Source: Chiloscyllium plagiosum (lineage: Eukaryota). Taken from it: DNA of 47,290 nucleotides. The notes under the pieces were generated by a model. The model was not told the DNA's origin. It searched no databases and worked only from the letters and a program-made list of their open reading frames with translations. The translations under genes were made by a program, and so were the position numbers. Below are positions 1-47,290 of the stretch, one piece after another. Every line of letters begins with the position of its first letter. Position 1 is the first letter of the stretch. The stretch is from contig NC_057759.1 in the NCBI RefSeq assembly GCF_004010195.1, forward strand, positions 6,307,255 to 6,354,544, given 5' to 3'.

Positions 1-379
1 GATGTAGCTGTGAATCTGTATTTGTCAACGTCTAGTTTATAAATGTGCAAATGCATTCACAGATTGTATCTGCCAGTGTTTTTGAAGTGTGTGTGGGGGT
101 TTGGGGTTGTGTGCTTAAGTATCATGCTCTCCCTTTCAGTTTCTACAGAGTGAATGTGTGAGAGCAGCTATCAATCACCGCCTGTCAGTTTTTGTTGTGT
201 CCACGTGAGAGTTCAGGAATTGAGCTAACCTTGTCAGTTTGTGCTGTGTGACTGAACGTCAAGTGCTGAATCAGTACCAGTCACTTTCAACTCTCATGCA
301 TCAAAAGTTGCTTAATTCGCTGACAGCCAATAATATTCTATGAGTCCAATGGTGACAAGGAATCTAATCTTGTTTGCCA

Positions 380-560
380 TCTGGTTCACTAATGTCCTTT
401 AAGGAAGGAAGCTGCCATCCTTACCTGGTCTGGCCTACATGTGTCTCCAGACCCACAGCAATGTGGCTGACATATAACTACCCCCTGGGAAGTTAGGGAT
501 GGGCAATAAATGCTGGCCTCGCCAGTGATTCTCTCATCCCATGAATGAATTTAGGAAAAA
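380..560 (+). mobile_element. SINE/LINE 3' tail fragment (common elasmobranch repeat)
   Basis: Ends GGGATGGGCAATAAATGCTGGCC..GCCAG...CCCATGAATGAAT plus an A-rich tail; the same tail type occurs at 14660-14730. Confidence 0.55.
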
Positions 561-3370
561 GAATTCTCTGTGACTGTGATTGATTCTGTGATAGATTTTA
601 GGGTGTTGTGATTTGGCCTTAATCTCTTCTGCATCATGTCATTTTTGGTAGAGTCACAGAATTGGTCCAGCCATTCAACCCTTTTGTGTCCAGACTGGGA
701 CATTCTGTTCTTCACCTATTCTCCATTCTAGTTTCCATTATCTGTTGGGATTCTGAATTTTATCCACTCACTGCCAGTATCTATCTAAATGCTAATTTGA
801 GATTATTCCTGCAGTTATCTGTCTTTGATAACTATAGTGCCAGTTATGTTCTGTGGGCAATAGCATCAGGTAGTGTTTGTGGATCTCGTTCTCTTTCCAC
901 GTTCAGTTGTGTTTTTTTGGTATGAGTGTTGGATAAACTTGATCAATATTCACTAACCTTTTGTGATTGAGGGATTAATGAATCTGAATTTTATTGCATT
1001 CAGACTTTTTAAATATATTTTGCGTATGCAGTAATCTTTATCAGTTGCTGCTGAACACTAAGATATAACATCTGACACTAACTGAAATGATTAATGCTTT
1101 GGTGAATCAATTTATAACTGTCCATATTTGGAAATACCTGGGCGTAAATTTCTTTTCTTTTCCCCTTTCAGCACTAACTGGCTGAGTGTGAGTGAGTTTT
1201 CTGTTGTGCTGCCAATCTGTATCACTTTAAAGGAGTGGCACTGGTCTATATCACACTGACACTTTTTTTATGTCGCCTTGTGTTTCCAGTTCTGCATGTC
1301 ATGATCTGGTACACTTTATAAGGTGGGTTTAATGCCTTATAAATCAGTGTTTCATATATTAAAAACGTATGGAAATGCTTCTGCATTACTCAGGTCCTCA
1401 ACCACAATGTGTGTGTGGAGAAAGTGTGTGTTCATCCACACCAGGCTCAGTGTGAGAATGAGATTCATTCACTCTCTGATACTAGATATCAATGTGCTCC
1501 TTATTCTTGGTTATTGTGTTTCACAGTGCTTCAGTGTCATCCAAATTGAAACATGTCACTTTTAGTAACTGCTACTGTACTTCAGTGTTCAAACTTGTGC
1601 TACTTGACATGAATGAGGTACTATCCATTGCCACTGGACTCAGCTCCTGTCTGTGAAAGTGAATGTGTTTGTATAACTGTTAATCTCTGGCACTGCACAT
1701 GTAGTTCGATAATGTCCACAGCCAATTTTCTTTAGCTTTCGTGCCTGTAGGATCCAGGGACAACTGAACATGCAACACATTGCAGCAGAAAAGCATCTGT
1801 GCTTTTCTTCAGAATCAAGGGGAGAAAAGCAATGGACTTTTGTAACTCCTATAGTGCAGAGTCTAACCGGGAACAATAGGGATATCAAGGTCTGGTTTTC
1901 AGAATGCTAACAATTTTTGCATTGTGACATGTATTCACCGAACCCATTTGCAACGAAGTAAACACTTCAACTGCATTCAAGCTGACTGACCACAGTGTTC
2001 CTTGTACAGGAAAGAGAATTGGCCAATTCTATTTTATTTACTAATGTGGACAGAATCTGGTGCAAGCCACTAGCAGACTCTTGTGTTGCTCTATGGTAGG
2101 GAGGGGAAAATCAAAAGGACTTTTATTTTCCACCATTCTGTGAAGAATAGTTCAATAAATTGAACTTAACAATTTAAATATCAACTTCTGTTGGAAAGAA
2201 AAATGAGCAGCTTGACAAACCGACCAATTTTGGCTTTCTCTTTCATGCTGCAATGATTTAAATAGTAATGATCTGATTCCAATGACTCCTTCAGAAAACT
2301 ATATCCTGATTCCTTGCTTTTTTTTGTACTATAATGAAGGGAGGGTCAAGAGGAATGCAGGGATCTTCATAGAAAATCAAAACGAATTTTGAAATACATA
2401 TAGAATAATTTTTAAAAAAACTTTCTTGCTGGAGAGAAAAATAAAATAACTACAAAATGATGAAATGGAGAATGAGGTTACGATACAGATGGAGATGACA
2501 GCTTCTCTGCTGCCATGATAGTTTTACGAAAATGGAATGCTGGTTGAAAGGAATTAGCATTGTTAGCTCAGTCAACTGTAATGTTGTTATAGACTGTCTT
2601 TGATCAGTCAGACTTAATAATTTGAAGAGACTTATTCTGTGCTGTAAGTTTCTTTGACTTGACATGAGAGTAGAAATCAGTTTGATGAAACGTTTTCTGC
2701 TAGTTGTGTATATGGATTTTCATTACTTTTGGATGTTGGAATGAGTATTTCAGGATGGCGTACAAATTTGCAACAATTGTCAATCAGTCAGTAGCTGTGT
2801 GTGAGAGAATGGTGTGTGTGTGCATATGTATGCAAGCACACATAAGAGGGTGGATTGGAGATGGTGGTTGTGTGTACATCAGGCTTTGGCTCAGAGGTTC
2901 ATTTGGAATTTACACTGTTTAGTTGTGCCTTTCACATAGGACTTCTATTTATCAAAAGATTAATTTTGCCCTTCTCAGTTACTGATAATGCCAAAGTTTC
3001 CTTCTATATCTTCAGAAATCCTTGCTGTAACAATGTAACAGAATGATCTGTTTGTTCACCTTGACTGTAACTTTAAAATTGCCTTCATTACATGTGGAGA
3101 TAATACAGTTCCTGAATGTATATTTCATAACAGGATACAATCTATCCCTCTTCTGATGTTGCAAATGATAATTGACTAAGCATCATGGCATTTATTGGAA
3201 ATGAGCTGTTGTGCATTGAGTATAGGGAGAAATCAAAAAAATATATTGCATCAGTTGTGTTTGACTCTTGGATTGAATGTATACTTCTGGAAATTAAGCT
3301 CAATGTGTATCTGACTCAATCCACTCTGACTGTGGAAAGGATGTTCTCCAATCTGACAACAATAACATAC

Positions 3371-3452
3371 CTGCTGGTTGTTAGAAGCAGCTGGTCACAC
3401 TTGGCTTTGTACTGAGGAAATATTACATTGTCTTGGTCCATAAATCATTTGC
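3371..3452 (-). other. Putative exon 2 (82 nt) downstream of element copy 1
   Basis: Acceptor CCCTCGTCTTCCTCCAG|G and donor CAG|GTATGT; the same sites are conserved in the paralogs. Confidence 0.5.
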
Positions 3453-3876
3453 CTGGAGGAAGACGAGGGATATTTCTTGTAAATCACCAACAGCTAAGTA
3501 GAAAGCTGATCGACTGATCAATGCAACATTCAGGTCATGATCATGATAATTCTGTTTTTAAACAGGGCAAGGTGAATAGTGCAAGGACTGGTTACACTCT
3601 AGCTCTGAGCTCCTCCCAGTCTTTTTTTTTCTGTTTGCGAAATTCCAAAACAATTTACTAAATTACAAAAGCTAACCAACATCTGCAAGTTCAATAGTCA
3701 GATCCCAATACATTAACTGTTGAAGGAAGAACAACAGGCACTACTCTCACATTTAGATATACTGTCCTTTAATTACCTACTATTCCATGTTTATTCGCAA
3801 CAAACAGCATGAAATAGAAGCCAAACAATGAAGTTCCATCAGAGTTTAGGTAATTAAAAACTACAAGAATGTCCGA

Positions 3877-4218
3877 CAGCAGCTTCTTCCCGCTCTGCCT
3901 CCCTCAGCAGGCCCACACACAGCCCGAGAAAGGCCTCTCTCTTCCCCCCAGCCCGCTCACTCCAAGTTCCGGGACCAGTTCCTGCTCCGCTCGGCCTCTT
4001 ACAAACAGCCCCCGGTTCTCCCTGAACTCACCCCGAATCAATCCCGGTCTCGGAGCCCCCTCTGTGTCCCAGGCTCCCATCCCGATGTGCTGTTGGAAGG
4101 AGCCTGCTGTTCCCTCGCTTCCCTGGGCGCTGATCTCTCCATTGCGGTCTGTTCCAAACAAACCTCTTACACTCACTGAGTAAATGCTCCTCAATGGCAG
4201 CGCTGGGGGAGGGCCTCA
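3877..4218 (-). other. 342-bp GC-rich conserved element, copy 1 (putative promoter/exon 1; donor GTGAGT at 4026-4031; NRF1-type motif at 4271-4281)
   Basis: About 6 mismatches versus copy 3 over 342 bp. Repeat status is certain; function is inferred. Confidence 0.6.
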
Positions 4219-4437
4219 AGCAATGCGTTCATCGAATTAGGAACAGCCAGCTTTGGAGGAAGGGCAGCATTGCGCATGCGCCTAAGGATGCAGGAATAAA
4301 TTATTCACATTAAACTGACTGTGACAGCAGCGGTGATAAATCCAGTGCAATATTGGGGATTGGGATTAAAGCACAAATTTCCAAAAAAGGGAATGTTTTC
4401 TCTAGAGCAGAGATGTCTGTAATGGGAACCGCTTTTT

Positions 4438-4530
4438 TCCTGATGAAGGGCTTTTGCCCGAAACGTCGATTTCGCTGCTCCTTGGATGCTGCCTGAACTG
4501 CTGTGCTCTTCCAGCACCACTAATCCAGAA
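4438..4530 (+). mobile_element. Penelope-type terminal-repeat fragment with hammerhead-like core
   Basis: CTGATGA-A-GGGC-TTTT-GCCC-GAAAC; same family as 27568-27798. Confidence 0.7.
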
Positions 4531-4544
4531 CCCGTGAATAAAGT

Positions 4545-4805
4545 ATAAACGATTTATGAGTGGGACAGGGTGAATAGAGAGAAGCTGTTTTCCTTGTTTG
4601 AGCGAGCAATCACAAGTAGTGCTTGGGTAACGATATGGTAAGCGTAAGGATTCTCGCTATGGTGAAGGGTTAGATATGAAGATATTGAGGGAATTTCAGG
4701 AAAATCTTTTCAGTGGTGGAAATCTGGAAGACACCGCATGCGAAGGTAGTGGAGGCCAGAAACCTTAACCTTTAAAAAGCATTTGGATGAGCACTTCAAA
4801 TGTCA
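4545..4805 (+). mobile_element. Old CR1 3' fragment
   Basis: Resembles the CR1 ORF2 end (GGTAGTGGAGGC...TTTAAAAAGCATTTGGATGAGCAC). Confidence 0.5.
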
Positions 4806-6792
4806 GTTCCGGAGCCACCATTCACGGTGGGATATGAACGGTGAATATCTCCCGAGGCAAACCAAAAAGAAACGTGTCTGTCTTTTGAGTACGAGGAGCA
4901 GATACACCTCACGATTGGCGGTCCATGCCTTTAGTTCTAGGCCTCGTAGACTCGAACCTGGGTCTCTGGCGCTGTTTTCTCCGATATCAGATTACAGTAA
5001 ATGGACCGAGATCAAACCTGAGCAGCTGCAGGACTGGGACAGCAAATGTGGAGTTTTTGCTGATGTCTGACCTTTCCAAACGCTGGGCGACATTAAAATA
5101 TTGTCTCAAGACGATTAATGAGCTCGGCCGGAAGAACGGTCTGTAATGTTTAATCAACATATCGGAGTGCTTTCAAAGTGTGAAATGAAGAGATTAATTG
5201 CAGATTGCAGTTCTTGGCGCTTGTTTTTGTTTCTGCCAGTTCTTCAGGTGTAGAAATAAAAGTAGAAAGAGATAGCTGCATCTAAGCAAATGAATGAGCG
5301 AGAGAGATTGTCTGAAGTATATATTTACAACCTAATTAACAAGTATTGATGAATTCCCCTCTGAACAACGTTCTTTTTAATACTTCATTTTTCTATGTAA
5401 AACATATCCCGTTATTTGTGAAATGGCGGGCTTTTCAAATTGGAAGGAAAGGTGTTGATGATTTGGCGCTGGCAGCAAGAGTAGAGAATGGGCTCTTGCT
5501 GCCAGCGGGAGCAGAGAATGTGCTCTTGCTTGCTGACTCTCGGGAGCATATTAAACACCAGTGAATCTGCCTTCTTTCCGTTTGCTGCTATTTGCTCAAG
5601 TCACTCTCTAATATTTGATTATTCCGGGAGCGACAAGCCCCGGTTGGGTGTGAGCCCTGAGTGTCACCACTGGGAAACAAAAGAAGTGCTCCTTTTCTTA
5701 CAGACCCACGGGTGGATAAATTACACATTTTTTTTTCATTTCCAAAACTCCGTGCGGGTTCTGTTGTGTTGCAGAATAGTATAAATGAGGCTTTCTGCTA
5801 TCGGTGAGAAGCTTGTCAAAATGAACAGAGATCAAGCCAGAACAGTTGCCGGACTGGAATTGTTAATGTGGAGCTTTTGCAATAAGGGAGCACGGTATTA
5901 AAATAAAACCTAAAGGCGGTGTTCGTTGTTAATGCGCTCACGCCGAAGAACATTCATGAAATCCTCACAGATTGAATGATGGTACTCACTCTCTCCGGAG
6001 ACAATCTCGAATGGTTCAAATAGCTTCTAGCCTCATTCATTTGCAATTTTTCTTTCGAGTAATGACTAAATACGAATGCTCCCTTCTCGGATCTACATTT
6101 CGGCAGGATTTTCAAATTTGAAAGAAAACGGTTGATGATTTGGCGCCATGTTTTCCCGCCTGCTTTCGCAGCAATGATCATGTAGTTACAGCTGGTAACA
6201 ACACCAAGGAAGACAGTGAGGACAGAGAGGATTTAATCCCGTATTAATACTGCACAACTCTAATGAAGCATGTGAAAGTTACATAACATTCACAGCATTG
6301 TATATTCTAATCTGTGTCTTCAACTAACTCCCCTGTAATGCATTACTGACGTCACACCCGTCCCCCTTTAATATCATTCAAAGCCATGTTCCAGCGTCTG
6401 CGATCGCTTGACTGGCGCTGTTACCTTGTTGTTTAACTGACTCCCCATCAATGTTTTACTCAGGCCCTGTGCACTTCGCAAATTACGATACCAATGTCCG
6501 CAAGTAAGAGTTCGATCTCTTGGTATCAAATCTTTCCCATCCCTAAAACGGCAAAATATATGAACACCGAGACAGAGAATTCGCGGGAATTTATAATCCA
6601 CTACCACAATGTCACGTTAAAATTATATTCCACAATCTGCCATAATAAATTGTGAACACGGGAGATTTCATTAGAAATGGAATACCTGCTCATGTCAACA
6701 TCGCTTACAACTCATTCCCTATTTATTTCCTAGTTTTATAACTACAATATAAATGTAACTAATCGCTTCCCGCTCTCTCTCGATGGTCTGGT

Positions 6793-6808
6793 GGCTCTGA
6801 AAAGAGCC
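6793..6808 (-). terminator. Histone 3' stem-loop of H3 (GGCTCTTTTCAGAGCC) with downstream purine-rich HDE (about 6771-6780, AGAGAGAGCG)
   Basis: Exact consensus 16-nt stem-loop on the minus strand, followed by ACCA, 70 nt after the stop codon. Confidence 0.97.
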
Positions 6809-6878
6809 GTTGTGTTTCTTTCTCTCTCTCTCTGTCTGTCTGTCTCGGGGTGAATGTGCAGGGCCAGCCAAGCTCCGT

Positions 6879-7316
<438 letters not shown>

Positions 7317-7352
7317 TTACTACTGTCAATGCTGAGGGTGCTGCGGTGCTGC

Positions 7353-7519
7353 TTATTTAAGGGAATGGAGAGCCCGCCCTAGAGCTGGGATTGGATACAG
7401 CCCTGTCCCTCAGCCCACAGAGAAACATCTGCGGAAGGTACAGAAAGTGCAGGAAAAGAATTGTTGGAATCTGATTGGTTCACTGGAAATGACAGTTGGT
7501 CAATTTCAAAATACCCGCC
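7353..7519 (-). promoter_or_regulatory. H3 promoter: TATA-like TTAAATAA (7353-7360), GC box (7373-7379), CCAAT boxes (7390-7394, 7474-7478), CDE/CHR-like GGCGG-N4-TTTGAA (7505-7519)
   Basis: Motifs read directly. Order and spacing are typical of H3 promoters, and most are retained in the paralogous remnant at 34660-34840. Confidence 0.8.
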
Positions 7520-7626
7520 GAATTCACCCTCACAAACCTTGAGATTAAAGTAACCATTAAAACGCAAAACACCATCCGTCTGCAACTAAGATAGAATTTA
7601 ATATTTTATAGTAACTCTTTAAAACC

Positions 7627-7823
7627 ACTTAAAAATCACACAACACCAGGTTATACTCCAACGGTTTAATTGGAAGCACACTAGCTTTCGGAGCGTCGCT
7701 CCTTCATCAGGTGAGCGTCGCTCCGAAAGCTAGTGTGCTTTCAATTAAACCTGTTGGACTATAACCTGGTGTTGTGTGATTTTTTAACTTTGTACACCCC
7801 AGTCCAATACCGGCATCTCCGAA
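7627..7823. mobile_element. Palindromic Penelope-type short element with 11-bp TSD TCTTTAAAACC (7616-7626, 7824-7834)
   Basis: Inverted arms of about 70 bp. Minus strand reads CTGATGAAGGAGCGACGCTCCGAAAG. Absent from the paralogous site near 34560. Confidence 0.8.
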
Positions 7824-8040
7824 TCTTTAAAACCTAGTCAGCAGTCAGCGCGGACAGGAGGCGGGATCATTGCCTGATCTGTCTGTAACAGGCAGGAGGA
7901 AAGGCGGGGTTTAAAACAGCCCAGGCAAAATGAACAACCGAACGTTTACCCGCCGTGAATCGATCTAAATAACCGCGCCAATTTAAACATCTTAAAAGCT
8001 AATGCAGTGTACACCGATAAAAAGACAGAATCTCACTTTA

Positions 8041-8334
8041 TGGTTAGATTACCCTCAGTGTGGAGACAAGCTCTTCGGCCCAACAAATCCACACTGACGC
8101 TCCGAAGAGCAACCCCACCCAGACCATTTCCCCTACATTTACCCCTGACTATTCCATCTAACACTATGTGCAATTTAGCACAGCCAATTTACCTAACATG
8201 CACATCTTTGGACTGTGGGAGGAAACCGGAGCACCCAGAGGAAATCCACGCAGACTCGGGAGAATGTGCAAGCTCCACACAGTTGTCCCTGGCGCTGAGG
8301 GAGCAGTGCTAGCCACTGAGCCACCGTGCCGCTC
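8041..8334 (-). mobile_element. HE1-like (V-SINE) tRNA-derived SINE
   Basis: Head GCGGCACGGTGGCTCAGTGG, V-domain GGTTTCCTCCCACAGTCCAAAGATGTG, tail AATCTAA. Absent from the paralog near 34350. Confidence 0.85.
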
Positions 8335-8705
8335 CTGTTTTCTTTGTATTGTAATTAGCCCGAAGACAATGTGGAATTATTGCCTGAACTGTCTGCAACA
8401 GGCAGATGGAAGGAACACGCCATGAAAACATCCGCACGGTCTCAGAATCAAAACTGAACAAAGTAACATTCCTGAACGGGTCAATGAAATACAAACACTA
8501 CAATATGTCACATGCGTGACTCGGTAGAGTTATAAGTCGCGAAGTGAAATAACCAGATGGAGATCAATAAACCCTCTCTATATACCTTCCCGATTCACAG
8601 GTCTCCACTCTCGTAAACCATGGCATGTGTGTATTCGAGTTATTCAGATCAATTAATATCTAAGGTAGGGTTGCGCTCGGCGCCGGGAAACATTGGATCC
8701 GGGCT

Positions 8706-8746
8706 CAGCTCTTTCCCGAGAGATGTGGGTGGCTCTGATAAGAGCC
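8706..8746 (-). terminator. Histone stem-loop (GGCTCTTATCAGAGCC, 8731-8746) and HDE (AAAGAGCTG, 8706-8714) of H1 copy A
   Basis: CCCAAA-stemloop-ACCCA context and a canonical U7-pairing HDE. Confidence 0.95.
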
Positions 8747-8782
8747 TTTGGGTTCAGATGGTTACACGCTACACTGACTGGT

Positions 8783-9493
8783 TCATTTCTTTGCTGCTGT
8801 CTTGGTCACTTTCGCTTTGGGCTTGGCCTTGCCTTTAGCCAGTTTGCTGAGGGGTTTGGGGGCTTTAGGGCCCTTGATCTTTTTCACCTTCTTCACGGGA
8901 GTCCGTTTCTTTGGCGCTGCTTTGCTCACCGCTTTCTTTGGGGGTGCCGGCTTCTTACCGCTCGCTTTCTTGGCTGGGGATTTCTTGGCTATTGCTTTCT
9001 TGGCTGGGGATTTCTTGACTGTCGCTTTCTTGGCCGGGGATTTCTTGACTGTCGCTTTCTTGGCCTGGGATTTCTTCGCTGTCACCTTCTTGGCCGGGGA
9101 TTTCTTCACGGCCGATTTCTTGGCGGCCGCTGATGTTCCCGCCTTCTTTCCCGCTTTTGCCTTGACCGGATTCTTTGGGAGTTTGAAGGAGCCGGAGACG
9201 CCATGGCCCTTGACCAGAACAAGGGAGCCGTTCGCCAGGCACCTCCTGATACTCATCTTGATCTGTGCCTTTCGCTTTCCCACATCGATCCCGCTTCTCT
9301 CCAGCCCCTTCTTTACAGCGGACAGAGACGCCCCTTTGCGATCCTTGATATCCTCGACAACCTTCAGAATCAGCTCTCCCAATCCGGGACCGGGTGTTTT
9401 TTTCCTGGGAGCCGCCGCCTTCTTCTTGGGAGCCTTTTCTTTGGTGGGAGCGGAGGCTGGAGGAGCCGTTTCGGCGGCTGCACTGTCGCTCAT
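8783..9493 (-). CDS. H1: Linker histone H1, divergent subtype, copy A (236 aa)
   Basis: N-terminus MSDSAAAETAPP, winged-helix globular domain ending KGHGVSGSFKL, K/A/P-rich tail with KKSPAKK repeats. ATG at 9493, TGA at 8783-8785, stem-loop downstream. Confidence 0.97.
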   Translation of the reverse strand: MSDSAAAETAPPASAPTKEKAPKKKAAAPRKKTPGPGLGELILKVVEDIKDRKGASLSAVKKGLERSGIDVGKRKAQIKMSIRRCLANGSLVLVKGHGVSGSFKLPKNPVKAKAGKKAGTSAAAKKSAVKKSPAKKVTAKKSQAKKATVKKSPAKKATVKKSPAKKAIAKKSPAKKASGKKPAPPKKAVSKAAPKKRTPVKKVKKIKGPKAPKPLSKLAKGKAKPKAKVTKTAAKK

Positions 9494-9584
9494 GTTGAGA
9501 ACTCTGCGCTGAATCTCTCTCTGAGTCAGTCTGAACTGGGTCAGCAATGAAGCTGTTGGCGGCGGCACTGAGCAACTTCAAGGC

Positions 9585-10001
9585 AGCGAGCGGACGGCGC
9601 AGGGACAACCTGCCGTCAGCTCCTGATCCTGCTGCTTTTCTGTGTTTCTCTAACGGCCTAAACTCTCCGATTCCTCTGAAATTCCGCATCTCCAGTGAAC
9701 CAGGCTCGATCGCTCCTGACCCAGACAAGGGAAGGTTTGCGACTGAAAAGTTTTGACTCGAATAGATGGCTCTGCTGTCGAGTTAAACGCATTTTGCTGC
9801 CGCACAGATCGAGCTCTTTGAGCTGAGCGCTGACATTGTCGGTACTTTTAGACTGAAATCTTGAAATCAACGAACACATTGTCCTAAATTCTACCTTTGG
9901 GGTCTAGTGGGGGAGACGGGGAATAAGTTGAATAGAAAATGTTTTTGATTTTCACAAGAGAGACCCAGAAATATCATAATATTCACGGACACACAAACAC
10001 A
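9585..10001 (-). promoter_or_regulatory. H1 copy A promoter: H1/AC box AAACACA (9641-9647), upstream TG box TGTGTTT (9995-10001), CGTCCGC H4-site-II/HINFP-like motif (about 9590-9596)
   Basis: Motifs read directly and conserved in copy B at identical TG-to-AC spacing. Confidence 0.8.
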
Positions 10002-10189
10002 GTTACGTTCGACGAACCGTCCGCCCTTTTCCGACAGCCTCTCTGACACAATATTCACATTCACACAGTCACACGCCAGAAATATCACCAAATGTAAGTG
10101 TGGAAGGATAGAATGTCTCATCCTTTCAGCGTTTGCTGCGGTGTCCAGGGAGTTAGTTGTAGTTTTTCTCCTCAGTAACTGTTACACTC

Positions 10190-10640
10190 TCATCAGCTCC
10201 ACTGTTTACATCCTCAAAGATGGCCAGTCGGTTTGTCAAGCTTAGAAGACAGAACAGTGTGCACTGGAACATGGCCTTCATACCTATGCTGATTCTAGCA
10301 GATCCTGAATACTGTTTTGTCAAATGCTTCGCAATTGAAGCTTTCATTTTGATTTTTTCCCTGCAGGCTGACTGGTCTATAGTTCACAATTTTATGCCTA
10401 CCTCCCTTTTCCATTGGATTGCTTACACTACCGAGCCCCCAATCTGTGTAAATTATTGCAGAGCTTATAGAATCTTGGAACATGACCATCACTGCATCCA
10501 GTATTACTCAGCCCACTACATTAAATACTCTGGGACTTAGATGATCAAGGACTGGTGTTTCCCAACCTTCAATCCCGTCCACTGTCCCAACATCATTTCC
10601 CAAATATACTGATTTAGTTCAGTTCTTCCCTCTCACTAAA
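10190..10640 (-). mobile_element. Old CR1 ORF2 fragment (paralog about 32090-32530, +)
   Basis: NYRPVSL and KAFDK-like motifs on the minus strand. Confidence 0.65.
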
Positions 10641-11488
10641 CTCACCAATATCACTACTGTGTTAGTTGTGTGAACATTTGTGAACAGAGAACAATAATAT
10701 GTTAGCAATTTTTGAGACATTTTCGTTCCCATTTTGAACTTCCCTCTTTAATGTTGTAAGTGGCATGTGGTCCTCTTTACCAACCTATTTATGTTCATTT
10801 CTCTCTTTACACATTTATTAGTGTTTTAGCAGTTTTTTTAAAAAATGGTTTCGACAACATTACTCTTTTCTTCATTTGTTCTTTGTTAGTTAAATCCCTT
10901 TTCGCAGTCATTTGCTGAATTTGGATCAGTTTGCAGCCTTCCCGTCTTGCTATATTTCCTCCCAAATTGTAGGCCTTTTCTTTGGACCAAAAACTATCTT
11001 AAGTAGTCGTTTCAAGTTTCACAACATTCTTTTTATAGGAGAGAGACCAGAATTGCACATAATATTCCAAAAGTGGCATTACCAATGTTCTGTATACCCA
11101 TAACATGTTCTCCTAAGTCACATACTCAAAGCTCTGACCAGTGAAGGAAAACATATCAAATACCTTCTTTGCTATCCTACCTGACTATAACTCCATGTTC
11201 AAGTAACAACGAACCTGCATTTCAACGTTTCTTTGTTCAGCAACACTCCACAGGACCTTTATATTAAGTGTGTAAGTCCTGCCCTGATTTGCCTTTCCAA
11301 TTGCAGCACCTCATATCGATTTAAATTGAACTCAATATGCCACTCCGGGGTCCAGTGGCCCATCTGATCGAGATCCTGCTGTATCCTGAGGTAGCCTTCT
11401 TTGCAGTTTAGTACACCTATAATTTTTGTGTAATCTGCAAACTTACTAACAATACCTGCAACCTCACATCCAAATCATTCATAATAAT

Positions 11489-11680
11489 GTGGAGGTGCCG
11501 GTGCTGGACTGGGGTGTGCAAAGTTAAAAATGAGACTCCACCAAGTTATACTCCAAAGCTTGTATTTGGAAGTACACGCTTTCTAAATACAGATACCTGA
11601 TGGAGGAGCATTACTCCGAAAGTTTGTGCTTCTAAATAAACCTGTTGGAATAAAACCTGGTGTTCTGTCATTTTTTAAAC
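11489..11680. mobile_element. Palindromic Penelope-type element nested in CR1 and shared with the paralog (about 31050-31242)
   Basis: Same family as 7627-7823; CTGATGGAGGAGC...CTCCGAAAG. Confidence 0.72.
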
Positions 11681-13859
11681 TAAAATCATTTATACAAATG
11701 ATGAAAAGCAATGGACTCAGCAGTGATCCTTGTAGCACATCAATTGTTACAGGCCTCCAGTCTGAAAAGCATCCCTCCAACACCACCCTCTGTCTTCTAC
11801 ATTTGAACAAGTTCTGTATCCAAATGACTAGTTCTCCCTGTATTCCATGTGATCCAATCTTGCGAACCAATTTCCCATGGGGAACCTTGTCAAACATTTT
11901 ACTGAAGGCCATATAGATCACATCCACTACTTTGCCCTCTCAGTTATCAATTCAAAAAAAACTCAGTCGAGTTAGTGATACAAGACTTTCCACACAGAAA
12001 GTCATGTTGACTACCCCTGATCAATCCTGGCCTTTCAAAAGATGTAATCCTGTCTCTCACAATCCCCTCAACTGTTTGCCTACTGTTGATGTTATGCTCA
12101 CTGTTCAATAGTTCCCTGGCTTTTCCTTACCACCTTTCCTAAATAGTGGCACCACATTAGCCAGCCTCCAGTCTTTTTGCACTTCACCTGTGACTATGGA
12201 TGATACAAATATCTCAGCAAGGGGCCCAACAATCACTTCCCTAGCTTATCACCATGTTTCAGGTCCACCTGATTGGGTGCTCGTGCTTTATCCACCTTTT
12301 CTGTTTAAAATCATCCAGCAGCACCTCCTCTGCATTATGGATATTTTTAAAGATGTCACTATCTGTTTCCCCATGTTCTGTATCTTCCATTTCCTCCTCC
12401 TCAGTAAGGACTCGCTTAGTATCTCCCATTTTTCCTTTTCTTCCACACATAGGCTGCCTTGCTAATCTTTGCTGGGCCCTCTTCTTTCCCTGGTTACCTT
12501 TTTGATCTTCATGTATTTATAAAATCTATTTGAATTCTCCTTAAAACTATTTGCCAAAGGTATGTTATGTCCCTTTTTTGCCCTCCTCATTTCCTTCTCA
12601 AATATATCCCTATTGCCTTTATACTCTTCAAAGGATTCACTCAACGTCTCCTGTATTTAAGTAACATATGCTTCCTTCTTGTTTGGACCAAAACCTCAAC
12701 TTCTTTTCTCATGCAGCTCTTCCTACACCTACCAGTCATGCCTTTCACCCGAACAGGAACATCCTGTCTCTGTACCCTCATTTTCTCATTTTTGAAGGCT
12801 TTTCATTTTTCAGCCATCACTTTGCCTGTGAACATCTGCCCTCAGTCAACTTTTGAAAGTTTTTGCACAATACTCTCAAAATTGGCCTTCCTCCAAATTA
12901 GAAATTTAACATTTAGATCTGGTCTATCCTTTTCCATCAGAGTTTTAAAACTAATAAAATTATGGTCGTTGGCCCCAAAGTGCTCCCCCACTGTCACATC
13001 ATTACATCACAAGAGTAGGTCAAGATTTTCACCTTGTCTAGAAGATTCATTCACATACTGAATCATAAACTTTTCTTGCACACACTTTCTGTCTAAACCA
13101 TGAACAATATGGCAGCCATAATCCATGTTTGGAATGTTAAAATCCCTCACCATTATTCCTGCAGATCTAAGATCTCCTGACAAATTTGTTTCTCAATTTC
13201 CTGCTGACTGTTAGGATGTCTACAATCCAATCCCAATAAAGTGATTAAACCCTTTATTATTTCTCATTTCCATCCAAATAATTTCCATGGAATATCCTCC
13301 CTCAGTAAAGGTGAGATCTTAACTCTTACCAAACATGTCACTCCCCATTTTCTCTTGCGGACCCCTCCCCCCATCCTTCCTATAACATTTGATTCCTGGA
13401 ACATTAAGCTGCCAGTTGTGTCATCCCCAAACCATGTCTCTGTAATTGCTATGATATCCCAATTCCAATCCCATTTTCTTAACCATGTCCTGAGTTCATC
13501 CTCCTTCCCTGTTAGGCCTCTTGCATTGAAATAAATGCAGTTTAAGTTATCAATCCAACCACATTCTCTGCTGTGTTCCTGTCTGCCCTGGATGTTTGAC
13601 TTACCGATTCGCCAGCCTCAGATTGATATCTTTGTTCACTATCTCCCCGGTTCCCACTGACCTCACCCCACGCTCACACCTTACGAGTTTAACCCGTCCC
13701 CAGTAGCTCAAGAAAATGTCCCTGGCAATATAGTGGATCCCTTCCAATTCAGGTGTATTCCATCCTTTTTCTACAAGTCATGTCTTCCCCAGAAGAGATT
13801 CCAATTATCCAAAAGTTTGAAGATCTCTCAAATTGAACCCCTTCACCGCCCGTGTAGGT

Positions 13860-14101
13860 GGGCAGCACGGTGGCACAGTGGTAAGCACTGCTTCCTCACA
13901 GCGCTCGAGACTCGGGTTCAATCCCCGCCTCAGGCGACTCTCTGTGTGCAGTTTGCACGTTTTCCCCGTGTCTGCGTGGTTTGCTCCGGGTTCCTCCCAC
14001 AATCCAAAAATATGAATGTAGGGGAATGGGTCTGGGTGATTTGCGCTTCAGCGGGTCGGTGTGGACTTGTTTCCACGCTGTAAATAATCTAATCTAATCT
14101 C
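13860..14101 (+). mobile_element. HE1-like SINE
   Basis: A box TGGCACAGTGG, B box GGTTCAATCC, (AATCT)n tail. Absent from the right arm near 28310. Confidence 0.85.
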
Positions 14102-14509
14102 TCCCCTGCTCCTGAGTTGGGCATTCCTCTGCTCTATCATCCTATTCCTACCCTCAGTCGTTCGTAGCAGCGGGAGTAATCTAGATATTACTACCGGAGA
14201 TCTTGCCTCTCTTCCTTATTCTTCCTTCGGAATCTCATCCCTTTCCCTTCCTGTGTAGTTAGTTCCAACGTGTACGCCCCTTTGTGAATATCCTGCACTC
14301 TCTCCGAGATATCCTTGATCCTGACACCAGGGAGACAACACACTATTCTGATTTCACGCTATCGGCCAGAGAGACGTCTGTCTGTGCCGCTGACAAAGAG
14401 ATTCGAGTTTTGTAATTTGTAAAAGGAGGACCTTCGAAATCGCAACTACTTCCATCTAAAAGGATAAAGGCAGCTGATGTCAGGGAACACGGCCTTAATG
14501 TCGGACAAG

Positions 14510-14730
14510 TTCCCCTCTAAGGCACTCACCATGCTGACTTGGAAATAAAACCACTTTCTTTCACTGTCACTGGATCAAGACCCTGGAACTTCTTATTCAT
14601 GGCATTGTGGGCAGCACATGGACAACAGCTGCTCCAGAAGGTGGCTCACCACCGCCTTCTCAAAGGGATGGAGAATAAATGCTTGGCTCAGCCAGCGACA
14701 TCCACGTTCCAGGAGTGAATAAACAAAAAC
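14510..14730 (+). mobile_element. LINE 3' end fragment (paralog about 27422-27870, -)
   Basis: WNS-like codons followed by the AATAAATGCT..GCCAGCGAC tail. Confidence 0.55.
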
Positions 14731-15376
14731 AGCTGGGGTCTCTCGTTGTGGCATACAATACATCACAAGGTTTCTATCTGCAGCATACATGACACTAAAA
14801 TCTGTCATTCACGATAAACTAAATCGAGTCCCAGAGATGTTATTGCACACCTAGTCTGACTTTTCCACGGGCCTCCTGACCCAGAAATAAGCTCTGACAC
14901 TGTGATGCAAGACTCTCTCCATCAGTTATTTTCTGCCTTCGTAAGAATGGTCCACTTATTCCCTCTCTCTGTATGATACTTTGGGCAAGGAGTTAAGATT
15001 AGTGGATATGGGGTCAGCAGGATTAAATACCACAGTTAACATTCGATCAGATGTGATGTTATCGAATGGGGGAGCACAGAGAATGGGCCGAGTGGCCGCC
15101 ACCTTCCCCGCCCCCTGATCAGATTGTGAGAGAGCCGGAGGGAGGAGTTATTAACATTACCCGGGAATGGGACAATGTCCCAGCTTGAAACGTTCTCTGC
15201 CCTTTCCCCCACAGCCCCAGTTCCTTTGGTCAAACTGGGAGAAAAGGGAATTGGGGAAATGACCAATTGATATTTGTTTTTTCGGGGAGTTTTTGGGAAA
15301 ACATCGCATGCGCAATACCTCATCGCACCCTCGCCTCCTCCAATACTGATTGTTCCCGACTAGAGGAGCGCATGCG

Positions 15377-15717
15377 TGAGGCCCTCCCCCAGCGCTGCCA
15401 TTGAGGAGCATTTACTCAGTGAGTGCAAGAGGTTTGTTTGAAACAGACCGCAATGGAGAGATCAGCGCCCAGGGAAGCGAGGGAACAGCAGGCTCCTTCC
15501 AGCAGCACATCGGGATGGGAGCCTGGGACACAGAGGGGGCTCCGAGACCGGGATTGATTCGGGGTGAGTTCAGGAGAATCGGGGGCTGTTTGTAAGAGGC
15601 CGAGCGGAGCAGGAACTGGTCCCGGAACTTGGAGTGAGCGGGCTGGGGGGAAGAGAGAGGCCTTTCTCTGGCTGTGTGTGGGCCTGCTGAGGGAGGCAGA
15701 GCGGGAAGAAGCTGCTG
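15377..15717 (+). other. Conserved element, copy 2 (donor GTGAGT at 15564-15569; NRF1-type motifs at 15304-15314 and 15368-15377)
   Basis: Reverse complement of copies 1 and 3, with a 1-bp deletion near 15574. Confidence 0.6.
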
Positions 15718-16212
15718 TGGGACATTCTTGTGGTTTGCAATCCCATAAACACGGATGGAAATTCATTGTTTGGCTTCTGTTTTACGCTGTTTAATGCGAA
15801 TAGACATTGAAATAAAAGACAGTAGAAACAAATGCGATAATCCTGTGTAGGATAAATATAGCAGGCACCGGATAAACGTCTCCATGTGAAATCATGCCTC
15901 GTATTTGTTTTTCAACAGTTAATAATGTATTGGGAGCTGGACACTGAACTGTGTACTCATCCCATTTGAGGAGATGTCCATATGTTGTTGAGTTTATTTT
16001 ATCTCACTGAAATGTTTTAGAATTTGGGAAACAGAAAAAAAACTGGAAGGAGCTCAGGGCTCGAGTGGAACCAGGATCCGCACTGTTCACCTTGCCCTGT
16101 TCAAAAACAAAGAATTATAATGATCATGACCTGAATATTGCATTGATCATTTGATATCTTCCTACTCAGCTGCGAGTGATTTACCGGAGCTCTCTCTTTT
16201 GTCTTTCTCCAG

Positions 16213-16267
16213 GCAAATATTTGATGGATCAATCCAAAGGTGACCAGCTGCTTCTCACACCCAGCAG
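16213..16267 (+). other. Putative exon 2 (55 nt) downstream of element copy 2
   Basis: Acceptor CTCTCTCTTTTGTCTTTCTCCAG|G and donor CAG|GTATAT. Confidence 0.45.
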
Positions 16268-16949
16268 GTATATTACCACTGTCGGAGAGGAGAAGGTCCT
16301 TTCCACTGTCTGAGTGGATTGAGTCACCCAGACATTGAGCTCCATTTCCAGAAGTACACATTCAATCCAAGAGTTAAACACAACTGACGATATATAAATG
16401 TATATTATTTTGCCCTGCTCTCAGTGCTTACCACCTCAGTGACAGTAAATTCCATTATTCAAAGCCAATTATCATTCATAAGATTAGAAGCAGGTTAGAC
16501 TGTATGCTTATAATAAATACACATTTATGAACTGCATTAAATCCATATGTAGATTTGGCATTTTTAAAAATTACAATCAATTTGAACAAACCGATCATGG
16601 TGTTACATGGTTATAACAAATATAAATATGAAGTGTATATTTGAGTGCAGATATAGAAGCAATGTTGGATATTTGAGTAATTGAGCAGGACAAAATTGTT
16701 CCAGGATTTGAACATCTTTCCTTCAGTAAGGTGTCTAGAACAGAACAAAACCAGCCTGGGTAACAGAAGGCCAACTCCCTTTGTCAAATGTATTTCTAAA
16801 TTCAGCTTCTGTTGCCTGTAAGGTGTAACACACATACAAAGAAATACCCAACAGAACAAAGATGCATCTCCAACATGATCTAATATTCTCCATTCAATAC
16901 TTGTGCTGTCACCGGAATTAATTTCTTTTCTGCTCTCCGCTTTGTATTA

Positions 16950-17130
16950 GGTGTTGGACTAGCTCAGTTGGCTGGATGGCTAGTTTGGAATGTGGAGTAA
17001 CATCGATAGCATACGTTTGAATCTCTCACTGGCTGAGGTTACCATGAAGGCCTGTCCTTCCCCACCTCTCCCTTTGTCTGAGGCATGATCACTCTCAGGT
17101 TAAACCACCATCTATCAGTTGTCACTCTCT
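16950..17130 (+). mobile_element. tRNA-derived SINE, decayed
   Basis: A box TAGCTCAGTTGG, degenerate B box GTTTGAATC, body GGCTGAGGTTACCATGAAGG...CAGGTTAAACCACCA. Confidence 0.55.
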
Positions 17131-17517
17131 CTCCCTCTCTCTGACACTCCAGGTGAGGTCTAACAAGTGTCTTGTACAAGTTCAACATCACCTCCCTGTT
17201 CTTGGACTCTAGGTCTGATTAATGAAGCCAAGGATGCTGTGTTTTTTATTAACCCCTCTCCCCCGGTTATGCCACCTTCACTGATCTGTGCACATAACCC
17301 CAGCTCCCTCTGTTCCAGCTCACTACCTTTAGAATTTTAACCCTTACTTTGTATTGTCTTTCCATTTCATTCATCCAATGTCCTTCACCAAATTTGTATT
17401 AAATCAATTTTTGTCTTTATTTTCTGATGTTGACGAATTAAAACCTATTTTGTAAGTCAAACTTCATTTTCTCCCTCCTAGTCATTTTGTTTCATTTCCT
17501 TGCTACTAACTAACAAA

Positions 17518-17798
17518 ACAATTCTGGTCTCCTTCCTATCGGAAAGATGTTGTGAAACTTGAAAGGGTTCAGAAAAGATTTACAAGGATGTTGCCAGGGT
17601 TGGAGGATCTGAGCTACAGGGAGAGGCTGGACAGGCTGGGGCTGTTTTCCCTGGAGTGTCGGAGGCTGAGGGGTGACCTTATAGAGGTTTACAAAATTGA
17701 GGGGCAAGGATAGGACAAATAGGCAAAGTCTTTTCCCTGGGGTTGGGGAGTCCAGAACTAGAGGGCATAGGTTTAGGGTGAGAGGGAAAAGATACAAA
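17518..17798 (+). mobile_element. Young CR1 ORF2 3' part running into the gap
   Basis: QFWSPSYRKDVVKLERVQKRFTRMLPGL...RRLRGDLIEVYKI. Confidence 0.9.
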
Positions 17799-18298
17799 NN
17801 NNNNNNNNNNNNNNNNNNNNNNNNNNNNNNNNNNNNNNNNNNNNNNNNNNNNNNNNNNNNNNNNNNNNNNNNNNNNNNNNNNNNNNNNNNNNNNNNNNNN
17901 NNNNNNNNNNNNNNNNNNNNNNNNNNNNNNNNNNNNNNNNNNNNNNNNNNNNNNNNNNNNNNNNNNNNNNNNNNNNNNNNNNNNNNNNNNNNNNNNNNNN
18001 NNNNNNNNNNNNNNNNNNNNNNNNNNNNNNNNNNNNNNNNNNNNNNNNNNNNNNNNNNNNNNNNNNNNNNNNNNNNNNNNNNNNNNNNNNNNNNNNNNNN
18101 NNNNNNNNNNNNNNNNNNNNNNNNNNNNNNNNNNNNNNNNNNNNNNNNNNNNNNNNNNNNNNNNNNNNNNNNNNNNNNNNNNNNNNNNNNNNNNNNNNNN
18201 NNNNNNNNNNNNNNNNNNNNNNNNNNNNNNNNNNNNNNNNNNNNNNNNNNNNNNNNNNNNNNNNNNNNNNNNNNNNNNNNNNNNNNNNNNNNNNNNNN
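17799..18298. other. Assembly gap (500 N)
   Basis: N run. Confidence 1.
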
Positions 18299-19400
18299 TT
18301 CAGGCGTCTGGTGGTGAGGGAGCGGCGGTGAAGGAGGCCCAGGACCTCCATGTCCTCGGCAGAGTGGGAGGGGGGAGTTGAAACGTTGGGCCACAGGGCA
18401 GTGTGGTTGATTGGTGCAGGTGTCCCAGAGATGTTCCCTAAAGCGCTCTACTTGGAGGCGTCCAGTCTCCCCAATGTAGAGGAGACTGCATCGGGAGCAA
18501 CAGACACAATAAATTATATTGGTGGATGTGCAGGTAAAATTTTGATAGATGTGGAGGGCTCCTTTAGGACCTTGGATGGAGGGGAGGGCGCAGGTTTTGT
18601 AATTCCTGCTGTCGTAGGGGAAGGTGCCAGGATGGGAGGGTGGGTTGTAGGGGGACATGGACCTGACCAGGTAGTCACGGAGGGAACAGTCTTTGCGGAA
18701 AGCGGAAAGGGATGGGGAGGGAAATATATCCCTGGTGGTGGGTGGGGTTCTGTCCCTGTTACAGTTGGAGGGGTGGGGTCTGAGGGCAGAGGTGCGGGAT
18801 GTGGACGAGATGCTTTGGAGGGCATCTTTAACCAAGTGGGAAGGGAAATTAGGGTCTCTAAAGGAGGAGGCCATCTGGTGTGTTCTGTGGTGGAACTGGT
18901 CCTCCTGGGAGCAGATACAGCGGAGGCGGAGGAATTGGGAATATGGGATGGCATTTTTGCAGGAGGTAGGGTGGGAAGAGGTGTAATCCAGGTAGCTGTG
19001 GGAGTCGGTGGGTTTGTAAAAAATGGTGTCAAGTTGGTCGTCATTAATAGAGATGGAGAGGTTCAGGAAGGGGAGGGAGGTGTCAGAGATGGTCCAGATA
19101 AATTTAAGGTGAGGGTGGAATGTGTTGGTGAAGTTGATGAATTGCTTAACCTCCTTGCGGGAGCACGAGGTGGCGCCAACGCACTCATCAATTAGCGGAG
19201 GAAGAGGTGGGGAGTGGTGCCAGTGTAATTACAGAAGATGGACTGTTCTACGTAGCCAACAAAGAGATAAGCATAGCTGGGGCCCATACGTGTGCCCATG
19301 GCTACCCCTTTGGTCTGGAGGAAGTGGGAGGATTCGAAGGAGAAATTGTTAAGGGTGAGGACCAGTTCGGCCAAACGAATGAGTGTGTCGGTGGAAGGGG
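18299..19400 (-). mobile_element. Penelope-like retroelement, RT plus GIY-YIG endonuclease fragment (disrupted)
   Basis: LTLNNFSF...GVAMGTRMGPSYAYLFVGYVEQS; FTCTSTNIIYCVCCSRCSLLYIGETGR..ERFREH. Confidence 0.92.
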
Positions 19401-19869
19401 ACGTCGGGAGAGGACGAAGCAGAGGGCCCCAAAACATTAACTCTGCTGTCTGTCAACAGGTGCTGCCAGACATGCTGGATTTTCTTTCAGCAATTTCAGC
19501 TTTTGTTTCCAGCCTCTAGCATCTGCAGTTTTATTTGTCAGGCTTTGACAGAGAATGGGTGTTTGGAATTCAAATGACTGTATGTGACAACTATTCATGA
19601 AAGGGTTAACTCTGTCCTGCCCAAACACTAATAAGTTAATAGCACTGTTTCATCCTGTAAATTGGTGACTTTTGTCTGATTTCCTTCTATCTCTGTATTT
19701 AACATCTATGTTATATATGATTTTGAAATGATGTTACAGTCTGATTTTCTTTTCCATCTTGATTTTAACTTTAAAAATGTCACATTAAATATAGATTTAA
19801 TGCCTTTCCCAGGCATCTATTTCTGATAAGAATTCAGTCTAAACGCCTTGAAAAATGCTGTATATATCG

Positions 19870-22390
19870 ATGGGCTTCATGATATTAGGCAAGAACTTTC
19901 AAAAGCTGATTGACAGATGTTCGCAGTTAAATGGATGGCTTGAAATGGGAAACCTTCAAAAATGAAATAACAAGAGTTCCTGTTAGGGTGAATGGCAAGT
20001 CTGGAAAGTGGAGGGAAGGCTGGATGATGGAGAAATTGAGGTTTTGGTTAAGAGAAAGAAGGAAACATATGTCAGGTATAGACAGCAGAGATCGAGTGAA
20101 TCCTTAGAAGAAGAAAAGGCAGCGGGAGTACTTAAGAGGGAAATCAGGAGGGCAAAAAGGGGATATGAGATAGTTTTGGCCAATAGTTTTAAGGAGATTC
20201 CCAAGGGATTTTATGAATACATTAAGGACAAAAGGGTAACAAGGGAGAGATTAGGGCCTCGCAAAGATCAGCAAGGCAGCCTTTGTGTGGAGCTGCAGAA
20301 GATGGGAGAAGATACTAAATGAGCATCTTGCATCAGTGTTTACTGTGGAAAAGGACATAGAAGATATACAATGTGGGGAAATAGATGGTGACATCTCATA
20401 AAATGTCTATATTATAGATGAAGAAGTACTGTATATGTATTGAAATGCATCAAGGTGGAAAACTCCCCAGGGCCTGATCAGACGTACTCTAGAGTTCTGT
20501 GGGAAGTTACGGAAGTGATTGCTGAGATTATTTTTATCATCGATAGTCACAGGTGAGGTGCCAGAAGACTAGAGGTTGGCTAACATGGTGCTAGAATTTA
20601 AGAAAGGTGGTAAGGAAAATCCAGGGAACTTTAGGCAGTTGAGCCTGCCATCAGTGTTGGCAAGATGTTGGAGGGAATCCTGAGGGACAGACCTTACACG
20701 TATTTCGACAGTCAAGGACTGGTTTGGGACAGTGAACATGACTTTGTGCATGGGAAACCATGACACTCAAACTAATTTGAGGTTTTTGAATAAGTAACGA
20801 AGAGGATTTCCCCATGGGAGACTGGTTAGCAAGGTTAGATCTCATGGAATACAGGGAGAACTCACCAGTTGGATACAGAACTGACTCAAAGATAGAAGAC
20901 AGAGGGTGGTAAAGGAGGGTTGTTTTTAAGATTGGAGGCCTGTGACCAGTGGAGTGCTACAAGGATCGGTGCTGGGTCCACTACTTTTCATTGTTTATAT
21001 AAATGCTTTGGATGTAAGCATAGGACCTATAGTAAGTAAATTTGCAGATGACACCAAAATCGGAGAGTAGTGGACAGCGAAAAAGGTTACCTCAGATTAC
21101 AACAGGATCTTGATCAGATGGGCCAATGGGCTGAGGAGTGGAAGATGGAGTTTAAATCAGATAAATGAGAGGTGCTGTATTTTGGGAAAGCAAATTTTAG
21201 CAGGATTTATGTATTTAATGTGAAGCTCCTAGGGAATGTTGCTGAACAAAGAGATTTGAGTGCAGGTGCATAGTTCCTTGAAAGTAGAGTCATTTGATAT
21301 GCTTTCCATTATTGGTCAGAGTTTTGAGTACATGTTGCGGCTGTACAGGACATTGGTTAGGCCACTGTTGGAATATTGCGTACAGTTCTGGTCTCCTTCC
21401 TATCAGAAGGATGCTGTGAAACTTGAAAGGGTTCAGGAAAGATTAACAAGGATGTTGCCAGAGTTGGAGGATTCAAGTTAGAAGGAGAGGCTGAACAGAC
21501 TGGGCTGTTTTCCCTTGAGCGTCGGAGGCTGAGGAGTGACCTTATAGAGGTTTATAAAATCAAGAGGGGCATGGATAGGCTAAATAAACAAGGTATTTTC
21601 CCTGGGGTGGGGAGTCCAGAACTGGAGGGCATAGGTTTCGGGTGAGAGGTCCCTTTTAAATTTTGCCCCTAAGGGGAAACATTTTTATGCAGGTGGTGGT
21701 GTGTGTATGGAATGAGCTGCCAGAGGAAGTGGTGGAGGCTGGAACAATTCCAACATTTAAAGGCATCCGGAAGCGTGCATGAATAGGAACAGTTTAGAGG
21801 GAGATGGGCCAAGTGCTGGCAAACGGCACTAGTGCTGCCACATGGGACATCATTATTTTCGAATATCTGGTTGGCATGGATGAGCCAGACCGAATGGTCT
21901 GTTCCTGTGTGTGGTGTAAAATTCCAAGCAGTGGAATGTGGTGAAACGGTTAAAAATTATGTCCCAATACATGTGTGAATCTAACCGGAATGGAGGTGTT
22001 GCTTAGTCCCGTGTGAATCTTCTTATCTGTATGTAACCAGAATGGAATGTGTTTTTTAGCCTTGCTCTGCTGTTCACATGAATGTTTATATCTGGAAAAG
22101 AGTATATCAGCTGGAAAAGTCTCCAGTTCGGTGAGTCTGCTCCGGGGTTACGTTTAACCGCCGAGCGTGGGTTGTTGGCAACCGCTCTACGAGAACTGAC
22201 GGCTCCCAGTTTTGGTAACATGTAGAGGGAGTATAAGCCAGACCCGTTCTGGCGACGCTGCGGGGAATAAAATGCCCATATTCTAGCAGACTCGCCTCTT
22301 GGTCGTTTGTTCTGTGTCAGACTACTCTCCTACGAACCTGACCTTGAGAATTTTTTAAAACACTGTGCTGTCCATCTCTATAACTCTATG
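19870..22390 (+). mobile_element. Decayed 5'-truncated CR1, tail interrupted by a solo LTR
   Basis: KFADDTKI, LYRTLVRPLLEYCVQFWSP, tail ATCTCTATAACTCTATG. Confidence 0.9.
21910..22362 (+). mobile_element. Solo LTR (453 bp) with 5-bp TSD CTGTG
   Basis: TGT...ACA ends, imperfect terminal inverted repeat, TATAA near 22232, AATAAA at 22266-22271, CTGTG at 21905-21909 and 22363-22367. Confidence 0.85.
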
Positions 22391-22909
22391 GCTGTGAATT
22401 ATAACAATTATTGGCAAATGGGGTGATGTACATAAAGAATGGAGAGAGAAAAAAAAAATGTAATTCCTCCGAGGTAGTTGACTCTTGATTTGAAAATTTC
22501 TCTCTGGAAACTGAGTCAACGTGTGTTGAATTCAATCTGCTCTGTAACTGTGGAAAGGATGTTCTTCAGTCTGACTGCAGTAACATACCTGTTGTTTTTT
22601 AGAAGGAACTGATCACACTTAGCTTTGTACCAAGGACATATTACACTGTCTTGGTCCTTCAAGTAATTGTTTGGTGGAAGACAGAAGAGACATCGTCTGT
22701 AAATCAACATTAAGTCAATGAAATAATTTAATAATCATCAGGCTGTTTTTCCTTCAAGACAGCAATTCCAACAGGACCACAGGGCTGATTCTATTCTTGG
22801 CCTGAGCTGCTCTTTAGTGATTGTATCAAAACATTCTGTACCAATTCACTGAGAACCAATACTAACCAACACCTCTACAAATGGGATAATCTGATGCCAG
22901 TGCGTGTCT

Positions 22910-24790
22910 GGATATGACAGTTTCCTTATCTATCTATAGCTGTCAGTTCCTCCTCAGTGAGTGTGTGAGAACAATTATCAAGATGTACCTGTTAAATGTT
23001 GCTCTGTGAATATCTGAGTGATAATTACAGTTTGATAATTACAATCAGTATAATCTGTGTATACATGTGAGTGAATGCAGTTATGAATCTGTCCCTGTCA
23101 CTCTCTGGTAAATATATTTACATTTTCTCATCACAAAGACAAATAGGGACAGACTGATAACTACACTCATACATTCACATAACATAAACTGACAGGTGCA
23201 GATTGATAACTGAACTCATGTATCCACATAGAGGAAACTGCCAGGGACTGGTTGATAAATAGATTTCATTCATTTTCAATAAATAGAATCAGTCCCTATG
23301 TGTTTCTCTGATGTGGATATGCGAGTTTAGTTATCAATATATACCTGTCAGTTTCTGCCCAGCGAATATGTGTGTTACTTACCAATCTGTCCCAAACAGT
23401 TTCTGCTGTGTGTCAACCTGAACCTGTCAGTTTCAGCTATGAGAATGTGAGTTTCGATATTAGTCTTGACCTGTCAGTTTCTGCTGTACGAATATTAAAT
23501 GCAGTCATCAATTTGTTGCCATCAGTTTATTCTGTGAGAATCTAGATATTGATCTCTACTTGTTAGTTTAAGCTATATCAATATGTGAGTGCAATTATCA
23601 AACAGTGTCTGTCAGGTTTTGCTATTTGACCCCAAAGTATCATTGTCAATCTGTTTCTACTATGTCAATGTGACAGTGTCCTGTCCCTGTCAGTTTCTTC
23701 CCTGTTAATATGTGAATACAGTTATTGATCAGTACCCATCAGCTTCTGCTGTAATGTGGGTGTATTAATTAGACTAGCTGTCAGTTTCAGTGATGTGAAT
23801 GTGGGAATACAGTTATCACTCTCTACCTGTCAATTTCTTCTTTGTCAAACTGAGTGTAACTGTCAATCTATATCTTTCAGATTGTGTGAATACATAAATA
23901 TAGTTGTCAATCTGTAATTGTCAGTTTCTGCTTGGTGAATATGTTTGTGTAATTGTCAATCCTTCCAGTTTCTACTATGTGACTGTGTGAGCTGAGATTT
24001 CATCTGTCGCAATCAGTTTCTGCTTTGTGACTGCGAGAGATCAGTTATCAATCTTTCCCGGTCAGGCTCTGTAGTGTCAGAGTTTGAGTGTATTTATTAA
24101 TCTTTCCCTGTCAGTTTGTGTGACTGTAGTTATCAACCTGTACCTCTCAGATTCTACTTTATGAATATATAAGTATAGTTATCCATTTGATTTGATCTGA
24201 TCTGATTATTGTCACATGCACTGAGATACAATGGAAAGTATTGTTTTGTGCACTTTACAGGCAGATAATATCATACAAAATGCATCAGGGTAATAGAACA
24301 GAATCCGCAATACAGTATTAAAGCTGCAAAGAGAGAGATTAGCGTTAAAATTTGAGCGAGATTCGAGTGGTGCGAGAAAGGCACAGCAGGTCAGGCAGCA
24401 TCCGAGGTGCATTATGGATAGAATGTAGGTGTTCTACAAGGTGGACACCAAAATCTACATTCAGTTTCCCCAACATAGAGGAGACCACATTGTGTGCATT
24501 TTCCTTGCCACCGTCAGTTCTGAGGACCAGTCACTAGACCCGAAATGCTGCCACACCTGTGAATTTTCCACTAATTTCTGTTTTGTTATCAATCTCAATC
24601 TGTCAGTTTCTCCTCTGTGAATATGTGAGTGTCGTTATCAAAGTGTACACGTCAATTTAGGTGATTTGAAATTGGGAGCATAATCAATCTACGAGGAGAA
24701 GGGCCTGTGCCCGAAACGTCGAATCTCCTGTTCCCTGGATGCTGCCTGACCTGCTGTGCTGTTCTAGCAATAAAGTTTCAGCATAACCAA
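22910..24790 (+). repeat. Degenerate ~47-bp tandem repeat (approx. CCTGTCAGTTTCTGCTGTGTGAATGTGAGTGTAGTTATCAATCTGTA); also at 1-290
   Basis: Recurrent CTGTCAGTTTC and GTTATCAATCT at about 47-nt spacing (e.g. 23423 and 23470). Confidence 0.8.
24692..24779 (+). mobile_element. Penelope-type terminal fragment with ~15-bp TSD (AGCATAAYCAATCTA at 24677-24691 and 24780-24794)
   Basis: GAAGGGCCTGTGCCCGAAACGTCG...GATGCTGCCTGACCTGCTG. Confidence 0.7.
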
Positions 24791-24798
24791 TCTATTCA

Positions 24799-25204
24799 NN
24801 NNNNNNNNNNNNNNNNNNNNNNNNNNNNNNNNNNNNNNNNNNNNNNNNNNNNNNNNNNNNNNNNNNNNNNNNNNNNNNNNNNNNNNNNNNNNNNNNNNNN
24901 NNNNNNNNNNNNNNNNNNNNNNNNNNNNNNNNNNNNNNNNNNNNNNNNNNNNNNNNNNNNNNNNNNNNNNNNNNNNNNNNNNNNNNNNNNNNNNNNNNNN
25001 NNNNNNNNNNNNNNNNNNNNNNNNNNNNNNNNNNNNNNNNNNNNNNNNNNNNNNNNNNNNNNNNNNNNNNNNNNNNNNNNNNNNNNNNNNNNNNNNNNNN
25101 NNNNNNNNNNNNNNNNNNNNNNNNNNNNNNNNNNNNNNNNNNNNNNNNNNNNNNNNNNNNNNNNNNNNNNNNNNNNNNNNNNNNNNNNNNNNNNNNNNNN
25201 NNNN
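24799..25204. other. Assembly gap (406 N)
   Basis: N run. Confidence 1.
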
Positions 25205-26444
25205 CCACTTTTGCTCTGTGTGCAACAGTGACGAGTCAAGTATGTGGATGCCATTCTCTTTCTACGTTCAGTTGTGTTTTTTCAGGCAGCATGTAGGATA
25301 AACCAGTTCAATGTTCGCTAAACCTGTGTGATTGAGGGATTAATGTTGGTTCAATACTTACCTTTGCAAAGAATTTGAATTTTACTGTATTAAATATCAG
25401 GTTTAATTTTACATTTTGTGTGTGCAGTAGTCTTTGTCAGTTGCTGCTCGGCACTGCTATAATGTAACATCTAACACTAACATCTTCAGAAGTGATTAAT
25501 AATTTGGTCAGTCAATTTATGACCGTCCATATCTGGAAATACTTGTTGGCCTAAATTGCATTTTTCTCCATTTAAACATTAACTGGCTAAATGTGAGTGA
25601 GTTTTCTGTTGGGCTCCAATCTGTATCACTTTGAAGAGTGGTACTGGTCTATATCACACCGACATTGTATGTCTCTTTGTGTTTCCAGTCCTGCATGTCA
25701 TAACCTGATGCAATTTATGAGGTGGGTTTAATGTCTTATCAATTAGTGTTTCATACATTAAAAGGTGTGGAAATACTTCTGCATTACTCAGGCCCTCAAC
25801 CAGAATGGGAGTGTGGATAAAGTGTATTTTCATCAACACCAGGCTGAGAAACAGACAGACAGATGTGTATGCACGTGTGTGAATGGGCTTTCAGCATCCT
25901 CTCTAGAAGCATTCTCTGTCGATAAGGCTTGACCAAGAGGTACATTTGGAATTTACATTGTTTGATTATTGCCTTTGCACAGGACAACTATTTAGCAAAA
26001 GAATAAATTTGTCCTGCTCAGTTACTCAATGTCCAACTTTGCTTCTATATCTCCACTCAATATCAACTTCATTTCTATATCTGCACTCAATATCAACTTC
26101 ATATATACTTGTTATAACAATATAACAGCATGATTGATTATTGATTATAACTTTAAAAATGCCTATTCTACACATGGAGTTAATGCAGCTCAAATGTATA
26201 TTTATTACAAGCATACAGTCTAACCTGCTCTAATCTTATGATAATTGGCTTTGAATAATGGAATTTTCCATCACGGAGGTGGTATGCATTGAGAACAGGG
26301 TGAAATAATATAGATTTATATATCGTCAGCTGTGTTTAACTCTTGGATTGAATTGTACTTCAGGAAATTGAGCTCAATGTGTGTCTGACTCAATCCACTC
26401 AGACAGTGGAAAGGACATTCTCCTCTCTGACAATGGTAACATAC

Positions 26445-26499
26445 CTGCTGGGTGTGAGAAGCAGCTGGTCACCCTTGGATTGATCCATCAAATATTTGC
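26445..26499 (-). other. Putative exon 2 (55 nt) downstream of element copy 3
   Basis: Acceptor CTCTCTTTTGTCTTTCTCCAG|G and donor CAG|GTATGT. Confidence 0.5.
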
Positions 26500-26992
26500 C
26501 TGGAGAAAGACAAAAGAGAGGGCTCCGGTACATCACTAGCAGCTGAGTAGGAAGACATCAAATGATCAATGCAATATTCAGGTCATGATCATTATAATTC
26601 TTTGTTTTTGAACAAGGTAAGGTGAACAGAGCAGAACGTGGTTCCACTCGAGACCTGAGCACCTTCCAGTCTTTTTCTATTTTCGAAATTCAAAATCATT
26701 TTCCTAAGATAAAAATAAACTAACCAAGAAGTGCACAGCTCCACAAATGGAATGATTGCACAGTTCAATATCCAACTCCCAATACACCAACTGTTGAAAG
26801 ACGAACACTAGACCATTTCACATGCTTTGAGACGTTTCCCGGTGCCTGCGATATTTACCCTTCACAGGGTTATTACATTTGTTTCTACTGTCCTTTATTT
26901 CAATGTCTATTCGCAACAAACAGCGGAAAATAGAAGCCAAACAATGAATTTCCATCAGTGTTTAGGGGATTAAAATCCACAAGAATATCCCT

Positions 26993-27334
26993 CAGCAGCT
27001 TCTTCCCGCTCTGCCTCCCTCAGCAGGCCCACACACAGCCCGAGAAAGGCCTCTCTCTTCCCCCCAGCCCGCTCACTCCAAGTTCCGGGCCCAGTTCCTG
27101 CTCCGCTCGGCCTCTTACAAACAGCCCCCGGTTCTCCCTGAACTCACCCCGAATCAATCCCGGTCTCGGAGCCCCCTCTGTGTCCCAGGCTCCCATCCCG
27201 ATGTGCTGCTGGAAGGAGCCTGCTGTTCCGTCGCTTCCCTGGGCGCTGATCTCTCCATTGCGGTCTGTTTCAAACAAACCTCTTGCACTCACTGAGTAAA
27301 TGCTCCTCAATGGCAGCGCTGGGGGAGGGTCTCA
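26993..27334 (-). other. Conserved element, copy 3 (donor at 27142-27147; NRF1-type motifs at 27334-27343 and 27382-27392)
   Basis: Direct repeat of copy 1. Confidence 0.6.
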
Positions 27335-27567
27335 CGCATGCGCTCCTCTCGTAAGAAACAATAAGCATAGGAGGGCAATATTGCGCATGCGCTACTCTCC
27401 AAATGCCTCCCAGAAACAAAATGTTTTTGTTTATTCACTCCTGGAACGTGGATGTCGCTGGCATTTATTCTCCATCCCTTTGAGAAGGGGGTGGTCAGCT
27501 ACCTTCAGGAACAGTTGTTGTCCATGTGCTGCCCACAATGTCATGAACAGGGAGTTCCAGGGTCTTG

Positions 27568-27798
27568 GAGGAGAAAGTGAGGACTGCAGATGCTGGAGAT
27601 CAGAGCTGAAAATGTGTTGCTGGAAAAGCGCAGCAGGTCAGGCAGCATCCAAGGAACAGGAGAATCGACGTTTCGGCATAAGCCGTTATTCAGGAAGGGC
27701 TTTCCTGAAGAAGGGCTTATGCCCGAAACGTCGATTCTCCCGCTCCTTGGATGCTGCCCTGACCTGCTGCGCTTTTCCAGCAACACATTTTCAGTTCT
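27568..27798. mobile_element. Palindromic Penelope-type element, TSD AGGGTCTTG (27559-27567, 27799-27807)
   Basis: Inverted arms of about 95 bp; hammerhead-like core at 27705-27729; empty site in the paralog at 14571-14590. Confidence 0.85.
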
Positions 27799-27984
27799 AG
27801 GGTCTTGATCCAGTGACAGTGAACGAAAGTGGCTTTATTTCCAAGTCAGCATGGTGAGTGTCTGGGGAGAGGAACTTGTCCGATTTCAAGGCGGTATTCC
27901 CTGACATCAACTGCCTTTATCCTTTTAGATGGAAGTAGTCGCGATTTGGAAGGTCTTCCTTTTACAAATTACAAAACTAAAATC

Positions 27985-30900
27985 TCTTTGTCAGCGGCAC
28001 AGACAGACTTCTCCCCGGCCGATAGTGAGAAATCAGAACAGTGTGTTGCCTCCCTGGTGCCAGAACCAAGGACATCTCTGAGAGAGTGCAGGATATTCAC
28101 AAGGGGGAGTACAGATTGGAACTAACTACATGGGAAGAGAAAGGGATGAAATTCCGAAGGAAGAATAAGGAAGAGAGGCAAGAATTTAGAAAGGAGGTCC
28201 TCTCCGGTAGTAATATCTAGATTACTCCCACTGTGACGAGCAAGTGAGGGAAGGAATAAAATGATAGGGCAGAGGAATGCCCAACTCAGGAGCTGTTGCA
28301 GGGGAGAGGTGTTCTCATTTTTGGATCATTGGAATATCTTCTGGGGAAGAAATGACAGGTATAAAAAGGAAGCCTTGCACCTGAATTGGAAGGGATCTAA
28401 TATACTGGTAGGGACATTTCCTTGAGCTGCTGGGGAGGGGTTAAACTGGTAAGGTGTGGGGGTGGGGGGAGGTCAGTGGGAACCAGGGAGATAGTGAAAA
28501 AAAAAAGATCTGAGACTGGTAATCAGTAAGTCAAACACCCATGGCTGACAGGAACATAGCAGAGAATGAGATAGGATTGATAACTTAAATTGCATTTATT
28601 TCAATGCAAGAGGCCTAACAGGGAAGGAGGATGAACTCAGGACATGGTCAGGAAAAATGGGATTGGAATTGTGATATCACAGCAATTACAGAGACATGGT
28701 TTGAGGATGACACACCTGGCAGCTTAATGTTCCAGGAATAAAATGTTATAGGAAGGATGGGGGGAGGGGTCAGCAAGAGAAAATGGGGAGTGACATGTTT
28801 GGTAAGAGATAAGGTCACACCTTTACTTAGGGATGATATTCCTGGGCTTATATCCATGGAAATTATTTGGGTGGAACTGAGAAATAAGAAAGGGTTTGAT
28901 CACCTTATTGGGATTGGACTGTAGATGCCCCAACAATCAGCAGGAAATTGAGAAACGAATTTGTCAGGAGATCTTACATCTGCAGGAATAATGGTGTGGC
29001 TATGGCAAGGAATTGTAACATTCCAAACATTGTCTAAACTATTAAGAAATTCCTCTCTGGGGCTGCCATATTGTTAAGTGTGTACAAGAATATTTTCTGA
29101 TTCAGTATGTGAATGTACCTTCTAGACAAGGTGCAAAACTTAATCTACTCTTGGGATATAATGATGTTTCAGTGGGGAAGCACTTTGGGGCCAGCGACCA
29201 TAATTTTAATAGTTTTAAAACTGTGATGGAAAAGGATAGTCAAGATCTAAAAGTTAAATTTCTAATTTGGAGGAAGGCCAATTTTGAGAGTATTATGCAA
29301 GAACTTTCAAAAGTTGACTGAGGGCAGATGTTCGCAGGCAAAGTGGAAAATGGGAAGCCTTCAAAAATGAGAAAACAAGGATCCAGAGACAGTATGTCCT
29401 GTTAGGGTGAAATGCATGACTGGTAGGTGTAGGAAATGCTGGATGAGAAAATAAGTTGAGGTTTTGGTCTAAATAAGAAGGAAGCATATTTTAGTTAAGT
29501 ACAGCAGAGGTTGAGTGAATCCTTCAAAGAGTATAAAGGCAGTAGGGATATACTTAAGAAGGAAATCAAAAGGGCATAAAAATGGACATAACATAGCTTT
29601 GGCAAATAGTGTTAAGGAAAATTCAAATAGATTTTATAAATACATGAAGGTCAAAAGGGTAACCAGGGAAAGAATAGGGCCCAGCAAAGATTAGCAAGGC
29701 AGCCTATGTGTGGAACAACAGGAAATGTGGGAGATACCAAGCAAGTGCTTGCTGAGGAGAAGGAACTGGAAGAGAGAGAATGTGGGGAAACAGATGGTGA
29801 CAGTTTGAAAAATGTCCATAATACAGAGGAGGTGCTATTGGATGTTTTTAAATGGAAAAAGTGCATAAAGCACACCCGATCTGTTGCACCCTGAAATAAA
29901 GTGAAAAGCTAGGGAAGTGATTGCTGAGGTATTTGTATCATCAATAGTCACAGGTGATGTGCAAAAAGACTGGAGGCTGGCTAACATGGTGCCACTATTT
30001 AAGAAAGGTGGTAAGGAAAAGCCAGGGAACTATTGAACAGTGAATGTCATAGAGATGTACAGTATGGAAACAGATCCAATGGTCCAACCAGTCTATGCCG
30101 ACCAGATATCCCAACCACATCTAGTCCCACTTTCCAGCGTCCGGCCCATATCCCTCCAAACCCTTCCTATTCATATACCCATCCAAATGCCTCTTAAATG
30201 TTGCAAATGTACCAGCCTCCACCACTTCCTCTGGTTGCTCATTACATACACGTACCACCCCTTGTGTGAAAAAGTTGCCCCGTAGGTCCTAGGATCTTGC
30301 CATTAAGTGTATAAGTCCTGCTAAGATTTACTTTCCCAAAATGCAGCACCTCGCATTTATCTGAATTAAACTCCATTTGCCACTTCTCAGCCTATTGGCC
30401 CTTCTGGTCCAGATCCTGTTGTAATCTGAGGTAACCCTCTTCGCTGTTCACTACACCTCCAATTTTGGTGTCATCTGCAAACTTACTAAATGTACCTCTT
30501 ATGTGCGCATCCAAATCATTTATGTAAATGATAAAACATAGAGAACCCAGCACCGATCCTCGTGGCACTCCACTGGTCACAGGCCTCCAGTCTGAAAAAC
30601 AACCCTCCATCACCACCACCCTCTGTCTTCTACCTTTGAGCCACATCGACAGTAGGCAAACAGTTGAAGAGATTCTGAGAGACTGGATTTACATATTTTT
30701 GAAAGGCCAGGGTTGATTATGGGGAGTCAACATGGCTTTCTGCGTAGGAAGTCATGTATCTCTGACTCAACTGAGTTTTTTTGAATTGGTGAAGAAGAGG
30801 ACTGATGAGGGAAAAGTGGTGGATGTGATCTATATGGCCTTCAAGTAAGGCGTTTGACAGGGTTCCCCATTGGAAATTGGTTAGCAAGATTAGATCACAT

Positions 30901-31725
30901 GGAATACAGGGAGAACCAACCATTTGGATACAGAACTTGTTCGAAGGTAGAAGACAGAGGGTGGTGGTGGGATGCTTTTCAGATTGGAGGCCTGTGACAA
31001 GTGCTCACTGCATGGTCCACTGCTTTTCACCATTTATATAAACGATTTTAGTTAAAAAATGACAGAACACCAGGTTATAGTCCAACAGGTTTATTTGGAC
31101 ATACAAACTTTCGGGGTGCTGCCCCTCCTTCAGGTGTCTATGTTCTGAAAGCTTGTGCTTCCAAAGAAATCGGTTGGACTATAACCCGGTGTTGTGTGAT
31201 TTTTAACTTTGCACATCCCAGTCCAACACCTGCACCTCCACAATATTATGAATGATTTGGTTGTGAAGTTGCATGTATTGTTAGTAAGTTTGCAGATTAC
31301 ACAAAAATTGGAGGTGTAGTGTACAGCAAAGAAGGCTACCTCAGAATACAACAGGTTCTTGATCAGATGGGCCATTGGACCCAGGAGTGGCATATTGAGT
31401 TCAATTTTAATCAGTATGAGCTGCTGCAATTTGGAAAGGCATATCAGGGCAGGACTTACACACTTAATAGTAAGGTCCTGTGGAGTGGTGCTGAACAAAG
31501 AGACCTTGGAATGCAGGTTCACTGTTCCTTGAAAGTGGAGTTATAGTTAGATAGGATAGCAAAGAAGGCATTTGATATTTTCTCTTTATTGATCAGAGCT
31601 TTGATTATGTGACTTTGGAGAATATGTTGTGAGTGTACAGAACATCGTTTATGCCATTTTTGGAATATTAGGTGCAATTCTGGTCTATCTCCTATAGAAA
31701 GGATGTTGTGAAACTTGAAACGGCT
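27985..31725 (+). mobile_element. Decayed CR1 (paralog of 11005-14395)
   Basis: FLDHWNIFWGRNDRYKKEALHLNWKG; CIYFNARGL; AITETW; RT motifs. Confidence 0.88.
30044..30642 (-). mobile_element. Nested CR1 3' fragment specific to the right arm
   Basis: WRPVTSGVPRGSVLG...KFADDTKIGG, tail at 30046; the site is empty at about 12090-12100. Confidence 0.85.
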
Positions 31726-32705
31726 ATTCAAGATAGTTTTTGGTCAAACGAAAAGGCCTACAATTTGGGAAGAAATTTAGCAAAAGACGTGAAGGCTGCA
31801 AACATCCAAATTCAGCAAATGACAGCGAAAAGGGATTTGATTAACAAAGAGCAAATGAAGAAAACCGTAACTTTGTGGAAGCCATTAAAGAAAAAGAAAA
31901 TGTTGAAGCACTAATAAATGTGTAAAGAGAGAAATAGGTTGGTAAAGAGGACCATATGTCACTTACAACATAAAAGAGGGGAGTTCAAAATTTGGAACAA
32001 AAACATCTTCAAAAATCGCTAACATACTGTTGTTTTCTGTTCAGAGATGTTCACATAACTAACACAGTAGTAATGTTGGGAGTTTAGTGAGAGGGAAAAA
32101 CTGAACCAAATCAGTATTATTTGGGAAATGATGTTGGGATAGTGGATAGGATTGAAGGTTGTGAAACACCAGGTCTTGATCATCTACGTCCCAGAGTATT
32201 TAATGTAGTGGACTGAGTAATAGTGGATGCAGTGGTGGTCATGTTCCAAGATTCCATAAACTCTGCAGTAATTTACTCAGATTGGGGGTGAGCTAGTGTA
32301 AGCAATCCAATGGAAAAGGCAGGTAGGCATAAAATTGGGAACTATAGACCAGTCAGCCTGCAGGGAAATATCAAATGAAAGCTTCAATTGCGAAGCATTT
32401 GACAAAACAGTATTCAGGATCTGCTGGAGTCAGCATGAACATGAAGGGCCTGTTCCAGTGCACACTGTTCTGTCTTCTAAGGTTGACAAACCGACTGGCC
32501 ATCTTTGAGGGTGTAAACAGTAGAGCTGATGAGAGTGTAACAGTTACTGAGGAGAAGAACTGCAACTAACTCCCTGGACACCGCAGCAAAGGCTGAAAGG
32601 AAGAGAAATTCTATCCTTCCACACTTTCTGGCGTGTGACTATGTGAATGTGAATATTGTGTCAGAGAGACTGGAGGCAAACGGCGGACGGTTAGTCTGAC
32701 GTAAC

Positions 32706-33135
32706 TGTGTTTGTGTGTCCGCTAACATTATGATATTTCCAAGTCTCTCTTATGTAACTCAAAAATATTTACAATTCAAATTATCTCCCTGCTTCCCTTC
32801 TAAACCCCAAAGGTAGATTTGAAGGCAATATATTTGTTAGTTTCAAGATTTCGGTCTAAAAGTAGCGACAATGTCACCGTTCAGCTCAGAGAGCGCCATC
32901 AGTGCAGCAGCAAAGTGCGTTTAACTCGACAACGGAGCCGTCATTTCGAGTGAAAACTTTTCAGCCGTAAAGCTTCCCGTGTCAGGGTGAGGAGCGATCG
33001 AGCCTGGCTCTCTGGAGATGCGGAATTTCAGAGGAATCGGAGAGTTTAGGCCGTTAGAGAAACACAGAAAGGCAGCAGGAGCAGGGAGCTGACGGCGGGT
33101 TGTCCCTGCGCCGTCCGCTCGCTGCCTTGAAGTTG
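32706..33135 (+). promoter_or_regulatory. H1 copy B promoter: TG box (32706-32712), H1/AC box (33060-33066), GC box (33094-33099), CGTCCGC (33112-33118)
   Basis: Motifs read directly. Confidence 0.8.
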
Positions 33136-33214
33136 CTCAGTGCCGCCACCAGCAGCTTCATTGCTTACCCAGTTCAGACTGACCCAGAGAGAGATTCAGC
33201 GCAGAGTTCTCAAC

Positions 33215-33895
33215 ATGAGCGACAGTGCAGCCGCCGAAACGGCTCCGCCAGCCGCCGCTCCTACTAAAGCCAAGGCTCCCAAGAAGAAGGCGGCGGCTCC
33301 CAGGAAAAAAACACCCGGTCCCGGGTTGGGAGAGCTGATTCTGAAGGTTGTCGGGGATATCAAGGATCGCAAAGGGGCGTCTCTGTCCGCTGTAAAGAAG
33401 GGGCTGGAGAGAAGCGGGATCGATGTGGGAAAGCGAAAGGCACAGATCAAGATGAGTATCAGGAGGTGCCTGGCGAACGGCTCCCTTGTTCTGGTCAAGG
33501 GCCATGGCGTCTCCGGCTCCTTCAAACTCCCAAAGAATCCAGTCAAGGCAAAAGCGGGAAAGAAGGCGGGAACATCAGCGGCCGCCAAGAAACCGGCCGT
33601 GAAGAAATCACCGGCCAAGAAGGTGACAACGAAGAAATCCCAGGCCAAGAAAGCGACAGTGAAGAAATCCCCAGCCAAGAAAGCGATAGCCAAGAAATCC
33701 CCAGCCAAGAAAGCGAGCGGCAAGAAGCCGGCACCGCCAAAGAAAGCGGTGAGCAAAGCAGCGCCAAAGAAACGGACTCCCGTGAAGAAGGTGAAAAAGG
33801 CCAAGGGCCTTAAAGCCCCCAAATCCCTCAGCAAACCGGCTAAAGGCAAGGCCAAGCCCAAAGCGAAAGTGACCAAGACAGCAGCAAAGAAATGA
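33215..33895 (+). CDS. H1: Linker histone H1, divergent subtype, copy B (226 aa)
   Basis: Paralog of copy A, with about 9 aa substitutions and one fewer 10-aa tail repeat. ATG at 33215, TGA at 33893-33895. Confidence 0.97.
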   Translation: MSDSAAAETAPPAAAPTKAKAPKKKAAAPRKKTPGPGLGELILKVVGDIKDRKGASLSAVKKGLERSGIDVGKRKAQIKMSIRRCLANGSLVLVKGHGVSGSFKLPKNPVKAKAGKKAGTSAAAKKPAVKKSPAKKVTTKKSQAKKATVKKSPAKKAIAKKSPAKKASGKKPAPPKKAVSKAAPKKRTPVKKVKKAKGLKAPKSLSKPAKGKAKPKAKVTKTAAKK

Positions 33896-33931
33896 ACCAG
33901 TCGATGTAACATATAACCATCTGAACCCAAA

Positions 33932-33972
33932 GGCTCTTATCAGAGCCACCCACATCTCTCAGGTAAAAGCTG
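33932..33972 (+). terminator. Histone stem-loop (33932-33947) and HDE-like AAAAGCTG (33965-33972) of H1 copy B
   Basis: CCCAAAGGCTCTTATCAGAGCCACCCA read directly. Confidence 0.95.
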
Positions 33973-34559
33973 AGCCCGGATCCAATGTTCCTTGTCCCAG
34001 CGCCGCGCGCAGACCTACCTCAGTTATTAATCGATCTGAATAACTCAAACACTCATGCCATGGTTTACGAGAGCGCAACCTGTTGAATGCGGAAGGGATC
34101 AAATAGGGACGGTCGGGTTTATTGATCTCCATCTGGTTATTTCACTTCGCGACTTATAACCCTACCGAGTCACGAATATGACATATCGTAGTATTTGTAT
34201 TTCACTGACCCGTTCAGGAATTTTGTTCAGTTTTCATTCTGGGACGCTGCGCATGTTTTCATGGCGCGTTCCTTCCATCTACCTGCTACAGACAGTAATT
34301 CCACATTGGCTTCAGCCTAATTACAATCTGAGGATAATAAAAAAAAACAGCTAAAGTAAGATTCTGTCCTTTTATCGGTGTACACTGCATTTACTTTTAA
34401 GATTTTTAAATTGGCGGGTTGTTTAGATTGATTCACGGCCGGTACAAGTTCGGCTGTTCAGTTGGTCTGGGCTATTCTAAACCCCGCCTTTCCTCCTGCC
34501 TGTTACAGACAGATCAGGCAATGATCCCACCTCCTCTCTCCGCTGACAGCTAACTGGGT

Positions 34560-34907
34560 TTTAAATAATAATAATTACGATAAAATATTAAATTTTAACT
34601 TAGTTGCAGACGGATGTTTGCGTTTGAATGTTTAATTTAATCTCAGTGTTGTCAGAGTGAATTCGGCGGGAATTTTTAAACTGACCAACTGTCATTTCAC
34701 GTTCCCCAATCAGTCTCCAACAATTCTTTTCCGTACCTTCCGGAGCTGTTTCTGTGTTGAGGGCTGTATCCTTCTCTGTGTTGAGGGCTGTATCCAATTC
34801 CAGATCTCGGGCGGGCTCTCCATTCCCTTAAACAGGCAGCACCGCAGTAGCGTCAGCATTGACAGCAGTGGCATGTGTGTGTTGTAGATATTTGAAGAGA
34901 ATGGCAG
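34560..34907 (+). pseudogene. H3 remnant: promoter, 5' UTR and ATGGCAG only; the rest of the CDS is absent
   Basis: Inverted paralog of 7283-7620 (TTGAAGAGAATGGC matches the intact H3 start). TATA is altered to TTAAACAG. The sequence switches to Tx1 right after the ATG. Confidence 0.9.
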
Positions 34908-35988
34908 TCTTGAGAGGAGCGTATCAGCAAAGTGAGGCAGAGACTGGGCAGATGGAAGCTACGGTCGCTCTCCATCGCGGGAAAAAACCTAGTCATCAGG
35001 TGTGAGGCACTGTCATTGCTATTTTACGTGGCACAGGTCTGGCCTATTCCCAGAACCTGTGACCCTGCTGTCACCCGGGCCATCTTCCAGTTTATATGGG
35101 AGGTCAAAGATGGACCAGGTCCGAAGGGACTCGCTGTACAAAGATCTGGGCAATGGGGGAAAAATACACCCAATGCCACCCTCACCCTGATGACCACCTT
35201 TGTGTGTGGCTGCATCAAGCTGTGCGTGGATCCCCGGTACGCAAACACCAAGTGTCACTACGTACTGAGGTTCTACATGTCCCCGGTGTTGCAAAGGATG
35301 GGCCTGGCCTCGCTGCTGCGGAACGCTCCAAGTAGTTGGACCGTTCCGTATCATCTGTCCTTCGGAGAAGTTTATGAAGAAAAACACCTTTGACCACAAG
35401 TCCATCAGGAAGTGGTCAACACATAGTGTCCTCGAGACCCTTCAGGAAAAGGAGAGGGCGGATCCTATCGAGCGGTTCCCTGAGCAGACTGTCAAAGCCA
35501 TTTGGCAGAATGCCTCATCGCCAGAACTTTCCAACAAGCACCAAGACGTGGCTTAGCTGATAGTGAGAAGGGCTTTGCCTGTGAGATCCTTTATGCACGC
35601 CCGGACTCTCAGCACGTTGACCTCGAAGCAGCTGCGGGGGGACGAGACTGTCACACACCTCCTTCTGGAATGTGTCTATGCAGAAGAAGTCTGGAGAGGA
35701 ATGCAGTGGTGTTTGTCGAGGTTTGTCCCGAGCAGCGCCGTGACGCGGGACTCCGTGCTCTACGGCCTGTTCCCCGGGACGCACACCGAGACGAACATCA
35801 ACTGTGCCTGGAGGATCATCAACTCGGTGAAGGACACTCTCTGGGTGGTCCGAAACCTGTTGATCTTTCAGCTGAAGGAGTTGACCCCGACTGAGTGTTG
35901 CAGACTGGCACATTCCAAGGTCCAGGACTACGTGTTGAGGGACGCGCTGAAGCTGAGGCAGCTGCCGCCAATGCACGGTGGGGAAAGA
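34905..35988 (+). mobile_element. Tx1-clade non-LTR retrotransposon, ORF2 C-terminal fragment truncated at both ends
   Basis: (W)EERISKVRQRLGRWKLRSLSIAGKNLVI...AIFQFIW; WQNASSPELSNKHQDVA; CGGDETVTHLLLEC (zf-RVT/CCHC); RDALKL. Stops and frameshifts present; no 3' UTR or tail. Confidence 0.88.
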
Positions 35989-36574
35989 ACTGTCATGTGA
36001 ACACAACAGAAACTGACAGGCGTAGATTGATAGCTGCTCTCACCAACTCACCCTGCAGAAACTGAAAGGGAGAGCATGATACTTAAACACACCCCTCACA
36101 CTCCCCACACACACTTTACAAACACTGGCACGTAGTCTGATAAATGCATTTGCACCTTTATAAACTAGACATTGACAGATACAGATTCATAGCTATATCT
36201 TGAGATACACAGAGCAGAATATAACAGGGACAGATTGTTCAATCACACTCAAATGCACATGGCAGGACATTTCAGAGGAAGACTCATAACTGCATTTTCA
36301 TTCACAAAGCAGAAACTGACAGGAACAGATTGATAACACTGTTTCAAATGACTTAAATTAACATGTACAGTTTGATAATGACACTCTCATACTCACAGGA
36401 GACACTGACAGGTAGAGATTGATAATAAAATAAGTTAGTGTTACATTTGAGGTCTAGTGACCCTTCCTCAGAACTGACTGTGTGCATTCTCCTAGCTGCC
36501 ATGTGGTCTTCTCTATTCTGGGGAAACTGAGCGTAGATCGAGTGTCCACTTTCTGTCCAGAAAACAAGGCCCTG

Positions 36575-37135
36575 AGCTTCCACTTGCCTGCCACTTCAAC
36601 ACGCCACCCAGTTCCCTGATGAACATCTCTGCCTCAGGCTTGCTGCAGTGCTCCAGCTAAAACTCAGTGCAAGATTAGATTAGATTAGATTAGATTAGTA
36701 CTGGCTGGAAGAACAGTACCTCATTTTCTGCTTGGGAATATAACAGCCTTCTGGACCCAATATTGAGTTCTACAACTAGGGCTAGAGCTTTCCCATGTCA
36801 TTACCCAGAACCTCTCACACCAGGCCTTGTTATCACAAGGTCTGCTATTATACACCAACAGTCACTAACAGTCCCTGTTAATAGTGATTCACCTTCCTCG
36901 TCTGACCGTGATCTTTGTATTCTATATCCATCTACCATTTACTATTGACCCTTCAACATACCCTACCTTCTGTAGAAAAACTAATCACTTCCTGGCTACC
37001 ATCAATTCTCAGGAAGGGTTCCTGGACTGGAAATGTTAATTCTGATTTCTGTCCATAGATTCTGTCAGACCTGCTGAGCCTTTCCAGCAACTTGATTTTG
37101 CTTCTGATTTCCAGCATCCGCATTCTTTTGCTTTT
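36575..37135 (+). mobile_element. Old Penelope 3' fragment (GIY-YIG C-terminus plus terminal repeat) with an (ATTAG)5 insert at 36674-36698
   Basis: ACHFN...LEEQYLIFCLG..QPSGPNIEF. Confidence 0.7.
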
Positions 37136-37424
37136 CATTTAGAGATTAATAACTAAATTTTCATATTCACAGAGCAGAAACTACCAGAAAATTGCTAACT
37201 ACATTCACATGTTTACAAAAGAAAATTTGTCAGACAAACATTGATAAATACACTCACATTTACATTAAAGAACCTAACTGGGAAGGATCCTTAACTAAAC
37301 TTAACTAAAACCTTCACAAACCTGACAGAGACTGTTAAACACTAAAATCTCCCATTCACATAGCAGAAAGTGGCAGGCTTAGACTGACAATTACCCAAAC
37401 CCATTCACCAAGCAGATATCCTCA

Positions 37425-37960
37425 GGAGGCTAAGGAAATTCATCATGTCTATAAAGACTCATGCAAGTTTTTATAGATGCACCACCTTTCTGGATGCGTC
37501 ACAGTGTGGTATGGCTACTGTTCTGCCCAAAACCACAAGAAACTACAGTGAGTTGTGAGCACAGCCCAGCCCATCACTGAAAGCAGTCTTCCATCCAAAA
37601 GGCTCTCTTTACACTTGCCCCTGTCTCAGGAAAGCAGTCAATATAATCAAAGACTCATCTGACACCGGTTCTACGCTCCTCCACTGTGGTCTATCAGGTA
37701 GAAAATACAGAAGCTTGAATACACCATCCAACAGATTCAAGAACTGATCCTCTGCTGTTATTAGACTTTTGAATGCATCTCTCAAATTTTAATGTTAATT
37801 TCTCTCTCTGCACCTTTGCTGCAGCTTTAACACTTCATTCCAGATGCTGTTTTATTACCCTAATGCAGTTTGTATGATATGATCTGCCTGTAAGGCACTT
37901 AAAACAATACTTTTCATTGTATCTCTGTACATGTGAGAATAATAAATCAGATCAAATCAA
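37425..37960 (+). mobile_element. Rex1/Babar-like LINE 3' fragment (tail paralog at about 24186-24350, -)
   Basis: FYRCT...SGCVTVWYGYCSAQNHKKLQ; tail AATAAATCAGATCAAATCAA. Confidence 0.65.
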
Positions 37961-39639
37961 GTGAATAACTATACTCTCATGTTGCAGAATCTGAGAAGTA
38001 CAGGTTGATAGCTACAGTCACACAACCTGACAGGAAATGAATAAATACATTCAAACCCTGACATTACAGCACCTGACAAGAAGGATTGATAATTAAACTC
38101 TTATTCACAAAGCAGAAACTGATAGTGACAGATGAAAGCTCAGCTCACACATTCACATAGCATAAACTGGCAGGAATTGACAATTATACAGACATATTCA
38201 CCAAGCAGAAACTGACAATAATAGATTGATAACTATATTTATGTATTCACACAAGAGTTTGAAAAGTGCAGATTGACAATTACAGTCTCACTTTGACAAA
38301 GAAGAAATTGACAGGTAGACAATGATAACTATACTAGTCACATATTGACAGGGACAGATTGGTATTGACTCTTTCAAATTGACGTGGTAGAAACAGATTG
38401 ACAATGACACTCTGGTGTCAAATAGCAAAACCTGACAGGTACTGTTTGATAATAGCACTGAGAAATTGATTATAGCTAAAACTGACAGGTGGAGATCAAT
38501 GTCTACATTCACACAGAAGATACTGACAGGTACAAATTGATGACAGCATTTAATATTCATACAGCAGAAACTGGCAGGGAAATACTGAGAATGACACACC
38601 CGTTCTCAAAGCTGAAACTGACAGGTTCAGGTTGATAACTACACTGTCAGATACACAGCAGAAACTGTTAGGGAAAGATTGTTAAGTAAATTCACACATT
38701 CACAACGGCAGAAACTGACAGGTATATATTGAGAACTAAACTCACATCCCCATCAGTGAAGCACACAGGGACTGATCCTATTTATTTAAAATGTATTTAT
38801 CAATCAATCAATCACTCAGTCTCTGCCAGTTTCTACTATGTGGATATGAGTTCAGTTATCAATCTATACCTGTCAGTTTATGCTATGTGAATGTAGTTAT
38901 CAATCTGTCCCTGTCACTCTCTAATTGGACATTGCAGAGAGTGACGGGGAGAGACTGATAACTATATTAACTCTCACATTTGCACGGCCTATACTGACAG
39001 GTACAGGTTGACAGCCGTACTCCCACATTCACCTCGCAGGAACTGACAGGTATGGATTGATTAGGAAACTCTCAGATCCTGATACAAACTTGTATTGGGT
39101 AGCCCCATTGTGGAGCTGTAGAGGTGTTGGTTAGTAGCTGGAGAGGTGTTGGTTAGTAGCTGGTTCTCAGTGAATTGGTATAGATTTCTTTTGTTACAAT
39201 CACTAGACAAAGAGCAACTCGGGCCAAAAATGGAGTCAGAACTGTAGTTCTGTTTGAAATGCTGGTTTGAAAGAAACACAGCCTCATAATTTTAAAATGA
39301 ATATTACATTAAGTGAATTTGACAGTATCAAACCTTTCAATGTTGATTTACAGGAGATGTCTCTTCTCTCTTCCTCCAGACAATTACATGAAGGAGCAAG
39401 ACACGGTACGAAACCAAGTGTGATCAGATCCTTCTAACAAACAGTAGGTGTGTTATCATTGTCAGACTGAAAAACATACTTTCCACAGTCACAGAACAGT
39501 TGAATTAGACACACATGGAACTCAATTTCTAGAGAGAAGTTTTCACAAGGATAGTCAAATACCACCAAGCAATTTTTTTTTTAATCCTTCTCCATTCTCA
39601 ATTCACATCATCCCATTTCCAATAAATGTATCATTCACA

Positions 39640-42300
39640 GCCATTGAGTCATCGAGATGTACAGCACTGAAGCAGACTCTTTGGTCCACTCATCCATGCC
39701 AACCAGATGTCAGAAACTAATCTAGTCCCATTTGCCAGCACTTGACCCATATCCATTTGAACCCTTCCTATTCATGTCCCCATCCAGATGCCTTTTAAAT
39801 GTTGTAATTGTACCAGCCTCCTCCACTTCCTCTGGCAGCTCATTCCTTACTCGTACCATCTTATGCGTGAAAAGGTTGCTGCTTAGGTCCATTTTAAATT
39901 TTTCCCCGTTTACCTTAAACCTACGCCTCTAATTTTGTACTCCCCCCACCTCAGGGAAGAGACATTGTCCCTCATGATTTTATAAACCTCTGTGGTCAAC
40001 CCTAGCCTGTTCAGCCTCTCTCTATAGCTCAAATCCTCCAACCCTGACAAATTCCTTGTAAATCTTTTCTGAACCCTTCAACATTTCACAATATCCTTCC
40101 AATACGAAGGAGACCAGTATTGCATGCACTATTCCAAAACTGGCCTCACCAATGACCTGCACAGCCACAACATGACCTCCTAACTCCTATACTCGATGCA
40201 CTGACCAATGAAGAAAACGTACCAAACGCCTTCTTCACTATCCTATCTACCTGCGACCCCCCTTTCAAGGAGCTATGAATCTGCAATCCAAGGTCTCTTT
40301 GTTCAGCAACAATCCCCACGATCTTACCATTAAGTCCTGTCCTGATTTGCCTTTCCAAAATGTAGCACCTCAGATTTATCTGAAAACTCCATCTGCCACT
40401 CCTCAGCCCATTGGCCCATGTGATCAAGACCCTGTTGTACTTTGAAGGAACCTTCTTTGCTGTCCAATTTTGGTGTCATCTGCAAACTTATTAACTATAC
40501 CTGCTGTGTTCAAATCCAAATTATTCACATAAATGATGAAAAGCAGTGGATCCAACACTGATACTGGTGGCACACCACTGGTCACAGGCCTCCAGTCTGA
40601 AAAGCATCTCTCCTCCACCACCACTCCCGTCTTCTACCATTGAGCAAGTTCTGCATCCAATTGGCTACCTTACCTGTATTCCATGAGATCTAACCTTGCT
40701 AACCAATCTCCCATGAAGAACCTTGTTGAACGCCTTACTGAAGGCCATATAGATCACATCCACCACTCTGACCTCATCAATCTTCTTTGTTACTTCTTCA
40801 AAGCAACTCATTCAAGTTCATGACACGTTTTCCCACGCACAAAACCATGCTGGCTATCCCTAATCAGTCCTTGCCTTACCAAATGCATGTCAATCCTGTC
40901 TCTCAGGATTCCCTCCAACATCTTGCCCACCACCAATATTAGACTCACTGGTCGACAGTTTCCTGGCTTTTCCTTACCACCTTTCTTAAATAATGGCACC
41001 ACATTAATAATTTTCCAGTCATCCAGCACCTCACTGCGACTATCAATGATAAAAAATCTCAGCAAGGTGCCCAACAATCACTTCCCCACCTTCCCACAGA
41101 GTTCAAGGGTGCACCTGATCAGGTCTTGGGGATTTATCCACTTTTATGCATTTCAAGACATCCAGCACTTTCTCCTCTGTAATATGGACATTTTTCAAGA
41201 TATCACTATCTATTTTCTCACATTCTATTATCTTCCATGTCCTCCTTCATAGTGAACACTGATGCAAAATACTCATTTAGTATCTTCCCCATCTCCCACG
41301 GCTCCACGCATCAGGTGCCTTGCTGATCTTTGAGTGGCTCTATTCTCTTCCTAGTTACTGTTTTGTCCTTAATCTATTTCTAAAAACTCTTTGCATTCTC
41401 CTTACTTCGACTTGCCAAAGATATCTCACGTCCCCTTTTTGTCCTTGGGATTTCGCTCAAGGACACTCCTTCTACCTTTATACTCTAAGGATTCACTCAA
41501 CTTCTCCTGACTATACCTGACATATGCTTCATTTTTTCTAAACCAAAACCTCAATTTCTCTCGTCATCCAGCATTCCCTACACCTACCAGTCTTTCCTTT
41601 CACCCAAACGGGAATATACTAACTCTGGACTCTTGTTATCGCATTTTGAAGGCTTCCCATTTTCCAGCCTTCACTTTACCTGCAACATCTGCCCCCAATC
41701 GGCTTTTGAAATTTCTTGCCTAATGCTGTCAAATTAGCCTTCCTCCAATTTAGAACTTCAGCTTTAAGACCCGGTCTATCCTTTTCCATCACTATTTAAA
41801 AACAAACAGATTTATGGTTGCTGGCTCCAAACTGCTTCCCCCACTGACACCTCAGTCACCTGCCCTGCCTTAATTCCCAGCAGTAGGTCAAATTTTGCAC
41901 CTTCTCTAGCAGGAACATCCACATACTAAATCAGAAACTTTCCTTGTACACACTTAATAAATTCCTCTCCTTCTAAACCCTTAATACTACGACAGTCCCT
42001 GTCTACATTTGGAATGTTAAAATCCTCTTCCATATCCACCGTATTATTCTTAGAGAACTGAAATCTCCTTACAAATTTGTTTCTGAATTTCTTGATGACT
42101 ATCAGGGAGTCTATAATACAATCCCAATAACATGACCATCCCTTTCTTATTTCTCAGTACCATCCAAATAACCTCCTGGATATATTCCCAGGAACATCGT
42201 CCCTAAGTACAGTAGTAATGCTATCCCTTATCAAAACTGCCACTCCCCTCCTCTCTTGCCCCCACTTTCTAAGCTTCCTGTAGCATTTGTGTCCTGGAAC
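39640..42300 (-). mobile_element. Decayed CR1 ORF2
   Basis: NVVPLFKKGGKEKPGNCRPVSL...DSQHGFVRGK; KFADDTKI. Confidence 0.9.
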
Positions 42301-42399
42301 GTGAAGCTCCTTCTCTTGGAACATTTACATGTTAACTAACCAATTTTCTTTGAATTTTAAAAGTCTCTTCTCGATCCAAGCCTTTAACACAAATGGTAC

Positions 42400-45300
42400 T
42401 TCCAGACAATGTTTGTAAAAACCTACTATTACAGCCTTTATATTCTTACATATATCTGAAATCTGTGTATATTTGTTCCTCAGTTTCCTTCTGACTGTTG
42501 GGGGGCCTATAGTACAGTCTCATCATGGTGATTATCCCTTTCTTATTTTCACTGGATGATCTTTTTCAGAAATATTTTCTCTAGTTAGAGCAGCAATGTT
42601 TTCCTTAATCAAAAACACCACTCTGCCTTCTCTTTTACCTGTCTTTCTATCCTTTCTATATCCCCCTCATACTTCTCGAATCTATTGAATACTGATGCAG
42701 AGTTATCCTCAATTGCTGTTTTTCTGACAAGTCCTTCATCCTGGGGTCATTCTTGTAAATGTACTCTGGGCTCCCTCCAACACAAGCACATCCTTCTTGA
42801 GATAGTGGGCCCAAAGCTGCTCACAATATTCCAAATGCAGTCTGACCAGCGCTGATAGAGCCTCAGCAGTACATCACTGCTCTTGTATTGTAGCCTCCTT
42901 GAAATAAATGTTAAAATGGCATTTGCCTTCCAAACTGCCAACTGAACCTGCCAGTTAACCTGAGGAGAATTCCTGAACAAGGACTCCCAAAGTCTCTTGC
43001 CTTTGAGATTTCTAAAGCCTTTCCCTGTTCAGATAATTATCAACATCTTTATTCCTTCTACCAGAGTGCATAACCTCACAATTTCCCATATTGTATTCCA
43101 TCTGTCACTTCTTCGTCCACTCTTGCAGCCTGTCTAAATCCTTCTACACCCTCCGCACCTCCTCAGCACTACCTGCCCCTCCACCGACATCTATCCCATG
43201 TGCAATGCCCTCAGTTCCTTTGTCCAGATCATTAAGGCATAACATGAATAATTGTGGTCACAAACTGACCCCTGTGGAAGTCCATGAGCCACCAGCTGCC
43301 ATTCTGTAAAAGACCATTTTATCCCAATTCTCTACCTTCTGCCAGGCAGCCAATTCTCTGCCTTTATCTTATTTAGCAGCCTGCTGTGTGGTACCTTATC
43401 AAAGGCCGCCTGGAAATGCAAATTGATTACACCCACTGGCTCTGTGTGTTGTCTAACTTGCTTGTTACTTCCTCAAAGAATTCAAACAGATTTGTCAGGG
43501 AAGACCTATCCTTAGCAAAGCTGTGCAGACTCTGCCCTATTTTACCATGCACTTTCAAGGACTCTGCAGCCTCATTCTAAACAAGGGATTCTCAAACCTT
43601 AGGAATGACTACGTTCTAGCTACGTAGCCTATAGTTTCCTGCCTCTGCTTCCCTCCTTTCTTAAACACATGTTGCATTAGCCATTTTCCAGTCATCTGGG
43701 ACCCTGCCTGACTCCAGTGCTTTCTGAAAGATCATCACCAATGCCTCTCCAATCTACTCCGCTGTCTCCTTCAGTTATCTGGAGTGTAGTCCATCCGGTC
43801 TTGATTTATCCACCTTCAGCTTCTCAGCACCTTCCCCTGACCAATGGCCAATGCACTCACTTCTGTCTCCACGTCTCCTTTGAAGTTCTAGACTGTTGCT
43901 GGTGTCTTCCACTGTTAAAAACTGATGGAAAGTACCTCTTCAGATCCTCTGCCATGCCGTGGTTCCCCATTACTACTTTTCCAGCATTGTTTTCAAGCTG
44001 TCCAATGTCTACACTTGTCTCTCCGTAACCAGTTAGATATCCAAAAGGGCGTGCAGCCCTCTTTTACATTAGTAACTCGCTCTCTCTCATATTTCACCTC
44101 TTATCCGCCCTCATCTTTTATTTGCTGTTTTTTAAAGACTTCCCAATATTCTGGCTTCCAGTAATCTTTACCACACTATGTGCTGCTTCTGTTGCCTTTA
44201 TGCTCTCTCTGACTTCTCATATCAAACAGGGTTGTCTCATCCTCCCCTTAGTATGTTTCTTCTTCCTTGGGATGAATTTCTGCAATGTCTCCTGAATTAA
44301 CCCAGAAACTCCTGCCATCGTTGCTCCACGATCTTCGCTGGTCGGCTATTCCTTCCAATCAACTCTGGCCAGCTCTACCCACATGTCTTTGTAGTTACCT
44401 TTACTCAATTGTAATCCCTTACATCTGATTCAATCTTCTCCCCCTCAAGCTGCAGGGTGAACTTTATTATGTTATAGCCACTGCCTCCGAGGAGTTCTTT
44501 CACTTTGAGCTCCCTAATCAAGTCTCCCTCGTTACTCATCACTAAATCCAGAATTACTTGTTGCTGAGTGGGCTCTACCACAAACTGATCCAAACAAATC
44601 TCTCAGATAATTCCACGTTTTCTTGAGAACCTGTTTTTCCCAGCTCACCTACATATTGAAGTCCCCCATGATTATTGCAACAGTTCCTTACATGCTTTTA
44701 TAATCTCCTGATTTATTTTCTCCCCCACACCGTGACAATGGCTAATGGCTTGTACACACGTTCTATCGGCATCTTTTTCCCTTTGTGGTTCCTGATCTCT
44801 ACCCTCACAGGTTCTACACCTTTTGACTCTATTTCGCTTCTTGCTGTCAATTTAATTTTATTTCTTGCAAACAAGGCAACCCCTCTGACTCTGCCCATTG
44901 CCTTTTTGATAGCTTGGATAATTAGTGAACAGCCCTGAACCCCCTGCAGCCTTTTCTCTGATACAACATTGTGAATGCCAAGTTTACTCTGGCGTACCAG
45001 CTGATTTACCTTGTTCTGTAGACCATGTGTATTTAGTTACAAGTCGCTCAGCCCTGCGTTAATTGTCCCTCTTCTCATAGGTGTCCCCTTACCTGCTGTG
45101 CTTGAAGTTAGATTCCTGATCCTTTCTGTACTTTCTGTCCTATTTTTTTGTTGTGGAAACTTTTAGCTGTGCTGAGCACTTCCCCATTTTGACTTTTCCA
45201 TAATTTTGCACGCAGCTGAAAAACAGCCCCCATATTTTAGTTTAAAGTTCAATATATAGGTCCTGGTTATACCATTCTCCATGACTCTGGCCTCAGCATC

Positions 45301-45900
45301 ATTCACGTGTAGCCTGTCCCATCAGAAGAGTTTCATCCTTCCCCAGTACTGTCTCCAATGTCCAGTGAATTCAAACCTCCTGTTTATCCTAGACCAATCG
45401 TTCAACCCCACACATCTTACTGTTATAATCTTGCTGATTTATGGCTCAAGTAGTAATCCAGAGATTTTTTAATTCTGTTTTTTAAATTTATCCCTGAGCT
45501 GCACATATTCCTTCAGTAGAACTTCTTCCCTCGTTCTGTCTATATCGACAACTGGATTGTTCCTCTGCAGCGTGAAGCCAGGCACCAGGCAGGCAAATCT
45601 GCCTTCGGGACTCTTTCTCCTTCCTCTTGAATGGCTCCCTCTCCCACAGTGCTGTGGTCAGTTTGCTCATCCTCCCTACAAACCTCACATACTCATCCAC
45701 ACAGGGAGCAAGAATCTCAAACCTGTTTGATAAGCTGAAGGGCTGAGGCTCATTTAGCACTACCCTCTGGTTTCCTCTATTTGCATCACTCATAGTCACA
45801 CCCTTTTGTCCCTGACCACTGATTGATTTGAGGTAGTTAATCTAAGGGGTGTGATTGCCTCCTGAAACAGAGCATCCAGGTAACTCCTGTGCCTCCCTGA
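42400..45900 (-). mobile_element. Older CR1-family fragments
   Basis: GVALFARNKI...VEIRNHKGKK; DQFVVEPT...LDLVMSN; C-terminal RT-like codons. Confidence 0.75.
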
Positions 45901-46179
45901 TGTGTGGCAGTGTTCGGAGATCAGACTTCAGCTCAACAATCTGAGCTGGATTCCCTCAACCAACACTTGTTATGGTTGTATTCGCTATGAACCACAATGG
46001 GGTCCACCTGCTCTGACATAATGCAATCATGACACTTCGCCTGGTCTGGCCCCTCCATTTCAATGACTTGGTGCTTAATTTGATTTTTAAACATTTCATA
46101 CTGAAAGAACATCCACTGTTGTTGGGGAGATTAATTGACCATGCTCAAGAAGCCAAAATTAAGTAAGTGCAGATATCTT

Positions 46180-46600
46180 GAAAGATTGTGTGGCTGGCAG
46201 AGATTACAGATGGTTACAGATGGGAATGATCAGTATCATAGAAGGATTTGAAAAGAAGGACAAGAAATTTGTTAAAATCTTGCTTTTCCTCAATTTGTGA
46301 CCTCTCCAGGTCAGTGAGCTCAGGGTGAGGAGAACAAAACTCTGAGTGAGCGCACGGGCAGCGGGGTGTTGGATGAGCTGAAGATTACAGGGAGGTTGAA
46401 AGTGGGAGGTGGATCAGGAGTGTGTTAGGGTCATTCAGTCTCGAGATGACAAACGACTGGATAAGATTTTCAGCACCTGGAACTGAGACTCTGTTGGAGT
46501 CAGGCCACATTACTGAAATGGAAATAGAACGTCACGGTGAGAAAGTGAGAAAGCTGAAAGGTGGTCTCCAAGTGTGATGTTCTCTTAATGTTGGGAAGAG
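46180..46600 (-). mobile_element. Old L2-like LINE fragment
   Basis: Minus strand AENLIQSFVISRLND.NTLL resembles the L2 motif AETLIHAFVTSRLDYCNSLL. Confidence 0.55.
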
Positions 46601-46876
46601 CCGGGTCCAGATAGTTACCTGAGGGGGTGATACAGTTGGACTTAGGAAGTCTGTAACAGGGACTGAGGCCTGCAGCTTTCAGAGAACAAAGGATCAGGAG
46701 TAGGCCTTTCAGCTGTTCCACTATTGAATGAACTCATGGCTGCTGTGTGTAGTTCAGCCTTTGGCCCATATCCCGGAATACCTTTGTTGAACAAAAGTTG
46801 ATCTGTCTCAGACTGAAAACTAACACCTTTTCCACCCTTTTCATATCAAAGTCATTACACACATCTCTCTCGAACA

Positions 46877-47290
46877 GGTGGAACTGAGAAATAAGAAAGG
46901 GATGATCATCTTATTGGGATTGTATTATAGACACCCCTCCCCAATAGTCAGAGGGAAATCAAGAAACAAACTTGTCAGGAGATCTCATCTATCTGTAAGA
47001 TTAGCAGGGTAGTTATGGTAGGGGATTTTAACTTTCCAAACATCGACTAGGACTGCCATAGTGTTAAGGGTTTAGATGGAGAGGAATTCCTTAAGTGTGT
47101 ACAAGAAAATTTTCTGATTCAGTATGTGGATGTACCTACTAGAGAAGGTGCAAAACTTGGGAAATAAGGCAGGGCAGGTGACTGAGGTGCCAGTGGGGGA
47201 GCACTTTGGGGCCAGCGACCATAATTCTATTCATTTTAGAATAGTGATGGAAAAGGATAGACCAGATCTAAAAGTTGAAGTTCTAAATTG
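46877..47290 (+). mobile_element. CR1 endonuclease-region fragment running off the window
   Basis: VELRNKKGMIILLGLYYR; VVMVGDFNFPNID. Confidence 0.85.

Follow-up and report, generated by a model that had tools for sequence, protein, structure and literature searches.

A spliced, likely non-coding transcript family with a near-invariant 5' module among histone genes of Chiloscyllium plagiosum

Vertebrate lncRNAs normally drift fast, and the transcribed units that stay base-invariant over many copies are mostly tRNAs, snRNAs and rRNAs. Genes for tRNAs and for the U1 and U2 snRNAs also occur in vertebrate histone clusters. The element described here was found three times in a 47,290-nucleotide stretch of the C. 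plagiosum genome, which was analysed as a whole and is called the window below. It resembles the tRNA and U1/U2 snRNA genes in being a near-invariant transcribed unit with many copies, diverged flanks and an edge at the transcription start, located among histone genes. Unlike them, it has no Rfam or ARAGORN match, is spliced and probably polyadenylated and has no visible snRNA-type 3' box; its conserved block crosses a splice donor into the intron, and no discrete 3' end is shown. Invertebrate spliced-leader RNA genes combine a constant exon in many copies with a splice donor and a conserved intron start, and are, to our knowledge, not known in vertebrates. The element shares this layout, but its exon is much longer, its acceptors lie in cis and no Sm site was seen.

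Two further systems are partly comparable. In the available part of the source (PMC5701461), the upstream region and first exon of SIGLEC11 and SIGLEC16 are 97-99% alike between the paralogs, and the rest is more diverged. That case concerns ~2 kb in two protein-coding genes, whereas the element has 342 bp, about 30 likely non-coding copies, a consensus that does not change between organisms, and an edge at the start. The lncRNA hosts of snoRNAs, such as GAS5, and small-RNA hosts with repeated exons are also highly expressed and alternatively spliced, and have short exons, a pyrimidine-rich start and an upstream ORF, according to the accessible text of PMC4233243 and PMC6789762. Unlike in these hosts, no hosted small RNA was found here, and it is exon 1 and the beginning of the intron that are conserved rather than cassettes within introns. 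The literature searched, with subscription papers and supplements outside its scope, yielded no published description of the element, the available portions of PMC10620051 and PMC11602149 contain nothing on it, and as far as searched it is undescribed. RefSeq may already list the loci as uncharacterised lncRNAs.

Three sharply bounded copies in duplicated histone blocks

The three copies (341-342 bp, copy 2 inverted) have the coordinates given by the first-pass annotation (Table 1), and its count of about six differences per pair was confirmed and also holds for copies 1 and 2. Copies 1 and 2 differ by five substitutions and one gap, copies 1 and 3 by six substitutions, and copies 2 and 3 by five substitutions and one gap, corresponding to pairwise identities of 98.2-98.5%. 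Each copy has exactly three private changes; all nine changes in the window are private and none is common to two copies. In the left flank (3340-3876), identity is 77.6% (copies 1 and 2), 77.9% (1 and 3) and 88.6% (2 and 3). The earlier estimate of 70-80% for the flanks therefore applies to copies 1 and 3 and is too low for copies 2 and 3 (about 89%). The abrupt loss of identity at both edges was reproduced in a three-way scan per 20 columns, in which the identical columns rise from 13-19 to 20 at 3880 and fall to 12 at 4220, with steps at about 3877 and 4219. At the divergence of the flanks, the binomial probability of six or fewer differences is 8e-27 (copies 1 and 2), 2e-23 (1 and 3) and 4e-11 (2 and 3). 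Such local identity, far above that of the flanks and with sharp edges, is characteristic of gene conversion. Copy 1 is homologous to the other two copies over about 2878-4281 and also over 840-1450. With a GC content of 61% and a CpG observed/expected ratio of 0.48-0.54, the core is a weak CpG island; the proposal of a CpG-island promoter was thus right about the promoter-proximal, transcribed position but overstated the island.

Table 1. Positions of the module copies, exons, signals and neighbouring genes in the window
Feature	Position	Strand	Basis
Module copy 1, from the approximate transcription start through exon 1 to ~155 nt into intron 1	3877..4218	-	98% identity to copies 2 and 3; minus-strand RNA reads and joints
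Copy 2 of the module; exon 1 ends at 15563; 1-bp deletion in the intron part	15377..15717	+	
Copy 3 of the module; exon 1 ends at 27148	26993..27334	-	
Main form of exon 1; its 5' end is approximate, RNA depth dropping at about 4205-4222	4032..4218	-	Spliced reads; donor GTGAGT at 4031
Alternative upstream donor GTGAGT	4171..4176	-	Joint 3439-4176 in X15 contig, depth 73.7
Alternative downstream donor GTGAGC, within the conserved 'intron' part	3955..3960	-	Joint 3440-3961 in X15 contig, depth 126.8
Intron 1, GT-AG, 579 nt	3453..4031	-	Joint 3451-4031 'CT..AC' in X21 (5 reads) and X15; acceptor and donor sequences
Exon 2 of copy 1, 82 nt (copies 2 and 3: 55 nt), of a repeated, diverged exon family	3371..3452	-	RNA depth peak 3338-3453; loose ends 3370/3371; alignment of five units
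Exon 2 of copy 2, 55 nt, AG/GT intact	16213..16267	+	Sequence alignment
Exon 2 of copy 3, 55 nt	26445..26499	-	X21 reads joining this exon type to exon 1
Unit resembling exon 2 that lies downstream of copy 3 in the same sense and has no exon 1 of its own	22581..22700	-	
Unit resembling exon 2; no exon 1 for it lies in the window	39414..39456	+	
Intronic AATAAA (3795-3790) and poly(A) site near 3752, unspliced isoform	3752..3795	-	15 X21 reads, T-run loose end
NRF1-type palindrome, about 55-60 bp upstream of the core	4271..4280	.	Motif scan, alignment; also at 15305 and 27382
34-codon upstream ORF of exon 1, its stop 6 nt ahead of the main donor	4038..4142	-	Translation
Three-way junction predicted for the 5' end of the RNA, with 28 pairs; G-U pairs occur in its two 8-bp hairpins	4127..4203	-	Folding z, pair probabilities
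Histone H3 gene	6879..7289	-	ORF; 3' stem-loop at 6808
Histone H1 gene, head-to-head with copy 2 at about 5.9 kb	8783..9493	-	ORF; stem-loop
Histone H1 gene, head-to-head with copy 3 at about 5.9 kb	33215..33895	+	ORF; PF00538 relatives in Chiloscyllium and Hemiscyllium

The block 7285-16678, with an H3 promoter, H1 and copy 2, is an inverted duplicate of 34905-26055, with an H3 promoter, H1 and copy 3, the two being about 85-89% alike; copy 1 is part of an older sister block. Since copies 2 and 3 sit in inverted duplicate blocks, the inverted arrangement around H3 and H1 is accounted for by block duplication, and the idea that the element as a unit brackets a histone cassette is not supported. 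The observation that no gap interrupts the H3-H1 interval between copies 1 and 2 stands, as the N runs of the window lie at 17799-18298 and 24799-25204. In all three copies, transcription is directed away from the closest histone genes. Between the duplicated blocks, H1 coding DNA is 97% alike (21 of 681 nt differ), which is not significantly different from the core of copies 2 and 3 (Fisher p=0.30). By best matches, the H1s closest to the two H1 proteins of the window are those of bamboo and epaulette sharks, namely Chiloscyllium punctatum, Hemiscyllium ocellatum and C. plagiosum (overall 91%, 89-90% and 86%, respectively); neither window protein has an exact counterpart in the protein collection searched. 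In an H1 tree the paralogs cluster loosely by species with low support.

Several side observations were made on the histone genes and repeats. The H1 subtype is expanded in hemiscylliids, and its tail length shifts in steps of a 5-residue repeat (196-236 aa; window 8783-9493 and 33215-33895; proteins P0004-P0018). Whereas the H3 stem-loop at 6808 is canonical, those 3' of H1 (8731-8746 and 33932-33947) have an unusual loop and fit the pattern on either strand. In the second block, the H3 promoter copy (34575-34905) stops exactly at the expected H3 start codon and is followed by no H3 coding sequence; beyond 34905 the sequence is retroelement-like, with a weak zf-RVT match at 35593-36000. Three single annotated proteins of Stegostoma tigrinum (P0026, P0027 and P0050) consist of an H1 N-terminal/globular part fused to an H3 core in several copies and may be real recombinants or annotation artefacts. 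We take the segments 4436-4520, 24698-24782 and 27605-27794, the last an inverted pair, to be short hammerhead-like end fragments of Penelope type. A degenerate, internally repetitive block with a period of about 45-50 bp (22365-24359 and 37778-39667; 36286-38916) occurs in inverted copies that adjoin the orphan exon-2-like units.

A spliced transcript that begins in the element

Four of the 24 listed sequencing runs, one per organism label, were compared over 2700-4430: X21, X10, X15 and X17. X21 consists of raw single-cell poly(A) reads; 291 were placed from 12,955,460 records, which make up about 2% of the run. The contigs of X15 and X17, presumed to be RNA, are represented by their longest pieces, and Logan contigs lose rare variants. 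Transcription with canonical GT-AG splicing, as expected of a Pol II lncRNA, was observed in the raw reads of X21 and in the contigs of X15 and X17.

Over the element, almost all X21 first mates lie on the plus strand; the transcript is the minus strand of copy 1. Five listed joints, found in 38 X21 reads, connect 4028/4031 with exon-2 sequences at 3398-3451, and the joints are also present in X15 contigs. The element covers the 5' portion of a spliced transcript: its transcription start, an exon 1 that has three alternative donors, and the first part of intron 1. At the 5' identity edge (4218-4222), RNA depth falls from 34.1 to 2.0 in X21 and from 744 to 11 in X15. This collapse at 4207-4222 indicates that the 5' identity edge approximately coincides with the transcription start; exact 5' or 3' RNA ends were not called from the reads and contigs over 2700-4430. 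A group of 24 loose ends at 4064 was rejected as a start, as the attached sequence, which we take to be adapter, lies at a G-run and points to a template-switch artefact. Upstream of the core lies a palindrome that is presumably an NRF1 motif, and a second, degenerate palindrome adjoins the core edge.

The second exons joined to exon 1 come in many variants of 55-82 nt, and joints that 'go back' by 55-70 nt indicate chains of exon-2-type exons. At 3786-3875, about 60% of the X21 reads have copy-1 letters; hence a copy-1-like locus is itself transcribed. Other reads have a copy-2/3 type of exon 2. Organism A (X21), with this share of copy-1 flank letters, may be the same species as that of the window. 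The loose end at 3752 lies 38 nt past the AATAAA; the library was poly(A)-selected, and internal priming is possible for these 15 reads.

Around exon 2, X21 reads of the opposite strand at 2990-3221, with a depth of 3-7, point to antisense or convergent transcription of a paralogous locus, and an X15 contig of depth 274 carries exon 2 on to about 3025 as a terminal exon. A block of the intron at 3500-3600, 50-150 nt upstream of the exon-2 acceptor, is 86-96% conserved, above the rest of the flank, and contains a small palindrome; no snoRNA boxes were recognised in it.

Coding potential, known RNA families and predicted fold

The three copies of the 34-codon ORF differ by two non-synonymous and no synonymous changes, and in C. 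punctatum P0002 its ATG is missing. The short ORFs of the element carry no coding signature: synonymous changes are not in excess, exon lengths are 55 and 82 nt, and copy 2 has a 1-bp deletion. A protein search with the open minus frame returned only three ab initio models of C. punctatum and four weak repetitive matches. One of these models, P0001, is identical at 39/39 residues over exon 1 and uses the same donor, and by eye agrees at 21/36 residues over exon 2. None of five element-related proteins matches Pfam, and exons 1-2 and the window contain no conserved ORF, the full-length RNA reaching beyond these data. The transcript is likely non-coding.

The first-pass annotation had recognised no known structural RNA in the element, which is borne out by Rfam (no match at the gathering score in the whole window) and ARAGORN (no tRNA genes). 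With E up to 5-10, Rfam gave chance-level matches over 1-6800 and 14800-28000, with E=3.9 near the element. An Atlas comparison reached a best score of 0.80, which is at chance level, and scanning metagenome and viral contigs for exact motifs gave a single chance match of 19-20 bases in each. Resemblances to H/ACA RNA, telomerase RNA, 7SK, LTRs and L1 promoters were dropped by eye, as the defining motifs are missing.

The first ~107 nt of the RNA are predicted to fold better than shuffled sequences (z of -2.7, -3.3 and -2.9 for the three copies, with 1-3 of 200 shuffles as good), and 27 of the 28 pairs of the predicted three-way junction have a probability of 0.97-1.0. One of 25 overlapping windows stands out in the fold scan. 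The whole 356 nt are no better folded than shuffles (z -0.30 and -1.10), and neither are the intron part (z +0.34) and the 3' half of exon 1 (z +0.93). The copy-1 changes in the junction are one loop change and one G-C to G-U; one change in copy 3 and one in C. punctatum would disrupt predicted pairs. As the opposite strand of the 5' region scores alike (z -2.7), the copies are non-independent and no compensatory change or covariation occurs among the three copies, the predicted junction is taken as a lead only.

Constancy across organisms and its possible causes

Core words are present at a fraction of 0.50-0.80 in 20 of the 24 listed runs (8 studies, 4 organism labels); for a sequence identical to the window consensus the fraction would be 0.75. 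X10, with 1,916 million letters of contigs, is a run whose kind is not on record; it is likely genomic, because there are no spliced joints among those listed. It contains one 334-nt contig over 3876-4206 with a depth of 176.8, compared with 2.7-15.2 (median 5.3) for seven other listed pieces; loose ends occur at 4222 and, with many contigs, at 3875. As a rough inference from contig depth there are about 30 copies, summed depth being no copy number proper. The X10 contig differs from copy 1 at three positions (4093, 4154 and 4169), all of them copy-1-private sites at which copies 2 and 3 agree on the other letter, and equals the window consensus at 331/331 aligned sites. An X15 contig over 3912-4057 has no differences from copy 1, the X17 contigs agree as well, and the consensus letter is found in 60/63, 44/44 and 38/38 of the X21 first-mate-plus reads. 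The core consensus is thus identical in organisms B, C and D and in the window, the organisms being given by coded labels only. Listed flank pieces of X10, X15 and X17 are 90-98% alike, and these best matches may be paralogs; at a dozen flank sites the copy-1 letter is found in no X10 contig. Species-specific derived variants common to paralogs were not found, the consensus being the same across labels and all nine window changes private. According to the accessible part of PMC13100897, dS between whale and zebra shark is 0.06-0.11 over ~50 million years. At such a shark clock, the flank distances of 11-22% point to old duplications, and the constancy of the core would accordingly be long-lasting.

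The explanation we favour, with moderate confidence, is a multicopy, spliced and probably polyadenylated, likely non-coding transcript whose first ~340 bases are kept by purifying selection and were probably spread by gene conversion. Selection is suggested by the cross-organism identity, the private nature of all window changes and the edge at the start site. A contribution of conversion is suggested because old and young copies are equally distant, and because selection alone would have difficulty in keeping 84 purely intronic bases fully constrained when there are 30 redundant copies. The first-pass annotation had left the choice between selection on an RNA or regulatory element and a conversion tract at a promoter; it was right about a promoter-proximal transcribed unit and missed the exon-intron structure, and the consensus identity now favours selection over neutral conversion alone.

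Neutral, promoter-focused conversion acting alone would make the G-rich stretch after the start a break- or R-loop-prone hotspot among ~30 paralogous promoters. The equal pair distances (6, 6 and 6) despite a two-fold difference in flank age (flank distances of 22, 22 and 11%) agree with this, although such counts have little power to separate conversion from selection; so does the transcript-strand GC skew of +0.30, which reaches +0.45 within the intron part. According to the available part of PMC5519329, the cartilaginous fish sampled have PRDM9 orthologs that either are partial or show a weak SSXRD domain, which could direct recombination to promoters. Moreover, sharks evolve slowly (PMC13100897 and PMC10587355, both as far as accessible), so that consensus sequences could lag behind. 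Neutral conversion was simulated with 30 copies, a Kingman genealogy, 1.75% mean pair distance and 600 runs a point. The probability of no consensus difference was 0.185, 0.08 and 0.008 at species distances of 0.5, 1 and 2%, respectively, and 0/600 at 3% or above. The absence of any consensus difference to organism B at the 331 sites thus argues against conversion alone (P <=0.008 at 2%), and purifying selection is likely if the species are at least 2% apart. Three further points speak against it: all nine changes are private, the tract stops at the start although a promoter hotspot would convert upstream too, and the SIGLEC11/16 paralogs, in the accessible text of PMC5701461, cluster by species with boundaries that vary between species. 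We regard conversion alone as possible but rather unlikely.

The module could also be the shared 5' leader of a protein-coding multigene family, e.g. of zinc-finger type, with coding exons beyond the window, in gaps or in intact members. An ATG is present in exon 2 of 4/6 units, copy 1 and copies 2/3 differ there by an in-frame indel of 27 nt, and 53 X21 reads continue past the exon-2 donor into sequence outside 2700-4430. These points are outweighed by the lack of a RefSeq-type protein with the exon-1 peptide, by a window that has neither a C2H2 pattern in six frames nor an unexplained long ORF, and by alternative acceptors and exon lengths that scramble the frame; a 5' UTR would also leave the invariance of the 84 purely intronic bases unexplained. 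A coding leader therefore appears improbable.

Quite improbable, too, is a host transcript for intronic small RNAs of the snoRNA- or miRNA-array type, in which the short repeated exons would serve as spacers. Repeated short exons, a pyrimidine-rich start, an upstream ORF and alternative splicing are shared with snoRNA hosts (PMC4233243 and PMC6954239, in their available parts), and the block at 3500-3600 is somewhat better conserved. In such hosts, however, the conserved part is the small RNA and not exon 1; Rfam gave no match above chance, intron 1 has by eye no canonical C box, and no hairpin common to the units was found in a scan of 404 windows from five downstream regions, with 12 shuffles per window.

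A young transposon insertion or an assembly collapse would also account for the high identity and sharp edges, but both flanks are homologous in all three copies, which indicates an inherited site, there is no target-site duplication, each copy has private changes, and independent organisms show the same contrast between core and flank. Of what the first-pass annotation named as able to overturn its reading, neither a transposable element with target-site duplications nor flanks as alike as the core were found, and collapse was judged unlikely; we consider this explanation very improbable.

Known spliced leaders are far shorter than ~190 nt. A spliced-leader-like donor, whose invariant exon and intron start would be trans-spliced onto other RNAs, is hardly credible: the constant exon, 5' splice site, conserved intron start and many different acceptors would suit it, as would 15 X21 reads that join exon 1 to sequence absent from the window (two loose-end motifs from RNA reads are absent at up to 3 mismatches), but the exon has ~190 nt (~35-45 nt in the shortest form, via the donor at 4176), no Sm-type site is seen by eye in the intron part, and the partners listed belong to the paralogous exon-2 units, which every copy has in cis, 580 bp further downstream.

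If the transcript family is indeed maintained by purifying selection with the help of conversion, each copy would be driven by a Pol II promoter of housekeeping type with two NRF1-like sites. The working part would be the 5' module, i.e. the predicted three-way-junction fold and, after it, a stretch rich in G and in 5' splice sites, and the downstream exons may be disposable tails. The 34-codon upstream ORF would expose the spliced RNA to nonsense-mediated decay. About 30 copies would provide dose, selection would purge variants, and conversion would keep old and young copies equally close. More speculatively, about 30 histone-cluster loci of carpet sharks might release or present the same ~340-nt module, with its three-way junction and splice-site-rich G tract, from sloppy spliced precursors. 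This would be a dose-amplified structured RNA under snRNA-like, near base-by-base constraint, with the histone locus or a common protein partner as its target; we put this forward only tentatively.

A Pol II family whose first 340 bases, intronic ones included, are frozen over about 30 copies with flanks 11-22% apart, and in related sharks, would represent either a new functional RNA or promoter module in the histone locus or an unusually clean instance of gene conversion that is bounded by the transcription start.

What the first reader, a model, noticed from the sequence alone, without database searches (positions are those of the whole stretch)
34895..36020. H3 gene lost: about 7 kb replaced by a doubly truncated Tx1 fragment joined at the H3 start codon
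Seen: the right arm follows the H3 promoter to ATGGCAG, switches to Tx1 ORF2 for about 1.08 kb, and at about 35987 resumes homology with window position about 214. The counterpart of about 215-7282 (H3 CDS, stem-loop and a fourth copy of the 342-bp element) is missing. The Tx1 piece has no 3' UTR, tail or TSD. Established: endonuclease-independent LINE insertions can patch breaks with large deletions, and several Tx1-clade families target multicopy genes (Keno at U2 snRNA, Mutsu at 5S rRNA, Dewa at tRNA arrays). Inference: either cDNA-patched break repair, or an H3-targeting Tx1 insertion followed by a deletion.
Basis: partly seen in the sequence, partly recalled or inferred. Interest (0 to 1): 0.7.

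Follow-up and report, generated by a model that had tools for sequence, protein, structure and literature searches.

The report
LINE fragment replacing shark H3 gene
In a duplicated shark histone region, one of two H3 gene copies was lost and a decayed piece of a very common jumping gene sits in the gap; this is an ordinary kind of rearrangement, and nothing found here shows that the element aims at histone genes.

Summary
The right arm matches the left-arm H3 promoter up to ATGGC (34905), carries 1,083 bp of LINE ORF2 (34906-35988), then rejoins the mirror of position 214. The mirror of 215-7284, with H3, is missing. A third paralogous unit keeps part of that segment, so this is a loss. Reads show the family continues beyond both junctions: the piece is cut at both ends, with no tail or target duplication. 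H3 targeting is not supported. H3 lies at the 5' junction, not the target-defining 3' junction, and family read depth exceeds H3-promoter depth about 194-fold (range 81-434). Flanks of other copies could not be read. A one-step break patch (0.42) and an ordinary insertion followed by a deletion (0.36) cannot be separated; junction microhomology is at chance level. No listed read or contig bridges either junction, and this exact haplotype was not seen in two contig sets, so misassembly is not excluded (0.08). 'Tx1' is likely but was not tested by phylogeny. A new example of a known process; interest low.

The parts
34352..34905 (+). Orphan H3 promoter and 5' UTR of the right arm, ending in the start codon plus two bases (ATGGC, 34901-34905)
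   Evidence: 12.8% substitution distance to the left-arm promoter
34906..35988 (+). Decayed LINE ORF2 fragment (post-RT region and zf-RVT, to the last codons before the stop), Tx1-like, cut at both ends; 2 in-frame stops, 5 indels against the family majority
   Evidence: 307 of 342 residues identical to P0001 in five separately translated segments
35987..35988 (+). 3' junction: 2-nt microhomology (GA) shared by the LINE family and the arm
   Evidence: chance of 2 nt or more is about 0.16
35987..36199 (+). Resumed arm homology, mirror of window 214-1
   Evidence: 85.6% identity, 13.1% substitution distance
215..7284 (.). Left-arm segment (7,070 bp) whose mirror is missing from the right arm
6879..7289 (-). 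Intact replication-type H3 gene of the left arm, stem-loop near 6793-6808
3878..4218 (.). Highly conserved element of about 341 bp (three copies in the window); its right-arm mirror falls in the lost segment
   Evidence: 9 of 341 columns vary among three copies
33212..33895 (+). Intact H1 gene of the right arm (227 aa); left partner 9496-8783 minus (237 aa)
19884..27392 (.). Third, older paralogous unit that is collinear across the right-arm 3' breakpoint and keeps the mirror of 840-1450 and 2878-4281; polarises the event as a loss
   Evidence: 19884-24671 follows 41724-36342 (reverse), 25205-27392 follows 840-4281, at 70-82% identity; an N run (24799-25204) lies between

Best explanation
After an inverted segmental duplication of an H1-H3 unit, the right arm was broken and repaired in one event that used RNA or cDNA of an abundant Tx1-like LINE as a patch. 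Reverse transcription was primed inside the element, about three codons before the ORF2 stop, at the distal broken end (mirror of position 214). The 1.08-kb cDNA was joined at its other end two bases after the H3 start codon, and the segment between (7 kb in left-arm terms, with H3) was lost. The piece then decayed neutrally. Shown: the anatomy, the truncation at both ends, the direction of the change, the abundance of the family. Inferred: that patch and deletion were one event and did not use the element's endonuclease. The H3 position is taken to be incidental.
For: 3' truncation, no tail, no duplication, flanking deletion match three of four criteria and the usual outcome of non-classical L1 insertions (PMC1920257: 18 of 21 with deletions, two of 5.9 and 14.5 kb, one removing a gene; passages and sections 11-12). 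One event explains both junctions. Both flanks are collinear with the same left arm at similar distance (12.8% and 13.1%). The piece carries private stops and indels along its length, as a single old copy would. Many Tx1 families prefer other targets (PMC4494074), which makes an endonuclease cut at H3 codon 2 less expected (inference).
Against: Microhomology is at chance level: 2 nt at the 3' junction (P about 0.16) and none strictly at the 5' junction, with an imperfect GCCA overlap one to two bases away. 15 of 21 human non-classical insertions carry extra nucleotides; this one has none. Sen et al. kept only copies under 2% from consensus and used orthologous empty sites to exclude later deletions; here most laid reads are 90-95% alike (7,627 of 15,863) and only paralogs exist, so that filter cannot be applied. 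No listed read or contig bridges a junction.
Confidence: 0.42

Rival explanations
1. Two ordinary steps. A 5'-truncated copy inserted by normal target-primed reverse transcription at H3 codon 2 and killed that gene copy; a later, independent deletion ran from the end of ORF2 to the mirror of position 214, removing the 3' UTR, tail, duplication and H3 remnant.
For: The family has some thousands of copies (about 2,300-3,500 for a 3.0-4.5 Gb genome), so chance insertions are common. The copy is old and the region is heavily rearranged. Clean junctions without extra nucleotides fit. Sen et al. name this as the mimic of non-classical insertion.
Against: Needs two events; needs an endonuclease cut at H3 codon 2 by a family whose target preference is unknown.
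Confidence: 0.36
2. Two LINE copies or two deletions: the lost segment held one or two copies of this family, and recombination between them, or two separate deletions, left one fragment between the two flanks.
For: Abundant family, repeat-rich and rearranged region.
Against: The left arm and the third unit hold no copy of this ORF2 region: in tblastn of 21 relatives against the window every strong match lies in 34896-35955. Both end junctions still need explaining.
Confidence: 0.08
3. Assembly artefact: the junctions do not exist in the animal.
For: None of the 24 listed pieces (45,491 not shown) bridges a junction. At several listed places no contig of runs X17 or X4 carries the window's letter (34848: 546.3 of 546.3 and 1042.6 of 1042.6 depth differ; 36047 likewise), although 36306-36521 is matched without a difference in X4. 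The window has two N runs.
Against: The nearest N is 9.7 kb away. A collapsed repeat would resemble the family majority, but this piece has private stops and indels. Both flanks are collinear with one arm. Contigs drop rare variants in multicopy regions, and a bridging read in X19 is expected to be missing with P 0.68-0.77.
Confidence: 0.08
4. A Tx1 family or subfamily that targets the H3 start region inserted here, and a deletion followed.
For: The 5' junction is two bases after the start codon, which a random breakpoint in 7 kb would hit within 3-10 bases with P 0.001-0.003 (a post hoc figure). Tx1 families often target multicopy genes.
Against: Target-specific elements are marked by precise 3' boundaries and variable 5' ones (PMC4640811); here H3 is on the 5' side only. 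Depth ratio 194:1 caps the share of copies at look-alike H3 promoters near 0.5% (0.2-1.2%), against Kojima's 20% criterion. None of 86 relatives' gene models holds H3 sequence (best E 0.59; a weak test).
Confidence: 0.04

Closest known systems
Non-classical (endonuclease-independent) L1 insertions, Sen et al. 2007, PMC1920257 (passages and sections 11, 12 read)
   Same: LINE fragment cut at the 3' end, no tail, no target duplication, multi-kb deletion, loss of one member of a multigene family (their NCLI61)
   Different: Shark Tx1-like element, not human L1; much older copy; no extra nucleotides; no orthologous empty site; endonuclease site unknown, so the mechanism is not established
Target-specific Tx1-clade LINEs: Keno (U2), Mutsu (5S), Dewa (tRNA-Leu spacer), Kibi/Koshi (microsatellites), Tx1-Mar (PMC4494074 passages and section 15; PMC3706591 passage)
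   Same: Relatives encode APE-type endonuclease, RT and zf-RVT, some with a CCHC-knuckle ORF1; junction at a multicopy gene
   Different: Gene lies at the 5' junction only; no recurrence seen; element far outnumbers the supposed target
Shark LINE ORF2 fragments annotated as uncharacterised proteins (Hemiscyllium P0001, Cetorhinus P0002, Scyliorhinus P0010)
   Same: Same family or close kin: 90%, 77% and 71% residue identity over separately translated segments
   Different: Their flanks and targets could not be read

Membership tests
Tx1 clade of non-LTR retrotransposons | ORF2 with APE-type endonuclease, RT and C-terminal zinc-binding domain (L1/Tx1 group) | tested here: met
   Window piece: weak zf-RVT hit, E 0.0013, under the curated cut-off. 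P0001 zf-RVT E 2e-10; relatives P0023 and P0024 (40-42% to P0001) hold endonuclease, RT and zf-RVT and P0024 matches human L1 ORF2p at E 2e-40. Endonuclease and RT are not in the window piece.
Tx1 clade of non-LTR retrotransposons | RT phylogeny places it with named Tx1 elements rather than L1 | not testable with these tools
No displayed hit name said Tx1, so no named reference was on hand.
Tx1 clade of non-LTR retrotransposons | ORF1 with CCHC zinc knuckle (recalled as a Tx1 trait that vertebrate L1 lacks) | tested here: inconclusive
   Present in gene models of distant relatives P0025, P0031 and P0061; the shark family's own ORF1 was not seen.
Target-specific Tx1 family (H3 as target) | More than 20% of copies flanked by the target (Kojima 2015) | tested here: not met
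   Indirect: depth ratio 194:1 (81-434) in run X19. Counts only promoters at least 85% alike; the left-arm promoter is itself near that limit. Flanks were not tabulated.
Target-specific Tx1 family (H3 as target) | Precise 3' junction of the element in the target gene | tested here: not met
   The 3' junction is inside ORF2 and joins non-H3 sequence.
Non-classical LINE insertion (Sen 2007) | 3' truncation, no poly(A) tail, no target duplication | tested here: met
Non-classical LINE insertion (Sen 2007) | Insertion site departs from the element's endonuclease consensus | not testable with these tools
   The family's cleavage preference is unknown; flanks of other copies could not be fetched.
Non-classical LINE insertion (Sen 2007) | Young copy and orthologous empty site exclude a later deletion | tested here: inconclusive
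   The copy is old and only paralogous arms give the pre-insertion state.
Non-classical LINE insertion (Sen 2007) | Microhomology above chance at both ends (a property of their set, not required per locus) | tested here: inconclusive
   2 nt at the 3' end (P about 0.16), 0 nt strict at the 5' end against the left-arm H3 and the family majority.

The most novel reading that the evidence does not exclude
A minority subfamily of this shark LINE has an endonuclease that cuts at histone H3 start codons, making a protein-coding multigene family a retrotransposon target, and this locus is one such insertion later trimmed by a deletion. My paper searches showed no histone-targeting LINE in listings or passages read; Repbase and subscription papers were not searchable.
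Probability: 0.04. Interest if true: 0.65.

Novelty: new member of a known kind. Interest (0 to 1): 0.2.

Why it matters
As it stands it is a clear single example of birth-and-death in a shark histone region: one H3 copy lost with a LINE fragment at the scar. If the one-step reading is right it extends break patching by LINE RNA from primate L1 to a Tx1-like element in cartilaginous fish, a modest extension. Only recurrent H3 junctions would make it surprising, and the evidence points away from that.

Tried and rejected
No whole genome is held for this window, so genomic copies and their flanks could not be tabulated. Scans for loci of relatives found none: metagenome contigs twice, viral contigs, prokaryote genomes. 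Rfam: 0 matches in the window. Laying reads and contigs (4 of 21 listed runs): no bridging record among 24 listed pieces; inconclusive. Organism C holds 36310-36468 at 4 differences and 1 gap, but whether it has the junction was not seen. Look-ups of earlier findings by the fragment's DNA and by P0001 gave nothing, so the LTR-targeting Tx1 family noted elsewhere in this genome could not be tied to this one. Rejected: an H3-LINE retro-chimera made by template switching on H3 mRNA, because kilobases upstream of the start codon are collinear with the left arm. Rejected: an H3-ORF2 fusion protein, because the H3 start codon opens a 34-codon frame out of phase with ORF2. Rejected: gain of 7 kb on the left arm, because the third unit keeps the segment and the right arm keeps the H3 start. 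In 17 of 20 listed flank places the reads' other letter equals the left arm's; these places were chosen by the tool as differences, so this shows private mutations, not faster decay. The bacterial promoter scan has no bearing. PMC7348941, PMC8869645 and PMC6136364 (passages) held nothing on histone targeting by Tx1. Supplements were not opened; the flank figures of PMC4494074 may list further targets.

Full report
Setting. The window is animal DNA, 42.6% GC, with two N runs. The best protein match to the insert is from the epaulette shark Hemiscyllium, and the other named hits are sharks and rays, so a carpet-shark-like source is inferred. No whole genome is held. The window is a mosaic of duplicated units, with a large inverted pair of arms: 8348-12092 against 30643-34327 at 87.3%. 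Each arm has an intact H1 gene (227 and 237 aa).

The observation. Moving outward, the right arm matches the left-arm H3 promoter (34352-34905 against 8040-7285; 12.8% substitution distance) and ends at ATGGC. The left H3 is intact with a stem-loop. From 34906 to 35988 the right arm holds 1,083 bp of LINE ORF2: tblastn places it on residues 75-428 of the 442-aa P0001, and five separately translated segments are identical at 307 of 342 residues, with two stops. At 35987 homology resumes with the mirror of position 214 (85.6%, 13.1% substitution distance). Of left-arm 215-7284 only one 309-bp piece at 71.5% recurs right of 28000. A third, older unit follows 41724-36342 in reverse and then 840-4281, across an N run, so the ancestral unit ran through the right-arm breakpoint and the right arm is the derived one.

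Both ends are cut. I laid 4 of 21 listed runs on 34000-36700 at 85% likeness. In raw reads of run X19, 646 reads run on before 34906 and 736 behind 35988 with agreeing loose ends; the latter pass through the ORF2 stop into a 3' UTR. Five indels at 35098, 35159, 35363, 35635 and 35953 separate the window copy from about half to three quarters of the reads. Of 15,863 laid reads, 87 are 99% or more alike, 3,881 are 95-99%, 7,627 are 90-95% and 4,268 are under 90% (all parts of the stretch together), so the copy is old. No word of 7 nt or more is shared between the junction regions. The 3' junction has a 2-nt overlap (GA), which chance gives with P about 0.16. The 5' junction has no strict overlap against the left-arm H3 and the family majority; both share GCCA one to two bases away, which may be a blurred microhomology or chance.

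What the element is. Relatives at 40-42% identity to P0001 carry an APE-type endonuclease, RT and zf-RVT, and one matches human L1 ORF2p at E 2e-40. Some carry ZCCHC3-type RNA-binding domains and a CCHC knuckle, which I recall as a Tx1 trait. No displayed hit was named Tx1, and no tree with named references could be built. 'Tx1-like' is therefore the tested level of the claim.

H3 targeting. Three results speak against it. First, target-specific elements have precise 3' and variable 5' boundaries (PMC4640811, passages); here H3 is at the 5' side, and the 3' junction is inside ORF2. Second, mean depth in X19 is 1,487 over 11 LINE bins and 7.7 over 5 promoter bins, a ratio of 194 (81-434 at the extremes). 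That caps the share of copies at look-alike H3 promoters near 0.5%, against the 20% criterion of PMC4494074 (passages and section 15). Limits: promoters under 85% alike are not counted, the left-arm promoter is near that limit, human-like reads are filtered, and organism A is not proven to be the window's species, though 36306-36521 is matched without a difference. Third, none of 86 relatives' gene models holds H3 sequence (weak). For targeting stands only the position two bases after the start codon (P 0.001-0.003, post hoc). The direct test, a table of flanks, could not be run. Earlier AI notes report an abundant LTR-targeting Tx1 in this genome; look-ups by sequence did not tie it to this family.

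Mechanism. Sen et al. 2007 (PMC1920257; passages and sections 11-12) define non-classical L1 insertions by 3' truncation, no duplication, no tail and departure from the endonuclease site; 18 of 21 had deletions, up to 14.5 kb, one removing a gene. This locus meets the first three; the fourth is untestable. I put the one-step patch at 0.42 and ordinary insertion plus later deletion at 0.36; the evidence does not separate them. Either way the process is known.

Are the junctions real? Not shown independently. None of the 24 listed pieces bridges a junction (45,491 not shown), and at several listed places no contig of X17 or X4 has the window's letter. That may reflect dropped variants in a multicopy region, polymorphism, a species difference or an assembly error. 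Against error: the nearest N is 9.7 kb away, the piece has private decay unlike a collapsed repeat, both flanks are collinear with one arm, and a bridging read in X19 is expected to be absent about 70% of the time. Misassembly 0.08.

Literature. Searches showed no report of a histone-targeting LINE or of this locus in the listings and passages I saw; the library lacks most subscription papers and Repbase. Searches were seen as listings only. Supplements were not opened.

Verdict. Observation confirmed in the sequence; interpretation partly supported; new member of a known kind; interest 0.2.

Noticed in passing
window 3878-4218, with copies inside 26899-27392 and 15336-15811: An element of about 341 bp varies at only 9 columns among three copies while its surroundings are 75-89% alike. 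It is GC-rich, lies beside GCGCATGCGC (an NRF1-like site, recalled) and holds a splice-donor-like site on the minus strand: possibly a homogenised or constrained promoter and first exon.
   Followed up: partly
window 33212-33895 and 9496-8783: Both H1 genes are intact; their coding regions differ by 3.2% against 10-11.5% in the flanks, and differ by 10 residues in length in the repetitive tail. No H2A, H2B or H4 gene was found by motif scan.
   Followed up: partly
window 7631-7820: A palindromic insert of about 190 bp in the left H3 promoter, absent from the right arm, with relatives at 11491-11678 and 31050-31239; MITE-like.
   Followed up: no
window 34833-34840: The TATA-like box of the orphan promoter differs at two places from the left-arm one, while CCAAT and GC boxes are kept. 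Expression was not tested.
   Followed up: no
window 13264-13617 minus: Weak endonuclease-domain hit (E 0.0003, under the cut-off), probably an old LINE remnant inside the duplicated unit.
   Followed up: no
protein P0025 (a fish): The gene model runs endonuclease, RT, zf-RVT and then ORF1-type domains, the order expected from a head-to-tail array of elements, a hint that distant relatives rebuild and reuse a target.
   Followed up: no
window 22365-24359, 36280-36430, 37228-37416, 37778-39667: A degenerate tandem-repeat sequence runs through the units on the distal side of the breakpoint.
   Followed up: no
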